A stretch of 64,000 nt of DNA, from positions 54,237,037 through 54,301,036 of the forward strand of contig NC_090280.1 of the NCBI RefSeq assembly GCF_037392515.1, read 5' to 3'. This DNA is from Haliotis asinina (taxonomy: Eukaryota). The number at the start of each line of letters is the position of its first letter. Positions within the stretch are counted from its first letter, which is position 1. Under the pieces are notes generated by a model. The model was not told the DNA's origin. It worked only from the letters and a program-made list of their open reading frames with translations, and searched no databases. The position numbers were made by a program, and so were the translations under genes. This document shows positions 1 through 64,000 of this stretch, one piece after another.

Positions 1-1238
1 ATTAAGATAGCCGTTCAGTGGGATTTGTTTCACTGCTTTTACTTGCAGATAAAGACCGTTGTGGTGTTAATTACATTAAATACAGTTTAACAGGATTTTC
101 TTTTGTGCTTCCACTGCGGTCTATTTTGTAGTCATGTTACGAAACAACCAGGCCGGACAATCTAAACACACATGAAGTTGCACAGACTAAAGTTGCCTCC
201 CTTTGAAAATGACGACTCATAGTACCTACCACGGAAGCATCTCCAAATTACAATGTTTGTTCCTAACAGTAGATATCTTTGGCCCCAAAGCATCCTGAAG
301 GGCTAAACTTACCGTCAGTTTTTCTGTGTTTTTTTGTTGTTTTTTTTTTTTGTTGTTGTTGTTGTTTTTTGTTTTTTGGGGTTTTTTTTCTTTTTCTTTT
401 TCTTTGCTTTTCACGTCTATTTTAGCAATATTTAAGCTATGTTCTGACAAGGGATCCAAAAAATGGGCTCATTACATAACCAGGTTCTGTAAGTCTTCAT
501 ACACGTTCTCACATGCCTCATTGTTGCTGCACGTATTCTGGTTGACGTTGCTATCTGCGTCTCTCTGGTCGAAACGGAGGCTGGTATAGTTGTCCATTTC
601 TGCTGAATATGTGACATCAGAAGCCGTTTGCTGGTCTGATGGTCCTCTGCACTTCCTGTTTCTGATTCTGCAATAAGCAGCAGTCCTGAAAAAGGATATT
701 GACATTTTCTATAACAGCATCTCTTATGTTTCACTTTAACCTGAGGTATTGCTTCTATTGACTTTCTCTTAGCTTTCTATTGTAGTGAGTATGATCCTCT
801 GTATCTGTGCTTGTAGACTTGGAGGCTTTGTTTGGATTGAAATCAGTTGTGAGGTTTGTAATAGCTACAGTGTCTGCGCAGGTGACATTATCTATATCTG
901 CAGTTAATAAACAATTATGCTTACGATTTCGATTTAGTCGGAATTGTACAATGGACATAGACATTTGGTGAAGTGTTATAAATTTGGGGGGTATTGTTGA
1001 TTTAGTAAGTACATATTAGAATTGAATAATGTGTCATTCACTCGCAAATCCCGCGCGAGATGGCCATGGGTACATGGGTAGAATGTGTAAAGCCCACCCA
1101 CCCACCAGCCCTCCTCACTCACTCACTTACACACATGGATCTAGTGCCGGAATATAGTCGCACTCGAACAGTGGACATACACATTTCACTCACTCACTCT
1201 CTCACTCGGCAAGGTACACATGGCAGTATCATACCTAC

Positions 1239-1311
1239 CAGACAAGCGACGTGAGGACAATGGATGCGACAGAGGCGCTGATTGTGTACATGAAGTGAAT
1301 TTGGGATGAAT
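1239..1311 (-). CDS. Host TSR/EGF gene, copy 1, transmembrane exon (73 nt)
   Basis: Minus-strand acceptor ctggtttcag|, donor ctg|gtaggtatg. Encodes ...IHFMYTISASVASIVLTSLVW (hydrophobic helix). Paralogous to 58935-59007. Confidence 0.45.
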
Positions 1312-1483
1312 CTGAAACCAGTTTGTACATCACAATAAATAATATACCAGTACGTCCTGAAGTACACATTGTCCGTCCAACATTTAAATGCCTTTCAAGA
1401 AGTTCAGATGATCGCTGTTGACATGTTCTTGAATGGTAGTGGTATTTACTAAGACGGTGTCCGACACGGAAACTGTGCCATCT

Positions 1484-1545
1484 GAGTGAGTGAGTGAGTA
1501 AGTGAGTGAGTGAGTGAGTGAGTGAGTGAGTGAGTGAGTGAGTGT
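1484..1545. repeat. (GAGT)n microsatellite (possible SINE tail)
   Basis: Direct. Confidence 0.85.
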
Positions 1546-3372
1546 GATTTTACTTAATATTTTAAATCATGTGAAGTGGGCGTCACTCACTGTACACATG
1601 TGGGGAATCAAACCCTGGTCTTCAGCATGACATGTTGACGATTTGATCATTATACTAACCCATTCTCTCATGTGCCATCTGACACGACCGTGATATGTCT
1701 GACAGTGTCTGGCGTTATTACACTTAACTGTTTCACATTTGACCTACCTTTCACTACCAACAGGTCACATTGTTTCACGCCGACACTTTCGTGTCCCTCT
1801 CGCTTACAATGGGCGTAACACTCCTTCTCCTTCTGTCCCACACGACAGCAGAGGGATCTCCTTCTCGTCACCTCCCCGTTCTTGGAGTCATTGCAAGGTC
1901 CCCACTGTCCCCACTCACCCCACGTGCATTTTGCACAGTTGTCATGTGTTACCTCTGAAATGAAATAAGTGAGTGAGAGACTTTAGTTTTACGCCGCACT
2001 CAGCAGCAATAAATTAAGATTTGTCTCATTCACAATTTTTATGAGAAACAGCCATGATGAAAGGAATTTATAACGTGCACACTATGAAGGAAGTGTATTC
2101 TGACTCTCCCTTGCTCTTGTGTGGTTCATGACACCGTCTGAATTCATTTTGTACCAATGACAATTATTCGTGTACTATACATCTGGGATGCTGTCTATGA
2201 CATTAGCAACATGACCAGGTGTTGCATGATGCTTAGAATCAAGAGACAAAGAATCACCCTACCATCAGTGCAGCAAGATCCAGAGTATCCTTGTCCACAG
2301 TGGCAAATGCTGCTTGAGAAGTTTGCATTATTGAAACAAACTTCACTGCACTTCTCGGATTGAACTGAGTCATTCTCCGACATCCGACAATCAATCAGAC
2401 AGTCCTTAATGGTTTGGCCTTCACAGCAACAGGGTGACCTCGACCTCGACCTCTGTCCTCCGCCACATGTCTGGCTGCAACTGTTCCACTGTTGCCAGGC
2501 GTTCCAGGAACAAAGTTGGCAAGTCTGACTCTGATCTACGTGAAGATATGTGGGTTATGACCCGAATGTGTTTTGGGATGGTTAATATCCTGCATTTGGG
2601 CTACACATTGTATTTAGGGAGTCTTGGTGAGCCAAATTCGTCGCTTTTATTCCTAATGCAGGATATCCCCAAACACACAAGTGTGATAACCCATTTAACA
2701 TACAATGTCATTCATACTTTATAAAATTAATAAACAATGCTTTTTTTATTTCCACAAATCATCAAAGTTAACCAAATTTCGTTGAATGTGCATAAATCAA
2801 ATGACGTCACAAACATGACGTAACACGTTATGTCACAAGCTCAATGACACATTTTTTTACTGATCTCTCAATTGACTGGTCACTCAGTCGACTTCCCTAG
2901 TCGATCCGCACAACTGGGACCCGATTACTATTGTGTCAACTAAGTCAGCGTGTCTGACCACCCGATCCCGCTAGTCGCCTATTACCAGTGACCAGCATTT
3001 GTTACTGAAGGCAAGTATTCGAAATAGGCCCTTCCCGGGCCTTCACGGCGTTCTGTGTTCTAGATACTTCCTCCGCAGTGTGGCGTTGTGGAAAGTTTCA
3101 ACCAAATGTTCATGTTGATCGCAACCGTGTATATATGACATTTCTCATTTACAACGAGCTCAAAGTAAGGTCCTAACCCTAACCATTCCCGATGCACTGT
3201 TCAACGCAGACTCTTCTCGCTGTTCCGAAAGTTGCAATCCTCTATACATTCTATCATATAAAGTCCGCGGTAATCCCAAAATTGTGTTCCATTCGACTAC
3301 TTTCCAAAAGCATCGTATATGCACTTTCATGGAAATTTTGACTCTATGGATTGCTGAAAATTGCCATTTTAC

Positions 3373-3607
3373 CTCTTCCAGCTCTTACCATAGCTAGTGC
3401 ACTGTTTGGTGCAGACCCTCTTCTCGGTATTGTTCTCTCGGAAGTTGCAATCCTGTATACACTTAGACGTGTTCAACTCATGTTGACAGCAGCGCCATCT
3501 TTTCCTGGTCCGTGTTCCACACCCACAGTCTGTGTTGCAGTCTCCCCAGGAGAACCAGTTGGTCCACGTGCAGTGCCGGGCACAGTCACCTGACGCAGCC
3601 GTCTCGT
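3373..3607 (-). CDS. Host TSR/EGF gene, copy 1, exon 2 (second thrombospondin type-1 repeat)
   Basis: Acceptor ttttacag| (minus strand). TSR motif WTNWFSWGDCNTDCGCGTRTRKRWRCC. Donor |gtaaaat at 3372. Confidence 0.5.
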
Positions 3608-3881
3608 CTGTAAAACATGTCATGAATTAAACTGGTATACAAATTTTCAACCCGCACTACTCTTTATGTATCATGATTTGTCATGAAAGATATTTACTGA
3701 CGAAAACATTCGTGAAGTCATAACGAAGAAGGGTAGCAAGCAGTGATTATCTTTATTGCAATGCCCTTTTCGAGCAGCATAAGATCTCAAGATCTGTGTT
3801 AGTAAAACACGGGGCTAGGTGACATGAGACCTATACTCCAAGGTAATTCGAAAACCTGAATTATTATCCTACAACTCTCAC

Positions 3882-4197
3882 CTCGTTCACAACAAATTCC
3901 ATATTTGAGAGGAGGACAGTGACAGTAGCCATCGATAAAGCTACCACCATTGGGGCATTGAGTCGCACATGGCTCTGTCTCCACAGACGTGTTGGGTCGG
4001 TGGCATTTACCGATACAATCTGGAACATGAACTCCACAGCACATCTTCCGTGTTCTAGTTCTCACCCCAGCACAGGTTCTGGTGCAGGAGCTCCACACAC
4101 TCCAAGACTCCCACTCACAGGCCTGAAGCCCGGGTTCACACACACAGTACACAACCAGAGGCAGAAGCACGGCGATGTACACCTTTACCAGATCCAT
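3882..4197 (-). CDS. Host TSR/EGF membrane-protein gene, copy 1, exon 1: signal peptide, thrombospondin type-1 repeat and EGF-like module
   Basis: MDLVKVYIAVLLPLVVYCVCEPGLQA signal peptide. TSR motif WESWSVWSSCTRTCAGVRTRTRKMCC. EGF-like CPNGGSFIDGYCHCPPLKYGICCE. Donor gag|gtgagag on the minus strand at 3881. Confidence 0.55.
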
Positions 4198-4861
4198 CTC
4201 AGGTCATTGAATACCTTCAGAGAAAAAGTTGAAACGTTTTGTCGAAGACATTCAATAATGATAAACAGGTAATATCCCTAATCTTTGAAGCATTATTACC
4301 CCGCATAACCCAAGCTGCCAGAAGGCGCAAAAAGGTTAACCGTTATATGACTTATCCCACCAGGTAACCATTCACTGCTGGATGAGCAGAGACAATGTAT
4401 GAACAAACCCAATTGCTTTACGTGAGACACGTATGAGACAGAAATCTTAAAAGTTTCGTGTATTCGTTGTGGGGCAGGACTGGAGTCCTAGACATTCTCA
4501 GTTGTTAAGTTGTCAAACACTGTCAGCCGATTTGAGGTTTTGCCGAATATTTCTGACAAAAGCTGAAACTAAATAGACAAGGCCATTTCTAAAGTGGTTA
4601 TATTTGGGATTACGCTCTCTTTAATAAGTACAAATTCTAATGCTTTTGTTGGTTTGAGTCCTAGTGTTATTCGAACTGACACCCTCAAAGTCAGGCACCT
4701 AACACAGAAAGCCAGCCGCCTAACCCTCTCATCCACCGCAGGTTTCACAAAGTGGAAGCCTGACAACTGGTAGGCGAGACCTCCCTTCTGATAAGTGTAC
4801 GTTGGCACGGCTCCCACGAAAAGTGATCAATACACAATGTCATTTAGAATCATGAACCAAC

Positions 4862-5080
4862 ATGTTCTGTCACAGCAACAATATTATAAATGTTTTAACA
4901 TGTGCGGGACGTGGTGAACATTATATTGAAGGAACTGGAATGCATCTAAATGGCCTTGTCACTATACACAGACAGCAAAGATTTAAAGATTTTATCTTGC
5001 TATATATAAATGTAAGGAAACACATTGATGAATGCGGAGATGGGTTACCGTTTTGTCAGTTGTTCAATAATGATAAATAA
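4862..5080 (+). mobile_element. Penelope-like element fragment (GIY-YIG endonuclease domain only)
   Basis: NIINVLTCAGRGEHYIEGTGMHLNGLVTIHRQQ, about 70% identical at the protein level to the GIY-YIG segment at 41530-41630. Confidence 0.45.
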
Positions 5081-5523
5081 GTTTTTACGGATGGAAAAAG
5101 AACAAATGTTCATAATACTAACCTAAGTTCAATTCAAAATTATAATTTTGTATCCTTCTTAATGTAACTCAGAATGCATGGGCGTGGGGTGTCTCCATGC
5201 GCTATGTGTGGGTCGCGATCGGTGGGTGGAGTTAGGGAGAGGTGGGGTGGGGTGATTTATGCATGGTGAGTTTTATTGTGGGTGTGTATGTGTATGTGTG
5301 GGTGTAGGTGTAGGTGTAGGTGTAGGTGTGGGTGTAGGTGTGGAATGGGTTTGTTTCTGTGTTGTGAGTATTGAGTGTGAGTTATATGTGTATGTCTGTA
5401 TATAACTCTCTACTAACTATCGCAACAACCAATCAATCTTCAAACGTTACACCACTATGGATATCGAAACTGAAAAATCACGCCAATAAATCTATTTTTA
5501 AAACCTTATCCGCGATGATGTGA

Positions 5524-5634
<111 letters not shown>

Positions 5635-7078
5635 CGATATTGTCATATTGTCAGTACGCGGCATATCACTAAAATGTCGGCCATTTGTTTGACACGTTGC
5701 GCAATCCGTAAATCCTCCAGCTACGTATTCTGCTCGTGATTGATGTCGAGACTGACAATGTGTGATCGTGTCAATCATACAAAGAAATTACGCGACGTAT
5801 TGTCTAACAGGATAAAGTCGTCCCAGTGTTGGAGGCCCAAGGCATAATCTGGATATGCTTGTAGAAATAGCTTTCCTACTCTCAGCAGTAAAAGGACATG
5901 CGTGCTTTTACAATATTTCCTCTATATCAGTTAGACGTGTGATGATACAGAAAATTCTCCATACGATACGTATCGCGACATCTTGGAACAATACGATACG
6001 ATACGATTCGATTCACATCGCGATATGCTATCTTTCGTTATTTTCTTTATAAATGTATATTTTCATATCAAGTAACAGTGTGAAGTTTGACATTACCGTC
6101 AATTTCTAGTGAAAACTAACAATTTTTAGTATCAACGTATCACGATACGAAAAAAAGTATCGATACATTTATCATCCAATAAAGTTTCACGATTATCGAT
6201 ACTACGATATATCGCCACAGTTCTAACATCAGTACAGGGGAATTATTGCAATAATTAATACTTTTGGCGAGTACGTATTGGCGTCACTATTTGATAATGA
6301 TCAATAAACGATGTTAACGATTTAGTCGGAATGATACAATAGACACAGTTCTTGAGGATGAACACTTGTATGGATATACAATCCATAAAAGTCTCTATAC
6401 TCATCATACCAACTTCTAAACTGCCACTTAAAGAAGAGACACATGTACAGTTGTAATTACCATGGTCATTTTTGTATGGCTTGATATATTCTATATTCAA
6501 ATTGAATAATATTCTGTCACTCTTCGCGTGTTTCACGTGTACAATGATGTCTTAAAAAATTAGTACTTGTTCAAGTCCTGCTCATGATTAACTGTTTTCT
6601 CACATAAAATCGTGGAGAAGAAGTTGATGTGTATATAGCGTACAGATCAATTTGTATTTGTTATGTCCAATACCAGTAGGAGTTTACGATCTTGTCTTTT
6701 TCCGTAAACATCAGCCATTTGTTTGCTTAGTACAAACAATCCGATTTGGAACATGTCACACAAGATGACGGATATACCTGAACCTGACTCACACCACGCG
6801 CACACATTAATCAATGTTCACGTAAACACAACTGACGTCACGGGAGCCTTTGACCAATCTTCTGCGTCTGTTCCGTCAGTGACATAACTGCCCTCTGGTC
6901 ATCGAAACAAACGCCTTTGTCCAGCCCGGGCGTTATAAATGTTAACACGGGCTCAGTGTTGAATTGGAGCCATCACCAAACACCAACATGAGGGTCACTG
7001 AAACGCTGGTCTTTATTTTGGGGCTTGCCTTGTGCAGCTGTATGGCTCAAGGTCAAACACGGCGACAGGTAAAAAATT

Positions 7079-7180
7079 GTATGTATGTATGTATGTATGT
7101 ATGTATGTATGTATGTATGTATGTATGTATGTATGTATGTATGTATGTATGTATGTATGTATGTATGTATGTATGTATGT
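7079..7180. repeat. (GTAT)n microsatellite, about 25 units, followed by CT/GT-rich low complexity to 7330
   Basis: Direct. Confidence 0.9.
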
Positions 7181-8499
7181 CTCTATGTCTCTATGTCTCT
7201 CTCTATTGCTCTCTTTCAAGAAGCTTTTTGTATGTGTGTGTGTGTGTATGTATGTATGCATGGATGAATGATGAATGGGTATGTGTGTATGTGTGTGTCC
7301 GTGTATCTCTCTCTCTCTCTCTCTCACTCTCTATCTTTCTGTCCCTGCGTGCATACGTGCGAGCATGCGTGAGTGCGTGTGCAAAATATAAGGGATGTCG
7401 CTCTTCAGTTGGTAATTATCCCCGTGCATCTGGTATCTCGGGGTATGGAGAATGAAAGAATAGACAGTTCTTGTCTTTTTCAGTGAATGCATTATTTATT
7501 TGAATATTATGTGTTAAAGGTGTATATGTATTTGCAGCGACGCCGAGCACAGGTTTTAAGGAGCAGATGGTCACGTGACCTAGACACAAACGTAACTGTT
7601 AAAGAAGCGGCCGCCATTTTGAAGTCTAAAGAGAGAATATTCTTCCGATCCTCTGACAGAAGACTGACGGCGTTCAACATCACCCGATCCTACTCCTACA
7701 TCGACTACAACAGTGTGAGTACGTCAGAGCATTGGGTGGTTGGTTAGTTTGTTCAACCACAGGCAAACTGCATCGCAAATAGGGTTGCGCAAGAGAGAGA
7801 AAATGACCAGTCTTCTTATGTGCGAGCGAAGCGAGCAAAGATTGGCAACGTACTTCCCTCGCTTCGGTTCGAAAAATATTTTTATAATCAAAACAGAATA
7901 TCGCCACCATCGGGTACACAGACACACATTTCCTCAGTGGCTAGTGCTCTCAGATTTCTAATCGTATATTTAATAATTACTTACGTGAAGTATATTTTAT
8001 TCCACACTTTAAGCCCCACTTGTGGTATGGACGGAATGACGGTACAAGGGATGGTAAATCTAAACACACTTGTTGAATTATGTGTCCGTTCGCCCACTAC
8101 GTCAGAAGTGTTTTTATGAAGAATAAATGTTATGGAAATTCCATCAATAAGGATGACAACTGAGCTCGAATAGTTTCATAATAAACTTAGGCAACATGGT
8201 ATTTCTTTTAAATTTGTGCTCATTCGTGCTGCTTCTTTCCGTTGAACCGGAGTCAAGCAGAGGAAATGGAAGAACGATCTGATGTTGCTAATCTTTGCTC
8301 GTTTTGCTCGCATAAAAGAAGACTAATCATTTTCTCTCTGTTGCGCAATCCAACTGGCGCTGTAGTTAGCCTCACTCGGCAATATTCCAGCTTCATGAAG
8401 GCGTTCTGTAAATAATCTAGTCTGGACCAGACAATCCAGTGATCAGCAGCATGAGCATCGACATATGCAATTTGGACACGGTGACATACGTGAGTATTT

Positions 8500-9600
8500 C
8501 AGTTATGTAACTGTGTGTCAACCAGATGTGTGATGTGGACAATGCTTCTACATTTGCACGGTCTTAGTAGTAAAATGCATAAAATGTTGAAGAGCATATA
8601 CACAAATGTTAACATGTGTATAAGGAATAAGCATGAATTATCTGAACCATTCAGATGTACTTTAACACATCCTTTAAAGTATTCGATGACTCTGAAATAT
8701 GGGGACTGCAACAATATGACAGTATTGAAAGAGTTCATTCATATGCATACAGAACAAAAATCTTGGGGTAAAACCGAACACGTGTAATATGATGGTCTAC
8801 GGAGACTTACGTAGATTCCCTATGTTTACAAACTCTTCCATTAAAGTCATAAAGTATTGGGTAAGACTACTGAATATGAGGCGCAATGGGTTCCCGGAAA
8901 AATGTTCTGATATGATGAAATTGTATGACGAAATTGGGAGAAGAAATTGGGTGACTGATATTAGAGAGATGATGTACAAAACTTATGTGTGGTCTGATCA
9001 CAGTGTTCAGTTACACACAAACTTTATCATCATAAAAATTATCATTTACACAGAGAATGGAAGATATGTTTTTTCAGTCTTGGTTGGAATCACTACATCT
9101 ATCCACAAGATGCATAAACTATAATCAATAGAAATCTGGCATACATTTTGAGGACTATTTAGCAAAAGTTGACTCTAAAAACATTCGTATAGCTCTCTCT
9201 CGTTTCCATTGCTCTTCCCATGAATTATTCATTGAAACTAGCAGGTATACAACTATACAAAGAGAAAATAGAATATGTCAATTGTGTGTTATGAATACTG
9301 TTGAGAGTAAACAGCATTTCCTTCCAGTCTGTTCTGTTTATACGACTCTACGAACAAACTACCCTAAAACCGTACTTTTACAAGCATCCAAGTGTAAGAA
9401 TATTAATTTCACTATTAACAGATACAACCGCATCACTATTACAGAATCAATGTACATCTACTTTGCTATGAGACTAAGACAAAGTAGTGCTACAGAAAAG
9501 ACTTTATAAATGAGTTTTATGTACTCATGTAAACTCTAAATGTACTACAGGCTTGCGGCCTTTTTAGTACTGAAATAAAGATTGATTGATTTATGTGAAC
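8500..9600 (+). mobile_element. Non-LTR retrotransposon (LINE) 3' fragment: ORF2 C-terminal region
   Basis: YGDLRRFPMFTNSSIKVIKYWVRLLNM is the ELGRxPL...KYWxRL block found after the RT domain in many LINEs. The downstream Cys-His motif CQLCVMNTVESKQHFLPVCSVY matches the C-terminal CxxC...H...C knuckle. Confidence 0.45.
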
Positions 9601-10395
9601 CAATCAATTTGTGAAAATTATAACGACCATGGTTTAGACTGTTCATTCTTACAAACTGAAAATAAGGAATATATACTTGTTGGAGGACAATACCCTTATT
9701 AGCACAACGCTAGTCCCAAACTAATTATAACTTAAATGGCATCAGTTTACCCAAGGAACTCATAAACTCAAGCTGTCTTTAGTGAGGTCTGAATAATTCT
9801 TTCCAGCCATATTGGAATGAGTAACATTTTAAAAAGCTGACCGAAAAATGTTCATTATCAGGTATATTAAAATAGGTTTCGTGGTGTTACACACTAAGTG
9901 TCATTTACGTTTATTCACTTATGTCTATGACAGTAGGCTACTTTTCATTTACTAATTCCAACAGGTCTTATATTATCGATTAGGAGAAAACAAGGGCATA
10001 TCTACCTGACGACTTCGACCTCCAACTGTCCACTGTTGCTCTGTGGGGTGGTAAAACTTTGCAGGGCTGTACTCAAATGTTTGCTGTTTTATCAAAGTGT
10101 TGAATATATGGAAGAAATAATTTACATCCTACAGGACTTGGTGGTGACTAAGGCCTACGTGTCCGGCAGCCGGAAGTGCATCGTCCTACCAGGAAACATA
10201 ACCGACGACTTCAATACCACCATGAATGACGTACTGGCCAGGAAGGTGAGGAGGGTGATCGGTGATTTTGATTAATCATATATATTGATTTTGTGGTTAA
10301 TATTTTGTGTGTTATTTGAAACTTTTATATTGTTTTAAGAGGCTAGCGAAAAACATAAATTTACACTGTTTAACTTTTCATTCTTACTTTTGGAC

Positions 10396-10405
10396 TGGAG
10401 CTGGC

Positions 10406-10440
<35 letters not shown>

Positions 10441-10465
10441 CGACGACGACGATGACGACGTCGAC
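10396..10465. repeat. (GAT)n-(GAC)n trinucleotide microsatellite
   Basis: Direct. Gives the poly-Asp ORF 10307-10498. Confidence 0.9.
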
Positions 10466-13084
10466 GTTTTGAACATTCATAGGAAAGTGTTCACCTGACG
10501 ACAGAATCTTATGAAATTAAGTATAAACAATAATCTGTTAATACTTTTGGAAGATTCGCATCCCTGTGCCATTTGTATATTAAATTATTTTTCTCAATTC
10601 TTTTTCTGTTTATTCTTTTACTCAGAAACAGAGGTTGAACGAGACTCTAGAAATTGGCCAATTTGCGATGACATCAGACATTGCGATGACCACTTCAGAG
10701 AGAGAAGCCTTTCGGTCTGCCAGTCCTTATCTTGCCAGAAAATGTCTGAAATTGGATATCCTCAATGCAACGGAACCTGCTACTGGTTAGTGTATCCAAG
10801 AAGTAGTTTTCCCCATTAGATTAATCTGTATCCATACACGGTGCTATATACAACCGCACTATTCATATAGAAAAGACAATATATCTTGTCAATAACCGTC
10901 AATCATAGGCAGACTAAATGAACAGCAAATGAAACTGCTTTCAATGTACCACGCTTACCATTCTCTTCCCACAGTGGGTACTTGTCACATCTTCCTACGT
11001 AACCTGTGTTCTAATACGACCCCTTTCATGGTGCGAGTATTCAAGACTCGTGATTGGAGGCAATCAGATTTAGCAGTGCAACCAGCTACCTTGTTTCAAA
11101 AGTGATCGTTCGCAAGATCTCGGTAATTTCCGGATGCATCGTGAAAACTAGAACCTCTTCTCGAGCGCGATACTCAAATGTTTTGGGGTTTTTTTTGTTT
11201 CTCCACATTGCTTGCATTGGTCAAGTTGAATCTAATTCGATGTAACACGTGTTCTGATTGAACAGAAAAAAGGGAGATAAATCTGCTACCATTTTTCTGC
11301 CGCTAGGGGATATTATGAAAACCGCGAAATATGGCCGTATTAGAACAGAGGTTCGTAGGAAGATATGAAAAGTAGCCTCTGTGGGAAGAGGATGCACGCT
11401 TACAGGCGATGTAGTTTTTTTTCAATGTACACCGCTGGAAATACCGAACGCATTTGGTTCTTCATGGTAGTACTTCTTTATCTCTTCTTTATATATTCTT
11501 TATATAACTTTGAATCACGCATGATGCACGGAAATTACCGATGTTTTGCGATTGAAAGTGAATTAAGGGAGATAACTCTAAATTTGTTTTCCTTGTGTCG
11601 TCTGCACAATGGCGACGAAACGATTCGCCTCACATTCAGAAGAATTAAAATTCAGGAGTTCGGTCAGATGAATACGTTATTCACTGGTCCCTCGGGGTCC
11701 ATGGGCTCATGTACCCTCGAGGCTTGTTTTTGTTCCCCTCGCCCTGTCTCTTCAGTGACATTATGCCTTTTTTCGCTTTTCAGATATGACAGACACCCTT
11801 GATAAGTTTCCAATAACAATTCTAACTGTTAGAGGGATCGTCACCATCTACGTCAGCTCCACATTGAATGCATTGTCCTGAGACTGACACGTGGCTTTAT
11901 AAACCTATAAACTGAGTGTATGTATGTGATGAGTTATGGTTGTATGGCTATGGCGCCAAGACAGCTTTATAATTTGACCTTATGAGCGATGTTTCTGATG
12001 TAAAGGAAAATGAAGTGTAAAATTGCATTGCAGATGTATCTTCAAAAGAATCTAAAACCCTGGACATTTATACTAGTGACAGTGGTGGTCACTCGGTGTT
12101 AGCAATTAAAAGTAGAGAAAACGTATTACACGTGTGTCTTTCATAGTACTCTGTAACCGCCATTCAGTAACCCATACTTGTCGTAAGGTACGGCTAACGG
12201 GATCGGGTGGCAAGGATCGCCGATCAAACTGACATATGTCATCGTATGCCAGTTGCGTAGATCGATTTTCATGCTGTTAATCACTGGATTGTGACATAGG
12301 ACACGACAGAGCTGACTTGTAATTTTCAATACAGTTTGTTTGACACATCGAGTTCTGTTAACTACGTCTATTTGTAACTAACGCGCATTCCAAACTGGAT
12401 TTTCTTGGGCACTTCCAGTACGTAATGGAAATGCATATGTCGAACAACGGTTTTACGAACTGTTTGTCCTCAGCGATTAAAACGAACAGTTTCTGTTAAG
12501 GCCACTTACTATGTTTTTAGCCGAAATGCGTGCAATAACAGACTACGGTTACAACGAAGTGTTTTTGTCCTGGCCACTTGTTGTATCTTTTAGCCGAAAT
12601 AGCAAACGTCAGTTGTAACACACTCAGGTAAAACACATATTTTTTTTCGTTAAAAAAATATGAGGATAGTGACCATGACAGAAACAGATCGTTACATCTG
12701 TGTTGATGAGTGAGTTCGTCGGATCGAATATCGAACTAACATTTGTGTTCCCTCTGAGTTCGTTATAGCCGAAGTATACCGTATGTGTATCAGATTCACT
12801 GTCATTGTAACGGACAAAAGTTCTCTAATCCTGACTGCTTTGCAATCTTGACAAGTGAGTCGGACCTAGGTCAGTCCATAATAGACAGATTCCACTGTAT
12901 TGGAAATGGCTAGTGCTGGTATTTACATGGTTTGATTCATGTTTGTGATGTATTCGAGACTTGTGTGTGTGTGACAAATGAGTATCTAAAGTAGTAATCC
13001 AGGATACCACGGAGTCCGAGGTCTATTTACCAGTAGGTTCGCCATGGGTCATTAAACATAAGTAAGTGTTGTTTCTACTCTAAG

Positions 13085-13240
13085 CCGGAAGGGTCGGTGG
13101 GGTAGCCTAATGTAAAAGCGTCCGGGTTCGATTCCCAAAATGGGCACAATATGTGAAAGCCCATTCCTGGTGTACCCCGCCGTGATATTGCGTTAATATT
13201 GCTAATATTAATATTGTAAAACAATACTCACTCACTCCAA
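13085..13240 (+). mobile_element. tRNA-derived SINE copy
   Basis: A-box-like (ggggtagcctaatg) and B-box (ggttcgattccc), followed by the family-specific tail gccgtgatattgc...aatattgc...actcactcactc. Confidence 0.5.
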
Positions 13241-14589
13241 GCTCGAACGTACATTCGTGAAAATAGAATGTTATATCATTTGCTATCGGAGAGTGTTCAT
13301 ATTTGATTTTTTACGTACATTTTCATGTCTCAGGATTAATAAATGGTTAAACCTCCCTATACAAATCCAGTAAGAATGCATTGCGTCTTAAACTCAAAAC
13401 GAATACTCTGTGTAAAACGAACGACATATAACTAATTCATGTGCTGGGTTGCTATGAAGTTATATCATGCGCAGAACACCATATGTCCCAGTTGCATAAT
13501 GAGATGAAGCAAATGGTTGTTTTCCATTTAGATACATGACGTAAGGTTAGCGTGTTCCATTATTCCCAGTTGAGGTAAAACTCGTGAAATACATTCTTTT
13601 TTTTTTGTCTAACACTATTTCATCCTAACCTGTCATAACTGTCAGATGAAAGCACAAAACGTTGACGTCGGCGGCGTTCTGGTCATCACAACATACACTT
13701 CGTTGTGTTGACATGTCATGGGTAATGTCAGCGGAACTGAATGGAAATGCAACGTTGTGCGAACACTCAAGACTGGCTAGTTATGCCATTCCCTAAAAGT
13801 AAAGGATATTTCATTTTGCCAGCATACCACTAGTCAGTGCCAATACATATGAAAAGTGACATATATCCATACGGATGAAACGTTTCCAAAAGAATGCAAT
13901 AAACTGCCATGTTTTCCCTTAATCATTCTTCATCATCTCCTTCCTCCTTGGCTTCAGCATTTGCATTTTTTCATTCTTGTAAATCCAATATTCCATACTC
14001 TTTTGAATGGTATAGTTTTACAGCGTAAGTTGAATTATACAACGGTGCCCATTGTGTATAACAACAGATATTCACCCTCTATGTATATCATAGAATACAT
14101 GTACACAACTTATTCACCCACTACGTGTAATATAGAATACGCAAGATATTCAATTACTATACATAATATCCAAGATATTCACCCACTATGTGTAACATAG
14201 AATACGCAAGATATTCGCCCACGGTATATACAGAACCGCTACAGGAATATCACTCTACTCAAAAATGTTGCCAGATATGTTTCATCTTAATTTCAATTTC
14301 ATAAAATGTTGCCAGATACGTTTCATCTTAATTTTTATTTCAAAAAAATGTTGCCAGATATGTTTCATCATAATTTGAATTATTTTTCACATTTTTTTGT
14401 TAGCAAGACCTGGTTCGTAGCCAGTGTTCAAGCAAATTTTGCTTCAGATTCTGTATTTGATACAAAAACATCTCGTCAAAACGCTGTTACTGAAGTAATG
14501 ATGGGAAGAGGTTTTTGTGCGTGATTCATGAAAATGACAATGCACGAGCATCCCGAGGCGTTGTCCCTGTAAGAAGTGCCACCGAACAT

Positions 14590-15520
14590 ACACCGAATCA
14601 CTGTTCGACGGTAGCGACATGCCACGATTATTAAGAGATCAGGTCGATCAAGGTTTAGGCAGACTGAATGCTGGCCAGACTGCAAGACATGTTGGAAACA
14701 AATATTCTGTTCGAATAATACATCGCCTGCAGCAACGAGTCCAAGCCACTGGCAGCACACCCGACCGTTCTCACAGTGCCGGTGACAACGTTGAGGCAAA
14801 ATCGGCAGATTGTCCGTCATCACCTGCAAAATCGTTCAGCTAGGGCTACGGAAACTGCACGGACAACCATTGGCAATCATCAGAGACCAATCAGCGCAGT
14901 CACAGCGCGGAGGCGTTTGAGGCAAAGAAACGTCAGATGTACTGGGGGCCATCCTCAATGTCCGACATCGCCATGTGTGTCTTCAGTGGGCCACACGTCA
15001 TCGGAATTAGCGTCACCGGTAGGGGTGAACTGGTCTCGATGGTCGAAGGCAGAGTGAGTGTGTGGCGACAACGCGGGGAGCGTTTTGCAGATGATTGTGT
15101 CCTGGAAAGAGACTCGTGGGGAGGTCCGAGCATAATGGTGTGGGGTGCTGTTGCTCTCAATCACAAACTAGGCCCTATTGGTCCTGATAGAGGAAATGGT
15201 GTAACAGCTACATTGATCAAGCTCTAAGACCCTTCACCGTACCACATCTTAGTCCTCATGAAAACCACGTCCTCCATCAGGACAACGTGCGTCCCCATAC
15301 TGCAAGAGCAGCTAGCGACTTCCTCCGTCAACATGGCAAACAAACTCTTCAATGGCCTGCCCTCAGTCCACACTTAAACCCAATATAACACTTTTGGGAC
15401 GAGATTCAGAGGAGGCTCGGTGATGTGCGACCAAGGCCGACAACTGCAGATGAAATCTCTCAGGCGTCTCGCCGAGTCTGGACGCAAGTTAAATCCTCAC
15501 GCAATGCACAAAATAGAATA
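14590..15520 (+). pseudogene. Tc1/mariner-family transposase remnant (multiple frameshifts)
   Basis: Fragments in three + strand frames carrying Tc1 catalytic-core motifs: ...GGPSIMVWGAV..., ...HQDNVRPHTA... and ...LQWPALSPHLNPI.HFWDEI... Confidence 0.6.
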
Positions 15521-18500
15521 TACAGCATAATAACAAATAAAGTATAACATAGGTCAGCGATCTAACCTAATAGGGCACTATAATCTGTGCCAGTTATCAG
15601 GCCATTTTCTGGAAGTTATTAGGGTGAGATCGCTGACTGGTGTGCTGAGTCTAAGAATGTGTTTTCGAAACCAGGATGGTTTTCAAGTCCCCAAAGCACT
15701 GGAATCTTTACATTACTTACAAAGTGCCTCCCAAATATACTATATATTATATACGATGATATCCCCAAAGGTGAAGTGTATTCACTAAATTATGTATAAT
15801 TCACCAGCAACGACAATGTTTGTAAGCATATTCCGATGAAGTTATGTGCTCATGTGATGGCGATTAAAACTTCATGCCGGCAATATAATTCTCACAAACA
15901 CATTTTGTGAACTCAATATGCAAGATCACAAAGTATGTCATACACTGATAGATGTAAGAATGTTTTGACATGTCAGTGCTACTAATTAGTTAAAACAAGA
16001 CACGCTGATGATTTTTTCTCATCTTTACAACGCTGCAACATATCAAAGATTCATGTCAGAATGCGACTGATAAAAGTTATTTAAACATCACACTCTGATG
16101 ATTTCATTGCAACTTTTTAACACTATATCATCACAATCATACTGAGAGTTTTTATTAGAACAGGACAATGACGATTTGATTACCTCTTTATATCTATGCA
16201 AAACTAGTGGTGAAGCCCAGTGTCATTAAACATGTCGTTCATGACTTCACAGCTGGACCATATTCATAAGTAATGTGACCAGCGGCCCAGACTATAATTA
16301 CAGGTCATTTTGAGAAAGATGCTTCATCAAAAGCTGCCACATATACCACTACCACCATAATACCTAATACCACTTTCACTCCCAGGAAGTTAATGATAAT
16401 GCTGATATGGACCAACAGACAACATGACGCCCGGAAACCAGGCAGTAATTTAGCTTCCAGGCTAATGTCATGACGTACGGACTTTGAAGATAACAACTAA
16501 CTACTCATGGATCAGTGATGGTAACTATAGGGCGGATGTTTGCAAAGGAAAAGTAAGCATGGACTTGAACCAAGTGACTGATATCACGAGTATCGATCTA
16601 CGTCCGTCTAGACAGCATAACTTTACAATCAAGGGTTTCTAAGAATTTTGACTTGATACATCCCTGTGTTAAAACTGCTCCACCATTTACCATCCCTGGT
16701 GCACTGTTCGGGATTCCCCTTCTCGGCAGTAACGTTATCGGTTGCAGTAATTATTTTATTACTCTCGAGACATAAATTAGAGACTGATCGTGTCCAGGAC
16801 GATGCAACTGCACTGGTAAACTCGACTGGGAGACTGAGCTGGTTTTACACCACATTCAACAATATTCTATCCATTTGGCGGCGGCCTGTAATAACAAGTC
16901 TGGATCAGACAATCCAGTGACCAACATCATGAGTAACGAATCTATATGATGTGATATGATGGCATGCGTCACCCAGGTCAGCAAGCCTGACCACCCGATC
17001 CCGTTAATGGACAACTAGGACAGGTATGGGCCACTGAAGACCAGTTTTAACTCCGTTCTTCAAGGGTAAAAGGAAGGTTGGGAATTCGAAACAATGGCAT
17101 GCTCATAATACATCACGGCTCCTGTCCGCTTTGCTGTCACTTTTCAACTGGTATGGATGGAACGCTGTTCAGTGCGGCCATTCGGAGTCATAGACTTTGC
17201 ACTGCAAAATCATATGGCAGGCTTGTAATTTCCTACACCGACAGTCAGTATTGTCATTGACCATTAATAAATAATAATTATTCAAAGCCAGGTTTCATTC
17301 CCAAATACACTTCACCAACAAATTGAGACAGCTCAGACTGATTTAACATGGACAACCAGGGTTTGAGTCGATGTGGCAGTTGAACTATCTATACTTGCTT
17401 GCGTGAACACGAGACCATTAAGATACTGTTCCGAATGTGGTTGGTGTGACACATGACGTGAACTTGCATTTCACCACAAACATCAAACCAAGGTCATACC
17501 AATGTCACACGCTCTCATATGTTCTTATATATGCAAATATGGCGTTTTTATGTTCCTCGTAAAACGGATGATCACATCCATAACTGCTCATTATTCACGT
17601 GTAACACTTGTTAATGCAGTTGATGTTCCAGTTGTATCTGATGAAGTAACAGAGTTACAGAATTAACCCATTACCTCTGAACGGCGGATGCTTGGGTCCT
17701 GACAGTATATCTGGACAAGGCATATGTTGTGGCACTTTCAAGAGATGGACGTCTATCGAGCTGTGTAAAATATATAATTATACAGTATATATCAAATAAT
17801 TCCAGTCTAAACCTTCTAAACCGTCTAAATTTCTCGACGTTGTTACCCACACACTGAAAGTGATTGTGTATAGTTAAAACTTAAAGTTGTAGAAATGCAC
17901 AGTGATAAAATCCACAAGAAAGCATGTAATATGCGTATGTCCCCGATACCTGTTAATATCAGGCATGCGCACAATGATAAAATCCCTATGAAAGGGTATG
18001 ATATATTTTTGTACTATGATGTTTGTGGATATCAGGCATATGCACAATGATAAATCTTACGCATATGTACTATGATAACTGTGGATACCAGACCTATGCA
18101 TCTTCTGCACGCACTATATTGTTTCACATGAACTTGACATCATGGACTGTGTAGTGTGTTGGCAATGAAGTTTCATTTCGTAAACCGTTTAAACAAGTGG
18201 CAACCGATACGTATCATCAGTCTTAGATAACAGTGCTGTATAAAACAGTTCGAGATACAACACGTATCGACAGTTTAAATGTATATTCGCTACCATTTTA
18301 ACAGATAGAAAACAGCGAAAAGTGTTGGTAGCACTGAAGTTGAAGATTAACGAAGAAAGGTACCTGGATTAGATTTAAGTTTACATCCACGAGCTCTTTG
18401 TATTTTAGAATTGGAGATAAATATTATTCTATTATAACATGCAAATTCCACAAGACACCTCTATCTGTCTGAAATGCATAACAATAACCCTAATTTGAAT

Positions 18501-18799
18501 AAATCTAGAATGTCTCTCTCTCTTCTGAGAGGTCACAGAGAACAATGTAACTATGTATTTCAAAGTCAGAATATTGGAATTATTAAATGATGTACGAAGT
18601 CGTGTGATTAAACAACAAAAGGTGTAGCTGAAAATCATGAAAATACCAAATATGACATAGTATGGTCAGATCAATAACTGCATTAAGTCACAGAATTTCT
18701 TTTCATTAGAATATGCTTAAATGAAGTGGGTAAATCTAATCTTGGGCGAGAATGGACGAATGTTCAGCCAGGAGAATTATCTTTTTGTGTCACTGAATT

Positions 18800-18960
18800 A
18801 GCGGGGAGGTGGGGTAGCCTAGTAGTTAAAGCGTTGATTCATCACGCCGATGAGTCGATTACCCACATGGTTACAACATTAATTCGATTTCAGGTGTCCC
18901 TTGCCGTGATATTGATGGAATACTGACAATGTCAAAGGCGGTATAAAACCAAGCTCACAA
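18800..18960 (+). mobile_element. tRNA-derived SINE copy (diverged)
   Basis: ggggtagcctagtagttaaagcg...tcgattaccc...gccgtgatattgatggaatactg...ggcggtataaaacc. Same family as the copies at 13085 and 56725. Confidence 0.45.
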
Positions 18961-19590
18961 ACATATTGCCTTAAAGGAATAGTGAGTGTATCGTTGGTTG
19001 TGGATTTATGAAAATTAGTGACGTCGTAATTCCCGACCAAATTCAAATTGTGTTGAAAGTAAAAAATCGCTGAAAGAGATATATGTCCTCACGGAGTTTC
19101 AAACGTGACATTCATGCATAACATTTTCAGCAACCTTCAAGATGTATACCTTTCAAAGGATACATCTAGTGTTCCAAACTGAATAACTTACTCGTGACAA
19201 ACGTGTGATAGCTTATGTGATCGTTTAAAAATGCATAAATTTCTTCAACCTCCATGTCACTTTGGCCCCAACCCCAAACATAATCTCATGCCGGCGACGC
19301 TAAATGGTTCATTTTGAGAAGCAGACGTTTTCAACCAATCTAACTTGACGACGGTATTTCTTTAACTTTCCGAAAGGTCAAAATATAGGCTGATGTCGTA
19401 TGAAATAACAAACAGGGATGACTTGGAATTCGTTTTTGAATAATTCCTCTTTTTCTGTCATGCTTAAATGACATTCATGGCGAAAACTAAAACAATGACG
19501 CATTTACGCAGTATAAAAGAACAGAGCAAGGTTGTGTCGATGAAAGAAACACTTACATTTACCTACTGGTTAGCAAGAAGCCTTGTCATC

Positions 19591-19662
19591 ATGGGTTACT
19601 TCCCCTACCTCGCGGTATTCGTCTGTCTACTAGCAAGTGGTGATGCACAGTGGAAGGGTCTG
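19591..19662 (+). CDS. Host gene A, exon 1 (signal peptide MGYFPYLAVFVCLLASGDAQWKGL)
   Basis: ATG followed by a hydrophobic signal peptide. Donor G|gtaagt at 19663. Paralogous to 47123-47194. Confidence 0.5.
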
Positions 19663-20397
19663 GTAAGTCTGAACTGGTACATATACACTCACAGTAAGAA
19701 ATAACGGAACAATCACGTAAGATAGACAGGTATGAACATACACAGTCGAGTATAACGGACACGTTTATCTATCTCTTTCTTCTCTTGCTGTTTGCTTAGT
19801 CGAAATGCGTACATCGAACCACGGTCATAACCAAGTGGAATTAGTGGTCCATTTCATTTCATTTCAGTATAAGAAATGATGTATCAAAGTATTCAAGGTC
19901 AAGCAAACCTAAATATATATATATATATATATGCCCATATATGTTTAAAATCGTATTCTGAACTACTGTCTCACGAATACGTGAATAGAAATTGATTGAC
20001 ATGTGTTCATATTGAAATACAAGGAACAAAGGTGATCTATTTGACTATCACTATTGCTTTTTCTGTTTTGTCCCTTCATTGCTCCAGCGACACAGTGTTC
20101 TTGTACATACCTTATATCAGGAGATATGTGTATATCTGAGACTTATACACTTGTGAACAAAAGTAAACAATAGCATAAGATACTATAGACAAAGGAAGAT
20201 TTAGATGGCCTTCGATTGTGCGTTATATGTGTGTCGTGGTAATCAGACTGGTCACTTAAGAAACTCGCGAAATAGAAGAAGCTGTTATCCATAAAGCTTG
20301 TTCATATTGTGCTTCCAAACTTCTAAATTCCACTCAAGGAAGAAATCCATTTTAGTCCAACGAGACAGGTCCAGGGCCTTTTTGCACAAAGCGATCT

Positions 20398-20512
20398 TAG
20401 CGCTACGATGGCGCTAAGTTTATGTTGGGGAATGGGAGTTCATTCATTCATTCATTCATTCATTCATTCATTCATTACATCGCTAAGATCGCTTTGTCCA
20501 AGTGAGCCCCGG
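20398..20512. repeat. (CATT)9 microsatellite flanked by a 20-bp inverted repeat (gcacaaagcgatcttagcg / cgctaagatcgctttgtcc)
   Basis: Direct. Possible MITE-like or hairpin structure in gene A intron 1. Confidence 0.6.
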
Positions 20513-20534
20513 TGTTACATAGTACAAATGTGCA

Positions 20535-20810
20535 TGAATGCGCAAACGACTATAATATGACTGCACGTGTAGGGGCGTAACATCACACCCAATCATTCAA
20601 TAACCAATTGTGTAATATGACTGCACGTGTAGGGGCGTAACATAACACCCAATCATTTAATAACCAATCGTGTAATATGACTGCACGTGTAGAGGCGTAA
20701 CATAACACCCAATCATTCAATAACCAATCGTGTAATATGACTGCACGTGTAGGGGCGTAACATAACACCCAATCATTCAGTAACCAATCTTCTGTTTCAG
20801 AGGGGGTCGA
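20535..20810. repeat. Tandem repeat, about 58 bp x 4.5 (gcacgtgtaggggcgtaacatcacacccaatcattcaataaccaattgtgtaatatgact)
   Basis: Direct repetition. Produces the repetitive ORF 20583-20813 (LLNDWVLCYAPTRAVILHDW...). Ends at the acceptor of gene A exon 2. Confidence 0.8.
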
Positions 20811-20968
20811 CAAAAGCTTCTTGGGTGCGGGTAGTGAGCCCCACCCTAAATGTCACCCAGGAGGCGTACATCTGGGATGCTGACTCCGGTATCAGTTTCA
20901 TCTCTCGAAGCAAGCTGCTGACTGGGACTAGCATCAATAGGAACCGCGCCTACACGGACTACAACCAG
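20801..20968 (+). CDS. Host gene A, exon 2
   Basis: Acceptor ttctgtttcag|, donor cag|gtaagt, in-frame 56 codons (...RVVSPTLNVTQEAYIWDADSGISFISRSKLL...). Paralogous to 47404-47571. Confidence 0.55.
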
Positions 20969-21959
20969 GTAAGTAGGTTTTAATTGATAACATTGGTAGA
21001 CACGTGCACCGAACCTTTGCAATCTTCTACCACGAAAGAAATCCAGAATTTAACATACTTTGCTTTCAAAAAAACTTCAGACAACAGTTGTTTCTATTTT
21101 GGACAAATAAAACTGAACTTCTAATATATTTGATATATGTTTGATCATCATGTATACTTACACATGCCCATTGGCCAAAGAATGAAGTTCTTCCTTAACT
21201 TTGTCATGGAGGATAGACGTGTGAAAAACTTTACAGAACTATAACCTAAATTCGTGGATAACCTTGATTATTATACTAGCTCGTAAATTAGGTCCTCGAA
21301 TGACGTCACGAAGCGGTAGTTTTGATGTACATACAATGCCATGCCTCGCTGACAAAAAAGTTTGAATCTCTGCAATACACGCAAGTACACTAAATATATT
21401 TGTCCAGCATTGAGATAAATAGCCTCAGATCACAAATACCACCATTGCCAAATTATATTTTTACAAAATGTCAAGCAAAAACAGATACCGGTAGATCCAA
21501 CCTTCTCACTTCTCGTCTGCTTGAAATGGTTTCAATACTTACTGTACTGGGAAGTCGTACACAGTGGCATAAAGTAATTCTAACTACCGAAGCAAGGTGT
21601 GGGCACATGAATGGGTGATGATTGCAAATGACTTCCGTAAACAAACGCATCATTCACGAGTGGAGTATTAGGCATTTTAATGTAAATGTTCCAACAATAC
21701 AGATTCGGCTATCAGATTGTAAGATTTAAAACGCATCCTTTGGGGTTTTGAGAACTACACAAGGTGTTTCCTCCACTTGTCTCAAGTACTTTCTTTAAGT
21801 ATTAGTCATCGACAGCATTTAAGATACTGTTTCAAGTCTGAGACATGGTTTTAGATGGGCATTGACTGGACTCAGAAATATGTCTGTGAGGAGTTGTATA
21901 GGGAATGCAGAACCAAAGGGGGAAGAACGTGTGAACATCTGATTGTGGTGACATTTCAG

Positions 21960-22073
21960 CCCAAGATTGCCATCAAGTTTAGAAAAGATGTTGGTAGAAC
22001 CTGCATCCTACTCGACGTGGCATCTGCCCTTATCGGCACGTTCAATGAAACAAGTACCAATTTGCAAGCACTT
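21960..22073 (+). CDS. Host gene A, exon 3
   Basis: Acceptor acatttcag|, donor ctt|gtaagt, 38 codons (PKIAIKFRKDVGRTCILLDVASALIGTFNETSTNLQAL). Paralogous to 49149-49262. Confidence 0.55.
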
Positions 22074-22439
22074 GTAAGTAATCTTTTAACTTATATAAAG
22101 TTATGTGGAAACAGTTTGGAAAAGGGAATTGCAAGTAAAATAATTCCTTGTTATGTTGAAAACATGTCACAAATGTTATCGTTACATGTGGGTGACTGAG
22201 CATAATTTTACACCGCTTTAGGCATCATTCCAGCAATTTCATTGCCGGGGACACCAGAAATGGGCTTTACATATTGTATCAATGTGGAAAATGGATTCCG
22301 GGCTAAGGCCCTTTGCATGCATAATGACGTATATTTTGGGATAGGTACCATTCGGTTCCCACAGTGATGTCCAGATTTCGTTCTGATGCTGATGCGGGAA
22401 GATCCGGGTAAGGACTTCAACAAACCATGCTTGTCTCGC

Positions 22440-22800
22440 TATTCTGAAGGTGTAGCTGGAGTGAGTCAGTGAGTGGGTTTAGTTTTACGCCGCACTCAGC
22501 AATATTTCAGCTATATGCCGGCGGTCTGTAAATAATCGAGTCTGGACCAGACAATCCAGTGATCAACAACATGAGCATCGATCTGCGCAATTGGGAACCG
22601 ATGACATGTGTCAACCAAGTCAGCGAGCCTGACCACCCGATCCCGTTAGTCGCCTCTTACGACAAACATACTCGCCTTTTGTGGCAAGCATGGGTTGCTG
22701 AAGGTCTGTTCTACCCCGGGACCTTCACGGGTAGGTGTAGTTGGAATATGCAATACTTGGTTCACTCGTTCACTACGCATCCTATTGCCATCAGAGTTAG
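22440..22800 (-). mobile_element. Abundant SINE family, near full-length copy (tail (GAGT)n at the left end)
   Basis: Consensus-like ...ttttacgccgcactcagcaatatt.cagctatatgccggcggtctgtaaataatcgagtctggaccagacaatccagtgatcaacaacatgagcatcgat...gaccacccgatcccgttagtcgcctcttacgac... Fragments recur at 1975-2010, 2900-2990, 8400-8500, 12170-12330, 16900-17010, 45880-45970, 49560-49680, 57290-57500, 57730-58100 and 63060-63140. Confidence 0.55.
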
Positions 22801-22879
22801 ATTTTCGTAAGAGGCAACAATCAGATGGTAATGCTAACAGCAATACCGTGTGATTTCATTCCTTGAATTAATATTTTCT

Positions 22880-23060
22880 TAATAAGGAACGGACCCGGCT
22901 TGGATTTGCTCTTGAGCAAACCCATGCTTGTCACAAGAGGCGACTAACGGGATCGGGCGGTCAGGCTCACTGACTTGGTTGACATATGTCATCGTCTCAC
23001 AATTACATAGATCAATGATCATGATTTTGATCACTGGATCATGTAAGTAGTGCAGTGACG
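22880..23060 (+). mobile_element. Partial copy of the same SINE family in opposite orientation (head-to-head with the 22440-22800 copy)
   Basis: Reverse-complement of the body segment ...caagaggcgactaacgggatcgggcggtcaggctcactgacttggttgacatatgtcatcg... Confidence 0.45.
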
Positions 23061-23703
23061 GCTACAAGAGGTGGTGTCACCAGGTATAGGTATGAACGCC
23101 ATCTAGTGTGCACACACGTGCAGTGAGTGGACTGAATTAATTTGACAATGACATCATCCGTTTGTTGAATTTTCTTCATTTATGAACAAGCTTAATCGAC
23201 TTATGTACACTTAACTGCTTGATACATTTCCTTCGTTTTGGTCTGTGTCTTTCTTTCTTTTTCCTTTTGAGAGATTAGCTGTGATATTGCTGAGTGCGAC
23301 CTTAACGACAAACTTTCAGAAGGTTTACTGTATCGTGGCTATCATACCAGAAAAAACTGTGTCATAATACATATTGTGTTCCGTATAGAAGGTTCGTTTC
23401 TTGAGTGAATTGTCGTCAACAAACATACATGTAATAGGGCACTTGTAATGCGCTTCAGTCACATAGAAAGACTTAAGAGTTGTTGAAAGAGGCAGGTACT
23501 GCGATGGCATCCGAAAGACATTAGCGAGATTTGGGGATCCTCTGGGAGATTGTTCCAAGCTAATACCGCTACATTCTGAAGAAACGACATCCATATCTCA
23601 CAGTCTTGATGTCGGGAATGCAACATAGAAGCTTAGACATTTTACTGAGAGCGTAGTCACCGCTCTGAATGGTTTGTACAGTACTCTCTATAATCTGTTT
23701 CAG

Positions 23704-23860
23704 ACAGTGTTAGACACGACAGAAGAGAAAAGCTACCAGTCAGTTGGAACGGTCCTGAACGCCACGAGTCAAAGCGCCTTTGATCTGCAGCATCCTTTTA
23801 TTCAAAAGAAATGTTCCGATAGAAACTACAACTACTTGGCGACCACAGAACTGACTGCAG
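23704..23860 (+). CDS. Host gene A, exon 4
   Basis: Acceptor ctgtttcag|, donor gcag|gtacaa, 157 nt (...TVLDTTEEKSYQSVGTVLNATSQSAFDLQHPFIQKKCSDRNYNYLATTELTA...). Paralogous to 49774-49930. Confidence 0.55.
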
Positions 23861-24943
23861 GTACAAGGGTTGTGTTTTGTGTATTTATTTCATTACGTAT
23901 TTTACTGTAATTAGAAACTAGCATATTTCTGTAGTGAGTGAAGCCTTTACGTCGCATGGACACTATTTCAGTCCAAGTGAGTGAGCGAGTGAGTCCATCG
24001 CACATACATTTCAGCTAAACAGCCACAAGACCTTGTTTGCGCATCAATAAATACATTGGAGAACAAAAATAAATAACCGTCCTGAAATCCATATTTCATT
24101 ACAGTATCATTTCGGTTTTGCAGGTAAGTTGAAACTCACATGTGACTGTTGAAATTCAAGTAGATGGATTGTTTGTTGCTGTTGTTATTGACGATGTTGG
24201 AAAATGTTTGGAAATGCAATGATTGGATTATTGTAGAGGCGTGTAGTGTCGACTTGCTTATTTTCGCCCAGTTTTGTCCGTGTTTAATGAAACACGTGGC
24301 TGTGACTAATGGTGGTCATGGTCTGTTTGCAGTGTTAACGTACCGAGGAATTTTACTTTAAACAGAAAATTAAACCACATAAACCACAATTATGATTGCG
24401 AATCTTCATAATTTTACATTGCCAACTGAAACCATAAATCTCAGGATCGTATTCAACTTAGAAGAAAATTTGTTTAACAAACGATCACAGATTGAAATCG
24501 CTGTTTCGAATCGCAAACTGGTTTGCATTACAAGGGGGTAAGCGCAGCAGTTGGAACAGTGAAACAAATGCACGTGTGGCACGTGATAAATGTTAACTTA
24601 GACCAACCCTACATGTTCTAGGTGTTTCATTTGATGTGCTGACGCCGCGTCCCCCTTGTAAAACACACAAATGAAGCGATAGAGCGATTTGAAACTACGA
24701 TCGTTTGTTAAACAATTTTTATTCCTTAGTTGAATAAAGTTCCGAAATTTAAATGTTCAATGGGCAAGGTAAAATTGTGCGTATTCGCAATCGTAATTAC
24801 ACTTTAATTTCTTTGATTTACCGTTTGGTTTATAGTGAAACCCATGGGTACGTTTTCACTGCCAACAGACTACAGGTATTGGCAATACAGAGTTTGCGGC
24901 ATAAAGATAATGATGATTGTTGACGATGGTTTCCTCTTCCCAG

Positions 24944-25062
24944 GAGCTGCTCCCCCGCCTGCAAGTGATAAGTTCACAGTTTTCACCACATGGGGGAAGG
25001 TGCACCTCTACATCCTTCAGTCAACTGGTCTTGTAATCACTACCACCACCGAGGCCCCCTAA
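24944..25062 (+). CDS. Host gene A, terminal exon 5 (stop TAA at 25060-25062)
   Basis: Acceptor tttcctcttcccag|. Restores the frame with exon 4 (...GAAPPPASDKFTVFTTWGKVHLYILQSTGLVITTTTEAP*). The five exons total 630 nt, 209 aa. A near-identical exon is at 54089-54207. Confidence 0.5.
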
Positions 25063-25316
25063 TTTGTAAAGCGCCATCCTGTATTCTGTAATATAAAGTT
25101 ATGTGATTGTTCTACCTTGTCTGTTTCTTCTTTGAGTGGCATTTAGAAGCTGGTGTGATGAATAACAAGGGGAGTTCATTGGATATAAAACTTCTTTAAT
25201 GTAATATTTAATATAACGTGAACCACGTTTCGGTGTAGCTTCTACCACTGTCACCTAGCAAGTGACATTAATATGAGCGACATGTAACAGCTCTTTTTGC
25301 GGAGCGAATGACGACG

Positions 25317-25321
25317 AAACC
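25317..25321. repeat. Target-site duplication, left copy ('aaacc')
   Basis: Exact 5-bp direct repeat also found at 39625-39629, immediately outside both TIRs. A 6-bp reading is possible with one mismatch (gaaacc vs taaacc). Confidence 0.6.
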
Positions 25322-25642
25322 AGTAGTATAGGGAATGATAGTTCTGGACCACTTTCACAAAATGCCTCTACAAAGCCTTATTTAGTAAATAAGGCTTTGG
25401 TTGGGCCATTAGCTCTTGCTACTATTACCCCTACTACAAAATTACTGTGCCTTGGTAGGAGGTAACACTGTGCCGTACGGTACGATCAATAATTCTTCTC
25501 TTACAAATCCCCTACCCGGCCCATCCCTCAAGTAGTACAAGTTAGGTTCGTCGGCTTTCATATCCACTTTATCTATGTTGTAAGTTTTGACTGACCATAT
25601 AGGATCGGTGGCCCGCTTACGGCTATCGCCCTCGTGTTCCCC
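25322..25642 (+). repeat. Left terminal inverted repeat of the Polinton (321 bp)
   Basis: Reverse-complement of 39304-39624 with only a few mismatches, e.g. gcccgctt/gctcgctt, taaataagg/taattaagg and gggccattagctcttgc/gggctattagctcatgc (about 98% identity). Begins with AG. Confidence 0.85.
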
Positions 25643-26410
25643 CGGCTGGTATAGATACCTCACTAGGGCCCTATCTGGTATCTGTTTCTCCTTCCCACGC
25701 AATGGAGCGGCCGACTCTGCAACTATTGATTTTAGTTTGATAGCGTCTGCCGGTTTCTTACCGGTGAGACGGGTGACTTCATGGTTGATTGCCGACACCA
25801 CCTTGGGTAACCTCGTGACCCATTCAGTCGATCGTTTTCCAGGGGTGGCCATCTCCCTAGCATACTGATAGCCGAACAAGCGTTCAGCCAAAGTCCTATT
25901 AAATCTCTCAACTATGGCTTGGCTGCGATGGGCTCCGGCCGTGCCACGCCTGACCTTTGTATCGTGTTTGGCTAGCAGTTGTGACACGGCACCCATGAAC
26001 TCCCGTCCGGGGTCAACTTGCAGCTCTGTTGGCCACGTCAGCGGACTGCGTTTGTATATACGTTCGAATCCTCTGGCTACCTGGGCCGAATCTTTCGTGG
26101 TCAAGGGTTCGGCTTCCTTGTAACGACTGGCTACATCCACTACGGTTAAGGCATACTTGTACCTCTTGTCGTGGGGTAGGAACAGTAGGTCTGCCTGGTG
26201 AATGCTATTAGGTGTGTTAATACCGAACCTCCTTCTAGGCACGTAGCGTGGTGCCGGCAAATAGATCTGCCACAGGGCTTGTTTTTCAAGCCACGCTTTG
26301 GCTTCCTCCGGGGGTACTCGCGCTAGTTTAGCTAGCTTATCTACTGCGCTAGCTCCTTTCCAGTACCCACGCGGGCTGTAGTAAATAGCCTCAAATTTTT
26401 TCATGTCCAT
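25442..26410 (-). CDS. Retroviral-type (rve) DDE integrase, 322 aa
   Basis: ATG start. DDE triad context: ...SIHQADLLFLPHD..., ...ELQVDPGREF... and ...SQAIVERFNRTLAERLF..., which is the typical rve catalytic core. The 3' 200 nt lie inside the left TIR. Overlaps the pPolB stop by 20 nt. Confidence 0.85.
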   Translation of the reverse strand: MDMKKFEAIYYSPRGYWKGASAVDKLAKLARVPPEEAKAWLEKQALWQIYLPAPRYVPRRRFGINTPNSIHQADLLFLPHDKRYKYALTVVDVASRYKEAEPLTTKDSAQVARGFERIYKRSPLTWPTELQVDPGREFMGAVSQLLAKHDTKVRRGTAGAHRSQAIVERFNRTLAERLFGYQYAREMATPGKRSTEWVTRLPKVVSAINHEVTRLTGKKPADAIKLKSIVAESAAPLRGKEKQIPDRALVRYLYQPGEHEGDSRKRATDPIWSVKTYNIDKVDMKADEPNLYYLRDGPGRGFVREELLIVPYGTVLPPTKAQ

Positions 26411-29400
26411 ACGCGTATGTGTTTATACCATTAATAGCTATCCAACGTTTCGTGTCCATAGGCGATAGGGACGTCTTGTTTATAGTCAGTCCGTATATCT
26501 TATGCCCATCACTTCTAAGTGTGTTCATTTTATGTCTAAAGGTACGGGTCTTGAACAGGGCTTCCTTGAATCTGGCGTGTTTGATGTGTTGTTTCACCAC
26601 ATACTTCTTAACCCCCTTCGCCTTCCGGATCTCACTATTGTCGGCTTTCGGTATGGAGTACATCTTAGGTCTCAAACCTATGTACTCGGCTATGGGCGTG
26701 CCAGCACACTCGTCCTTCATCTTACCTAGGACCTTTTTATTTACAGTACTGTGTATGGCATGGGTCTTAGGGTAATCGCTGGTGTCGTATAAATCGAGGT
26801 GTTTTTTCATGTCCTCGTACACGTCCTCGGTTCGAATCTCCATCAGCAGGGAATCCGTGTCAGTGTACAGCACTTCACACCTGTCGCCGTACTGTTTCTT
26901 GAGCTCGTTGTAGTAAAAGTCGTACATCAGGTGTTTGGATAAATCGAGGATGCTCATCCCCACGTAAACAGGCCGGTTAAATTTTATGTGGCTTTTCTTC
27001 ATGTGTAGGGCAACCAGGTTGTCTGTGAATATCTTACTACGGTTGAATGCCGGACTGGCTATCAATCTCCTGAGCTTGTCTTCCTCACTCGACCGAACCA
27101 GCTTCACGGTCACGCGTTTCCTCAGGTTCTCCATAGTCTTACCAAACACCGAGTTGTTCATGAGCTTGTAGAGATTTTTCTCAAAATCACTGGTGGCTTT
27201 TTTTCGTAGGTCTGTGTTCATTCTGATGTAGGGCTCCATCCATGGACTCTGGTCGAACATGAGCACCCTGTGTATTTTGGTCAGCCTCATACCCAACGAC
27301 AGGTACAGCTGTAGGTTGCGATAGTGAACGATGTACTTGGTCTTATTTATTAAGTTAGGCACGAGTTTTTCAACGTCTGTCACACGCCCACCTGACAAGT
27401 TATGTTGGTACTCAGACATCCAGTCTGGGTTAACCCTCATACGTTCGGGTGCAAGGGGATAGCTGTTGTGCGATGTGTGTAATTCCTTGGGATACTCTAA
27501 GTCAACTTCGAGGATATAACCTTTGTTCGAATCTGGTGCAACCCCCATAACATCAACGTGGGGTACCCATTCGAATCCCCCTGTAGGTAGATACTGACTC
27601 ATGGCCCAGCCGTAGAGGTTGTTTGCGTCGAGGTAGAGAATGTGATTGGTTGGTTTGTTAGGATCGTAACCTTTCACGTATTGATTATTTGCTTTCGCGT
27701 ATCGTTTGGATGCCATGGAAATCCCACCTCGCAAGCCTTTCTCAATGAATAGGTGCATGTCGTAATCTGTGAGCAATTCTAAATTAACTCCGGTCTTTTT
27801 AAGCAAGGCGTCCCACGACAGACCTGGGCTGGTGTAATACCATGCGGGGTCGAGTTTATACTGCTTTAAACATGTCTGCCGAAACGTTTCAAACACGTCG
27901 GCTAACAGCAGTACATCTGTCCTCAAGTACAGGTCGTGATAATCACCCAGGTTCTTACAACCCAGTTTATTCCATACGTTAGTCGCGTGCGAGTAATCAT
28001 CTCGTGAGACGGACGCCTCATTCAGCTTGCTATAAAAGCAGTCAATAGGGGGTAGTCTGGTCTCGGTGAACTTGGCCCAACTATCCATGTACTCATAGGG
28101 GTACACACCCTTCCTCATAAGCAGGGGTCTAGTCTCGGCGTCTGTGTATCGATCGGTGATAGGGAAGGTATTGTTGGCCTTGACCAGACTGTCGAGTGAC
28201 GACAGGAGGAACTGAAACGAGTCAATGAACCTAAGTCCGTTTAAGCTGAAGGAGATGTATCTTTCCATGTTGTTGGGGATGCACGTTATATTACCATCGA
28301 TTTTCGCGATGGCCTGCATGATCAAGTGTGAGTCGTACCCTCTCAAGTTGTGAAAGACAACGGGGATGTTTATTGTCTTAGGGTTGATTTTAAGCTTGAG
28401 GTTGCACGCGTTGTGAGCGGCGCCTCTATACTTACCAGTTATGTGGCAGTGATCTCTCACCGAATCACCGTTAAGTGGTGAGTCGCACACGTGACAGTTA
28501 GTGCTACTAGCGTGAGCTAGCCTGTCGGCTCGGGTCATACGCATGGGAGCGATTCTATACAATGCATTCCTAATAATTTTTTCTTCCTCCTGCAAACACT
28601 TTAGAAACCTTTCAGCCGCGTCAGGGCCCCTATACACTACCGGAGCTTTAGTTTCCCCGTCACAACGGACGACAATGTATCCAAAACCGCAGGCCTTATG
28701 TTCCTGGGTTTTGTGGGTGAAGCTACCACCACTGGGGGCCTCGCCGGCGGCAGCCACTAAGGCTTCGAAGTCGGCGTATATGATGTAAGGTACAGACATT
28801 TGGTTCTTGTGGTTACTGAATTTTAGGATATTTTCACCTTCCTTAGGCATGTCGACTCGTATGGCTGTCTGCCCCACACCTTGGCAATCATCCCGGTGGG
28901 ATTCTAATAAATCAGCTCGACTGAAACCGTGTAGGCATCGTACACAAAAGTGTTTTTCCCCAACGTGTTTCGACTGGTCGTGCAACAACCGGCTGAGATG
29001 TTTTATCCACGTGTAGTGATACTTTTCACCTCGCTGGATCATGAATATATTGATAACTTGGCAATCCTTCACCGTGCTGACCCTGTGTACTATTGTTGTG
29101 TTACCTTCATACCCAAAGACATTTATAGCCAGATTATTCTGTTTTTCTACTTTAGTGATCTGGGATATGGGGGTGGGTTCATCTATACCATCCCAGTTGA
29201 GCCCATCGTCTTGGGGATAGCTAGAAAGCCTATCTGAATGAGTGCCAGCTGGAAATAAGGCTGACCTGATAGCTAACCTCAGGCAATCATTTCCTCTATT
29301 CTTAACGTTTACTATGGCATGTTTGTTCCTATAGTAGGGAGGCAAGGCTAGGTATGACCCGCCTCTGAACGGCACGTAGTTAGCTATGTCTAGATAGACA

Positions 29401-30086
29401 TTATCGATTTTATCTACAGCCCACCCGGACCCCAAGTGTGTGTAGCGTTCTAGGTATTCTCGTATCTGCTGAAAACTATTATCGATTGATGCGTCAATGG
29501 TCTCTGCATGTGTGACGACCTCTTGTTGACCTCGGAAGTAAGGCTGAACATACTCAGTGGTACTCCCAACCTGCTTATCGAGCGACATTTTCACTGTGAT
29601 CTGAAACTTGATACTTCCTAGATTATTTAGTTCCTGGTTGACCTTATCAGCTATCAGAGGCTTGATATCTATAATGTCTATGTTTCTATCAACGTGCATG
29701 CGCCAACCTCTCAAATAGTTGCCTACAGCGCGCTCAGTGCTCACGAACTGTAGGTCAATAGCTCTATTCTGCCGTAATAATTCTAAAAGCTGTGGTTTTC
29801 TCATACGGGAATACCCGCCTAAACCCAAATCGTGTGCCTCGGCTTTCAGTTGTTTTACAGTGGGAGGTTTTGCTACGGGGGCATGTGATAACAATGCGGT
29901 TAACCCGGCTCTCCCCAGGTTTGAATAACCCGTGTGCCCAAGCTGTTTTGCTTGAGCTTTTAATTGTTTTACCGTAGGAGGGGCTTCTAAACCTAGTAAT
30001 CTCAACAATGCTGACTTCCGCATTCTAGAATACCCGATCACACCTCTCTGTTTTGCGACCCTCTTGAGCTCGCGCACAGTAGACAT
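26391..30086 (-). CDS. Protein-primed family-B DNA polymerase (pPolB), about 1231 aa
   Basis: Exonuclease motifs: Exo I IIYADFEALV, Exo II VFHNLRGYDSHLI, Exo III YHDLYLRTDVLLLADVF. Polymerase motifs: A YLDANNLYGWAM, B KLMNNSVFGKT, C VLYTDTDSLLM. The N-terminus has three tandem SAP-like repeats of about 35 aa. The ORF track extends to 30110 using a TTG start; the first ATG is at 30084-30086 (MSTVRELKR...). Confidence 0.9.
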   Translation of the reverse strand: MSTVRELKRVAKQRGVIGYSRMRKSALLRLLGLEAPPTVKQLKAQAKQLGHTGYSNLGRAGLTALLSHAPVAKPPTVKQLKAEAHDLGLGGYSRMRKPQLLELLRQNRAIDLQFVSTERAVGNYLRGWRMHVDRNIDIIDIKPLIADKVNQELNNLGSIKFQITVKMSLDKQVGSTTEYVQPYFRGQQEVVTHAETIDASIDNSFQQIREYLERYTHLGSGWAVDKIDNVYLDIANYVPFRGGSYLALPPYYRNKHAIVNVKNRGNDCLRLAIRSALFPAGTHSDRLSSYPQDDGLNWDGIDEPTPISQITKVEKQNNLAINVFGYEGNTTIVHRVSTVKDCQVINIFMIQRGEKYHYTWIKHLSRLLHDQSKHVGEKHFCVRCLHGFSRADLLESHRDDCQGVGQTAIRVDMPKEGENILKFSNHKNQMSVPYIIYADFEALVAAAGEAPSGGSFTHKTQEHKACGFGYIVVRCDGETKAPVVYRGPDAAERFLKCLQEEEKIIRNALYRIAPMRMTRADRLAHASSTNCHVCDSPLNGDSVRDHCHITGKYRGAAHNACNLKLKINPKTINIPVVFHNLRGYDSHLIMQAIAKIDGNITCIPNNMERYISFSLNGLRFIDSFQFLLSSLDSLVKANNTFPITDRYTDAETRPLLMRKGVYPYEYMDSWAKFTETRLPPIDCFYSKLNEASVSRDDYSHATNVWNKLGCKNLGDYHDLYLRTDVLLLADVFETFRQTCLKQYKLDPAWYYTSPGLSWDALLKKTGVNLELLTDYDMHLFIEKGLRGGISMASKRYAKANNQYVKGYDPNKPTNHILYLDANNLYGWAMSQYLPTGGFEWVPHVDVMGVAPDSNKGYILEVDLEYPKELHTSHNSYPLAPERMRVNPDWMSEYQHNLSGGRVTDVEKLVPNLINKTKYIVHYRNLQLYLSLGMRLTKIHRVLMFDQSPWMEPYIRMNTDLRKKATSDFEKNLYKLMNNSVFGKTMENLRKRVTVKLVRSSEEDKLRRLIASPAFNRSKIFTDNLVALHMKKSHIKFNRPVYVGMSILDLSKHLMYDFYYNELKKQYGDRCEVLYTDTDSLLMEIRTEDVYEDMKKHLDLYDTSDYPKTHAIHSTVNKKVLGKMKDECAGTPIAEYIGLRPKMYSIPKADNSEIRKAKGVKKYVVKQHIKHARFKEALFKTRTFRHKMNTLRSDGHKIYGLTINKTSLSPMDTKRWIAINGINTYAYGHEKI

Positions 30087-30144
30087 CGTGTTTACACCTA
30101 AGAGAACCAATGTCTAATTGGTTCACAGTAAGGGGAGGTAACTC

Positions 30145-30405
30145 TTAAGTGGCTATCTTGAGCAGTCGCCTACGTTCTTTTATGTAGCCTTTTTTATTCT
30201 CGTAGATGAGTTGATGTCTGACTACGTTCGCTCCGTGAGCTTTACATAGACAGTAGTGTCCTTTAACCCCGATACCACACACAGAACACGTGTAGTTAGG
30301 ACTTCCCATATGGAAACAACAGAACCCCTGATTCCTGCATTTCCTACCACAGGCCTCGGTCTTCCCCATAAGTATGTATTCGCATCGGTATGGAGCGGGT
30401 CTCAT
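30145..30405 (-). CDS. Small Cys/His-rich protein, 86 aa (putative zinc-binding)
   Basis: ATG start. 11 Cys and 5 His in 86 aa, with CxxC-like pairs (CSVCGIG, CLCKAHG). Tightly packed between pPolB and the next ORF. Confidence 0.4.
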   Translation of the reverse strand: MRPAPYRCEYILMGKTEACGRKCRNQGFCCFHMGSPNYTCSVCGIGVKGHYCLCKAHGANVVRHQLIYENKKGYIKERRRLLKIAT

Positions 30406-30424
30406 GTTTACTTATATAGGTATT

Positions 30425-30850
30425 TTAGTTTAATTGCTTAGCAACCAACGCAGTAGCTGCTATACCCAACACTATGAAGCCCAGTTCACGATTCATTTGT
30501 CCCTTGGATGGTGTGTAGTACTGAGCGAGTGTGGGTTTATTGAGCGGTTCCAATTGTTTACCAGTTAGTAGATAGTATTCTTTCATTGCTTCATCGACAT
30601 CGTAGAATGTTTTAATGGCATGGTTTTCACGCTTGAGCTGTTCATTAATAAAATCGATCCTCTGGAGGCGTTTTTTAACGTACTCGTCCTGTGCCTTTTG
30701 TAAGTTCTCAGTAGCGAGATCGTGCCGCTTCCTTTCTTCCTGTATTTCAGCCGCGTGATCATCTCGTAGTTTCGAGAAGAGGAAATTACTCCCGGAAAAT
30801 GCCAGGGCATTCACTAACGCCCCACCGACCATCATAGCTATCGTGGCCAT
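30425..30850 (-). CDS. Hypothetical protein, 141 aa, with N- and C-terminal hydrophobic segments and a central charged coiled-coil-like region
   Basis: ATG start. The ORF fills the gap between neighbours with 8-19 bp spacers. Confidence 0.4.
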   Translation of the reverse strand: MATIAMMVGGALVNALAFSGSNFLFSKLRDDHAAEIQEERKRHDLATENLQKAQDEYVKKRLQRIDFINEQLKRENHAIKTFYDVDEAMKEYYLLTGKQLEPLNKPTLAQYYTPSKGQMNRELGFIVLGIAATALVAKQLN

Positions 30851-30858
30851 CCCTATAT

Positions 30859-31086
30859 TTATTTCATTATATTATCAGGTATTATTCCTTGTTTTACTAG
30901 GATGTCTTTTGTGGCCATCGCCATACCAAGGTTCATTATGAGCATACCCATATCCTGCAGGTTGAAATCTAGCTTGATAGTTGGTTGTTTAAGCACCATT
31001 TTAGTCAACCGAGCGTACCCTACTGCTAGACTGGCTACCACTGTGGCGTGGTATGCGTCGTTGACGAACGTTTTCCCCTCAGACAT
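30859..31086 (-). CDS. Hypothetical small protein, 75 aa
   Basis: ATG start and tight packing. No recognisable motif. Confidence 0.25.
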   Translation of the reverse strand: MSEGKTFVNDAYHATVVASLAVGYARLTKMVLKQPTIKLDFNLQDMGMLIMNLGMAMATKDILVKQGIIPDNIMK

Positions 31087-31113
31087 TATGTATATGATAT
31101 AAAATATTTTAAA

Positions 31114-31482
31114 TTATAACATGATATGCGGGTCTACCATGGGGGATACCCCCATACCCCCACTGTTGTGGGTGGGGGATACCCCCACACCCCCACTGTT
31201 GGGGGTGGGTGGTGGCTCACTGTGGGAGGGTACCCCCACGTATAACCACGAGATGGCCAAGGCAGCAGTTACACCTACAGCCAACAACAGTCGGGTTGGA
31301 TTGGCCACTTTATGTTGGTTACACCACCGTTTTTTACCGGCAGCTACTCTCTTAGGATTCTTCTGTCTGGTTACTGTTGAAGTGGTCTCCACCGTCACTG
31401 GTTCCTGTGAACTCACTGTTGGGGGTGTGGGGGGTACCACCACTGGGGTCTCCTCCACTGGGGTTTCCTGTGCAGCATCCAT
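31114..31482 (-). CDS. Pro/Thr-rich protein with one predicted transmembrane helix, 122 aa
   Basis: ATG start. PTP-rich N-terminus, a hydrophobic stretch LLLAVGVTAALAISWLYVGV, and an internal direct repeat PPPTPNSGGVGVSP/THNSGGMGVSP encoded by a GGGGG..CCCCC-rich DNA repeat. Overlaps the 3' end of the upstream ORF by 130 nt in another frame. Confidence 0.35.
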   Translation of the reverse strand: MDAAQETPVEETPVVVPPTPPTVSSQEPVTVETTSTVTRQKNPKRVAAGKKRWCNQHKVANPTRLLLAVGVTAALAISWLYVGVPSHSEPPPTPNSGGVGVSPTHNSGGMGVSPMVDPHIML

Positions 31483-32050
31483 CTATACTATTATTATTAT
31501 TCTTTCTCTCAAATTGGCAATGTTTTGCCGTGATAATCGCCGCCGTCACTGGAGCCAACAACATACCATATTTGTGGTACAGCCCGCAGCTGATAGAGCT
31601 CACGGCGTGTTCGATAAAAGGGTCTTTCTCGAGGTCCTCCCACAGGTAAAGTCGGCGCTCTGGTGGAATGGGAAGGAAGTGTGATACAATACCGGTGTAT
31701 ATCTGGGTCATAGCCGATCCTATTGTCTTTGTCATTTCTGCTCCGAGCCGGGACTCGTATCTAGCGTATAGCTTATCGATTTCTTCGGCTGACATTTTGT
31801 GAATTTTATCCGGAGTGTAGTCTCCAAAGTAATGTTTGGCTTTGCCGCCAACAGCCAACGCCACCAGTTTCTCTCGCTTGTCATCAGTGGGGCCTGCCGT
31901 ACCCCCAGGTACCAACTGTTCAAGCAATTCCTCACACTCCATCTTATAATATAACAAGTAAGATTTAGTTTTAACTATATAATACCCGATGCAGACAAAA
32001 CACAGAGAAATGAAGGTTAAGTTGCACACGATAAATACTTCAAATATCAT
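31352..32050 (-). CDS. Candidate adenain-like (Ulp1/C5-family) cysteine protease, 232 aa; assignment tentative
   Basis: By-eye resemblance to the adenovirus protease catalytic residue context: HFL (cf. HWL), RLYLWEDLEKDPF (cf. YLFDPFGF) and SSISCGLYH (cf. SAACGLFC). The spacing is shorter than in adenain. A protease is expected next to the ATPase in Polintons. Confidence 0.3.
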   Translation of the reverse strand: MIFEVFIVCNLTFISLCFVCIGYYIVKTKSYLLYYKMECEELLEQLVPGGTAGPTDDKREKLVALAVGGKAKHYFGDYTPDKIHKMSAEEIDKLYARYESRLGAEMTKTIGSAMTQIYTGIVSHFLPIPPERRLYLWEDLEKDPFIEHAVSSISCGLYHKYGMLLAPVTAAIITAKHCQFERKNNNNSIDGCCTGNPSGGDPSGGTPHTPNSEFTGTSDGGDHFNSNQTEES

Positions 32051-32141
32051 AGCTATATGCTTAGCTTTGCTTAGCTTTGCTTAGCTTTGCTTAGCTTTAG
32101 CTTAGCTTTGCTTAGCTTTGCTTAGCTTTGCTTAGCTTTGC

Positions 32142-32764
32142 TTAGCACACTCTATATGCTACTGGTTGGTCGGTCTTTAGTACGAGCTTAGCGTGTTTAG
32201 TTTCAGCGAGCTGTTTCTTCACCCGTTCCCGTTCTAATTTACTCATCACATCGTTCTCTCTCAAACACTCCTCAAACGAATCCCTGTCCTTGCAGTGAAA
32301 TAAGGCCACCCATCGCGTCTGCTCCCTGAGGTCTTTCAACACCGAGTTGAACTTCTGCGTTAGCACCCAGACGCTGTGATTTGCATGCCGGCCGGAGAAG
32401 GCCAGGTACGATAGCATGTCTCTCTTTTTTGTTATCTCGCGATTAGCGCTGCAGTCGTCTAATATGAACAGCGTCGGTTCTCCTTTAAATTTCTCGTGAA
32501 GAGCTTTCAACCAGTCCTGCAGGCGTGTTCCAGGGTCGATTTTGTGTACGTCCGGGTCATCACCCAAGGTCGCGCGTACGTTTTATTCATGCTCAGAGTA
32601 GGGCACATGATAACGATGTTATCGAACACATCCTTGTAATAACCCTCTAACATATCCAACACGAAAACGGTCTTCCCACAGCCAGTCTGCCCGCACACTA
32701 TGGCGCAGTGTGGGTCAGTGGGTAACCCCAGGGGGGTGTGGGGTGTGGGGGGGGTACCCCCCAT
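32142..32764 (-). CDS. FtsK/HerA-superfamily (poxvirus A32-like) DNA-packaging ATPase, disrupted by a 1-nt frameshift
   Basis: Walker A CGQTGCGKT in the 85-aa ORF 32507-32764. Walker B TLFILDDC in the 141-aa ORF 32142-32567 (TTG start). The frames differ by 1 nt. Adding one T to the T4 run at 32581-32584 (A4 on the coding strand) fuses them: ...MCPTLSMNKNVRATLGDDPDVHK... Confidence 0.8.
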
Positions 32765-34020
32765 CAGTAGATGGCTTGCACGAATCTCCCATTGTCTATA
32801 TTAAGTTGCGCGTCCATAATAACGTACAGATATAATTTCAACTTACCAGCAGTTTGAGCCTTCTTAGTAATCTGGATGGTTATCCCTTCGCTGCCGTTAT
32901 CTATACGGCGCCCGCTACCGTGCAGTTTATCATCATCCGTGGATCGCATGTCCAACCATAGGGCGTACTTGGTGGTCAGGTATTCACCGATCTGCACGGA
33001 GCTTAGGTCCAGGTCCTTTGTTATATAATCCCCCACTGGTAGCTTTTTTATCTCATCCCACTGCTGGTGTGGTCTCATACCATGACTGAACAGCTGGTTG
33101 GGCACGCCCTCGATGGTCACTTCCACCTTTTCAATCTCGGGGTTGAAAAACTTCTCGCTGTCCCTCTGGAATGGCTCGTAATCCTCCACGGGGACGACCA
33201 GGATACCTTTCATCGATCTCGCCGGCACGTTCAGGTTGATATTCCACACAGTGTCGCTCTTATCTTGCACGACTGATCTATGTCTCAGTACGCGATCGTA
33301 CAGGATAGCCATCTTCCCAGAGTACTGGCTTCGAACCTGCCTGGCCAGCTCCGGGCTAGTGACCATGTCGAACTCCAGAGAGATGTTGTCTATGGCATAA
33401 CTGGCCTCATCACCGTTCGGAGTACGCACTACTTTGCTATAGTCGTTAAACGTGAGCTCGTATTCGAGCCTATCACCCAGCGCGGCCTGGTAAAACGGCG
33501 CGTGTCCCGTGAGCAACTCGAAGTCGAGCGGCACGCAGAATCGATTCCCGTATGCTAGAGCGATGGCCTTTTCACCGGCCGATAGCTTGTCTTGCTGGTC
33601 TTGCGTGAAGACATACCCTATGCGCGCCCGGGTTGATTTGCTGATACCCTGGTACACATCATTGACTCGTTCTCCATCGCTTTTCCAGAGATCCTTGTAG
33701 CAGTGAAACACGTCGCTGTCGTCGATGCTCAGCACCTCGTTACCGCTGATCTTGACGGTCGTTTTCTTGATGATAGCTCGCCCCACGTTCCGCACTAGCT
33801 CGCGTTTATCGTTGACGGAGGTCAACGTGATATTGAACGCCAGTCGAACAGTGCCTGGTACAATGAGGTCATTCTCACCAAGGTTTGGAAATCTAACCAG
33901 CAGAGTTTGATTCTGGTCTATCTTGCTGGGATTATTGGTGATGGTCACCGACTGGCGCACGGCTCTGGCACCTAATGGCTCTCTCAATTTTCTGAAAGGA
34001 TCTAATTTTCTGCCGTACAT
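32764..34020 (-). CDS. Candidate major capsid protein (double jelly-roll type expected), 418 aa
   Basis: Largest unassigned ORF, immediately upstream of the ATPase with an ATGA stop/start overlap. Size fits Polinton and virophage major capsid proteins. No motif-level proof. Confidence 0.45.
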   Translation of the reverse strand: MYGRKLDPFRKLREPLGARAVRQSVTITNNPSKIDQNQTLLVRFPNLGENDLIVPGTVRLAFNITLTSVNDKRELVRNVGRAIIKKTTVKISGNEVLSIDDSDVFHCYKDLWKSDGERVNDVYQGISKSTRARIGYVFTQDQQDKLSAGEKAIALAYGNRFCVPLDFELLTGHAPFYQAALGDRLEYELTFNDYSKVVRTPNGDEASYAIDNISLEFDMVTSPELARQVRSQYSGKMAILYDRVLRHRSVVQDKSDTVWNINLNVPARSMKGILVVPVEDYEPFQRDSEKFFNPEIEKVEVTIEGVPNQLFSHGMRPHQQWDEIKKLPVGDYITKDLDLSSVQIGEYLTTKYALWLDMRSTDDDKLHGSGRRIDNGSEGITIQITKKAQTAGKLKLYLYVIMDAQLNIDNGRFVQAIY

Positions 34021-34053
34021 TGTTATATAAAAGAAATATATTTTTAATACTAA
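34021..34053. promoter_or_regulatory. 33-bp AT-rich divergent intergenic spacer with a TATATAAAAG TATA-like box
   Basis: Lies between the minus-strand capsid ORF start (34020) and the first + strand ATG (34054). Sequence ttatataaaagaaatatatttttaatactaatg. Confidence 0.35.
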
Positions 34054-34364
34054 TGGATGAAGATATACCTATGGATGAGATGCCGGGCGCTAGTGCCCAG
34101 GCATATGATGAGCAGGAGACCTCATTTACTAGTTCACCATTGAACCAAGAACTCTTGGAAACAACGGTAAATGATTATTTCGAAAGTTTAAGAAGAGATA
34201 AAAACTACGTTGAACCACAGGGTCGATACCATAAGGATTTTTTTATTGATACAAAGGGTGTTCTACGCCTTAAGTCTGACCCAGGGGTTGACCTCTTTAA
34301 CAAGAGCAATAAAAAACCACTGGCCTTGTCAACTCTAGCCAGCCGCTATGGTGTAAAAATCTAA
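34054..34364 (+). CDS. Hypothetical acidic protein, about 103 aa (ORF track begins at 34020 with a TTG start)
   Basis: First ATG at 34054 (MDEDIPMDEMPGAS...). Starts the + strand block, divergent from the capsid gene. Confidence 0.3.
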
Positions 34365-34366
34365 AC

Positions 34367-35200
34367 ATGAATGATTACGGTGGTGCAATACCTAAGGCCG
34401 TTAAAGAAGATCTGCAAGCTACCAGATCCCACCTCACCACTAGAGATGAAATGACACCACAGCGTGCTACAGAAGCCTCAGACAGCATAGAAAAACTGTT
34501 GAGCACCTACTGGGACAAACCGTTACCGGGGTTTGACTTTCCGGTAAGGGAACTGCGCGGCTTAGACGAAGCCGTGAAACGCGTGCGTGGAGAACTCGTG
34601 AACAACATGGGGAAACTGAACGAAATCGACGAGCACATCGCTAGGGAAAAAACCAAACTCAACGAAACTGAAAACGATGATATGAAGCGCCGTATCAATG
34701 AACGACTACGCGATTTAGAAGACGAGAGACGTACACGATTGGAATCCGCTTCCTCGAATCGTGAACAGCTTCGATCCCAGATCAGTCGTATTCGGGAAAC
34801 AATCGATAGAATACTGAATGAGGATACAACTTTAGCCAACAGGATTCGGATATTGTTCCGGGAGCAAGGGATCACCATCGCCAGTATTCTGACTGCATTG
34901 GGTTTTATCATATCAACCCTGGTGGTGTCACTGACGGGGGGAACCCCCACACATGGCGGAGGGGGAACTCCCAGCGGTGGTGGGGGTGTTAAAGACTGGA
35001 TTAAAAAACTCGGGGAAGGCCTAGCTAAACTGGCTGGTAAAGCCGCCGAAGCCCTTCCCGGCATACTGGGTAGCATCGTCTCGTGGTTGTTGAGCGCTCT
35101 GTCTAAAACTGCCATGTGGCTCAGTGAAAACCTGTGGGCAGCCATCGTCGCCGTGGCGGGTCTGGTGTACGTAGCGGCTAAGAAATCTTTAACCAAATAA
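34367..35200 (+). CDS. Coiled-coil and Gly-rich membrane protein, 277 aa
   Basis: ATG start. Long charged heptad-like region (REKTKLNETENDDMKRRINERLRDLEDERRTRLE), then a hydrophobic helix, a GGTPTHGGGGTPSGGGG linker and a second hydrophobic C-terminal region. Confidence 0.4.
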   Translation: MNDYGGAIPKAVKEDLQATRSHLTTRDEMTPQRATEASDSIEKLLSTYWDKPLPGFDFPVRELRGLDEAVKRVRGELVNNMGKLNEIDEHIAREKTKLNETENDDMKRRINERLRDLEDERRTRLESASSNREQLRSQISRIRETIDRILNEDTTLANRIRILFREQGITIASILTALGFIISTLVVSLTGGTPTHGGGGTPSGGGGVKDWIKKLGEGLAKLAGKAAEALPGILGSIVSWLLSALSKTAMWLSENLWAAIVAVAGLVYVAAKKSLTK

Positions 35201-36341
35201 GTCCCAAAGCTACCCCACCAACCACTAGGGCTGTTTTATTATCAATATGCTGCTGTACCCCCACATGCACATGAGGGTGTGTGGGGGACACATGAACTTT
35301 AGGCTCCGGGGGTGGCGCCACTATACCCTTTTCACGTGGTGGGATGTGTGGGATATAGGGGGTGTTAATATCGGGGTTGATACCCAACTTTTGGTCCGCC
35401 GTGGCTATGACTATTTTATTGTTATAACCCACCACTTTTTTTACTCTCAGTTGCATATCACTCGGAGCCATGTACAACCCCACGCCGAACACGTAGTTGA
35501 CTTTCGATCTGGCGTATTCTAACACGTTTTGGTAGCGTTCGATGGCCCGCGGGAGATCAACTGGAGAATTGATAGCATCCTCAACGTTGGAAACGAACTG
35601 TGTCTGAGCGTCGTAAGCAGTTCCCTTACCGAGGATGTTGGAACGCGTCATCGACTGCGCACCCAACAGCGCCCACACGTACGTTCGAATCGAGTCGTTC
35701 AAGCGTATTGTACCAGCACGAGTGAATTCTTTCGATGTTTTTGAGATCATTTTAGTCCAGGCTGTGGCTGCATCAGGATTGGTTTGCTTTATACAGCTGA
35801 CATGGATCTTTTCATTCGTTGTGGGGCCTGTAAATGTATGACGGTTTGGGTTGTATGAACCATCTTTAGAACCGGCCTGATATGTTCCGGACCTGTAGAA
35901 GTACACGAGAACTATACCGAGACCATGGTTCACACCAGGAAGGCGAAAGTCTTTATTCGTTGGAATCTCAAACTCCCCACAAATACGTTCATAAGCGCGT
36001 CTATCATAGGGGTTATTCGTCATACTCCACGCTTTATCTTGGGGAAGAGGAGCACTTATTTCCTTCAATATTCGTCTCGTTTGATAATAAATATGAAACA
36101 AAATAACCGCCTTACTCAGTTCGTCTATACCGTAGTCTGGTGTCACACCCGACCCTGTCGTCGCACACCACACAGCAAAGTTTAGTTGGTTCTGCCAAAA
36201 CTGCATTGGGTTTTGATTCCAGTTTACCATCGCCTGCGCGTTATTAACGGACACGATATATTTTTCAAAGATATTAATAAAGGTTGTTTTAAACCCCGTA
36301 CCATCTGCATTCACCACGATTTTCAAGTGTGCTAAATCCAT
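35178..36341 (-). CDS. Hypothetical protein, 387 aa, with a C-terminal hydrophobic anchor; possible structural (capsid or penton) protein
   Basis: ATG start. Intact long ORF inside the element, C-terminus ...ALVVGGVALGLIWLKIS. No diagnostic motif recognised. Confidence 0.4.
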   Translation of the reverse strand: MDLAHLKIVVNADGTGFKTTFINIFEKYIVSVNNAQAMVNWNQNPMQFWQNQLNFAVWCATTGSGVTPDYGIDELSKAVILFHIYYQTRRILKEISAPLPQDKAWSMTNNPYDRRAYERICGEFEIPTNKDFRLPGVNHGLGIVLVYFYRSGTYQAGSKDGSYNPNRHTFTGPTTNEKIHVSCIKQTNPDAATAWTKMISKTSKEFTRAGTIRLNDSIRTYVWALLGAQSMTRSNILGKGTAYDAQTQFVSNVEDAINSPVDLPRAIERYQNVLEYARSKVNYVFGVGLYMAPSDMQLRVKKVVGYNNKIVIATADQKLGINPDINTPYIPHIPPREKGIVAPPPEPKVHVSPTHPHVHVGVQQHIDNKTALVVGGVALGLIWLKIS

Positions 36342-36370
36342 ATTATAATATATAAATTATATATTATAAT
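36342..36370. promoter_or_regulatory. 29-bp AT-rich divergent spacer (attataatatataaattatatattataat)
   Basis: Lies between the minus-strand ORF start at 36341 and the + strand ORF start at 36371. Pure A/T with TATA-like runs. Confidence 0.3.
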
Positions 36371-37024
36371 ATGTACATAACACTTCCAGGAATAACGAGC
36401 GGTGAGGCCGTTCAGCTGACGCACGCGATCGATAACACGTCAGGTCAACTCGAAGTCGCACTCTGCGATATCACCTACCTACCGCAATGGACTAACATCA
36501 ACGCCAGCAACAATAAGCTGTTCGTCAGTGGAACTCGCAGTCAGATAACTGACGGCTACTACAGCGTGTGCTCTCTAAACGACGAGGTCTTCAAACCCCT
36601 GGGAGCCGAACTCAAGATGAACGACTCAAACGGTACAGTGGTGTTAATCAACAACGGAAGAACCTCCTTGAGGCTAGGCCGACCATTAGCGAGGATACTC
36701 GGTATGTCTCCTGACGAGATAAAACCAACAACAACCGTCACAGGCACGAAGTTACCCGACCTAGTACCGTACCGAGAGCTGTACATTCATCTCGATCAGG
36801 TGAGCACAACGTACAACATTCAAGGAGGTCACCCTTCCACTATACTGAGAGCAGTGCCGGTGAAAACTGAGAAATTCAACGACGGTAGAACCGAGTCATT
36901 TTCACCACGGCAGTATAAGAGATTAACCCAGGGCAACATACCTGAGCTGACAATATCGGTGTTAGATATAAATCATAATCCTGTAAATATAGGATACCTC
37001 AGCTTAACGCTTCACGTAACATGA
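36371..37024 (+). CDS. Hypothetical protein, 217 aa; size compatible with a single-jelly-roll minor capsid (penton) protein
   Basis: ATG start. Its stop overlaps the next ORF's start in an ATGA (37021-37024). Confidence 0.35.
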   Translation: MYITLPGITSGEAVQLTHAIDNTSGQLEVALCDITYLPQWTNINASNNKLFVSGTRSQITDGYYSVCSLNDEVFKPLGAELKMNDSNGTVVLINNGRTSLRLGRPLARILGMSPDEIKPTTTVTGTKLPDLVPYRELYIHLDQVSTTYNIQGGHPSTILRAVPVKTEKFNDGRTESFSPRQYKRLTQGNIPELTISVLDINHNPVNIGYLSLTLHVT

Positions 37025-37935
37025 CCAGCGCACAAGGGCCCGGAGTGAAAAAATGCGTCAATATCGGGATCTCCGACCTCGGAGACACACGCGGTTTCGA
37101 CGCTCCCGGAGTAGATGGTAAATCGTACGCCTTGCAACTGAAAAACAACATTTACAAACGCGTTGAAATCCCCTCCGGTGGAACCCTAAGTGATATGATA
37201 GATACCACAAGAGCAACAGTCAACACTAAGTACACCCTTGTCAACACCGGTGATGACAACTGGGTAATATACCCATCGTTCGGGGGTAAACTGTTCGACT
37301 TAGACGATGTTGAGAGCACTACCGTCGTCAAAAACAAACCATATATGCTCGTCTTCACCGAAGATGACAAGTGGGTGTTGTTACCCGATAAAGACGACTG
37401 GTTGATCAATATTAGACTCATCTCCCCTTACGTGTTCACAGATAACAAAGACAACCACCTAAACAAAGTCGTGAACAATGGAACCCTGCTCGTGGCTTAC
37501 GTCCCAACTCAAAGACGTAGCGTAGTCGTCAGCCCAGCCAACACTGCGGTAGCCCACATGCTATCGAGTAAACCGGCCGTACAAAACGTGAAATTGCAGT
37601 TGGTGTCTGAATTCGAAGGCGTGACCAAGGTACTAGATAATATAACGATAAACGGAACACTGATCATCAAAGTCTACCTAGGGGAACCATCGGGGAATAA
37701 TATCGAGATCGTGAAGGGGATCAAACTCGGGTGGGGTAAACAACATCAGTTTCAAATTTGTAATGTTTACGTGCGGGGGGGTGTCGACCCCAAGACCAGT
37801 CTACAGGGGGTCAACGTGATCGTGGAAAATAAGATATCACTAATCAATATCTTCCTGCCTGACAACATACACTTCATGGGTATGAAGTTAACCCCTGAAT
37901 TATTATCAGAAAACCAGTTGGAAATTATATCATAA
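37021..37935 (+). CDS. Lineage-specific protein P1, 304 aa; paralogue of the next ORF
   Basis: Shares an N-terminal LGDTRGFDAPG motif, a W(L)INI(R)L(I)SPY(V) block and a C-terminal LSENQLEIIS with ORF 37946-38644. Confidence 0.45.
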   Translation: MTSAQGPGVKKCVNIGISDLGDTRGFDAPGVDGKSYALQLKNNIYKRVEIPSGGTLSDMIDTTRATVNTKYTLVNTGDDNWVIYPSFGGKLFDLDDVESTTVVKNKPYMLVFTEDDKWVLLPDKDDWLINIRLISPYVFTDNKDNHLNKVVNNGTLLVAYVPTQRRSVVVSPANTAVAHMLSSKPAVQNVKLQLVSEFEGVTKVLDNITINGTLIIKVYLGEPSGNNIEIVKGIKLGWGKQHQFQICNVYVRGGVDPKTSLQGVNVIVENKISLINIFLPDNIHFMGMKLTPELLSENQLEIIS

Positions 37936-37945
37936 TAGTATAATA

Positions 37946-38644
37946 ATGACTAGTCATCATCCCAACACTACGCTTAACGACCTGGGAGATACGGAGGGAT
38001 TCGATCAGCCTGGTGAGGAAGATGAATTATACATCCTGCACTTCAAAGACAACGTGTACAGACGGGTGTCGTTATCAGATTTTAAAGAGCCCAAATGGCT
38101 GATCAACTTAACACTCACCTCACCTTATATCACAATAAACATAAATACGTGGATGATCTCTAAGATTAGGAACAACGGTATCTGGCCCGGGGATTTCATT
38201 CCGGAGAGGGAATTAGCATTCAAGATAGCTACTGCTGGTGCTGAAAAAAATATATTAAATTCTGGACCAAAAAATAAATTAACATTTAGCTATAATACTC
38301 ATAACATAAATCTTGTTAATAGAATATTCTCCCCTTTCACACTCATCATAGAAGTCTTCTTTACGTCTTTACTACATGAAAACATCTCAAGAGTACACCA
38401 AATTTTACCCGGGGTGTCAATACACTGGTATGACGAACAACACACATTCAAATATTGTCGTATTGTTATACAACAGAATACCACGGGTCCTATAAACAGC
38501 TTAATAAGCCTCAGTGGGGTTTTTATTACAACAGAAAAGTCTATTAGCCTCTCACCTATTACCCTGACTAGTAGTCTAAAACTTGTAGACTTCAAATTCA
38601 TTGATAAAGTATTAACTGAAACCCAATTAAAATATCTTTCATAA
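37946..38644 (+). CDS. Lineage-specific protein P2, 232 aa; shorter paralogue of P1
   Basis: LGDTEGFDQPG, WLINLTLTSPYI and a C-terminal LTETQLKYLS. Tandem duplicate of the previous ORF. Confidence 0.45.
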   Translation: MTSHHPNTTLNDLGDTEGFDQPGEEDELYILHFKDNVYRRVSLSDFKEPKWLINLTLTSPYITININTWMISKIRNNGIWPGDFIPERELAFKIATAGAEKNILNSGPKNKLTFSYNTHNINLVNRIFSPFTLIIEVFFTSLLHENISRVHQILPGVSIHWYDEQHTFKYCRIVIQQNTTGPINSLISLSGVFITTEKSISLSPITLTSSLKLVDFKFIDKVLTETQLKYLS

Positions 38645-38657
38645 TATATATTATAGG

Positions 38658-39275
38658 ATGGGTCTGTACCCAGTCGTAGAGGAAGTAGCGAAGACGCTGG
38701 AAACCGTAGATGGGTTCCGCTTGAGGCAGTTATGTGATGTGAAACGTCAACTAGAACAAGACCGTGACACGCGGAAAGCTCTATGTAAGAAGTACAATAG
38801 AGCTTTCAATATCGTGGACGGGGCTGACACTACCCTTATGGCAACCAGCATGGGACTAGGGGCGGCAGGCGTTGGGTTGTTAACCACCATCGTGGCTGCA
38901 CCTATAGTGCTAGGTATTGAAATAACGGCTGGGGTGACAGGGTTGGTAGGGTTGGCGCTTAAGTTAGTATCACGCAGACTTAATCGTAAGGCATTGAAAC
39001 ACGACGAGATCAGGGTTCTGGCTGAAGCAAAGCTGAACACAGTGAGTGAGCGTATTTCCACGGCACTCTCTGACAGTAAGATCTCAGAAGAGGAGTTTCG
39101 TTCAATCCTCTCTGAACTCACAAAATATAACGGAATGAAACAAGATATTCGGTCCAAGTCTCGTAAGTCTGCTATCAGCGAGGACGAGAAAAAAAAGTAC
39201 ATAGAACAGGGAATACAAAAAGCCCAGCAAGCCTTTATTACGAACACCAAAGAGATCATAGGCGGTTCACGTTAA
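38658..39275 (+). CDS. Hypothetical membrane protein, 205 aa
   Basis: ATG start. Central hydrophobic pair (GLGAAGVGLLTTIVAAPIVLGIEITAGVTGLVGLAL) flanked by charged regions. Last ORF before the right TIR. Confidence 0.4.
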   Translation: MGLYPVVEEVAKTLETVDGFRLRQLCDVKRQLEQDRDTRKALCKKYNRAFNIVDGADTTLMATSMGLGAAGVGLLTTIVAAPIVLGIEITAGVTGLVGLALKLVSRRLNRKALKHDEIRVLAEAKLNTVSERISTALSDSKISEEEFRSILSELTKYNGMKQDIRSKSRKSAISEDEKKKYIEQGIQKAQQAFITNTKEIIGGSR

Positions 39276-39303
39276 ACTGTTTCCTCGATATAAACATGAC
39301 ATA

Positions 39304-39624
39304 GGGGAACACGAGGGCGATAGCCGTAAGCGAGCCACCGATCCTATATGGTCAGTCAAAACTTACAACATAGATAAAGTGGATATGAAAGCCGACGAAC
39401 CTAACTTGTACTACTTGAGGGATGGGCCGGGTAGGGGATTTGTAAGAGAAGAATTATTGATCGTACCGTACGGCACAGTGTTACCTCCTACCAAGGCACA
39501 GTAATTTTGTAGTAGGGGTAATAGTAGCATGAGCTAATAGCCCAACCAAAGCCTTAATTACTAAATAAGGCTTTGTAGAGGCATTTTGTGAAAGTGGTCC
39601 AGAACTATCATTCCCTATACTACT
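39304..39624 (-). repeat. Right terminal inverted repeat of the Polinton (321 bp)
   Basis: Reverse-complement match to 25322-25642 and ends with CT. On the + strand it encodes a copy of the last 66 codons of the integrase (...GEHEGDSRKRATDPIWSVKTYNIDKVDMKADEPNLYYLRDGPGRGFVREELLIVPYGTVLPPTKAQ*). Confidence 0.85.
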
Positions 39625-39629
39625 AAACC
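39625..39629. repeat. Target-site duplication, right copy ('aaacc')
   Basis: See left copy. Confidence 0.6.
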
Positions 39630-39689
39630 TGTTGTCTAGGGTTCAACCTTTTATTCTTTTATTGCGAGTTTTCCGATGATCCAGCATGG

Positions 39690-39880
39690 CCCCAATTTTT
39701 CGAAACAAACTTAAGTTTTTACTCAATTCTCAAACTGAGTTTCATAATTCGAAACAGCTGAATTTTGTTCCGATTTCAGTTCAATCTGAGAAATGCGTTT
39801 TTTCAAATTTGAGCAAAATGTGAGAGTTAGGTCAAAACTCAAACTTAAGTTTGTTTCGAGAAATCGGGGCCTGGAACATT
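39690..39880. repeat. 33-bp inverted repeats flanking about 130 bp (ggccccaatttttcgaaacaaacttaagttttt / ctcaaacttaagtttgtttcgagaaatcggggcc); hairpin or MITE-like
   Basis: Direct. Lies 60 bp outside the Polinton right end. Confidence 0.5.
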
Positions 39881-40859
39881 TAGGTAAAAAGATGACATTT
39901 AAACACATCACATCTGAATTCATAACAATCTTAGTATATCAATCATTACACCACCATACAATCATTGAAATAACCGAAGTCATCTTCAATACATAATACT
40001 GAATGCCCCCGATTTTAAATTGTAATAGATTTCATATTATTCCATTGCCTTATAATACAGATGCCAAGTAAATATATTGCATAATAAGATACACATTCTC
40101 ACATTACATACAAAGAATAAAACCAAGTGTGACAGAGCCTAGTACCATGCATGGAACGACATCATTAATACACAAACATGCACTTACGTATAAATGGTAC
40201 TCAGCTTATATAATGCATGGCTGGACCCTCCAAAGACCACATGACATGCACGCTATCGTGTGTAGCACACTATCAGTGATGCATTCAGTCACAAATCACA
40301 GGTATGAGGAATGATAATGCGCAAAGAATTATACTATGAAGTAGAAAAAATTAAGTTGAAAAATAACCGCGTTTGTAAAGATAATATTTATTTAAGTTTA
40401 TTTAATCTATCACAGTATTAATGAATTTAATTTATTAACTACAAGAAGTTATAACACAATCATAGTTAAATATGCAATAATTGTTATTGCACTTAAAAAC
40501 GCAAATTTTACTATGAATTGGATTATGCCATACTTTTACCAACAGGCACTGCGAAATTGCTACTTCAACACAAAATGGCTCATCTCTCAAACTCTGTGTC
40601 CCAATGTGAAGGTTAATTGCTCAGGTGCACCATGCAGAACCAACTATGTGCCAGTCATGACCTGACATGACCCAGCTGAACATGAAACACGGTCTTTCGT
40701 CGTTCAACGGCTCTACAGGTGGTTAATGAAAACTAAGCGTTGTCATAGGCGACGCAAAATGTAATAGATACATCGTCATCATGAGTGTGACGTTACAGTA
40801 AGTGACAATGCGCACGAGTTACGTCATTTTTGGAATATTCTTGATTCGATCCATCCTTT

Positions 40860-41660
40860 GATTTCTTTCACCATGGAATTCGACCAAAAAGAGATTTCAT
40901 TTTTGGATGTAAAAGTTATAAAGCAAAGCAACCAACTGAAAACGGATATTTACTACAATCCGACGGACACGCATCAATACCTGCAATTCAATTCATGTCA
41001 CCCGCGGAACTAAAAAATAAATATACCATTTGCAATAGCAAGAAGAGTATGCACTTTTGTTTTGAATGTGGACACAAGAAATGTGAGGTTTCAAGACTAC
41101 AAGGATATCCAAGTGGAGTAGTTGAAAATGGTGTTCATAAAGCAGTAAAATTTCCAAGAGAGACACTTAGACACTTTTAAAAACAAAAGAAACAAACAAA
41201 GAGGTAGACATTCTTCCATTTGTTTGTACTTACAACCATAATAGCATAAAAAATCAACTATGCTCATTATAAAAACAAATCTTCCAATTTTGTATAAAAG
41301 TGATACTATGAAAAAGGATTTATCCAAGACCAAATTTATACGTAGCACTAGGCGCCCAAAAATCTAAAAACAAATCCTGTGTCCATCTAAATATTCACAA
41401 CATATAAACACTGTCAGTGTAACAAAATACCACACACTTCGATGTGGAACTTGTTCAATCATAACCGGAGACTGCAAATTTGAATTTTGCAAAAACAACC
41501 TAGTTACTTACAAAACCAACTGCCGCAGCAAAAATGTTATATATGTTTTAACATGTGCGGGAAGTGGTGAACATTATTTTCGAGAAACGGGAATGCAACT
41601 AAAGAACCGAGTCACTGTACACAGACAGCAAATTCAAAATCCGATCTCGACCCCACTGCC
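40860..41660 (+). mobile_element. Penelope-like element (PLE) 3' fragment: RT C-terminal motif plus GIY-YIG endonuclease
   Basis: FLDVKVIK...DIYYNPTDTHQYLQFNSCHP is a PLE-specific RT C-terminal block. Cys-rich linker, then a GIY-YIG core NVIYVLTCAGSGEHYFRETGMQLKNRVTVHRQQ. Confidence 0.55.
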
Positions 41661-42066
41661 TGTTTCTCACCATGACAAAGGGAGGAAGGAAGGGCGAGTA
41701 CGGCGTGATGTTGGAAAGTATTACTTTTATAATTATTCACTGTATTTCTTTAAATATTGTAAATAATTTCATTCAGAGTCAGCAGGTAAGAACCCATACC
41801 TTACCTCCATACAAGAGAGATCGAGATTTGAATACCACATTTTCTCAAATAATGGTGGGGTCTAAATTTAAGGGTCTACTACCTGGGATATAAGGGTTCA
41901 AACCAATATGGTAAATAAATGAAATATTTTTTTTCAGTCCGGAGAGAAGCTGGCGATACCAGGGTTTGCCCTGGTGTACTCGGTTGAGAAGAGGGAGGCG
42001 GTTCGCCAACACCTCCCCGACCCCTAGAAGCTGGCCGCTACGACAGCCAATATGTGTTATCGGTAA

Positions 42067-42147
42067 GCAACTTCAACTTCAACTTCAACTTCAACTTCAA
42101 CTTCAACTTCAACTTCAACTTCAACTTCAACTTCAACTTCAACTTCA
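42067..42147. repeat. (CAACTT)n hexanucleotide microsatellite
   Basis: Direct. Adjacent to the LINE 3' end. Confidence 0.9.
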
Positions 42148-42269
42148 AAGACCACCAATGGTGGTATGAGAGTACATGGTACACACATCAATTTTTACAT
42201 ACAGTAAATATGGCGGCAGAGTATGACAATATATTATAACAAATCAGTCGATGATATGACATGTCTGTC

Positions 42270-43740
42270 ACCTAACAGTTTTTATAGCAGAAGAGATAAC
42301 ATTCACAAATTTTGCTAAGTTTTTTTGTACAGTAAAATTTAAACAAGTAAACAAAATTTTATAATGTTTGAGTGTTTCAATAAATTGGTTGGTATTATTT
42401 TTTCCTAGATTTGTTAAAGGCAGAACAGCGAAATATATCGTGTGCAATTGCTGGGGGATCACATAATTTACGGGTTCTATTTTCTCTTGGAATATTATTC
42501 CAGCGCAAGGTTTCAATTGGTAGCCAATGATTGGAAGTCCTGAATTTTATTAATGGAAAATAAATATATTTGGGCAATAATAGAAAGGCTTCAAATGAGG
42601 GTAGAGTTTTAATATAATATTGTCCCTTAGAGGTCATTTCTATGCTATTCCTCCATTCTTGAAAAGTGATCTCTTAATCTACCTTCTACCATATTCAACA
42701 ACCATGTTCGACTAAAATTACTCGGGAACATATACACATTGCACATATACAAGTCCGCATAAGTTTGCTTATTATCAACAAGTTTAAGTCAAGGATAGAA
42801 ATGATTAGTTACTACACTATCTAGTGACATGAGATTATAGATTACCTGCGATAATTTGGATTGGGACATGGTCAAGGACAGGTTTATGCCAATAACTAAT
42901 AATGCTTTTGGATACATAAATACTGAAAGGATATCTTCCGAATTCACCATATATGAAATAATTTGATGTAGACATTCTGAGACCCGTGGCCAATTAAAAA
43001 GATTGCATATGTACGGTTTCAAGTACATGTATATCAATTTTACCAAGGACCCAAAATTCAGAGCCATACAACATGAAACGTCAAATCATTATATCAAACG
43101 CTTTATGTACAGTCTAGTGATAAGTCGTTATTTCTTGCCATTTTCAACAACACAAGCATACATTTTTTCGCCTGTGTAGCTAGTACATTAATACCGAAGG
43201 AAACCCCAGGTAGAAAATTAAAGCCCAAGTAGTTATAATTATCTACTATTTCAATTTTTTTTGTGCCATAATGAAACGATAGCTTATTTACTTGGAAAAG
43301 ATGCCGATTTTTCATCTAGATTACTAGACTTGATTTGATGTTAGAGTACATATTTTGAACTAATGTAGAAAACTTTCCCTGGATACCATAAGATAACATT
43401 TTTGACCAAAGACCAACTCTCCAGACATTATCGAATGCTTTAGAAAAGTCAATGAAAGCACAGTACAGCTTGTACTTATTATGTTTTAGAAATTCAGTGA
43501 CTGAGTTAGGACAAACATATTTTCGATTGTAGAGTAACCTTTACGAAAACCGGCTTGACAATGTGATAATAAAGAATTGATATCTAAGAATCTGGAGAAT
43601 CTACAGTTACGTATGCTAGTAAAAAGTTTCCCAAGACAGCTTAAGATTGTAATAGGTCTATATGAGCAGCATGCTTGATCAGTGATACCACTATGTCTAA
43701 TTAGGCAATACTGACACTTGCAAACCACAACTGGCAAACA
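42270..43740 (-). mobile_element. Non-LTR retrotransposon (LINE) fragment: RT domain and C-terminal Zn knuckle
   Basis: RT motifs YRPITILSCLGKLFTSI...QAGFRKGYSTIENMF and ...IVDNYNYLGFNF. C-terminal RTSNHWLPIETLRWNNIPRENRTRKLC. A (CAACTT)n microsatellite abuts the 3' end. Confidence 0.55.
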
Positions 43741-45495
43741 TATACTGTCAAATCATTCATTATTCTTATTTGCATTACGCGTTTTCCTCATTACACAATC
43801 TGTCAAATACGTGATATAAGACCATAAATGGTAATTATGTACTATGTACTAATGGCAGCCAGCGTTAGATGGCCAGTTCCGGGCAAATGCAACCACTTTC
43901 ATGGAAATGGCACCGTGAGCACAGTGAAAAGACACCCTTAAGAAAACGAACTTAAGAAAACAAACATACTGAATCATCATTTTGTTTATTGAACCCAATC
44001 AAGAATTACAAAAGTACGAATTATTTTTTGTTTTTATCTCAAGATATCAATACTAACAATGGAGCATGGTACAGAATAATCTGTGAACCACACGGGGTGA
44101 GTGAGTAATGATAGTTTACATGTTTTACAAAGGTTCACATGGAATAGTGACATCTATCTCTAGACATCAACGGAACAATTAGTCAGTGGAACATGATAAT
44201 CAAGAGCAAAATAAATATACCCCTTGAGTGAAAGAGTAACGGAGTAAATGTCTTTTCCCCCATTGAAGACTGCTACATCATCGAACGTGGTGAATGTGCA
44301 ATATTTTCATCACCACTTCAGATACAGGTGTTGCAAACAAAGACGCTGTGTGCTGTGCAAGTGGGTTTTGGGCACTTCAAATGTCTTCAATCTGAAGTCA
44401 GAGGTCTGGGGCAGGATGCGCGTCTCCGTTACTTTGGAGGAGGTCATATTGGTTCTTGAACAGCAGAAGTTTTGCCCCGGGAACCTCAAACAACTAAGCA
44501 TTGTTGCAGGAGACTCTGAGATGCTTTCTTCTATTTTGAGCCATTCTACGAACCACTTGTTCATCTAGCAGTTCTTCACCAAACTCCTACAAAAACGTCC
44601 GTCGTTTGCTTAGACTCTGATGATTCCATTATGGAGAGGAGTGTCATGTTCCTGGCTCCAGAGGACGTCTGTGCTTAGATCATTGCTGTATGTTACACCC
44701 GAGATTATCAGTATGGCAGCAAGAGTCAGGATCTCTGCATCATCTGTGTCCACCATCCAAATTGTATCCTTGCTGGCACAGATGTCACTGGCATATCGAT
44801 TCGTGTAGATGACAATGCTATTAACAATTTCAGGGGTCATGAAAAGTCTAAAGGCATGTCAAAAGAACCATTAACGTTTGTCACCTTACCATTTATTTGG
44901 CCTACAATGTTTCGGGGTGGTGTGAGTGAAGTTTGGAATGCCTTTTTGAACCACTGCGAATGATCTCGGCAATATCTGTCAGCCTCATTACGATCAATGA
45001 TCTGAGTCAGATCTTCAGATTCACTTGAATCTCTTAAATCATCAACCTCTCAAAGAATTCCATGAAATTACTTTTGTTGTGATAGCATACCCAATTAACC
45101 TTCTATCAAGTGTAAACTCTTATTAGGGCCCGTGCACACCCCATCTGGAGGGAAAGGAGTGTTGTTGTATGTTCTTTGATTGTAACAACAACTAAAGATA
45201 TTTCCAAAAGATAAAAATATGTATATGTTTGAATATGAACATAATAATATCATAATTTTGACGTGAACCATTTTAATATCATTTAATAAAAATCCGCCTT
45301 GGATTCCGTTTGGACCACGCTGTATTGCACAAGGGTTCTATCCAGTTGGCTTCTTCTGTTAACCGCAATATTACTCCTGACGCTAGAAGACCCACTTTAA
45401 CGGACATATATGTCTGTCCATTTGACATCTTGGATTAAGCACATTGCGTTTCACGTATGGGCCCTAGAAGAACGGACATATGTTTGGGCAATTAC

Positions 45496-45576
45496 CTTAA
45501 CCTTACCTTTACCTTTACCTTTACCTTTACCTTTACCTTTACCTTTACCTTTACCTTTACCTTTACCTTTACCTTT
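45496..45576. repeat. (CCTTTA)n hexanucleotide microsatellite
   Basis: Direct. Confidence 0.9.
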
Positions 45577-47122
45577 TGGGGCATCCTGGATGATCAGTGA
45601 CAGCCAACGCCATTCGTACAACTGATGACGGACCTACATACATCGTATATATGCTTGTCTTATTGACACCTTGGGTTAAGCACAATATTACTTTTCACTC
45701 GTGGATCCTAGAAGATAACTGTTAAAGGACATACTTGTCTGTTCATTTGGCACCTTGGGTTAAGCACGATATTTCCTCTCACGGGAGGACCCTGGAAGAA
45801 CCTGATTAGCAGTGGTCTTCAGCAATACATGGTCGGTATCAGGTGTTCAGGTTCACTGTCTTGTTTGACGAATGTCATTATGTTGCTCATTTTCCAAAAT
45901 ACTGGATTGTCTGGTCCAGACTCGATTATTTACCGACCGGCACAATAAAGCTAGAATATTGCTGAATGCCTTTCACGTATGTATAGTTACAATTCCCACA
46001 AACCTGTTTTCATAGAAACATAGTTTGTTTTTTTTATGATCGTCATTTCATTTCGGATTATGTGATAAATTTCTATTATCTGGACCATTTTCCTACAGAA
46101 GATGTCCAAAAGTCACGTAAACAGTTGATCATTTGTATCCGTTTGATTTCTTTTACCAGTGATCGGATTAGGCACAGTAGTCATCGGGCAGGCCTAAACT
46201 CAAGTGTAAAACGAAAAACATCCAGTTTACCGTCTTCTAAATCAAAGAAACTTTCTAAACATTAACGGAGACTAGTGACGCCTCCTTCCGCTACTTGTTT
46301 TCATTCGGAAATATGTTCACATGTTTTAGTACTGATCGCAAGATAAATACTAAACAAGTTTTTTTAAATTTCATCTAAAAACTCAATTCAAGAATGAATA
46401 AATGTTCAATCTAAAGATTATTTATTTGATTTCTTAAGCCATCGCATTGAAGTGAGTGCTGTATGGATTAATGAATTAAATACGAGTGATGTCGTAATCT
46501 TCAGCCATTTGAATAAAAGTAACAAAACACTTTCCACATCCCTGCTAAAAGCGGAGTCACATAATCACGGCGAACCAGGAAGAACGAAGATCACAGGATT
46601 ACTGCACGACCAAGGGAGACAACTCCGTGTTTATAAATCCTTGGTCCTCTGGCTCGTATATGAAAGTACCACTAGAATATATATTACCAGCATATCATCA
46701 GAGTCTGAAATGCATACACAGGTTTCAACATATATATGTTATGTTCCAAAGTAAGTAGCCTACTCATGGTGAATGTCAGACATTTTGTTGTTGTCAGTAA
46801 TTAACATGTATGCTAACTTTCTTCAACTTCCTTGTGACAGTTTCAATCTCGAACATACACCATTTGTCTGCAGCATTTTTTCGCAGTCAAAATTATTTGA
46901 CATTGATAGTTGTAGTTGTTTCCTTCAGGTCAAAATGTAGTCTTCGTCACAAAAACTGATATGGATTGAGTGTTGTTGTAATTCTTTTCCGTCACGCTTC
47001 AAGATAAATTATGGCGAAAATCAGAAATGTGACGCATTTACACAAGATAGATGAACAGGACAGGGCCATGTAATACACAAGCAGTTTAGTTTATCCACTG
47101 GTTTGCAAGAAGCTCAGACATC

Positions 47123-47194
47123 ATGGGTTATCTCAGCTGCCTCATGGTATTCGTGTGTCTGGTTGGAAATGGTGTGACTCAGTGGCCCGCGCGG
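47123..47194 (+). CDS. Host gene B, exon 1 (signal peptide MGYLSCLMVFVCLVGNGVTQWPAR)
   Basis: ATG, hydrophobic signal peptide, donor |gtaagt at 47195. Same length and phase as gene A exon 1. Confidence 0.5.
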
Positions 47195-47403
47195 GTAAGT
47201 CTGTACGCGGTATGCATATACTGACAGTAGGAAATGACGAAATCATGATCATTTCCCATTTTGAAATAATTTGTCTGAGGAATAGTTACGTACATCAACT
47301 GGTGCTAGTTCGACGCTGAGTGGGATGCTTGGGGCCCTGACGTGAAAGTGCCAAAACGGCGTAAAATAATGCTCTGTCAGTGACTTAAATTCGCTTGTTT
47401 CAG

Positions 47404-47571
47404 CCGGGGTCCAGGAGAGCTGAGTGGCTGCGGGTAGTGAGCCCAACCCTCAATATAACTGAGTATGCGTACATCTGGAATGAGTTATCTGGGATCGGTT
47501 TAATGTCCCGATCCAAGAGTCTGATTGGGTCTGGCATCTCTAGGAGCCGCACCTTCACAGAATACAACAAG
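47404..47571 (+). CDS. Host gene B, exon 2
   Basis: Acceptor cttgtttcag|, donor aag|gtaagg, 168 nt, paralogous to gene A exon 2 (...RVVSPTLNITEYAYIWNELSGIGLMSRSKSL...). Confidence 0.55.
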
Positions 47572-47837
47572 GTAAGGCATGGTGGTAAGGAGATGAGGTG
47601 TATATAAGGGGAAGTGCAGACAGGGCATGTCCACTGTATCATATGATTGATGGAGAGTGGGGACTGTGATTTATGGATATACAACTTCTTTTATTTAGTG
47701 ACTGCACTATATCATAGTCCTCATTCTCAAGGAACTCAACTTCTAGAATGCCTATCAAAGATGTCATATGACTGCGGTCTGGGCAATAAGGATGCTTCAG
47801 TGTCAGATGTGGCACATATGACCATTGTCTGATCTAA

Positions 47838-49050
47838 TTGGTTGGGTCCATTGTGTGACCTGACCAACTCTGTTCATTCTGTGGTCTTGTTAACTGGGTT
47901 CATGGTGTGACTTGACTGATGGGGTTCATGGTGTGACCTGATTGATTGGGTTCATTGTGTGACCTGTTTGGTGTCATGTGGCGACTTCGCTGATCGGGTT
48001 CATTGTGTGACCTGAAGGATTTGGTTTGTGGTGTGACTTGACTGATAGGGTTCATGGTGTGACCTCACTGATTGGGTTCTTCGTGTGACCTGTTTGGTGT
48101 CATTTGGCGACTTGGCTGATTGGGTTAATTGTGTGACCTGAATGATTTGGTTTGTGGTGTGACTTGACTGAATGGGTTCATGGTGTGACCTGAATGATTT
48201 CATTGTGCGACCCGGCTGATTTGGTTCATTGTGTTATCTGACTGACTGGGTTTATTGTGCGACCTGACTTACTGAATTCATTGTTTTATTTGACTGATTG
48301 CGTTCATTGTATTATCTGACTCACCGAGTTTACTGTGTTGTCAGATTCATTAGGTTCATTGTGACATCTGACTGATTGGGCTCATTGTGATATCTGATTG
48401 ATGTGGTTCATTGTGGATACATTGTCTGGCCTGGATACATTGTCAGGTCAAATTGACTGGAATCATTGTCAGATCAAGCTGACATTATTCATTGCCAGGT
48501 CAAACTGACTGGATTCATTGTCATGTCAAACTGACTGCATTCATTGTCAGGTCCAATTGACTGGAATCATTGACAGATCAAGCTGACATTATACATTGTC
48601 AAGTCAAGCTTACTGGATTCATTGCCAGGCCAAACTAACTGGATTCATTGTCAGACCAAGCTAACAGTATTCAGTGACAGGTCCATTGTGAAGCCAATGA
48701 AACTGAATTCACTGTGAAGCCAAACTGACGGTATTCATTGTCTGGTCAAGCTAAATGGATTCATTGTGGCGTCAAACTTACTGGATTCATTCTCAGGTCA
48801 AACCTGCTGGATTCATTTTCAGGTCAAACTAACAGTATTCACTGTGTGACCAAACTGACAGGATTCTTTGTCTGGTCAAACCGACGTGATTCATCGTGTG
48901 ATCAAACTGACTGAATTCATTGTCAGGTCCATACGTCTGGCCAAAGTGACTGGGTTCATTGTTTGATCAAACTTACTGTATTCATTGTGTGGTCACAGTG
49001 ACCGGGTTCATTACCTGCTATCTCTCACTGGTTTCATTGTGTGATATTGT
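47838..49050. repeat. Minisatellite, about 1.2 kb, degenerate 26-30-bp units (ggttcattgtgtgacctgactgattg, drifting to ggattcattgtcaggtcaaactgact)
   Basis: Repetition visible directly. Lies in intron 2 of gene B. Confidence 0.8.
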
Positions 49051-49148
49051 TTCCCTCGATTACTGACAAAGGTGGACTGCGTTGCCACAGCTGCATGTTC
49101 ACACACTAAATGAGAATAAACCGTCTTCTGACTGTTACTTATTTTCAG

Positions 49149-49262
49149 GCTAAGCTCGCACTCAAGCTACGAAGGGACATTGGTAAAACCTGCTTCCTAT
49201 TCGACGTTCCTCCTGCTCTCATCGGCACGTTCAATAAAACAAGTACCGATTTACAGGCGCTA
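49149..49262 (+). CDS. Host gene B, exon 3
   Basis: Acceptor ttattttcag|, donor cta|gtaagt, 114 nt (AKLALKLRRDIGKTCFLFDVPPALIGTFNKTSTDLQAL). Confidence 0.55.
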
Positions 49263-49773
49263 GTAAGTAGCGTTCAATCTCGACTGTATCTTTTTAATAA
49301 GGGATGGGGTCTTACAGTCGTTGAAACAGAGGGTCACATTCCATAAAAAGAAATAGGAGTGCAAAACATAAGTCAATTTAATAGTGCCATTGTAATGTTT
49401 GTTGAACACCTGTCATCAAATGGTATGTCATATGTTCTTGTGTTTGTCAAAAGGAGGGAGGTGTACATCCATACCCCGAAACTCACTATCCCCCTTTAAT
49501 ACCCCGGGAGTTTGGTTGGTTCACGCCGCACTCCACAACACTCTGGCGCTGGTCTCCAAATCAATCGTGTCAGAACCAGGCAAAACAATGACCAACAGCA
49601 TGAGCATGGATTTACGTAATTGGGATACGATGACATGTATCAACCAAGTCAGCGCGAATGACTACCCGATAGATGGGTTTTTGAAGATATAATGTAACGC
49701 TATGGGTTTAATACGCCGGGATCAGACACACATTGGGTGTAGTACATACACTATTGTATTTCTACTCTTTCAG

Positions 49774-49930
49774 AGAGTACTAAACACGACAGTCGAGAAA
49801 AGCTACCAGACAGTGGGTGCAATCTTGAATGCCACCAGCCAAAGAGCATTTGACCTGCAACATCCCTTCATTAAAGACAAGTGTTCCAAATGGGCCTACA
49901 ACTACATGTCGACCACAGAATTGGCTGCAG
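49774..49930 (+). CDS. Host gene B, exon 4
   Basis: Acceptor ctctttcag|, donor gcag|gtatgg, 157 nt (...VLNTTVEKSYQTVGAILNATSQRAFDLQHPFIKDKCSKWAYNYMSTTELAA...). Confidence 0.55.
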
Positions 49931-50089
49931 GTATGGGTGCTGTGTTTATTTTCTCGGTCATTAGCTGGTATTTTACTGGAATTGGACATTAGGCTTTATT
50001 AGTCTCTACATTATGTAAGTAATCAGAAATGCGATGATCTATGTCGATCTGCTAATTTGAGAACCTGTTTGTGTTTAATGATAAGGATT

Positions 50090-53000
50090 GGTTTTTCTTA
50101 TGATGGTGGATAATGATTAGCATTGCTGTTGATGATGATGGTGACAATTGATTGAGGAGGTTGTTGTCGGTGATGGTGATAAACGATTAAGAATGTCGTT
50201 GATGATGGTTGTTAATGATTGGGAAGGTTTTTGTTGCTGGTAATGACTAGGATGTCTGTTGTTGATAATGGTGGTTAACGATTAGGAACGTTCTTGCTGG
50301 TAATGACTAGGATGTCTGTTGTTGATAATGGTGGTTAACGATTAGGAACGTTCTTGCTGGTAATGGTCGTCAATGACTAGGATGTCTGTTGTTGATAATG
50401 GTGGTTAACGATTAGGAACGTTCTTGCTGGTAATGGTCGTCAATGACTAGGATGTCTGTTGTTGATAATGGTGGTTAACGATTAGGAACGTTCTTGCTGG
50501 TAATGACTAGGATGTCTGTTGTTGATAATGGTGGTTAACGATTAGGAACGTTCTTGCTGGTAATGGTCGTCAATGACTAGGATGTCTGTTGTTGATAATG
50601 GTGGTTAACGATTAGGAACGTTCTTGCTGGTAATGGTCGTCAATGACTAGGATGTCTGTTGTTGATAATGGTGGTTAACGATTAGGAACGTTCTTGCTGG
50701 TAATGGTGGTTAATGATTAGGAACGTTGTTGCTGGTAGTGGTCGTTAATGGTCAGGATGTCTGTTGTTGATAATGGTGGTTAACGATTAGGAACGTTCTT
50801 GCTGGTAATGGTGGTTAATGATTAGGAACGTTGTTGCTGGTAGTGGTCGTTAATGGTCAGGATGGCTGTTGTTGATAATAGTGGTTAATGATTAGGAACG
50901 TTGTTGCTGGTAATGGTCGTTCATGATTAGGAGGACTGTTGTTGCTAATTGTGGTTAATCATTAGGAACGTTGTTATTGCTGATGATGGTCGTTAATGAT
51001 CAGGATGGCTGTTGTTGATAATTGTGGTTAATCATTGGGAACGTTGTTGCTGGTAATGATCGTTAATGGTCAGGATGGCTGTTGTTGATAATAGTGGTTA
51101 ATGATTAGGAACGTTGTTGCTGGTAATGATCGTTAATGATCAGGATGGCTGTTGTTGATAATAGTGGTTAATCATTAGGAACGTTGTTGCTAATGATCGT
51201 TAATGATCAGGATGGCTGTTGTTGATAATAGTGGTTAATCATTAGGAACGTTGTTGCTGGTAATGATCGTTAATGATCAGGATGGCTGTTGTTGATAATA
51301 GTGGTTAATCATTAGGAACGTTGTTATTGCTGATAATGGTCGTTAATGATCAGGATGGCTGTTGTTGCTAATTGTGGTTAATCATTAGGAACGTTGTTGC
51401 TAATGGTCGTTGATGATCAGGATGGCTGTTGTTGATAATAGTGGTTAATCATTAGGAACGTTGTTGCTAATGATCGTTAATGATCAGGATGGCTGTTGTT
51501 GATAATAGTGGTTAATCATTAGGAACGTTGTTGCTGGTAATGATCGTTAATGATCAGGATGGCTGTTGTTGATAATAGTGGTTAATCATTAGGAACGTTG
51601 TTATTGCTGATAATGGTCGTTCATGATCAGGATGACTGTTGTTGCTAATTGTGGTTAATCATTAGGAACGTTGTTGCTAATGATCGTTAATGATCAGGAT
51701 GGCTGTTGTTGATAATAGTGGTTAATCATTAGGAACGTTGTTGCTGGTAATGATCGTTAATGATCAGGATGGCTGTTGTTGATAATAGTGGTTAATCATT
51801 AGGAACGTTGTTATTGCTGATAATGGTCGTTAATGATCAGGATGGCTGTTGTTGCTAATTGTGGTTAATCATTAGGAACGTTGTTGCTAATGATCGTTAA
51901 TGATCAGGATGGCTGTTGTTGATAATAGTGGTTAATCATTAGGAACGTTGTTGCTGGTAATGATCGTTAATGATCAGGATGGCTGTTGTTGATAATAGTG
52001 GTTAATGATTAGGAACGTTGTTGCTGGTAATGATCGTTAATGATCAGGATGGCTGTTGTTGATAATAGTGGTTAATCATTAGGAACGTTGTTGCTGGTAA
52101 TGATCGTTAATGATCAGGATGGCTGTTGTTGATAATAGTGGTTAATCATTAGGAACGTTGTTGCTGGTAATGATCGTTAATGATCAGGATGGCTGTTGTT
52201 GATAATAGTGGTTAATCATTAGGAACGTTGTTGCTGGTAATGATCGTTAATGATCAGGATGGCTGTTGTTGATAATAGTGGTTAATCATTAGGAACGTTG
52301 TTGCTGGTAATGATCGTTAATGATCAGGATGGCTGTTGTTGATAATAGTGGTTAATCATTAGGAACGTTGTTATTGCTGATAATGGTCGTTAATGATCAG
52401 GATGGCTGTTGTTGCTAATTGTGGTTAATCATTAGGAACGTTGTTGCTAATGATCGTTAATGATCAGGATGGCTGTTGTTGATAATAGTGGTTAATCATT
52501 AGGAACGTTGTTGCTGGTAATGATCGTTAATGATCAGGATGGCTGTTGTTGATAATAGTGGTTAATGATTAGGAACGTTGTTGCTGGTAATGATCGTTAA
52601 TGATCAGGATGGCTGTTGTTGCTAATTGTGGTTAATCATTAGGAACGTTGTTGCTGGTAATGATCGTTAATGATCAGGATGGCTGTTGTTGATAATAGTG
52701 GTTAATGATTAGGAACGTTGTTGCTGGTAATGATCGTTAATGATCAGGATGGCTGTTGTTGCTAATTGTGGTTAATCATTAGGAACGTTGTTGCTGGTAA
52801 TGATCGTTAATGATCAGGATGGCTGTTGTTGATAATAGTGGTTAATGATTAGGAACGTTGTTGCTGGTAATGATCGTTCATGATCAGGATGACTGTTGTT
52901 GCTAATTGTGGTTAATCATTAGGAACGTTGTTATTGCTGATAATGGTCGTCAATGATCAGGATGGCTGTTGTTGCTAATTGTGGTTAATCATTAGGAACG

Positions 53001-53235
53001 TTGTTGCTGGTAATGATCGTTAATGATCAGGATGGCTGTTGTTGATAATAGTGGTTAATGATTAGGAACGTTGTTGCTGGTAATGATCGTTAATGATCAG
53101 GATGGCTGTTGTTGCTAATTGTGGTTAATCATTAGGAACGTTGTTGCTGGTAATGATCGTTAATGATCAGGATGGCTGTTGTTGCTAATTGTGGTTAATG
53201 ATTAGGATGGTTGTTCCTGATGATGGTGGGCATTT
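50090..53235. repeat. Satellite array, about 3.15 kb, 70-bp unit made of two diverged 35-bp half-units, with periodic variant units (higher-order structure)
   Basis: Unit ttgctggtaatgatcgttaatgatcaggatggctgttgttgataatagtggttaatcattaggaacgttg, repeated about 45 times. Variant units (ttattgctgataatggtcgt...gctaattgtgg) recur every few repeats. Lies in intron 4 of gene B. Confidence 0.85.
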
Positions 53236-53883
53236 TATGTTTCTTTTTAAACAAGTGCTGACCGATAATTAAAAGCAATTCATATATACTTCCACTGAAA
53301 ATTCACATTAAACTGTTTATTGTTGTCAGTATAAAACCCTGCTAGATGTAGAAAAATACTTGAATTGTAATATTTGCTTACATATGAGATCTGCCCATTC
53401 CAAATTCAGACGTGGAGACAGGAGATATGAAAATATTGCCTGTAATGAAATATTTTGTTTACTTCGTAAATCAAAAGGTATTACTGTTGTTGAAAATGAG
53501 TGGTATATTTTGCATATTTGTGAATGAATGTTTATGATTTTCGAGATAAATATATTGTGAAATATGTAAGTCAGCCTCCGACAATAACCAACGTTATTCA
53601 CATAATGCAATCTGCTAATGTCGATGTGATTAAGAATTTTTCTCTATTTTGTACAAATTAGAATCTACAGCTGAACATGTTTATAAACTAATGTGTACCG
53701 TTCGTGTGATGTGTGATCATGCATTTGACTGTACTATAGGCCAGTGACGTTTTACCATATAAAATTGTCTGCCTGATAAGGATTGTTGGTGGGCTGATGG
53801 TGGTGGCAAATTATAGGAGTGGGTGTTGTTGATAATGGTAGTCATTGACAATGATTGTTGTTGATGCAGAAGATTAACGGCAA

Positions 53884-53985
53884 GGATGGTTGTTAACGAT
53901 AATTAGGATGGTTGTTAACGATAATTAGGATGGTTGTTAACGATAATTAGGATGGTTGTTAACGATAATTAGGATGGTTATTGCT
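53884..53985. repeat. 22-bp tandem repeat x 4.5 (ggatggttgttaacgataatta)
   Basis: Direct repetition. Related in sequence to the 70-bp satellite half-unit. Confidence 0.7.
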
Positions 53986-54088
53986 GGTGGTGGTGGTTTA
54001 TTATAGTGATGTTTGGTTATGACTATGATGTTGATTATGAGATGTGTAATGATAATAATGATTGTTGACGATGGTTTCCTCTTCCCAG

Positions 54089-54207
54089 GAGCTGCTCCCC
54101 CGCCTGCAAGTGATAAGTTCACAGTTTTCACCACATGGGGGAAGGTGCATCTCTACATCCTTCAATCAACCGGTCTTGTACCCACCACTGAAGCTCCTGT
54201 TCTGTAA
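54089..54207 (+). CDS. Host gene B, terminal exon 5 (stop TAA at 54205-54207)
   Basis: Acceptor tttcctcttcccag|, 119 nt, same phase as gene A exon 5 (...GAAPPPASDKFTVFTTWGKVHLYILQSTGLVPTTEAPVL*). Intron 4 (49931-54088) contains the 3.2-kb satellite. Confidence 0.5.
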
Positions 54208-56724
54208 AGCAGCATCTTGTAGTCTTCAGTATAATGAAACACGATCGCTCCTCCATGTCTGTGTCTTATGTACCTTGATACAAGGCAAACCTCATTCAGT
54301 ACAAAGGCATATGGTGATGTGATGTGGTGTTAGATGAGTGATGTGATGTATTTCAGTCGTGATATGAAGTGGTTTTTGTTTGATGTTTGCGGAAGTGAGG
54401 CTGATGAGAATTGTGTAATGTGAAATGAGTTCGTGTGTGATGAGATGTGTGCGACGTAAGATGAGCTGGTGTGTGATGAGTGATGAGTAATGTGAGATGA
54501 CTTGGTGTGAGATGAGAGGTGTGTGATGTAAGATGAGCTGATCTGTGATGAGTGATGTGTAATGTGACTTGAGCTGGTGTGTGATTAGAGGTGTATAATG
54601 TGAGATTAGCTGGTGTGTGATGAGAGGTGTGTGAAGTTGGTGTGTGGTGAGTGATGAGTATTGTATGATGAGTCGCTATGTGATGAGTGATATGAGATTA
54701 GTTGGTGAGTGATGAGTGATGTGATGCGTGATGACAGGTGTATGATGTGAGTTGAGCTGGTATGTGATGAGTGATGAGTAATGTTAGATGTGAGTGATTC
54801 AGGTTGTGTTGTCTCGGATGAGTGATGGACCACTGAATGATGTGTTGTGTGACGCAAAATATTGTGACGTCAGGTTGATGTGTGCGGAAAGATAACATCC
54901 CCGGTCCGTATTTGTGAAATGGTATTTACCGAATTATACACTTCACCAAAATAATTCAAATATATTTACTGTAGACACTCGGCAATGATTGGTGTGTATT
55001 GGTCGTCTACCAACCGGTCGACTTCATGTGGGAGGAGAGCCCTGAGCTAGTCTTAGACATTTAATACCAGGGTGAGACCTACGAACGTGGATACTGTGTT
55101 AATAAACCTCCAAACATAAACCATGCCGAACCGGGATTCGAACATCGATTGTAGATTCCGTTCACGCCCAAGGGAAGCGACTCTTCAAAGGTGACAGCTG
55201 ATATGAAGAATTATGGCAATGGTCAGCAACACATGTATTAATGGTAATACAATATATATTACACAGAACAAAGGTAATGGTCAGCACAGATCAACTGGGT
55301 TCAATATAAAGATTATTGGCATCTTAAAGATATCTTTATGTCTATATTGATATAGGCCTTAGAAGAAGAATAAAAAACGCAGACGAATTACTCGGGTCCC
55401 GAAAAGACAGGAAATATTTAATAAGTATCTTTAGATTACTTCTGGCTACATGAGTAGATTCTTCCAATTCGAAAATGACTGACTAGTACGGGAAAAAGCT
55501 CGCAAACGTCATGTGTCACCCATTGTAGAAAACAATACGATAAAATATATGAAACATATAAGAAGTTTCATTACGCCATTATTGGAAATATTAACAACAT
55601 TAATTTACAGACATGGTATTTTAAATATTCAAAATAATCATAGCATCAATTCAAGACATGAATAATTAATTTATGAAATATGTATTTCATTGCAGGATAT
55701 CAGGAATTGAATTCGGACATCATAACAAAACATGATGTATAAATATAATTAAATCCTACCATGATAGCATTAATGTCGATATGGACAAATATTTTAAGGA
55801 TATCTTTAATTCAATTCAACATCTCCTTCATTTCATGATATCACGAATCGTATTGTAAATATATAATAACTATATTTAAGATATCTAGAACTTTTATTCA
55901 AGGTACATGCACACATGTATGTCTAACTTATTCAAGATATATTTTATCTGTATCTTTCTATCACTAAATAATATCGCATAAAATGTGGTAACGTCTGGTC
56001 AGATAACATGAAGCTGATGATACGATTTATGTTTGAATACATTGATTTGTTTATTCATTCACATTATTCGGTAATTAAAACATGTACTCTACCATACTAA
56101 CAACATTTTCCATAATGAAAATCTTTTATTGTGCGGGATAAATCAACAGCATGCCACATCCACTACAGATGAGTAAAAACAACAACAAAAGGAAACATTT
56201 TTAACATAAAATACATACAAACGCATACGTTTATGAAACAACAGAGAAACAGTAGATTATTGGAAATGAAAATGAGCTGGTAAATGTTCCTCCACAGATC
56301 GACAGGGAGTGACAACTGCAAGAACAACGGACAGTTATATTTATGTGTGACGATTAAAGAATTCTTGAACTAAAGACAGATTTGAAATTATAATTTATCT
56401 CATAATCATATTTAGCTCATCCTGCTTTTATTGAAATTGATCTATATGTGGATCTCAACAATCGGGGCCTAGATTTTGTAACCTCTTTTCGCGCTAAGAT
56501 AGTCGTAAGTTAATGGTAATGTTAGTGAAAATCTAGGTCCTGGATCTTTCAACTCAGCATTCCAGTGCATGGCCCATTTGGAAATTTTCTTCCACTTTAC
56601 TTGCATTCGAACGTGACGGTCTGTCCAACGATGAACTATCGTTTTCCAATTACAGAGGGTCGTAGAATCACCTGGAGTGGTGAAGTAAAGATAGAATTAC
56701 TAGGTCATCACCTGTCCTGGCTGA

Positions 56725-56880
56725 AGGGGAACGATAGGGTAACCAAGTGGTTAAAGCGCTCGCCCGTCACGCTGAAGACCCGGGCTCGATTCCCCATAAG
56801 GATACAATGTGTGAAGCCCATTTCTGAAGTTCCTCGCATTGCAGGAATGTTGCTAAAGCTTGTGTGCCATACTTGGACGA
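56725..56880 (+). mobile_element. tRNA-derived SINE copy
   Basis: gtggttaaagcgctcgcccgtcacgctgaagacccgggctcgattcccc: A and B boxes with no acceptor-stem complement, so it is not a tRNA gene. Confidence 0.5.
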
Positions 56881-57844
56881 TGAGTAACATAACGTGTCAA
56901 TGCGACCTCTTAAACCTTGACATGAACTTCACGTTCACTACCTCCATTCCAATTTTACTGGAAGATAGATTCTTCCGTTGCATGCGGAATGCATACTTTC
57001 GCCATAACCCAAGTGTTGCTCTCGTTCTTGAAAGGTACGCGTGATAGGTATGAATATACAATTCGTGGGGATTCTGACGAAAAAAAGTAAAAGAGAAAAG
57101 GGACATTTCAGAGCTCATAAAAATCTCAATCCAGTTATGCCACAAGCATGTGGTTATACATCCCTAGTAAAATCATCACATAGTGAAGACACCAAGTGTC
57201 ATGAGCAGTTTCACATAACCACCCATTGGTTTGTCAAACCTAACTATATCAGGGTGTTGTAGAGTTTCGTTGGATTTCATACTGCTGACCCGTGAAGATC
57301 CGGGTTAGAACTGATCTTCATTAACACTTGTTTGTCGCAAGAGACAGCTAACTGGATTGGCAGGTCAGGCTCGCTGGTTGACCGATGTCGATCGATATTC
57401 AAGCTTTTGATCACTGGATTATATGTTCCACAGCTGATTATTTACAGACCGCCGCCATGCAACTGGAATATTGCTGAGAGCGGCGTAAAACCTATCTCAC
57501 TCACTCACATACTGCTGATTGTAGCCTAAACATACAACCAATCACTGATTGTTATGGTAATGACTTATATATCTGCACTGCCTATGAAATGGCCCCATGG
57601 AGACTGGTGAACTTGTTAGGTGTGCATGTAAAGATGAATACCTTACAAACTGAACGGTTCATCTTCTCTTGTTTGTTTGTTTCTTTCTTTCTTATTTATC
57701 GCCACACTTAGCGAAATTGTAGCTTTATGACCACAAAATGTTAATAAGTAAACCTAGACCAGACAATCGAGAGTTTTGCGTCATGCGCATCGATCTACGC
57801 AATAGGGTCAAGATGACATGGCCTGATCAAGCATCAAGCCTTGG

Positions 57845-57935
57845 CCTAGATTTTCTAAGCTCTTGGTGAGTTAATGTTAATGTATGGCACTTACGACTAT
57901 CTTAGCGATAAGAGAACTTCGAATCTAGGCCATGT
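57845..57935. mobile_element. Small hairpin MITE-like element nested inside a SINE copy
   Basis: ggcctagatttt...gaatctaggcc inverted termini. A related copy at 56470-56550 (ggcctagattttgtaacc...aaatctaggtcc) has the same termini and a shared internal cgctaagatagtcgtaag segment in opposite orientation. Confidence 0.35.
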
Positions 57936-58934
57936 TTGCTTCATCAGGTTAATCGCCTCTTACGGCAAGCATGAGTTACTGTAGACCAATTATAACCCGG
58001 ATCATCACTGGAGACAAGTATGGGCTGCTGAAGACCAATTCTGACCCGGATCTTCACTGGAGACAAGTATGGGTTGCTGAAAAACAATTCCTACCCGGAT
58101 CCTCATAGGTTCATCTCCTCTAGTTCATTTAACTATTGACGTAGATGTTTTCGACTGAATCATAGAGATCCCCATCTGCGGACGAGTCATCGGCGATGTC
58201 TTTCGCCCAAGCTCCATTCGACGACTCATTTCTTCGTGGGATCTTCCCAGCAGTACCACCAACTCTCTCTCCGGAATTTAAAAAACACTGACGGACAGCG
58301 CTGTTGTTAGTGTAAAGGTTTCTAGCTCCAGAACAGCTTGTTGTCATGTCCATAGCATCATTCAAAGGTCGGGACCCATCTTTGTTTCTTCTACGATGTG
58401 CGCAGTAGCATGCAGTCCTGTAATACACAAAAAGAGCATTGTCCATGTCCGTACCTCTGGTATGACACTGTGTATCTTTTCAAACACAAACACATACACT
58501 AAAGTAACCTACTGACGCGATTTGGAAAGTATATATTGCTTGACCACTTTGATGAAATATTACAGCGCTAGCGTTGCTGAAGTAGTAGGTCGTCTGGAGG
58601 TATAGTTTGTCGTCATGTCAATGGCAGTGAACTGTCTATAAATTGGACAGGACTATGAAAATACAATGTATACTCCTCTCCTCTTGATAGGTAGGTGATC
58701 ATAAAATATGAATACCAAGGATCAGAACAAAAGTCTGTGTTCAGGGCGAAGAGAGGCGATGTCTAGTGAAGACCCGGGTTGGCTTCCTGACATGGGTACA
58801 AATCATTAACTTGTTTAATAAAAATGGCATTACACGGAAGGTCGTTTAGTATCCTCTATAATCCCCACACATCCCGTGATATGGACTAATTATGATGAAA
58901 TATATTCTATTACAATAGTATCAGGTATGCCTAC

Positions 58935-59007
58935 CAGACCAGCGACGTCACGACGACTGCAGCCACAGAGGCGATGACAGCGTACATGATGTGAACTTGT
59001 GCTGGGT
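58935..59007 (-). CDS. Host TSR/EGF gene, copy 2, transmembrane exon
   Basis: Acceptor gtgtttcag|, donor ctg|gtaggcat. 73 nt, paralogous to 1239-1311. Confidence 0.45.
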
Positions 59008-61786
59008 CTGAAACACATAGCAGTGATTTAAGAATGAACGCCTTTACTCCTTGGAACGAAAACTTCCTAACCTTTGCCAGTACATCTTATTCACAATCCC
59101 TCCCTTTTTTCTATTAAATTCTTCTTGGTTCCATTATGTTACAGGATGTCTTAACCTCAAAGAATCAAATCAATGTTTCAGTGATTTTACCTCTCCACAG
59201 ACCCATTGCGTTGCTGCTTAAAAGCCTGAAATAATCTAGTTTTTCACCTTTTAGAAAGGGGCATGACTGCCATTGCGTAGCTTCCGTCGTTTCAAGTTTG
59301 CATTCATCAAAACACTCTCTGCTGTTCTGCCCAATACGACAGCACGGCTTTCGGTTCCTGGACACTCTTCTGGTGGATGTGTCGCAGGTGTTCCAGCCTC
59401 CCCAGTCTCCCCAGGAACACTTGGAGCAGTTTCCATCAGTCACCTCTGAAACCAGCATTCCGTATCATGAACACATGCATGGGTATTTAACAAAACAGTA
59501 TTAATCTATCTGGACGTAAATCTGCTTCTGCTAAAGCATTAAAACGCTGTGTGTGGTCTATTGTCACATGGAGCGGGTTGGAGAGGACTGGAGTTTCGCA
59601 GATCAGGGTGAAGCGGAGTGTAGAGTAGTGGAGTGGAATGGAGAATGTAGACAGCTATAGTATGTTGATGCCAAAATGGTTCAAATCCATTATGTCCGAA
59701 TCACGATATTTGACCTGCCAGTACCAGTACTTGTTCAAACTGATAAGTGTCTACACATATTTTTTTCATTATTTTCATTATTTCTCTCAGCTGCTAGGAC
59801 ATTTTATAACTTAATATAGAATGTTGTTTCACTAAAGCACGTTGTCAGATTCACACCATAAAGATATACCTTTAGAACAGCACTGGCCAGAGTACCCCTG
59901 TGTGCAGTTACAGGTGCTGAAAGAGAAACTACCTCCGTTGTAGCATACGTCATTACAACTATCCGACTGAACTGTGTCCTCTTCGGCCAGTCCACAGTCA
60001 GACAGACAGTCCTCAACGTTCTGACCTTCACAGCAACATGGTGACCTTGACCTTGACCTGTAACCTCCACCACAATCTTTACTACAGCTGGTCCACTGTT
60101 GCCAAGTGTTCCATGAACATAAAGTGCAGCTGGGTCGTCCATCTGTACAATCGACATTCAGTAAAAGTAAACACATAAGTACGTCAACACACGATTAGGA
60201 AACCCCAAGGTATCGCCAAATTCCTGAGCGTCAACGTTAAATACACTAACAACATCTTAAATCCGGTGCTAAATCGCTGGAATGGACCACATCAGGGTTT
60301 AACTAACCACAAGAAAACAATATGAACTTTTTCAGTACTTTAGCACCTAAACTGAACGAAAGTAATATTTTGGGGAAATATATTCACGAACTGTTTGTAA
60401 ATGAGAACTCTGCATATAGGCCACCTTACATGCTGCACGTTAATTGTGTTCTCATAGCCTCGCAACTTTCTTTATGGCGTCTAAAATGCATATCTCGGAG
60501 CATGAAAGTAATTCACGTGGAAAACGTATGAACCACCTGAATAGCTGTCCATATTGGTGGACGTATTGTGAGAAGAAATACTCCTTTTTACAAACGGCCG
60601 CCAAATTGCGTGGACGTTCGATGAAAAGAGTGATACTGATAACAAGGAAACTTTTTTAGCCTGTTTGGAGACACTCGTTTCCATTCAAAGATCAGCTGTG
60701 GGAAATAAACTCAGAGGCGAAAGCTCTTGTGACAGGAATTTCATTTTGGAGGGGGGGGGGGGGGGGGGTAATCCTGTGAACGAATGTTGGGATTAGAGTT
60801 GTGTTCACAGATATATAACATGCAGTTGATGTTCACAGTTTCCAAGAAGCATGACATATTTGAGAAAACTGGCCTACAATGTTAACTTTGAAAGACCAGT
60901 CGACATGATATTTGTCCATTTCACTCAGTGCAGTATGAGGAAGTGCAGAAAAAAATCTCTGTTCATAGTTTGTTACTTCACTTTGCTCGTTGATGCAACG
61001 TCCATAAAAACGCCATTTGGCACGTTTCATCAAAGTAATCAAGTTAAAGATATTTATCGTTGTTCAGGGGCAGCAATAAGGCGAGTGTGGCTTGTATACG
61101 AATCAATACACAAAGTGGACACATTCCTTACTGACCGTGTGAACTTTCTGGTGAAGGTCCATCTGGTGAGTCTACTTTTGTGCCGCTTTTATCAACATTT
61201 GGGCAATATCACGGCGGGGTACACAATAAATGGACTTCACACACTGCACCCATGTAGGGAATCAAGCTCTGGGTCTTCCTCTTGACGAGCAACGCTTTAA
61301 CAACAGGGCTACTCCCATCTTGTGTTGGGGCTCATCTGCATATGTCACGCGCACTGACAGTTAACCGTGTTCATGAAACTTGCCTGTTCATTTAGTAACA
61401 TATCATTCGCCGTTGTAAAAAACAAAAACAATAAAACTCTGACTCTGTTTGCTGTCCGTGACGCAACTATAGCCTTTGAATATATGAAAAGAAGATAATT
61501 CTTTCAGACCTGTTCCAAAATAGAGGTAGAAATTTGCTACATACATTATATTGTCAATTACACTTTCTTAGTTAAATACAGATTCTAGTACATTTTCGAG
61601 TTAAGTCCCATCCTGGATTTGCACTCAAGGCGGATACTTACCATCACATAAAGTCAGCGGTAATCCCAAAATTGTGTTGAATTTGACAACTTTCTAAAAT
61701 CTTCCAATATGAGATGGTGATCCACTTTAATGGAAATCGTGACTATTGGATCCACTGTATTGGATTGCTGAAAATTGCCATTTTAC

Positions 61787-62021
61787 CTGTACCAACTCTC
61801 ACCATAACTGGTGCACCGTTTGGTGCAGACCCTCTTCTCAGTACTGTTGTCTCGAAAGTTGCAATCCTGTGTACATTTAGACGAGCTCAACCCTCTTCGA
61901 CAGCAGCGCCATCTTTTCCTGGTTCGTGTTCCACATCCACAGTCTGTGCTGCAGTCTCCCCAGGAGAACCAGTTGAACCACGTGCAGTGCCGGGCACAGT
62001 CACCTGACGCAGCCGTCTCGT
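61787..62021 (-). CDS. Host TSR/EGF gene, copy 2, exon 2 (thrombospondin type-1 repeat)
   Basis: WFNWFSWGDCSTDCGCGTRTRKRWRCC. Acceptor and donor in positions homologous to copy 1 exon 2. Confidence 0.5.
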
Positions 62022-62267
62022 CTGTAAACAAATTTTCAGCCCACACTACTTTTTATGTATCATGATTTATCATGAAAGATATTTACGGACGAAAACATTC
62101 GTGAAGTCATAACGAAGAAGGGTAGCAAGCAGTGATTATCTTTATTGCAATGCCCTTTTCGAGCAGCATAAGATCTCAAGATCTGTTAGTAAAACACAGG
62201 GCTAGGTGACATGAGACGTATACTCCAAGGTAATTCGAAAACCTGATTATTATCCTAAAACTCTCAC

Positions 62268-62583
62268 CTCGTTCACAACAAATTCCATATTTGAGAGGAG
62301 GACAGTGACAGTAGCCATCGATGAAGCTACCACCATTGGGGCACTGAGTCGCACATGGCTCTGTCTCCACAGACGTGTTGGGTCGGTGGCATTTGCCGAT
62401 ACAATCTGGAACATGAGCTCCACAGCACATCTTCCGTGTTCTAGTTCTCACCCCAGCACAGGTTCTGGTGCAGGAGCTCCACACACTCCAAGACTCCCAC
62501 TCACAGGCCTGAAGGCCCGATTCACACACACAGTACACAACCAGAGGCAGAACTACAGCGATGTACACCCTCACCAGATCCAT
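62268..62583 (-). CDS. Host TSR/EGF gene, copy 2, exon 1 (signal peptide, TSR and EGF)
   Basis: MDLVRVYIAVVLPLVVYCVCESGLQA, then a TSR and an EGF-like module about 95% identical to copy 1 exon 1. ATG at 62581-62583. Donor at 62267. Confidence 0.55.
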
Positions 62584-62954
62584 CTCTGGAAACCTAATGG
62601 ATGAAAGGATAATAATATTATATAAAACTGAAGTTCTTCGAAGCTTACATAAAATCATAAGCTCATGAGAGACATCTGTGTGTGCCATAATCCGGAAGTG
62701 GTCATACAAAGGAAAATCCTCATGGGGCTTTAGGGCGCGTGAATTTGTGAAAATAAGACATTGGTGGAAGTTTGGGTTATTGTGTCCAGACTAACCGTGC
62801 TAAATTTCTCAATGCATGAGCGTCAATTTTGTTGTGGTTTGTGAATTTTGTAATGATTTAAGTTGATGCTTGTTTGATGTAGATGAATGCAACTTCTGTG
62901 ACTTATCTTATATATAAACATAAATATAAACTTACACATTCACTTAATTATGAA

Positions 62955-62962
62955 TGGATTAT

Positions 62963-63037
<75 letters not shown>

Positions 63038-63040
63038 CTC
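62955..63040. repeat. Compound microsatellite (CT)n-(GT)n-(CT)n
   Basis: Direct. Confidence 0.9.
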
Positions 63041-63409
63041 TCCCTCTCTTTCTTGGATTGTCTGTTCTAGACTCGATTATTTACAGACCGCCGCCATATA
63101 GCTGGAATATTGCTGAGTGCGGCGTAAACCTCAGCTCACTCACTCTGAATATGTCGTACCGACCAAGATGAAAACAGTGCTGTTATCACCTCTGCAAGAA
63201 AAATCTCATCTGAATCCAGGCGTGCTCGAAAACTACATTCCGGTGTCAAATGTAACCTACATCTCAAAGTTCATAAAACGACTAGTTGCCTCTAAACGCA
63301 GCGAAAATGTCCTGCTAAGTGAATCTTTTGACCCCATGCCATCGGCATACAGGAAAGATCACAGCACATTTTGCGGACCGTGTATGTTAAGGGTTTGCTT
63401 TATTTTACT

Positions 63410-63452
<43 letters not shown>

Positions 63453-64000
63453 TTTTGGGGGGGGGGATATTTGTTTGATATCTATCACAGGCTTTTCTAG
63501 AGTACTCTTGCGGTTCGTATGCGATTCCATTACTCATCTGCGAATTGATGCAGTACAGATCAGCTGATTTAGTTGCAAACACATAACTTTTATTAGTTAT
63601 TTTGCTGTTAATCAAAGATATGATTGCTAATTCAGAAATTACCACAAAAAGATGTTTCAGCAGCGGCTCATTGTTAATTAGTGTTGCATAAACATTCTGT
63701 TTTAAGAAAATAGCATTTTAGATAAAGGACTCACGTGAGGAAGGGGGGATAATGGCAGCGGTTTTTAAATATATGATGAGTGCCTTTCTGGGGAAAGCGA
63801 CATCCTCCAAGATGCTAAAACTAAAGGAAAGACGTTCACATAACAACTGCTGACTCTTTTGCATTAGGTCGACACAAGTAATGTTGTTGCACGTCGTGTA
63901 TGACGACTGAGTTTCCATATACCTGGAGAGCCGTTGAAACGCATAGGAACTTTTGTGCATGAAGGAGTTCTCACAAGTACAGATTTACCTTTATTCACCT

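Follow-up and report, generated by a model that had tools for sequence, protein, structure and literature searches.

A young, near-complete copy of a probable endogenous Maverick/Polinton element with a 5-bp target-site duplication and no detectable adenain-type protease

The locus raises the question of whether a gene-dense block in otherwise non-coding DNA is an integrated virus-like element, where exactly it ends, and whether it could still move or form particles. In the 64-kb window, which denotes here the whole stretch of DNA analysed, 15-17 ORFs cover 94.6% of an enclosed length of 14.3 kb, in agreement with the approximately 16 tightly packed ORFs counted over 14.3 kb in a preliminary description of the locus, and the longest ORF outside the block has at most 177 aa. 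The GC content is 0.44-0.52 within the block versus 0.34-0.42 in the flanks. An Rfam search of the entire 64-kb window gave no match. The block is collinear with a 14.4-kb relative (L001) and with more than 20 other loci, and the relatives were found in marine-invertebrate genomes and metagenomes, including Elysia and Actinostola assemblies.

The ends of the block are defined by target-site duplications (TSDs) and terminal inverted repeats (TIRs) as follows.

25317..25321, no strand: left TSD AAACC, identical to 39625-39629
25322..25642, plus strand: left TIR of 321 nt, starting with AGTAGTATAG; a stretch of ~35 nt at its outer end is conserved in L001, L011 and L083
39304..39624, minus strand: right TIR, where 39304-39504 repeats the integrase 3' end in non-functional form
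39625..39629, no strand: right TSD AAACC, identical to the left TSD

The two TIR arms, 321 nt each, are identical at 317 of 321 positions (98.75%) with four mismatches, and the element terminates in AGTAG...CTACT, which upholds the length of 321 bp, the identity of about 98% and the AG/CT ends claimed in the preliminary description. The inverted-repeat relationship between 25322-25642 and 39304-39624, whose absence had been named in advance as grounds for rejecting that description, was present on alignment. The first 29 nt of the TIR occur twice in the 64-kb window, at the two TIR ends, with 0 occurrences expected by chance. The direct repeat aaacc, also claimed earlier, was verified as an exact 5-bp TSD lying directly outside both TIR ends; a 5-bp match at fixed boundaries has a chance of approximately 1/1024, and the flanking bases do not match when a 6-bp TSD is read at the element ends. 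This differs from the 6 bp usually quoted from the original Polinton definition. Another difference from Maverick/Polinton elements is that the 3' end of the integrase gene lies within the TIR here: 25442-25642 corresponds to its last 66 codons and stop, and the L001 integrase matched 39286-39489 in the right TIR region (tblastn). The L001 contig is uninformative on the TSD, as its flanks do not match.

Related elements (L011) were assembled as stand-alone contigs of ~14.5 kb ending at or within the TIRs, as would be expected if such sequences were free viral or episomal genomes, or contaminants misjoined to host sequence in the present case. However, the exact 5-bp duplication is found at both junctions, 25 kb of non-coding, repeat-bearing sequence extends on each side of the element, and L083, a genomic copy in the chromosome-scale assembly of the animal Elysia crispata, ends in the same AGTAGTATA terminus and shows a TSD of equal length (TCTTA). 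These observations make a non-integrated origin extremely improbable. No further copies, solo TIRs, fragments or empty site were detected in the 64-kb window, and the mobility of the integrated element is therefore deduced from its structure.

The genes for integration and replication occupy the left part of the element.

25442..26410, minus strand: rve (retroviral-type) integrase, 322 aa (Pfam rve 2.1e-10, 41 bits, cut-off 32.6)
26391..30086, minus strand: protein-primed PolB (pPolB), 1231 aa, assigned by family homologues and motifs
30145..30405, minus strand: 86-aa Cys-rich (zinc-ribbon-like) protein, with homologues adjoining pPolB in relatives

The integrase, which is 73% identical to that of L001, retains an intact D,D35E triad (D74, D133 and E168, with the 35-residue spacing), and together with the Pfam match this supports the earlier claim of an rve integrase with an intact DDE triad. 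The enzyme used the conserved AGTAGTATA...TATACTACT ends of the element and cut the target in a staggered way, as the 5-bp AAACC duplication shows.

The assignment of pPolB relied on its family. The search at E<=1e-3 collected 353 homologues, and PF03175 was matched by 22 of the 29 aligned full-length homologues (48-63% identical), with a best value of 3.4e-21. The residues of Exo I-III and of Pol motifs A, B and C are invariant or nearly so in the family alignment and are present in this copy. The N-terminus carries three SAP/Rho_N-like repeats, followed by a presumed terminal-protein domain and a presumed vOTU domain with conserved C276 and H365, an architecture taken from PMC11161782. Downstream are Exo I-III, an EndoVII/HNH insert (aa 526-572), and Pol motifs A, B and C in this order. 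In this copy itself, Pfam did not detect PF03175 even at E<=10, and Pfam and PHROGs matched only Rho_N and Endonuclease_7. The previous claim of a pPolB with all motifs thus stands as to family membership and motifs by way of the homologues, but not as to a profile match of its own. Judging from the family, this polymerase would copy the element, with its N-terminal part serving as the priming terminal protein. Homologues of the 86-aa protein adjoin pPolB in L001, L004, L011, L012, L045 and L083, and the protein itself had no match in Pfam.

The genes assigned to packaging and the capsid, apart from a variable slot treated last, are the following.

32142..32764, minus strand: packaging ATPase of the A32/FtsK type, interrupted by a 1-nt frameshift at ~32555-32560
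32764..34020, minus strand: ORF
36371..37024, plus strand: 217-aa conserved protein, inferred candidate penton (minor capsid protein)

The ATPase has the Walker A motif GQTGCGKT and the Walker B motif FILDD, and after repair of the frameshift it matched Pox_A32 with 9e-9 and 35.6 bits, above the curated cut-off of 22.8, which confirmed the packaging ATPase proposed before. In relatives it is a single ORF of 210-221 aa. The major capsid protein (MCP) is a double jelly-roll protein according to its predicted fold. PDB sequence searches with single proteins and family profiles, covering the MCP, pPolB and the families of the 217-aa protein and of the 232-aa protein at 31352..32050, returned nothing meaningful, and a profile/pattern scan of IMG/VR with the MCP found no relatives. 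The 217-aa protein belongs to a family of 253 cluster representatives, and in 20 loci its gene invariably sits beside that of the 387-aa protein. This family had no Pfam, PDB-sequence or hhalign match, its profile-profile comparison with the MCP for a jelly roll gave no signal, and no functional names occurred among its cluster members. The protein is a candidate penton. The morphogenetic module, in which the capsid protein and the ATPase are the firmly recognised parts and the penton and fibre are candidates, could package linear DNA into an icosahedral particle, which would probably contain a membrane.

The TIRs, the TSD and the gene content (rve, pPolB, A32 ATPase and a capsid gene) therefore led us to assign the block, with high confidence, to the endogenous Maverick/Polintons (class Polintoviricetes), inserted in the nuclear genome of a eukaryote, most likely a marine invertebrate. 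Maverick/Polinton elements of animals were reportedly described by Kapitonov and Jurka in 2006 and by Pritham et al. in 2007. The present element shares with them the size (14.3 kb here), TIRs of a few hundred bp, 5'-AG...CT-3' ends and a short TSD, as well as a PF03175-family pPolB with a homing-endonuclease insert, the rve integrase, the A32 ATPase, the double jelly-roll MCP, compact and near-overlapping ORFs, and the occurrence in invertebrate genomes. It adds one more example to a well-known and abundant type of element that is common in marine invertebrates. Homologues of pPolB and the core genes are present in Oculina, Actinostola, Elysia, Mactra and Lineus assemblies, and the Actinostola genome holds a divergent syntenic relative. 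Being nearly complete and having a precise TSD, this copy provides the exact ends, the terminal motif AGTAGTATA and the 5-bp duplication for a widespread marine-invertebrate Maverick lineage. Surveys of stony corals and bivalves (PMC11131425; bioRxiv 10.1101/2025.04.19.649669) likewise describe, in their accessible parts, endogenous polintoviruses as abundant integrated elements of marine-invertebrate genomes with MCP, mCP and ATPase and often with TIRs; the same parts do not describe the present gene order or the orphan core proteins given below.

30425..30850, minus strand: conserved 141-aa protein, hydrophobic at both ends with a coiled coil between them (26 homologous ORFs)
30859..31086, minus strand: small hydrophobic protein of 75 aa, conserved in related loci (28 homologous ORFs)
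31114..31482, minus strand: Pro/Thr-rich protein of 122 aa with a single TM segment; only its position is conserved
31352..32050, minus strand: 232-aa conserved protein with an N-terminal TM segment and a helical core (44 homologous ORFs)
34053..35200, plus strand: ~390-470-aa conserved coiled-coil membrane protein, with a 1-nt frameshift at ~34355-34366 in an A5 run
35178..36341, minus strand: 387-aa conserved tail-anchored protein, with a fold without known match
38658..39275, plus strand: conserved 205-aa protein with a TM segment and a coiled coil, final gene ahead of the right TIR

The homologues of the 141-aa protein in related loci show 50-57% identity; its N-terminal TM segment was predicted, and the C-terminal one was read from the sequence. 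The 75-aa homologues are always located directly upstream of the 141-aa gene, and those of the 232-aa protein (31352..32050) always downstream of the ATPase. The 122-aa protein had no sequence homologues in related loci, where its position is filled by ORFs of 108-182 aa. The product of 34053..35200 has an N-terminal domain followed by a coiled coil, and a Gly/Pro-rich linker leads on to TM helices at the C-terminus; it gave only weak coiled-coil-type matches in Pfam, and is encoded in 23 relatives by a single ORF of 389-468 aa. A confident structure model was obtained for the 387-aa protein, and neither PDB nor BFVD contained a match to it. The 205-aa protein has 14 homologous ORFs (35-61% identity) at the same terminal position. 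Several of these membrane-anchored core proteins are conserved, and their roles are presumably in the morphogenetic module. On comparison of the related loci, 37021-38644 is the only variable slot and the other unassigned genes form a conserved syntenic core of the lineage. The lineage-specific cargo proposed earlier did not hold up, since these genes are mostly shared with relatives. The resulting gene map, in which most 'unknown' genes are conserved core, aids annotation of the very large Polinton load in mollusc, cnidarian and annelid genomes, and helps to spot host-derived Polinton contigs mis-binned into bacterial MAGs.

No Ulp1/adenain-type protease was detected in any ORF of the element or in the syntenic relatives, and accordingly neither the candidate protease nor the full virus-like gene set of the preliminary description was confirmed. 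The 232-aa protein (31352..32050), which had no Pfam or PDB sequence match, was rejected as the protease because its family alignment contains no invariant His and it is a helical TM protein. This cysteine maturation protease is a usual hallmark of Maverick/Polinton elements and is present in most members of group 1 of the two MavPol groups (bioRxiv 10.64898/2026.06.19.733378). A further difference of the present element from Maverick/Polinton elements is its conserved membrane-anchored set, including a 387-450-aa protein with an unmatched fold. In the discovery of adintoviruses (Starrett et al. 2021, PMC8502044), Adenain served as the bait, and these viruses encode it. They share with this element the animal association, pPolB, rve, the FtsK/A32 ATPase, a hexon-like MCP, terminal inverted repeats and accessory membrane-active proteins, but differ in having Adenain. 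No matches to Adenain, PLA2/PLA2X, gasdermin-like/GasderminX or cupiennin-like proteins were found among the element ORFs. Mavirus-type virophages and polinton-like viruses have in common with it the double jelly-roll MCP, the A32 ATPase and a small linear dsDNA. Mavirus also carries pPolB and rve, but possesses a Ulp1 protease gene and is dependent on a giant virus.

We tentatively consider, as a possibility well short of an even chance, that the element is part of a large, undelineated animal Maverick/Polinton clade that lost or never had the Ulp1/adenain protease and has conserved membrane-anchored virion-module proteins instead, with a capsid module possibly closer to polinton-like viruses. 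Its shared set may include the tail-anchored 390-450-aa new-fold protein and the ~400-aa coiled-coil multi-TM protein. If such a clade exists, its particles would contain a membrane and have a different maturation or entry mechanism. An unlikely reading is a hybrid that combines a Polinton pPolB and rve module with a capsid module lacking the protease, the latter being nearer to polinton-like viruses (Aquintoviricetes) than to either of the two main Maverick-Polinton groups; polinton-like viruses usually lack the pPolB and rve pair, and its presence here is atypical for them. Two points are of note for virologists, namely that the maturation protease is apparently absent and that a highly conserved protein has an unmatched fold; neither overturns current understanding.

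The insertion is young, as the TIRs are 1.25% divergent and the element has no in-frame stop codons, in line with the recent insertion suggested before. The claim that only the ATPase was damaged was not confirmed because two genes are frameshifted, namely the ATPase and 34053-35200. As these 1-nt frameshifts break the packaging ATPase and the ~400-aa membrane protein, the copy as assembled cannot produce virions by itself. The integrase and polymerase are intact, and mobilisation would thus still be possible, especially if the missing functions are provided by intact copies located elsewhere. Errors in the assembly could account for the frameshifts, and the recently active or inducible agent of the preliminary description is possible only in that case or with complementation in trans. 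A fully intact, inducible and virion-producing copy, with both frameshifts being assembly or homopolymer errors, would fit the single-nucleotide nature of both lesions, the A5 run at one of them, where relatives are consistent with A6, the full length of the remaining ORFs relative to relatives, and the high TIR identity. Nevertheless, the ATPase lesion lies outside any long homopolymer and the four TIR mismatches show some mutation after insertion, and we regard an intact copy as unlikely and a young, damaged one as the better description.

The variable slot contains two genes in this copy.

37021..37935, plus strand: 304-aa protein, candidate fibre/spike, paralogue of the next gene
37946..38644, plus strand: 232-aa paralogue of the 304-aa protein, a tandem duplication specific to this copy

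The two products are paralogues with an E value of 2e-17, and the 304-aa protein showed 37% identity to a 290-aa protein of L001. The slot holds a single gene in L001 and L002 and is empty in several relatives. Its occupant in L004 matched the N-terminal domain of the phage T7 tail fibre (1e-11).

The inverted repeat reported in the preliminary description proved to be real and lay exactly where it had been placed, at 25322-25642 and 39304-39624, so that this structural observation was fully confirmed; the interpretation as a Polinton/Maverick was likewise correct. The two arms, 321 nt each, differed by four mismatches (98.75% identity), and the element termini were 5'-AGTAGTATAG...CTATACTACT-3'. 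AAACC directly flanked both arms on the outer side, and as a 6-bp reading failed (GAAACC versus AAACCT, no match), the target-site duplication (TSD) was 5 bp. The terminal 29 nt of the terminal inverted repeat (TIR) had no further occurrence in the window, with a chance expectation of zero, nor was a second copy or fragment of the element found within the window. Between the arms, 15-17 close-packed ORFs covered 94.6% of the sequence, and the remainder of the 64-kb window held no ORF longer than 177 aa. The GC content was 0.44-0.52 in the element versus 0.34-0.42 in the flanks.

Loci of relatives were collected from contigs of homologues of the major capsid protein (MCP), giving L001 and L002, and by a metagenome contig scan, giving 80 more. 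The complete relative L001 (14.4 kb) had the same terminus as the H. asinina element; its proteins were 37-73% identical and its genes collinear, except that the integrase gene was inverted. The following gene order was kept across more than 20 loci.

Conserved gene order
1: 205-aa protein
2: variable slot
3: 217-aa protein
4: 387-aa protein
5: ~400-aa protein
6: MCP
7: ATPase
8: 232-aa protein
9: gene conserved in position only
10: 75-aa protein
11: 141-aa protein
Then: module of 86-aa protein, protein-primed PolB (pPolB) and integrase, with orientation varying among loci

A more divergent element with this order was found in an Actinostola sea-anemone assembly (MCP 22-32% identical). The genes previously regarded as lineage-specific cargo are therefore mostly the conserved core of the lineage, and only the slot at 37021-38644 is truly variable. 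Elysia crispata carried an 8.1-kb derivative (L083:9320-17425, JAWDGP010002226.1) with a perfect 223-nt TIR, the terminus AGTAGTATAC and the 5-bp TSD TCTTA. Its perfect TIR and TSD suggest that a non-autonomous copy inserted there very recently. Since TSD length and terminus agree with those of the H. asinina copy, the 5-bp TSD and the AGTAGTATA end characterise the lineage as a whole and did not arise by chance in that one copy. The derivative retained pPolB and the 86-aa gene and lacked the capsid module. Two MCP homologues, P0135 and P0155 (64-65% identical), were deposited as MAG proteins of Candidatus Thiodiazotropha, bacterial symbionts of lucinid clams; they probably derive from Polinton contigs of the host that were wrongly binned as bacterial.

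Integrase, polymerase and ATPase genes of the H. asinina element
25442-26410, minus strand: integrase; Pfam rve 2.1e-10, above cut-off
26391-30086, minus strand: pPolB; family alignment and motif residues
32507-32764 (Walker A) and 32142-32567, minus strand: packaging ATPase, split; Pox_A32

The integrase retained D74, D133 and E168 with the canonical spacing of 35 residues. The TIR of 321 nt is longer than those of the relatives L001, L004 and L011 (~110-135 nt) since it has come to include the final 201 nt of the integrase gene, and the right TIR therefore carries a dead copy of the gene end (39304-39504). The integrase orientation also differed from that in L001 and L011. Among close relatives the terminal module occurred in three arrangements: integrase and pPolB were co-directional in the H. 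asinina element (25442-26410), convergent in L001 (L001:14764-15714), and convergent with the entire module inverted relative to L001 in L011 (L011:9264-10301), L012 and L045. These gene layouts suggest recurrent inversions close to the element end.

The pPolB ORF as listed starts at TTG 30110 and encodes 1239 aa, and residue numbers refer to this longer version. Of the profile matches expected from the preliminary description, that to rve was obtained, but PF03175 did not match the H. asinina pPolB alone even at E<=10; it was matched by 22 of the 29 full-length family members aligned (best 3.4e-21). In Pfam, the single copy matched only SAP/Rho_N repeats and, at aa 526-572, an Endonuclease_7 (HNH-like) insert that is present in 28 of the 29 members; Polinton pPolBs with endonuclease inserts are already known (PMC11161782). 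At E<=0.001, 353 homologues were found; for the best 120, identity across the aligned part was 47-69%. Invariant or nearly invariant in the family, and all present in the H. asinina protein, were the residues of Exo I (D447, E449), Exo II (N588, Y592, D593), Exo III (Y728, D732) and motifs A (D828), B (K982, N985, N986, G990) and C (D1084, D1086). Cys276 and His365, upstream of Exo I, were also conserved in the family alignment. By analogy with the vOTU protease placed upstream of Exo I by Krupovic et al., which would release the terminal protein (PMC11161782), this region is a putative vOTU protease. Three SAP/Rho_N-like repeats at the extreme N-terminus (aa 9-120, 29750-30086; Pfam Rho_N 2e-12), matched by Rho_N in just two of the 29 members (the H. 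asinina copy and one homologue), may be an added DNA-binding module at the terminal-protein end.

The ATPase had been described as the single damaged gene. Comparison with relatives identified two 1-nt frameshifts, one in the ATPase (~32555-32560) and the other in the conserved gene for a coiled-coil and transmembrane (TM) protein (~34355-34366), where an A5 run (gtaaaaatc) parts a 114-aa from a 277-aa ORF; this protein is one ORF of 389-468 aa in 23 relatives. The element contained no in-frame stop codons, and each frameshift could be an assembly error. When joined across the frameshift, the ATPase matched Pox_A32 at 9e-9, above the cut-off, and in relatives it is a single ORF of 210-221 aa. 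In the related locus L016, the interval from the 141-aa gene to pPolB contained a second, divergent A32-like ATPase ORF (L016:4819-5898, 360 aa, Pox_A32 2e-7). The capsid-protein table gave the following values.

Capsid-protein table
Faustovirus MCP: 20.4
PBCV-1 MCP: 19.5
ASFV p72: 18.6
Sputnik MCP: 14.6
mavirus MCP: 13.7
PRD1 P3: 11.1
adenovirus hexon: 10.6

The 217-aa protein, whose family comprised 253 cluster representatives, is a candidate penton on the basis of its size, strict conservation and place beside a fibre-like slot, an identity that no sequence or profile method confirmed. That slot held two paralogues in H. asinina (24% identical, E 2e-17) and, in L004, a 425-aa protein with a domain matching the N-terminal part of the phage T7 tail fibre (1e-11), which points to a fibre/spike-like host-recognition gene adjoining the presumed penton. 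Several core proteins had predicted TM segments, which would fit a virion with an internal membrane like that of PRD1 or PBCV. The anatomy of the element shows integration by a DDE integrase at conserved termini, with a staggered cut that left a duplication of 5 bp. As in the family, replication would be protein-primed and self-synthesising from the TIR ends, and the A32 ATPase would package into a double jelly-roll capsid.

A full gene set, as previously proposed, was not supported, since neither the ORFs of the element, sense and antisense, nor the further ORFs of its relatives yielded a detectable Ulp1/adenain-type protease. The Maverick/Polinton class is well known and common: it is extremely abundant in invertebrate genomes and makes up as much as 16% of certain bivalve assemblies (bioRxiv 10.1101/2025.04.19.649669), and a survey covers those of corals (PMC11131425). 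Recent work divides animal Maverick-Polintons into two groups, with a cysteine protease in most group 1 members, and reports that a few cnidarian and bivalve ATPases cluster with polinton-like viruses instead (bioRxiv 10.64898/2026.06.19.733378). Adintoviruses were discovered with Adenain as bait (PMC8502044), whereas the H. asinina element had no detectable adenain-type protease; a protease-less lineage would therefore have escaped that search. The probability that this lineage constitutes a distinct Maverick/Polinton variant without the protease is modest, and only the missing protease and the orphan-fold 387-aa core protein merit specialist follow-up.

The region 25-30 nt upstream of each ATG was scanned in 25317-39629, L001, L004 and L011. 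A TATA-containing AT-rich motif lay no more than 25 nt upstream of the ATG for 12 of the 15 element genes versus 11% in the background, and in 13/13 genes of L001, 8/12 of L004 and only 1/13 of the GC-richer L011. Nuclear Pol II genes do not usually have a promoter-like element so near the start codon. The spacer between the ATPase and 232-aa genes (32051-32110, minus strand) carried a short tandem (AAGCTAAGC)-type repeat upstream of the latter. Outside the element, two short hairpin-like inverted repeats, at 24461-24724 (~600 bp to the left; 48-nt arms, 83% complementarity) and 39688-39871 (~60 bp to the right; 31-nt arms, 94%), may be MITE-like elements. Tandem arrays typical of eukaryotic satellite DNA lay 10 kb downstream, at 50301-53219 and also at 47823-48929 and 54402-54632: a 70-bp satellite (~42 copies, 91% matches, very strong GC skew of +0.52) and adjoining arrays with periods of 26, 52, 78 and 126 bp, and also 36 and 72 bp.

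Follow-up and report, generated by a model that had tools for sequence, protein, structure and literature searches.

Several groups of eukaryotic dsDNA viruses have been proposed to descend from Polintons, or Mavericks. The closest described counterparts of the gene analysed here are the protein-primed polymerases (pPolB) of these elements, for which Krupovic et al. 2024 (PMC11161782) set out the domain order D1, vOTU, exonuclease (Exo) and polymerase (Pol), report a Y-family LF/PAD-like relationship for D1, the terminal protein (TP) domain, and mention 'diverse homing endonuclease domains' in Polinton pPolBs. The paper also states that the handling of the TP before integration is still unclear. 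Jeong et al. 2023 described HNH domains in the pPolB2 of nematodes and oomycetes, and VSR domains in that of marine nematodes and molluscs. In other protein-primed systems, the phi29 TP's N-terminal domain is a non-specific DNA binder and targets the nucleoid, while in adenovirus the TP serves to anchor the genome on the nuclear matrix (PMC4974454).

The pPolB described below, from Haliotis asinina, shares with the scheme in PMC11161782 the order D1, vOTU, Exo and Pol, the conserved Cys and His residues, and a Ser of D1 that lies in the alpha2-beta4 loop and is flanked by Gly. It differs in having three helix-extended loop-helix (HeH) modules before D1 and a C2HC finger after vOTU; in that paper the word 'zinc' occurs 0 times, and the sections consulted mention neither SAP nor HeH. 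The HeH array extends the published D1-vOTU-Exo-Pol scheme by one domain. Literature searches combining Polinton with SAP, Rho_N with Polinton, Maverick, adintovirus or virophage, and SAP with protein-primed returned nothing relevant, and the adintovirus paper makes no mention of SAP, LEM, terminal protein, zinc finger or endonuclease.

The element and its polymerase gene

The window, by which we mean the whole 64,000-nucleotide stretch of contig NC_090280.1 that was analysed, contains a young, near-intact Polinton (Maverick) carrying a pPolB with three HeH modules (Table 1). Of the features by which such elements are recognised, pPolB, an rve integrase, 321-nt TIRs and a short TSD were found, the last being AAACC, repeated directly over 5 bp at 25317-25321 and 39625-39629. 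GC content was 0.45-0.50 within the Polinton as against 0.34-0.43 in its flanks. Part of the putative packaging ATPase (32142-32567) scored 21.7 bits with Pox_A32 (PF04665), slightly below the cut-off of 22.8, and the Walker A motif GQTGCGKT was present in the ATPase ORF at 32507-32764. A Pfam search with the presumed capsid and maturation protease ORFs of the element gave no matches.

The pPolB ORF (26391..30110, minus strand) runs without interruption, and the ATG at 30086, from which translation would begin MSTVREL, is the likely eukaryotic start. About 350 homologues of the protein were found, the best of them 55-64% identical, and many carry the Pfam DNA_pol_B_2 domain (PF03175). Named relatives come from Elysia, Actinostola, Oculina, Lineus, Stylophora and Hydra, whereas a look-up of the exact pPolB sequence retrieved no record. 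The polymerase motifs DANNLYG, KLMNNSVFG and YTDTDS were located at aa 820, 974 and 1074, respectively, and from the N-terminus the protein comprises the three HeH modules, D1 (TP), vOTU, the C2HC finger, a disordered linker, the exonuclease with an HNH insertion, and the polymerase. Conservation of individual residues was judged throughout on an alignment of 69 pPolB sequences. Viral contigs scanned with aa 1-401 of pPolB yielded no relative.

Table 1. Positions in the window of the Polinton, its genes and the domains of pPolB
Feature	Positions	Strand	Remarks
Polinton/Maverick element, 14,303 bp	25322..39624	.	TIRs, TSD, termini AG...CT
Left TIR, 321 nt	25322..25642	+	Overlaps integrase ORF 3' end
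Retrovirus-like integrase (rve)	25442..26410	-	Pfam PF00665, 41.2 bits, cut-off 32.6
pPolB polyprotein, 1231 aa from ATG at 30086	26391..30086	-	Single open frame
Endonuclease VII-type HNH (His-Me finger), putative, aa 529-563	28398..28502	-	PF02945
Linker, N-terminal module to exonuclease, aa 402-430	28797..28883	-	AF2 low confidence
C2HC zinc finger, predicted, aa 379-401	28884..28952	-	C381-x2-C384-x12-H397-x3-C401
vOTU-like cysteine protease, aa 240-372	28971..29369	-	C268, H357
D1, PRD1-like TP domain, aa 118-238	29373..29735	-	AF2 fold, Foldseek, conserved G-S-G
HeH repeat 3, aa 76-105, TVKQLKAEAHDLGLGGYSRMRKPQLLELLR	29772..29861	-	Rho_N 26.9 bits alone
HeH repeat 2, aa 38-67, TVKQLKAQAKQLGHTGYSNLGRAGLTALLS	29886..29975	-	Degenerate; AF2 helices
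HeH repeat 1, aa 3-32, TVRELKRVAKQRGVIGYSRMRKSALLRLLG	29991..30080	-	Rho_N 28.1 bits alone
FtsK/A32-type packaging ATPase, putative, in two reading frames	32142..32764	-	Pox_A32 PF04665 and Walker A
Right TIR, 321 nt	39304..39624	-	99% complementary to left TIR

The three N-terminal repeats

The initial annotation had proposed that pPolB begins with three tandem repeats of about 35 aa, and these are indeed present, spaced 35 and 38 aa apart. Any two of them share 14-17 of 30 residues, repeat 2 agreeing with repeats 1 and 3 at 47-53% of its residues, and for each pair the observed BLOSUM62 score was reached by 0 of 20000 shuffles. Repeat 2 is degenerate, having lost the conserved basic S-R-M-R-K turn, and, searched alone against Pfam, gave no match. 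At the nucleotide level the identity was again 47-53%, with only 8-11 of 30 third codon positions in agreement, and Tandem Repeats Finder run on 29500-30300 detected no DNA-level repeat. This combination of amino-acid similarity, low nucleotide and third-position identity and a negative Tandem Repeats Finder result indicates that the repeats are, as judged from their sequences, an old protein-level duplication, and neither a recent expansion of the DNA nor an assembly artefact; slippage in recent times is rejected on the Tandem Repeats Finder result. Selection on the repeats is apparent in that their amino-acid pattern has been kept, whereas third codon positions come close to randomness. The array as a whole is strongly charged, with 21 K/R against 6 D/E and a pI of 11.3.

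The repeats had been assigned to the SAP family, and a Pfam search was proposed as a check. With SAP (PF02037, cut-off 23.9 bits) the N-terminus reached 16.7 bits and repeat 3 alone 16.4 bits, both short of the threshold, and the best family was instead Rho_N (PF07498, cut-off 24.9 bits), which matched the whole pPolB with 47.3 bits and the N-terminal 161 aa with 57.2 bits in three stretches. A phmmer search of PDB with the 113-aa N-terminus gave a spurious match to FhuC alone. The SAP relationship became visible only through a profile of 54 repeat units, which matched the Ku70 SAP domain 1JJR in PDB with E=1.2e-9 and full-length Ku70 with E=0.017, and which also matched the Rho N-termini 3L0O, 8HSJ and 7OQH (E=1e-5 to 2e-4).

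Structure prediction, the other check that had been suggested, bore out the expected hairpins, since two AF2 models gave a helix-loop-helix for every unit with pLDDT of ~70-88. The helices spanned residues 4-13 and 24-30 in repeat 1 (pLDDT ~79-87), 39-48 and 59-67 in repeat 2, and 77-86 and 97-107 in repeat 3. The predicted HeH unit superimposes on the N-terminal subdomain of Rho, the best structural match being 1A62 with 1.4 A over 40 residues. Sequence profiles and models together support an assignment of the repeats as HeH modules of the SAP/LEM/Rho_N fold class, so that the SAP assignment stands at the level of the fold class and gives way to Rho_N at that of the family.

With Rho_N of the bacterial terminator Rho the pPolB repeats have in common the pattern ELK..AK..GI.GYS+M+K.ELI..L. 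In contrast to Rho, however, the units in pPolB are in tandem, belong to a eukaryotic mobile element and are without an OB-fold or a RecA-type ATPase. An identity of pPolB as a Rho factor was rejected, as the domain is shared but the downstream parts are TP, vOTU, Exo and Pol. Compared with SAP domains (Ku70 C-terminus, SAF-A/B, PIAS, DEK, FAN1), the loop in pPolB is two residues longer, the additional residues being the G-Y of GYS, which appear as a gap in the Ku70 alignment. Automatic names of pPolBs can be misleading because of the Rho_N match, and one pPolB fragment in a bacterial MAG, for instance, bears the name 'Rho termination factor N-terminal domain-containing protein'.

The terminal-protein and protease domains

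The HeH array lies directly upstream of D1, for which AF2 predicted a beta/alpha fold with strands at 125-131, 159-191 and 222-236 and helices at 138-156 and 194-216 (pLDDT 81-95). In a Foldseek search with a 620-aa model, the top matches, found for D1, were the Y-family polymerases Pol kappa, Dpo4, iota and eta, with E=4e-4 to 1e-2; this relationship of D1 was the only one reported, and nothing was returned for the small HeH, finger and HNH parts. S220 is invariant and G219 and G221 are nearly invariant among the 69 sequences, and Ser220 of G219-S220-G221 is the predicted priming residue. D1 thus has what characterises a PRD1-like TP, with a four-stranded sheet and two helices, a relation to the LF/PAD of Y-family polymerases, and a Ser beside Gly in the alpha2-beta4 loop.

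Directly after D1 follows the vOTU-like protease, in which C268 and H357 are invariant in the 69 sequences and occupy the expected vOTU positions in the AF2 model, C268 at the beginning of helix 268-277 and H357 within strand 355-361. It had been suggested that some Polinton pPolBs carry an OTU-like N-terminal domain instead of the repeats; this pPolB has both, with vOTU downstream of the TP, and OTU as an alternative N-terminal domain was therefore rejected. A cut by vOTU in the linker 402-430, after a conserved G-[IV]-G, is kept as speculation because data on pGKL1 favour cleavage between TP and vOTU. The linker has pLDDT below 50 at residues 404-416 and 420-426.

Distribution of HeH leaders among relatives

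A word-indexed homologue search with the N-terminus recovered only two 94-aa proteins of two units each, and an exhaustive HMMER search was required. No HeH unit was present in 117 of the 120 close homologues listed. The nearest relatives, P0001 and P0147, have two units each, while P0175 and P0251, with four and two units, reach an identity of only 19-21% with the query across D1-vOTU. In the distant lineage of P0175, 56 of 92 pPolB N-terminal fragments start with 1-4 HeH units, and single or double copies are thus common in another pPolB lineage. The pPolB tree is a rough neighbour-joining tree of 174 columns and is not to be over-read. The initial annotation had regarded the array as no standard feature of pPolB and had called for a comparison with other pPolB N-termini. 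This view agrees with the close homologues listed, most of which are without units, but does not extend to P0001, P0147 and the distant lineage, where units are present.

Other leaders found in close homologues (55-64% polymerase identity) were of the MDEYIEQLLAEM type, or comprised a SHOCT-like segment with PAPR repeats, or three zinc fingers; the last, in P0073, are zf-C2H2-like. The array is dispensable for polymerase function, since most close homologues carry such unrelated leaders in its place. Similar arrays of units were also seen in numerous small proteins whose partner domains are unrelated.

Proposed role of the array and alternative explanations

A tethering role for the array is reasonable because it sits directly on the TP domain. 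The reading that we prefer, with a probability of roughly 0.55, is that the HeH array would be a multivalent, basic, nucleic-acid-binding arm of the TP that acts as a DNA or chromatin tether. The three modules would form a flexible and strongly basic arm at the extreme N-terminus of pPolB. Whichever of the two proposed protease cuts is made, the array falls on the same side as the TP, and it should therefore stay covalently on the 5' ends of the genome via the TP. After protein-primed initiation, we infer, the array would be retained on the 5' ends of the linear genome and would bind duplex DNA or chromatin without sequence specificity, and this binding could either hold the TP-polymerase at template ends or keep genomes capped by the TP attached to host chromatin or the nuclear matrix. 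The basic N-terminal domain of phi29 TP, a helical segment like the array, and the adenovirus TP may be functional analogues; the phi29 TP is, however, a separate protein of a different TP fold, and its N-terminus is unrelated to the HeH array in sequence and fold. As a conserved, basic unit at the TP's free end, the HeH module is a concrete, testable candidate for contact with DNA or chromatin.

Not all HeH modules bind DNA, and the helical subdomain of Rho is itself not known to be the main RNA contact. LEM, a protein-binding member of the same fold class, binds the protein BAF, and the HeH units of pPolB might likewise be protein adaptors that recruit to TP-capped ends a host chromatin factor or else a component of the virion or of packaging. 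We consider this unlikely. The array does sit on the TP, and TPs elsewhere act in packaging and localisation (PMC4974454); similar arrays, moreover, occur in the small proteins referred to above, whose partners include kinase, FHA and HNH domains. The sequence matches, however, are to the nucleic-acid-associated Rho_N and Ku70 SAP, LEM not being among the matches listed, and so high a positive charge (pI 11.3) is more in keeping with nucleic-acid binding than with a specific protein interface. Binding of the array to RNA, for example in coupling the polymerase or the TP to transcripts as the Pfam name Rho_N might suggest, is improbable, as neither the OB-fold nor any other part of Rho is present, the rest of pPolB is a DNA replication machine, and the DNA-binding Ku70 SAP is an even better match to the profile of units. 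It is scarcely credible that the repeats stem from a separate upstream gene or exon and were joined to pPolB in an erroneous gene model. Eukaryotic gene structure is uncertain without annotation and some database homologues do have wrong N-termini, but here a single frame without a stop, opening at the ATG at 30086, spans the repeats and continues into D1, the upstream ORF ends at 30145, and the same fusion recurs in P0001, P0147, P0175, P0251 and dozens of fragments, which supports the earlier proposal that the repeats are fused to a protein-primed polymerase.

The variability of the leader raises the question of whether it has a specific function. Ahead of the conserved GNYLRGWxM motif it is hypervariable in type and length at 55-64% polymerase identity, the number of copies is three against two even in close relatives, and repeat 2 is degenerate, all of which would fit a fast-evolving, largely unconstrained appendage in which the repeats are a tolerated, lineage-specific duplication without specific function. 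This is nevertheless quite unlikely, given that the amino-acid pattern of the units is maintained while synonymous positions are randomised, and that HeH units head pPolBs with only 19-21% identity in D1-vOTU and are the majority state in the P0175 lineage. Other leaders, too, are tandem arrays of small modules of nucleic-acid-binding type, as in P0073 with its three fingers, which suggests that a function at this position is under selection. A broader version of the tethering role, in which the segment before the TP would be a swappable cassette (one to four HeH units, three zinc fingers or basic PAPR repeats) tethering TP-capped genomes to host chromosomes, is a doubtful extension of our preferred reading. 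Were it true, the leader would set nuclear retention, episomal persistence or the choice of integration site, the triple HeH would be its high-avidity version, and its role would be comparable to that of the chromatin tethers used by other nuclear DNA viruses and of retroviral integrase-tethering factors.

The zinc finger and the HNH insertion

Two internal Cys/His strings of pPolB had been interpreted as zinc-binding insertions, and both are real and conserved, although the second represents an HNH nuclease domain and not just a zinc site. The first string, CVRCLHGFSRADLLESHRDDC, is present at aa 381-401. Among the 69 sequences there is no variation at C381, C384 or H397 and almost none at C401, and AF2 predicted two short strands followed by a helix at 391-400 (pLDDT ~78-85). 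Against Pfam zf-C2H2 the finger gave no match at E<=10. Its last ligand is Cys, where the classical pattern is C-x2-4-C-x12-H-x3-5-H. From these residues and the model, the motif is predicted to be a classical beta-beta-alpha zinc finger in a C2HC variant.

The second string, HVCDSPLNGDSVRDHCHITGKYRGAAHNAC, is present at aa 532-561, within a domain that is inserted between ExoI (D439/E441) and ExoII (N580/D585). This domain matched PF02945 with 25.0 bits (E=1.8e-5) against a cut-off of 23.6, and the same family is precomputed for many pPolB homologues, while a sequence search of PDB with the HNH segment gave a weak E-value of 0.024. Residues C531, C534, H546, H558, C561 and N562 are invariant, and D545, C547 and H548 nearly so, in the 69 sequences. 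In the alignment with T4 endonuclease VII, C531/C534 correspond to C23/C26, D545-H546-C547-H548 to D40-H41-D42-H43, and H558/C561/N562 to C58/C61/N62, with C58 replaced by H. On this sequence evidence, aa 529-563 are an Endonuclease VII-family domain with putative nuclease residues. This clade-wide Endonuclease VII-type nuclease and the C2HC finger are further candidates for end processing.

As in published HNH insertions of other pPolBs, a zinc-binding domain of HNH nuclease type, with conserved catalytic residues, is found inside the polypeptide. The published HNH domain is PacI-like; in the H. asinina pPolB the match is to the Endonuclease VII family, and the insertion lies between ExoI and ExoII.

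Three old helix-extended loop-helix units at the polymerase N-terminus

Residues of the protein-primed DNA polymerase (pPolB) are numbered throughout from the first ATG (30086, MSTVRELK..., 1231 aa). The three tandem N-terminal repeats reported in the initial annotation were recovered, any two being identical at 14-17 of 30 residues; none of 20000 shuffles per pair attained the observed alignment score. At the DNA level the repeats are only 47-53% identical, and Tandem Repeats Finder called no DNA-level tandem repeat in this region. Third codon positions are near random. Thus the repeat is genuine, of old origin and conserved as protein sequence, and a local expansion artefact, which the annotation had considered for the case that orthologous copies lacked the repeats, is ruled out.

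Positions of the element, its genes and the domains of pPolB
Feature	Residues (aa)	Window position	Strand	Remarks
Polinton/Maverick element housing pPolB		25322-39624		14,303 bp
Left terminal inverted repeat (TIR)/integrase overlap		25442-25642 (right-end counterpart 39304-39504)		last ~200 nt of integrase ORF (about 67 codons)
pPolB ORF		26391-30110	-	1239 codons; listing begins at TTG; repeats at 5' end
Packaging ATPase, A32-like		32142-32764	-	two overlapping ORFs, different frames
HeH array	3-105		-	three units, first in order
HeH repeat 1	3-32	29991-30080	-	pPolB N-terminus
HeH repeat 2	38-67	29886-29975	-	pPolB N-terminus
HeH repeat 3	76-105	29772-29861	-	pPolB N-terminus
Alpha/beta domain (D1)	118-238		-	AlphaFold2 model and alignment
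Papain-like domain	240-372		-	invariant C268 at helix start, invariant H357 in strand
Beta-beta-alpha finger	C381-x2-C384-x12-H397-x3-C401		-	AlphaFold2 model and alignment
Disordered linker	402-430		-	AlphaFold2 model
Exonuclease	ExoI D439/E441, ExoII N580/D585		-	after linker

The Rho_N family (PF07498, cut-off 24.9 bits) matched the whole protein at 47.3 bits and the N-terminal 161 aa at 57.2 bits in three stretches. Taken singly, repeats 1 and 3 scored 28.1 and 26.9 bits, and repeat 2, from which the basic S-R-M-R-K turn is missing, was not recognised by Pfam. SAP (PF02037) reached at most 16.7 bits, below its cut-off of 23.9. A profile built on 54 units of the query and of proteins that an exhaustive HMMER search had brought up matched the solved Ku70 SAP domain 1JJR (E=1.2e-9), in comparison with which the loop is two residues longer, and, among Rho structures, the N-terminal parts of 3L0O, 8HSJ and 7OQH (E=1e-5 to 2e-4). 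In two AlphaFold2 models each unit formed a helix, an extended loop and a second helix (HeH; pLDDT about 70-88). The term SAP-like thus holds for the repeats at the level of fold class, whereas the closest curated family is Rho_N, a match already flagged by automatic pipelines. The 113-residue array is strongly basic (21 K/R, 6 D/E, pI 11.3).

The array extends the terminal-protein domain

Domain order was read from an alignment of aa 1-620 with 68 homologues and from an AlphaFold2 model of this region (mean pLDDT 82.9), for which Foldseek returned Y-family polymerases as the best matches in the PDB (E=4e-4). Within D1, Ser220 is invariant and its Gly neighbours nearly so; they lie in the loop that joins helix 2 to the final strand. 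Krupovic et al. (2024, PMC11161782) describe Polinton D1 as a PRD1-like terminal-protein (TP) domain, related to the Y-family LF/PAD and carrying a Ser or Tyr close to Gly/Pro in a helix-strand loop, and the vOTU protease after it is proposed to cleave TP from polymerase. The present pPolB has the same D1-then-vOTU layout. In contrast to that dissection, where only D1 and the vOTU (D2) are listed upstream of the exonuclease, it adds the HeH array, which, standing directly ahead of D1, is an N-terminal extension of the TP domain. The predicted vOTU cut may fall at the TP/vOTU junction, which pGKL1 data favour, or after the vOTU; since the array lies on the TP side of either candidate site, it would stay with the TP. 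We hold this structural and architectural description of array and polymerase with high confidence.

A zinc finger and an Endonuclease_7 segment

The annotation had also proposed two internal zinc-binding insertions. The first is a zinc finger of classical type in a C2HC version, with C381, C384 and H397 invariant and C401 nearly invariant in the alignment, and has no Pfam match. The second does carry zinc ligands, yet is more than a zinc site. Lying between ExoI and ExoII, it matched Endonuclease_7 (PF02945) at 25.0 bits (cut-off 23.6), a match precomputed in many homologues too, and in the alignment of its profile with T4 endonuclease VII both the D-H-x-H...N set and the zinc ligands coincide, although His has replaced Cys at one ligand. 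Nuclease insertions are known in Polinton pPolBs: Jeong et al. (2023) reported HNH and VSR domains in pPolB2, and PMC11161782 mentions 'diverse homing endonuclease domains'. The Endonuclease_7 residues are kept even though the homologues share only 39-55% identity in the N-terminal 620 aa that were aligned, which speaks for a nuclease predicted to be still active and against a homing endonuclease in decay. That it helps to process TP-capped ends ahead of integration is an attractive idea, but a purely speculative one.

Distribution of HeH units

Among the best 120 of about 350 polymerase homologues (55-64% identical), a multi-unit array was found only in P0001, which has two units; a single Rho_N/SAP-like unit occurs in each of P0015 and P0031 (Rho_N at 21.6 bits in P0031), and a possible one in P0061, seen by eye and without a Pfam match. 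The remainder carry unrelated leaders ahead of a conserved GNYLRGWxM motif. Leader types across P0002-P0120 include MDEYIEQLLAEM..KPLQPxKYRP, a SHOCT-like segment followed by 3-12 PAPR repeats, three C2H2-like fingers (P0073; zf-C2H2, 25.3 bits) and a duplicated ~90-aa FKxFHxI..NGL..W.RL..K..FYAK module (P0078, P0080, P0084, P0085, P0090), besides others. The pPolB leader is a module-swapping hotspot. Immediately upstream of pPolB, a Cys-rich ORF of 86 aa (30145-30405, minus strand; no Pfam match) resembles by eye, in its Cys pattern, the Cys-rich N-terminal extensions fused to pPolB in P0047 and P0079.

An exhaustive search with the array alone returned 178 proteins (E<=1e-3), mostly small and with 2-6 units. 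Some of them are pPolB N-termini. The closest relative, P0147, has two units followed by GKYLRGWRM; P0251 has two units, D1, vOTU and finger, and P0175 four units, D1 and vOTU. The next ORF on the P0175 contig matches the remainder of the query polymerase at 46% identity and likewise contains the Endonuclease_7 segment. In D1-vOTU the query shares just 19-21% identity with P0175 and P0251, which fell outside all other homologues in a rough neighbour-joining tree. When P0175 served as query, 92 pPolB N-terminal fragments were obtained, of which 56 start with HeH units (one in 47, two in 8, four in 1), while about 14 have the D1 start and no unit, the rest being N-terminally truncated. Compared with the few among the best 120, this makes the HeH cap usual for one deep lineage of pPolBs, whereas in that of the query only a minority carry it; the description of the array as non-standard is thus half correct. 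Three copies lie at the upper end of the range. The pattern may go back to a single ancient fusion, later replaced many times, or to several separate acquisitions.

Other HeH proteins were noted in passing. P0332, a 606-aa pPolB N-terminal fragment (HeH, D1, vOTU...) from a MAG, was deposited as 'Rho termination factor N-terminal domain-containing protein, partial [Balneolales bacterium]' and probably comes from a eukaryotic or viral contig mis-binned as bacterial, its name deriving from the Rho_N match. P0121, a stand-alone 94-aa two-unit protein (L003, 2093-2377; L004, 1095-1379), has a D12-class DNA methyltransferase as its neighbour; the metagenome contigs in question, 9-14 kb long and made up of short unannotated genes, are probably viral. 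Pairs of units also occur inside 840-2400-aa proteins (P0197, P0204, P0220, P0234, P0240, P0258) that by eye resemble polyproteins of phage head morphogenesis (MuF/SPP1 gp7-like); should this hold, they would be another case of an HeH module on a protein travelling with a viral genome.

Proposed function of the array

Fold class, charge, multivalency, location at the free TP end, conservation as protein and recurrence across deep divergence are established for the array, and from these we infer, with a probability of roughly 0.55, a sequence-unspecific DNA- or chromatin-binding arm holding the TP-polymerase or TP-capped genomes. Such an arm would retain the TP-polymerase at template ends or, alternatively, keep genomes capped by the TP attached to host chromatin or to the nuclear matrix. 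Functional precedents are the basic N-terminal domain of phi29 TP, which binds DNA non-specifically, targets the nucleoid and is needed for efficient replication in vivo, and adenovirus TP, which anchors the genome to the nuclear matrix (PMC4974454).

LEM domains share the HeH fold class, and a protein-protein adaptor of that kind is conceivable, albeit unlikely beside an array so basic. Slightly less probable still is a tolerated, unconstrained leader, a reading to be set beside both the swapping of leaders among homologues and the protein-level maintenance of the repeats. RNA binding, which the family name Rho_N might suggest, seems improbable, the unit profile matching the Ku70 SAP domain even better, and a gene-model artefact, given units ahead of D1 in distant homologues, very improbable indeed. 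The HeH module itself is common and promiscuous, and terminal proteins with a DNA-binding N-terminus are well known; in the literature searched, no paper joined Polintons, Mavericks, adintoviruses or protein-primed replication to SAP, Rho_N or HeH domains.

The element and its surroundings

The element is delimited by 321-nt inverted repeats that are 99% complementary, has AG...CT termini and is flanked on both sides by a 5-bp direct repeat, AAACC; its GC content exceeds that of the surroundings. An rve integrase (Pfam, 41.2 bits) adjoins the polymerase, and as the left TIR covers the 3' end of the integrase ORF, this end is duplicated, inverted, at the right end of the element. The sole visible defect is the split packaging ATPase, with Walker A (GQTGCGKT) in 32507-32764 and the A32-like part in 32142-32567, which could reflect a frameshift, a short intron or a sequencing error. 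By tblastn the window holds one polymerase copy only. The element is a young, essentially intact Polinton/Maverick.

Elsewhere in the window, a 70-bp satellite of about 42 copies (50301-53219; 91% matching) shows a strong GC skew of 0.45-0.52, with smaller arrays of 22-bp and 36/72-bp units following at 53883-53979 and 54402-54632. Upstream of the Polinton, a pair of 116-nt inverted repeats (22554-23039; 86% complementary, 254 nt spacing), with shorter inverted repeats nested within, looks like a MITE-like element.

Follow-up and report, generated by a model that had tools for sequence, protein, structure and literature searches.

Very probably, a 4-nt deletion at about position 32555–32559 of the 64-kb window (the whole stretch of DNA analyzed) has inactivated the packaging ATPase gene of a Maverick/Polinton element; this placement follows from an A4 run that is shared with an intact relative, a 4-nt gap in the alignment with that relative, and the length of the affected segment in the homologues. 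A sequence-only reading had instead located the damage in the A4 run itself. For annotation, the difference matters: the copy should count as packaging-defective, with at least one other gene damaged, rather than as intact with one possible homopolymer error, and the relevant positions for reads are 32550–32565 and not 32575–32590. The polymerase, the integrase, the capsid gene, the terminal inverted repeats (TIRs) and the target site duplication (TSD) are still intact, which bears on catalogues of active Maverick/Polinton copies. Both the type of element and the type of damage are known; what is new is one more copy and the corrected lesion. The features of the element are collected in Table 1.

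Table 1. Features of the element and of its damaged genes, in window positions
Feature	Position	Strand	Remarks
Left TIR, starts AGTAGT	25322–25642		321 nt; preceded by TSD AAACC, 25317–25321
rve-type integrase, intact	25442–26410	−	PF00665, 41.2 bits (cut-off 32.6); single-frame tblastn
Protein-primed PolB (pPolB), 1239 aa, intact ORF	26391–30110	−	single-frame alignment with the 1230-aa PF03175 protein of L002, 63% identity
ATPase fragment 2	32142–32582 (listed ORF 32142–32567, 141 aa)	−	with TLFILDDC
ATPase fragment 1	32507–32764	−	85-aa ORF with CGQTGCGKT
Probable actual lesion, 4-nt deletion versus intact relative	32555–32559 (about)	−	DNA alignment with L001, segment lengths, family profile
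A4 run (T4 on the + strand), not the lesion	32581–32584	−	identical AATAAAACG in L001
Family-conserved ATPase start	32715–32792 (ATG 32790–32792)	−	29-nt overlap with the capsid protein gene, as in L002 and L004
Double-jelly-roll (DJR) major capsid protein, 418 aa, intact	32764–34020	−	directly upstream of the ATPase
Second frame-split gene	34020–35200 (ORFs 34020–34364 and 34367–35200)	+	ORFs in different frames; junction about 34350–34366
Right TIR, ends ACTACT	39304–39624		4 mismatches in 321 versus the left TIR; followed by TSD AAACC, 39625–39629

The element and its genes

Judging from its sequence, the region belongs to a Maverick/Polinton-type element that is integrated in a eukaryotic chromosome. 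It covers positions 25322–39624 (14.3 kb), and the long ORFs of the window are clustered at 25.4–39.3 kb, where the GC content is higher. The TSD is a perfect repeat of 5 bp, AAACC, and the sixth base differs. As for the flanks of the element, they hold microsatellites and satellites: a 70-nt satellite extends over 50301–53219, with 41.8 copies, 91% matches and a strong G-over-C skew, and more arrays, of 26/52-nt and 36/72-nt units, occur at 47.8–48.9 kb and 54.4–54.6 kb. Nothing in the window matched Rfam.

The 3′ end of the integrase gene sits within the left TIR, so that the right TIR carries a partial integrase-coding copy; the last ∼67 integrase codons are involved (25442–25642, with the counterpart at 39286–39489). 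In pPolB, motifs A, B and C are readable as DANNLYG, KLMNNSVFG and YTDTDS, respectively, and the Pfam scan of this protein itself did not report PF03175; Rho_N/SAP-like repeats (47 bits) occur at its N-terminus, and residues 526–572 resemble Endonuclease VII (25 bits). The element encodes a major capsid protein with the DJR fold, as Maverick/Polinton elements do. Regarding the adenain/Ulp1-like protease of Maverick/Polinton elements, no peptidase family was detected by Pfam at E ≤ 0.01 among 14 ORFs of the element, a scan that left out two ORFs of 114 and 75 aa and that a divergent protease could escape.

Two consecutive ORFs on the plus strand, 37021–37935 (304 aa) and 37946–38644 (232 aa), have in common the N-terminal motif ..DLGDT.GFD.PG..Y.L..K.N.Y.RV; they are without detectable counterpart in contigs L002–L004 and are probably a fast-evolving paralogue pair. 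Downstream of the ATPase, a 10-nt tandem repeat, TGCTTAGCTT, is present in 8.8 copies (32058–32146); it begins at the stop codon of the ATPase and takes up the space before the next gene. In the close relative L001 this repeat has fewer copies, and the next ORF overlaps the ATPase stop.

The ATPase gene is read in two frames

Walker A (GQTGCGKT, 32669–32692) and Walker B (TLFILDD, 32454–32474), as read in translation on the minus strand, are located in two overlapping ORFs in different frames, and no single uninterrupted ORF spans both motifs in the window copy; ORF coordinates and motifs agree on this point with the sequence-only reading. That they are two halves of a single gene is clear from the comparison with other proteins, because the listed relatives of the joined product are all single proteins. 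A protein search with the joined ATPase returned 973 homologous proteins, with P0001 as top match (E = 9.7e-123), and each of the 120 matches listed is a single protein of ∼194–256 aa with Pfam PF04665, Pox_A32.

The assignment of the fused protein to the A32/FtsK-type ATPases, also made earlier, held when it was checked against Pfam, with 34.7 bits for the protein restored by four nucleotides and 33.2 bits for that restored by one base in the A4 run (the A5 repair). The gathering threshold of Pox_A32 is 22.8 bits, and the separate ORFs fall below it, with 16.8 bits for fragment 1 and 21.7 bits for fragment 2. Among 26 aligned homologues, the G of Walker A, its C-G-K and the D-D of Walker B are invariant; the Q-T of Walker A and its last T are nearly so. 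A fold-level comparison and a PDB sequence search with the ATPase gave no specific match.

The A32-like ATPases of DJR viruses are taken to power the packaging of the genome into preformed capsids. By profile match and motifs, the window gene belongs to the A32-like (FtsK/HerA-superfamily) ATPases, and a role in genome packaging is predicted from this family and from the adjoining DJR capsid gene. The repaired protein is like the poxvirus A32/FtsK-HerA ATPases in its Walker A (GxxGxGKT), its Walker B (hhhhDD), its length of ∼200 aa and the capsid gene beside it; unlike them, the window ORF is broken between Walker A and Walker B. The window sequence is thus a predicted pseudogene of the A32-like family and not a functional member, because the gene is split by the 4-nt deletion.

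Position and nature of the lesion

Fragment 1 tracks the relatives through ...NKTYARPWVMT, after which it continues as an out-of-frame tail, RTYTKSTLEHACRTG, and a stop codon; the frame of fragment 2 is open from 32582, and its match to the relatives starts at DPDVHK. The frames had been proposed to cross at the T4 run 32581–32584. This run is only the 5′ limit of the open downstream frame, because the TAA stop of that frame, 32583–32585, overlaps it. With the upstream frame ending at 32507, any single base inserted within 32510–32582 would fuse both ORFs; homology puts the switch at 32555–32559.

The alignment with the intact relative (L001, about 97% identical in nucleotides; its protein P0001, 93% identical) is the most direct evidence. 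The sequence AATAAAACG is the same in both, and since L001 is intact, A4 is the normal state of the run. About 25 nt further 3′, L001 reads GTGATGACGGACCCGG where the window reads GTGAT----GACCCGG, or, in the wider alignment, TGGGTGATGACGGACCCGGACG against TGGGTGAT----GACCCGGACG; the codons are GAT GAC GGA CCC in L001 and GAT GAC CC in the window, whose positions 32551–32561 are GATGACCCGG. The extra four nucleotides of L001 are GACG or GGAC, the placement of the gap being ambiguous inside the GAC...GAC microhomology. A single-nucleotide frameshift in the A4 homopolymer, as claimed earlier, does not agree with this alignment, in which the run is unchanged and four nucleotides are missing elsewhere. 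Segment lengths point the same way: from CPT to DPG, the window has 77 nt, L001 has 81 nt and L002–L005 have 84 nt, that is, a multiple of 3 in all five relatives.

At the protein level, all of 19 aligned homologues follow the pattern C-P-T-x-x-x-N-[KAR..]-T-Y-x-x-R-x-W-x-x-x-D-P-[ED]-[VI], and P0001 reads SMNKTYARPWVMTDPDVHK here. The Y and the W soon after NK are invariant and the R is found in most aligned homologues; in the window, these residues are encoded by the upstream frame, past the A4 run. The protein restored by four nucleotides has 208 aa and contains ...NKTYARPWVMTDPDVHK....

These data also bear on the proposal that the native gene had A5 and lost one A at 32581–32584. One inserted T on the plus strand does give a continuous protein, as had been stated, and its Pox_A32 score is above the threshold; its length is 207 aa and not the about 228 aa given for it. 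The A5 repair swaps TYARPWVMT for NVRATLGD, and with it the conserved Y, R and W are lost; the fused peptide put forward, ...SMNKNVRATLGDDPDVHK..., departs from the relatives, which read ...NKTY..R.W...DP[ED]V.... Its segment falls short of P0001 by one residue and of the other homologues by two, and its best Pfam stretch is restricted to residues 91–175, compared with a single stretch over residues 18–176 for the 4-nt repair. On a family profile built from 18 homologues, with P0001 excluded, the A5 repair reaches 343.5 bits, 17 bits less than the 360.5 bits of the 4-nt repair. With A4 present in the intact L001 as well, the loss of one base from A5 is hardly credible.

A 1-nt repair at the junction itself, which gives WVDDPDV, was rejected: its score of 352.7 bits is 8 bits lower than with the 4-nt repair, and the resulting segment is short of L001 by one residue and of L002–L005 by two. 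An intron was likewise rejected, the window being colinear with L001, 4 nt shorter and without insert.

The two ORFs overlap by about 60–75 nt, as in some genes with programmed frameshifting, and the split could in principle be functional, either by programmed −1 ribosomal frameshifting or by two polypeptides that reconstitute the ATPase. However, the overlap is free of X XXY YYZ heptamers in every frame, no ATG precedes Walker B in the downstream frame, the 120 relatives listed are all single ORFs, the 93%-identical P0001 included, and the overlap itself stems from the 4-nt gap versus L001; a functional split is barely conceivable.

Proposed mechanism and its consequences

The 4-nt deletion could have arisen by replication slippage, or by microhomology-mediated deletion, across the 3-nt GAC direct repeat. 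In the secondary structure of the P0001 model, the site would fall after the second β-strand (IVIMCPT) and before the Walker B strand. Because the deletion shifts the frame, translation from the Walker A ORF would stop after 85 aa and give a peptide with the P-loop only, and the Walker B half would be without an initiation context of its own. With a P-loop fragment and a Walker B half that is not initiated, the copy would be unable to make its own packaging motor. As a transposon, it may still undergo copying and integration, because polymerase, integrase, TIRs and TSD are retained, or it may be packaged by the proteins of other copies.

Further damage in the capsid module

The conserved ATPase start is also affected, as its ATG opens an ORF of just 25 aa (MGDSCKPSTDGGYPPHTPHPPGVTH, followed by a stop) in another frame than Walker A. 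The linker that follows contains G8, C6 and G6 runs (32726–32762), and over this G/C-run linker the window is a net 41 nt shorter than L001. An in-frame ATG at 32764, which overlaps the capsid stop codon (TGATG), may substitute for the conserved start. The change of start and linker may be tolerable, because one relative, P0003, is without the N-terminal ATPase peptide altogether.

A palindromic G/C-rich 12-mer, GGGGGTACCCCC, recurs in the element: with up to 2 mismatches, a scan of the window gave 10 sites against 0.64 expected, all of them inside the element. The sites span 26310–34972 (for instance 31142–31237, 32718–32761 and 34936–34972), and most fall in low-complexity stretches rich in P, T, G and H of several element proteins. 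Together with homopolymer runs, the motif is found in coding linkers at gene ends, the one between the ATPase start and Walker A among them. It is highly doubtful that these G/C motifs are slippage-prone tracts of variable length that switch the frames of the capsid module on and off between copies, in the manner of contingency loci, rather than a site of plain decay.

The second frame-split gene lies next to the capsid gene and is transcribed divergently from it. All 120 homologues listed for it are encoded by one ORF, and both window parts align to one protein of 380–490 aa, which in the relatives is acidic at its N-terminus and has a coiled coil and, at the C-terminus, a membrane segment. 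The junction adjoins an A5 run (34355–34359), and here the window is ∼4–5 residues shorter than the relatives. The split would be due either to the loss of one base, from A6 to A5, or to a longer deletion of (3n+1) nt. Each of the remaining genes of the element aligns to its relatives in one frame, over practically its whole length.

Age of the lesion and the question of an assembly error

Over the ATPase core, on both sides of the deletion, window and L001 differ by 16 synonymous changes and 2 conservative nonsynonymous changes, with pS of 0.13, pN of 0.004 and pN/pS of 0.033. L001 is a relative and not the ancestor, since 13% of the synonymous sites differ. The low pN/pS indicates that the ATPase was under purifying selection for essentially all of the divergence between the two, and the dominance of synonymous changes makes the deletion recent, or artefactual. 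On these counts, the copy would be a recent insertion from a lineage in which strong purifying selection acted on the ATPase until very recently; for the same reason, intact sister copies may exist in the same genome. The earlier description of a frameshift in a young element is supported, and by this ratio the frameshift must be recent. That the element is otherwise intact is contradicted by the out-of-frame start codon and the split of the second gene, and the alternative then offered, between a first lesion and a homopolymer assembly error, was misframed, because the deletion removes 4 nt outside any homopolymer and other damage is present.

The frame of the element is disrupted in three places, two of which (the G/C-run linker and the junction at ∼34355) are in or beside homopolymers and could be consensus errors. 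The same explanation may be extended to the ATPase lesion, so that the true sequence at 32550–32565 would be GATGACNGACCCGG, the ATPase would be intact in the organism, and the lengths of the G/C runs and of the A5 run may be wrong too. It agrees with the homopolymer position of the other two disruptions and with the coding sequence next to the lesion, which has not decayed on either side and would look alike in an intact gene. Conversely, a loss of four nucleotides in GACGGACC is not of the homopolymer type. In the other element ORFs (11.6 kb), 180 runs of at least 4 bases, 47 of them of at least 5 and 5 of at least 7, are all in frame, so the consensus is not error-prone at runs; and the two TIR arms differ from each other, so the copy has had time for real mutations. 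An assembly or consensus error at the ATPase lesion is therefore unlikely, and a genuine mutation is the more likely origin, as judged from the assembled sequence of this copy rather than from reads or from a second copy in the same genome.

The element is best read, from its pattern of damage, as an endogenous copy at an early stage of decay; an ordinary decaying copy is suggested by the fact that at least one further gene is also broken.

Exact-sequence look-ups with the capsid protein of the window and with both ATPase half-ORFs matched no record. DNA-pattern scans of metagenome and viral contigs, performed with a junction pattern that allows both alleles and with a 36-mer common to the window and L001, gave 0 matches; since even L001 itself was missed, the L001 record is evidently outside those contig collections. 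L001 is the only close relative in the collections searched.

Comparison with known systems

Elements of the Maverick/Polinton type are said to have been described by Kapitonov and Jurka in 2006 and by Pritham and coworkers in 2007, the latter reportedly with TSDs of 5–6 bp. Like them, the window element has a size of ∼14 kb, long TIRs, a short TSD, pPolB, an rve integrase, an A32-like ATPase and a DJR capsid gene; its TSD, of 5 bp (AAACC), differs from the 6 bp of Maverick/Polinton. Its ends, AGTAGT...ACTACT, correspond to 5′-(AGT)2...(ACT)2-3′, one of the two end motifs described for Mavericks (PMC8097293). In vertebrates, 96% of the Maverick loci are degraded, by frameshifts and stop codons (Barreat & Katzourakis 2021, PMC8097293); a broken copy is thus unsurprising, because degraded copies are the norm for the class. 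The gene order of the window element is unlike that of vertebrate Mavericks, and its few named relatives are not from vertebrates but from mollusc-derived data (Elysia marginata and bins from lucinid clam gill samples).

As for bivalves, their genomes contain very large numbers of viral regions assigned to “Orthopolintovirales and PLV” (bioRxiv 10.1101/2025.04.19.649669). A morphogenetic module made of the capsid gene, the ATPase gene and flanking genes is common to the window and to contigs L002–L004. Unlike the PLV type, the window element has the classical Polinton layout, with pPolB, integrase and TIRs. In place of pPolB, L003 (9225–13768) and L004 (7150–11689) encode an AAA_30-type helicase and a protein of 660–730 aa; judging from these genes, this is an exchange of the replication module within the family, typical of the Polinton/PLV supergroup. 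Finally, on the single 2.5-Mb contig that holds L005 and L006, a capsid-ATPase block (genes of 220, 87, 443, 443, 438 and 227 aa) repeats at a spacing of 7140 nt, suggesting that another genome contains a related element in tandem or nested copies.

Follow-up and report, generated by a model that had tools for sequence, protein, structure and literature searches.

Tandem long and short candidate attachment proteins in the capsid module of an abalone Polinton

Introduction

Some adenoviruses carry two fibres: HAdV-F40/41 have a long and a short one, and fowl aviadenovirus has a fibre-1 and a fibre-2. For the animal Polintons and adintoviruses, to our knowledge, no infectious particle has been characterised, and we know of nothing on how their host cells are recognised. 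One conserved Polinton/Maverick protein, PW, reportedly goes back to Kapitonov & Jurka in 2006, and we know of no function assigned to the conserved "PW/PZ"-type genes since then. Barreat & Katzourakis (2021, PMC8097293) counted PW among their core genes, with the vertebrate gene order integrase - PX - PW - MCP - protease. Here we describe a tandem pair of genes, P1 and P2, in the capsid module of a Polinton that lies within a 64-kb stretch of Haliotis asinina DNA (the window), and we weigh the possible roles of the proteins that they encode.

A tandem gene pair in a complete Polinton

The Polinton holding P1 and P2 is complete, 14.3 kb long and bounded by 321-nt inverted repeats; its ends read AGTAGT on the left and ACTACT on the right, and a 5-bp target duplication, AAACC, is found on both flanks (Table 1). 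It carries genes for an rve integrase, a pPolB, an A32-type ATPase, an MCP and a penton, and P1 and P2 close its virion-gene block, in agreement with an earlier note on this DNA that had placed them at the end of a viral structural block. The ATPase of this copy is frameshifted, i.e. the element copy is slightly decayed.

Table 1. Positions of the features discussed in the text, numbered within the window.
Feature	Positions	Strand	Evidence
Left terminal inverted repeat	25322..25642	.	starts AGTAGT, AAACC before; 321-nt arms 99% complementary
Major capsid protein, double jelly-roll, PY class	32764..34020	-	BLASTP E=1.7e-85 to published Polinton-N1_NV MCP; weak Pfam Capsid_N match
ORF217, penton / minor capsid protein, PX class, 217 aa	36371..37024	+	PX HMM E=1.1e-18; BLASTP 4e-7 to Polinton-1_SP PX
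ATGA overlap, penton stop TGA / P1 start ATG	37021..37024	+	sequence read
P1, 304 aa, long family member: three repeat units and C-terminal beta-sandwich (predicted)	37021..37935	+	
P1 unit A, residues 19-52 (DLGDTRGFDAPG...YALQLKNNIYKR)	37075..37176	+	unit-A HMM E=5e-16; most conserved part of the family
P1 unit B', residues 60-86, extra unit without counterpart in two-unit relatives	37198..37278	+	unit-B HMM conditional E=6.5e-5
P1 unit B, residues 93-125 (DLDDVE...PYMLVFTEDDKWVLLP)	37297..37395	+	unit-B HMM conditional E=3e-10
P1 C-terminal domain, residues 127-304: predicted 13-strand beta-sandwich, ConA-like lectin/CBM class, short helix at end	37399..37932	+	
P1-P2 spacer, 10 nt, AT-rich (TAGTATAATA)	37936..37945	+	sequence read
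P2, 232 aa, short family member: one repeat unit and C-terminal domain	37946..38644	+	family HMM E=5e-47
P2 unit A, residues 9-38	37970..38059	+	unit-A HMM E=1.2e-16; unit-B HMM E=5e-5
P2 C-terminal domain, residues 49-232, AT-rich (GC3 0.35)	38090..38641	+	family HMM domain E=5e-34
ORF205, conserved membrane-helix protein	38658..39275	+	homologs after family member in related elements
Right terminal inverted repeat	39304..39624	.	ends ACTACT, then AAACC

The earlier note had reported two forward-strand open reading frames of 304 and 232 aa, and both lengths and positions (37021-37935 and 37946-38644) were confirmed. Aligned by BLASTP, the two proteins give a single collinear alignment over nearly all of both (24% identity, E=2e-17), and the three shared motifs that had been noticed are all present in each, in unchanged order: an N-terminal motif (LGDTRGFDAPG in P1, LGDTEGFDQPG in P2), a middle block (WLINIRLISPY and WLINLTLTSPY) and a C-terminal peptide (LSENQLEIIS and LTETQLKYLS). 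This similarity is far above chance, and judged from their sequences P1 and P2 are true tandem paralogs.

Lying on the same strand, adjacent and 10 nt apart, the two ORFs might be mistaken for exons of one spliced gene, an explanation that the earlier note itself had named as damaging to the idea of a duplication. Each of them, however, has its own ATG, its own stop and the complete family architecture, from the N-terminal Met to the C-terminal helix, so that we have two separate genes here and not the exons of a single one. P1 in addition ends in tandem stops, a TAA with an in-frame TAG directly after it, while in related elements one such protein is encoded by an ORF of its own, and vertebrate Maverick genes are reported to be without introns (PMC8097293). 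We consider the probability of a single spliced gene to be negligible.

The penton and its junction with P1

Immediately upstream of P1 lies ORF217, which was detected with a PX HMM built on the PX set that Krupovic et al. published in 2014 (PMC4028283, Additional file 5) and which is, by its profile and BLASTP matches, the penton of this Polinton subgroup. Its stop codon overlaps the start codon of P1, and a penton stop/family-member start overlap of 4 or 8 nt is found in L002, L004 and L006 as well, i.e. in four loci together with the window. A programmed -1 frameshift fusing the penton to P1 was considered and rejected, since the last 150 nt of the penton contain no canonical slippery heptamer in any of the four loci, and since the frame offset varies among them.

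Because both genes are neighbours of the penton and their products contain a beta-sandwich, and because duplicate Penton ORFs have been reported in some adintoviruses (bioRxiv 10.1101/2024.03.25.586562), P1 and P2 could also be thought of as second and third penton-type (single jelly-roll) capsomers. The PX profile, however, matches ORF217 and its homologs instead, and the predicted fold of P1 is unlike solved pentons, its C-terminal domain not being an 8-strand viral jelly-roll that resembles them; we thus regard additional pentons as highly improbable. Within the P1 family the PX HMM touches only the fused ORF P0066 and the L011 ORF encoding it, and both of these carry a penton C-terminus too. 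Profile searches of ORF217, ORF387 and the P1/P2 family against PDB sequences gave no match.

A widespread family with a place in the capsid block

P1 and P2 had been described as lineage-specific cargo that matched nothing obvious. Single- and three-sequence searches with P1/P2 found nothing in Pfam or in PDB sequences, a word-indexed homolog search with P2 gave no match, and an indexed homolog search with the 54-sequence family alignment gave 3 proteins. An exhaustive profile search with a three-sequence start, in contrast to the earlier description, recovered 105 representatives at E<=1e-3 (33 of them at E<=1e-10) among 1.84 billion cluster representatives, mostly intact ORFs of 260-300 aa. 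The family signature, which both P1 and P2 show, consists of unit A (L.DLGD.EGF..G...Y.L.L...YkR), the W..(D/N)I...SPY block and a beta-rich C-terminal domain of ~180 aa. The A2 profile of the family, which includes P1 and P2 themselves, scores P1 at E=1e-81 and P2 at E=5e-47.

We found no Pfam family, solved relative or published description of a function or motif for this family, and scans of JGI metagenome contigs and of IMG/VR with a 10-sequence alignment detected no relatives. WG_beta_rep (PF14903) gave no Pfam match in P1, P2 or any other family member, and a kinship to it was rejected as a multi-repeat summation artefact: bacterial WG proteins with many repeats score weakly against the P1-rich A1 profile and do not match the unit-B HMM.

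What is lineage-specific is only the duplication, since one member is found in the capsid module of each of eight other loci with gene context, and two copies occur only in the present lineage. In all of these (the window, L003, L004 and L006-L011) the member lies within the capsid block. It adjoins the penton in L004, L006, L007 and L011, and follows an ORF positionally equivalent to the penton in L008 and L009; in L003 and L010 it sits beside the DJR capsid gene and away from the penton (which is ~3.8 kb off in L010), so that penton adjacency is not universal in the family. On the other side, homologs of ORF205 stand directly 3' of the family member in L004 (E=5e-79), in L006 and in L011, the last of these being of the same type as the Polinton of the window. 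L007 has a probable ORF205 counterpart, judged by the position of a 182-aa ORF, and in L003 the ORF205 homolog (E=2e-25) is located elsewhere and not directly after the member.

Repeat units of variable number

The N-terminal parts of the family proteins contain repeat units of two types, A and B, which are related to each other (hhalign probability 92.8%, E=4e-7); P1 has three units, most relatives have two, and P2 has one. The insertion of ~70 aa that had been noticed in P1 does exist in the sense that P1 is longer by about this number of residues in one block, but it is not unrelated sequence: it consists of two extra hairpin units of ~35 aa, and the difference is one of copy number. Unit B' is present also in the P1 ortholog P0001 (i-E=2.2e-6), as detected with a unit-B HMM that was made without P1 or P0001. 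That the insertion consists of copies of unit A was rejected, because the unit-A HMM detects no extra units in P1 and the unit-B model fits. Homology to the "L.DL.DV" repeat of phage fibres gained no support, as there was no tblastn match in phages and no PDB match with the unit profile. The one-unit form is the sole copy in L007 (P0020), so that the short architecture of P2 is a viable one.

A predicted lectin-like C-terminal domain

AlphaFold run on a three-sequence alignment gave a pLDDT of 29.8; the predicted structure of P1 discussed here has a pLDDT of 84.5 overall and of about 96 in the C-terminal domain. The structure model was made for P1, and the fold of P2 is assigned by homology. 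In the model, the P1 C-terminal domain superposes on members of the concanavalin A-like fold, i.e. on a curved antiparallel beta-sandwich of 12-14 strands. Its best solved match is a phage tailspike, the top matches are non-catalytic receptor- or carbohydrate-binding modules, and the BFVD matches are phage ConA-like, LamG and tail-fibre proteins; these matches are at the fold level only, with 7-13% identity. Foldseek against the PDB gave nothing at E<=1e-3, and no ConA-clan Pfam family (Laminin_G, Lectin_leg-like, GH16 and others) matched any of the 54 members at E<=1. Sandwiches of the ConA-like kind are widespread among proteins and occur in enzymes and chaperones too. Of the folds that the earlier note had suggested looking for, a lectin-like class is thus predicted, while no beta-helix and no adenovirus-type knob were found.

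P1 and P2 might act in infected cells and not as structural proteins, as lectin-like or enzymatic (glycanase/lyase) factors, whether host-glycan modifiers or virion-associated depolymerases. The only nearly invariant residues of the C-terminal domain are W127, N152, G154 and G233, and no acidic or otherwise catalytic constellation is conserved, which, together with the non-catalytic nature of the top matches, argues against an enzyme. No signal peptide was seen when the N-termini of P1 and P2 were inspected, and both the gene position and the overlap with the penton stop point to a virion protein. We therefore think that such a role is very unlikely.

Divergence of the two copies

The N-terminus and the C-terminal domain differ in how strongly they are conserved. 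Column entropy is 1.85 bits in unit A vs 2.75 bits in the C-terminal domain, and P1 and P2 are 51% identical in their N-terminal 50 residues vs 30% in the C-terminal domain. The closest library relative of the P2 C-terminal domain is that of P1, at 28% identity; used as queries, the P2 domain finds 13 family matches vs 81 for the P1 domain, and it is an outlier in composition (GC3 0.35).

A dN/dS test between P1 and P2, which had been proposed earlier, turned out to be uninformative: with pS=0.75 the synonymous sites have reached saturation, and the ratio is undefined. At the level of raw proportions, pN is 0.45 against this saturated pS for P1 vs P2 (p=6e-11), and P1 vs P0003 gives pN=0.37 and pS=0.86; in both comparisons pN is below pS, which suggests long-term constraint. 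Between P1 and its 84% ortholog, dN/dS is 0.71, not significantly below 1 (p=0.26).

These data bear on the possibility that only P1 is functional, and that P2 is a decaying or non-functional duplicate, so that the pair has no joint function. P2 has lost the nearly invariant N-terminal GPG...C tip, its C-terminal domain is aberrantly AT-rich and finds few family matches, no full-length ortholog of it was found, and the element carries a frameshifted ATPase already; the AT-rich composition of the head could indeed mean decay and not specialisation. The 232-codon ORF is nonetheless uninterrupted in AT-rich sequence, where stops arise readily, and of the 11 residues that are nearly invariant in a family alignment which includes P2 it keeps 10, having lost G6; the family profile, P2 included, still recognises it strongly. 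The constraint seen in comparison with P1 speaks against decay as well, and so does the occurrence of the one-unit form as the only copy in L007. In addition, L001 (the locus in H. rubra) and contig L005 also have P1 with the beginning of P2 behind it (and two copies are found nowhere else); N-terminal fragments of P2 are seen there, the full-length form being found in this window only, and the fragment in L005 is 89% identical to the N-terminus of P2 in the window. Since the terminal inverted repeats are 99% identical, the P2 ORF would have been intact in the active virus at the time of integration. On balance, we judge the decay of P2 to be quite unlikely.

A proposed role in attachment

P1 and P2 arose by tandem duplication of a conserved gene that belongs to the virion module in animal Polintons and adintovirus-like viruses, and we consider it about evenly balanced whether this gene encodes penton-associated attachment proteins, here in a long and a short form. 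Both proteins would then be incorporated into the virion. The conserved N-terminal unit (L.DLGD.EGF..PG...Y.L.L..g.YkR) would serve for docking on the capsid, with the penton as the most likely site; zero to two further helix-plus-hairpin units of ~35 residues would form a stalk of variable length; and the variable beta-sandwich head would bind a ligand on the host surface, probably a glycan. We suggest that, upon duplication in an abalone-associated lineage, P1 kept the long three-unit stalk and P2 turned into a short form that has one unit and an AT-rich, strongly diverged head, a change which might provide one virus with two attachment specificities, as in adenoviruses with long and short fibres. 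The guess that the pair could be fibre, spike or receptor-binding proteins thus fits the predicted fold and the pattern of a conserved N-terminus and a variable C-terminus, while receptor binding itself is what we infer from these.

A more far-reaching version would make the family the vertex attachment protein of animal Polintons and adintoviruses, possibly PW, with translation coupled to that of the penton through the stop/start overlap and with an exchangeable head, and the abalone-lineage element would carry two of them, the AT-rich head of P2 having been acquired or remodelled through recombination to give a second receptor specificity. This we offer tentatively, as a possible but rather doubtful extension.

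Decoration and cement proteins with a beta-sandwich fold are frequent among double-jelly-roll viruses, and the family may likewise be a capsid accessory of this kind, located at facets or vertices and without any part in host recognition, in which case the duplication would be neutral or would serve capsid stability. The constant location within the capsid block fits such proteins, as does the position next to the MCP and not the penton in L003 and L010, and the fact that nearly every element has retained one copy suggests that the role is structural and central. However, a most variable C-terminal domain behind a most conserved N-terminus is the usual pattern of attachment proteins, the structures matched best are a tailspike and modules that bind receptors or carbohydrates, and the variation from 1 to 3 stalk units is hard to fit with a fixed position in a lattice. 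We believe a cement role to be unlikely, though it deserves to be taken seriously.

A conserved capsid-module family whose proteins combine a predicted lectin-type head with a variable stalk and a conserved N-terminal anchor offers a testable candidate for an attachment protein, and the tandem long and short paralogs offer a natural contrast for tests of tropism. The 54-sequence alignment can serve as the seed for a family profile that is missing from Pfam, and it is now clear that proteins of the ORF217 type serve as penton in this subgroup of Polintons. If attachment is the wrong reading, P1 and P2 are still ordinary conserved virion-module genes and not exotic cargo.

Comparison with known systems

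By gene position, the P1/P2 family may correspond to the uncharacterised PW protein of Polintons. Like PW, it is conserved and uncharacterised and lies inside the capsid module beside the PX and MCP genes; it comes right behind PX in the window and in six of the related loci (L008 and L009 as positional equivalents), and is MCP-adjacent in L003 and L010. In this subfamily of elements the MCP lies two genes from PX and on the other strand, an order that differs from that in vertebrates, and where the member is beside the MCP, in L003 and L010, PX lies elsewhere.

At the level of the fold, the predicted head resembles phage receptor-binding proteins with ConA-like, LamG or CBM heads, e.g. the tailspike gp15 of cyanopodophage Pan3 (PDB 9vyh), with which it shares 9% identity. 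There is no sequence match to any phage record or PDB chain, and the likeness may be convergent or very ancient. A similar likeness of fold (6-13% identity) exists to the N-terminal lectin-like subdomain of the clostridial neurotoxins (tetanus/botulinum Hc). This Hc-N subdomain is not itself the ganglioside-binding site of the toxins, and the match therefore tells little about the ligand of P1 or P2.

The comparison with adenovirus fibres has two sides. P1, P2 and the consensus of the family lack an N-terminal FNPVYPY-like motif for penton binding, and neither protein has the triple beta-spiral shaft repeats of ~15 aa or the trimeric knob. The overall plan is nevertheless similar, with a tail, a repeat stalk and a globular head, a conserved N-terminus, a variable head and a variable number of stalk repeats. 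As in the two-fibre adenoviruses, tandem paralogs occur as a long and a short form, and this in the same penton-bearing double-jelly-roll virus lineage. If our suggestion is true, the two-attachment-protein system of this Polinton would be an independent parallel to that of the two-fibre adenoviruses.

P1 and P2 are tandem paralogs in a complete Polinton

Both open reading frames described in the earlier note were confirmed in position and length, and the three motifs quoted for them occur in the same order within one end-to-end collinear alignment (24% identity, BLASTP E=2e-17). Each is complete at both termini, with a start and a stop codon to itself, so that a single spliced gene with P1 and P2 as exons is excluded for practical purposes; they are a real, well-defined paralog pair. 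P1 ends in TAA followed immediately by an in-frame TAG, and an AT-rich spacer of 10 nt leads to the P2 ATG.

The host of the pair is a complete Polinton/Maverick of 14.3 kb. Its ends, AGTAGT...ACTACT, are a motif reported for vertebrate Mavericks (PMC8097293), and the 5-bp direct repeat AAACC lies on both flanks (termini with repeat at 25316-25327 and 39619-39629), which together indicate a bona fide integration. The element encodes an rve integrase, an A32-type packaging ATPase, a major capsid protein (MCP; E=1.7e-85 to the Polinton-N1_NV MCP) and several small conserved ORFs. No adenain-type protease gene was recognised across the whole element.

Features of the Polinton element (window positions)
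Feature	Coordinates	Strand	Description
Left terminal inverted repeat	25322-25642		321 nt, 99% identical to right arm
1239-aa ORF	26391-30110	-	putative protein-primed PolB, from size and position
Packaging ATPase	32148-32746	-	interrupted by one frameshift near 32558
ORF277	34116-35197	+	coiled coil and C-terminal membrane helices
ORF217 (penton, PX)	36371-37024		directly upstream of P1; PX profile E=1.1e-18
P1	37021-37935	+	304-aa ORF
P2	37946-38644	+	232-aa ORF
Right terminal inverted repeat	39304-39624		321 nt, 99% identical to left arm

The polymerase assignment relies on size and position because Pfam gave no polymerase match for the 1239-aa ORF; two Rho_N-type repeats lie at its N-terminus (E=2e-12) and an Endonuclease_7 match at residues 526-572 (E=1.8e-5). 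Since the ATPase gene is frameshifted, the otherwise complete element is slightly decayed: the Walker-A part (…CGQTGCGKT…) is found at 32746-32558, in another frame than the 141-aa ORF at 32142-32567, and the homolog in L004, a related locus, is an intact ORF of 215 aa. The L004 counterpart of ORF277 is a 412-aa protein whose N-terminal third matches apart, at 34116-34424, so that this gene seems disrupted or N-terminally truncated. The integrase gene has its 3' end within the terminal inverted repeat (25442-25642; 39304-39505), and the right repeat therefore contains an inverted duplicate of the last ~66 integrase codons (…GEHEGDSRKRATDPIWSVKTYNIDK…PPTKAQ*). Between the divergent ORF387 and penton genes lies an AT-only, nearly palindromic spacer of 29 nt (36342-36370; ATTATAATATATAAATTATATATTATAAT), and immediately 5' of the ATGs of P2 and ORF205 stand short TATAAT/TATTATA strings; spacer and strings could serve as compact promoters. 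Outside the element, the strong GC skew at 50-54 kb is accounted for by a satellite (70-bp unit, ~42 copies, 91% matches; 50301-53219). A second, smaller array (36/72 bp) occupies 54402-54632, and there is no ORF of at least 180 aa at 39700-64000.

A widespread family with a local duplication

In word-indexed searches P1 retrieved an 84% ortholog on a Logan contig, together with exon 1 of a Haliotis rubra 'ankyrin' gene model that is chimeric; P2 had no match. When an HMM of P1, P2 and the ortholog was searched exhaustively, 105 cluster representatives passed E<=1e-3 and 33 of these also passed E<=1e-10; the majority are intact ORFs of 260-300 aa, and none has a name or a Pfam domain.

Genomic context was recovered for 11 loci (L001-L011). 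The order ATPase(-)/MCP(-)/ORF277-like(+)/ORF387-like(-)/penton(+)/family member(+)/ORF205-like(+) is found in L004, L006, L007 and L011, and equals the window's block, gene for gene, wherever homology was tested. L008 and L009 have a window-like layout as judged by gene size, position and strand, their 237-aa ORF falling below the penton-profile threshold; in the PLA2-encoding elements L003 and L010 the family member adjoins the double-jelly-roll capsid gene. When the family profile was run on six-frame ORFs of all loci, two full members were found in the window only; L003, L004 and L006-L010 have one apiece, L011 a single degraded copy in three frame-shifted pieces, and P1 followed by the start of P2 occurs in L001, from H. 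rubra, and on the 412-bp contig L005. Given this spread and these copy numbers, the earlier view of P1 and P2 as lineage-specific cargo has to be abandoned: they are nothing exotic but ordinary members of a conserved virion-module family, and the lineage-specific part is the tandem duplication only. The nearest relative of the P2 C-terminal domain is that of P1 (28% identity), and the P1 domain is nearer to single-copy relatives such as P0003 and P0004 (33-37%), which fits a duplication within the lineage that would have been followed by accelerated P2 divergence.

The H. rubra model (QXJH01000396.1, L001 10001-13320; P0002, NCBI 'putative ankyrin repeat protein RF_0381') combines two sources: its initial ~110 residues come from the N-terminus of a P1 homolog, itself frameshifted and part of a degraded Polinton, and the remainder from an ankyrin-repeat gene.

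Constraint and composition

The dN/dS ratio between P1 and P2, proposed earlier as a test, is undefined because synonymous sites are saturated (pS=0.75); pN is far lower at 0.45 (p=6e-11), and P1 vs P0003 gives the same pattern of pN well below saturated pS. Long-term constraint has therefore acted on both copies at the protein level. Comparison with the 84% ortholog gives an omega of 0.71 for P1 (p=0.26, not significant) and of 0.42 for the penton, values compatible with quicker P1 evolution or with neutral drift after endogenisation. The C-terminal domain of P2 (38090-38641, +) has a GC and a GC3 of 0.35, with local GC down to 0.28, compared to a GC3 of 0.48-0.64 in all other element genes and 0.52 in the P2 N-terminus. 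This AT-rich tract matches the extent of the head domain and could stem from recombination or from relaxed constraint. The latter would agree with a P2 that is decaying; set against the low pN, we consider such decay unlikely.

Repeat units and predicted fold

The ~70 aa by which P1 exceeds P2 had been taken for an insertion. The excess stands, as additional repeat units rather than a separate insertion: a profile of the second ~35-aa N-terminal unit, made without P1 and its ortholog, picks up three units in P1, at residues 19-52, 60-86 and 93-125 (conditional E 1e-5, 7e-5 and 3e-10), as many in the ortholog and a single one in P2 (residues 9-38); most relatives have two. By hhalign, the profile of the first unit is related to that of the second (probability 92.8%, E=4e-7). 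The additional segments do not duplicate the first unit, A, because the unit-A profile fails to detect them. Bacterial-type multi-repeat WG_beta_rep proteins (PF14903; P0039, P0060, P0078, P0084, P0094) scored weakly against a P1-rich profile in the hairpin-unit region, a similarity that vanished under the unit-B profile and in family Pfam scans. Conservation peaks in unit A (column entropy 1.85 bits vs 2.75 bits in the C-domain), and P1-P2 identity is 51% over the first 50 residues and 30% over the C-domain.

The fold rests on an AlphaFold model of P1 from a 54-sequence alignment (pLDDT 84.5, pTM 0.69; ~96 for residues 127-304), a three-sequence alignment having given a pLDDT of 29.8. Each N-terminal unit is modelled as at most a short helix and a β-hairpin, and the C-domain as a β-sandwich of 13 strands with a helix at the end. 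Its structural matches are mostly ConA-like or related carbohydrate-binding sandwiches, including, at lower rank, sialidase lectin domains, calnexin/calreticulin and many CBMs; in BFVD they are phage ConA-like, LamG and tail-fibre proteins. The assignment is at the level of fold only, because Foldseek found no PDB match at E<=1e-3. Of the folds suggested earlier, the model thus favours a lectin-type sandwich, and adenovirus fibre knobs, like pentons, are absent from the top 60 matches. Such a sandwich would also suit an enzyme or a non-structural lectin; only W127, N152, G154 and G233 are nearly invariant in the C-domain, which argues against a conserved catalytic site, and we regard this alternative as quite improbable.

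Link to the penton and proposed role

The PX profile, built from published sequences (PMC4028283, Additional file 5), has no match among P1-family ORFs except P0066 and its L011 ORF, both of which carry a penton C-terminus; that P1 and P2, for all their adjacency to the penton, are second pentons is hardly credible. In four loci (the window, L002, L004 and L006) the start codon of the family gene lies across the penton stop, either as ATGA or with 8 nt shared, which suggests that the two genes are co-transcribed and perhaps translation-coupled. A frameshift fusion, as proposed for some adintovirus pentons (bioRxiv 10.1101/2024.03.25.586562), was rejected: there is no slippery heptamer upstream of the overlap and the frame offset is not constant among loci. 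The database ORFs P0065, P0066, P0068, P0069, P0074, P0097 and P0103 have in-frame sequence upstream of the family N-terminus, in some (e.g. P0066, P0097) a penton-like C-terminus. These ORFs show adjacency and do not speak for a natural fusion protein; P0066, at least, derives from a degraded, frameshifted copy (L011 9956-10555). On the 14-kb adintovirus-like contig L003, a complete PX penton with 45% identity to Polinton-4_NV PX is accompanied by a second, shorter PX-like ORF (the two at 1506-2285 and 2857-3225), which may exemplify the 'duplicate Pentons' reported for some adintoviruses.

The conserved N-terminal unit, variable stalk, variable lectin-type head, constant capsid-block position and overlap with the penton are best fitted by a capsid-anchored, probably vertex-associated host-attachment protein. 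We infer that it would enter the virion, dock on the penton, take up an oligomeric state and bind a ligand, with P1 as the long and P2 as the short attachment paralog. A cement or decoration protein could likewise be encoded in the capsid block; set beside the variable lectin-type head, it keeps a small but real chance.

In vertebrate Mavericks the genes run integrase - minor capsid (PX) - PW - major capsid - protease, with pw 'uncharacterized' (PMC8097293), and the P1 family fits the PW slot, an equivalence by position only. Adintovirus surveys describe conserved 'Adintoc' proteins without known role and duplicated Penton, Hexon and Cah genes, and leave the P1 family unmentioned; among the papers searched, none has the family motifs in a relevant context. 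P1 and P2 are specific candidates for an attachment protein of animal Polintons. Of further interest is their lineage-restricted duplication into a long and a short form, analogous, with no homology implied, to the long and short paralogs of two-fibre adenoviruses.
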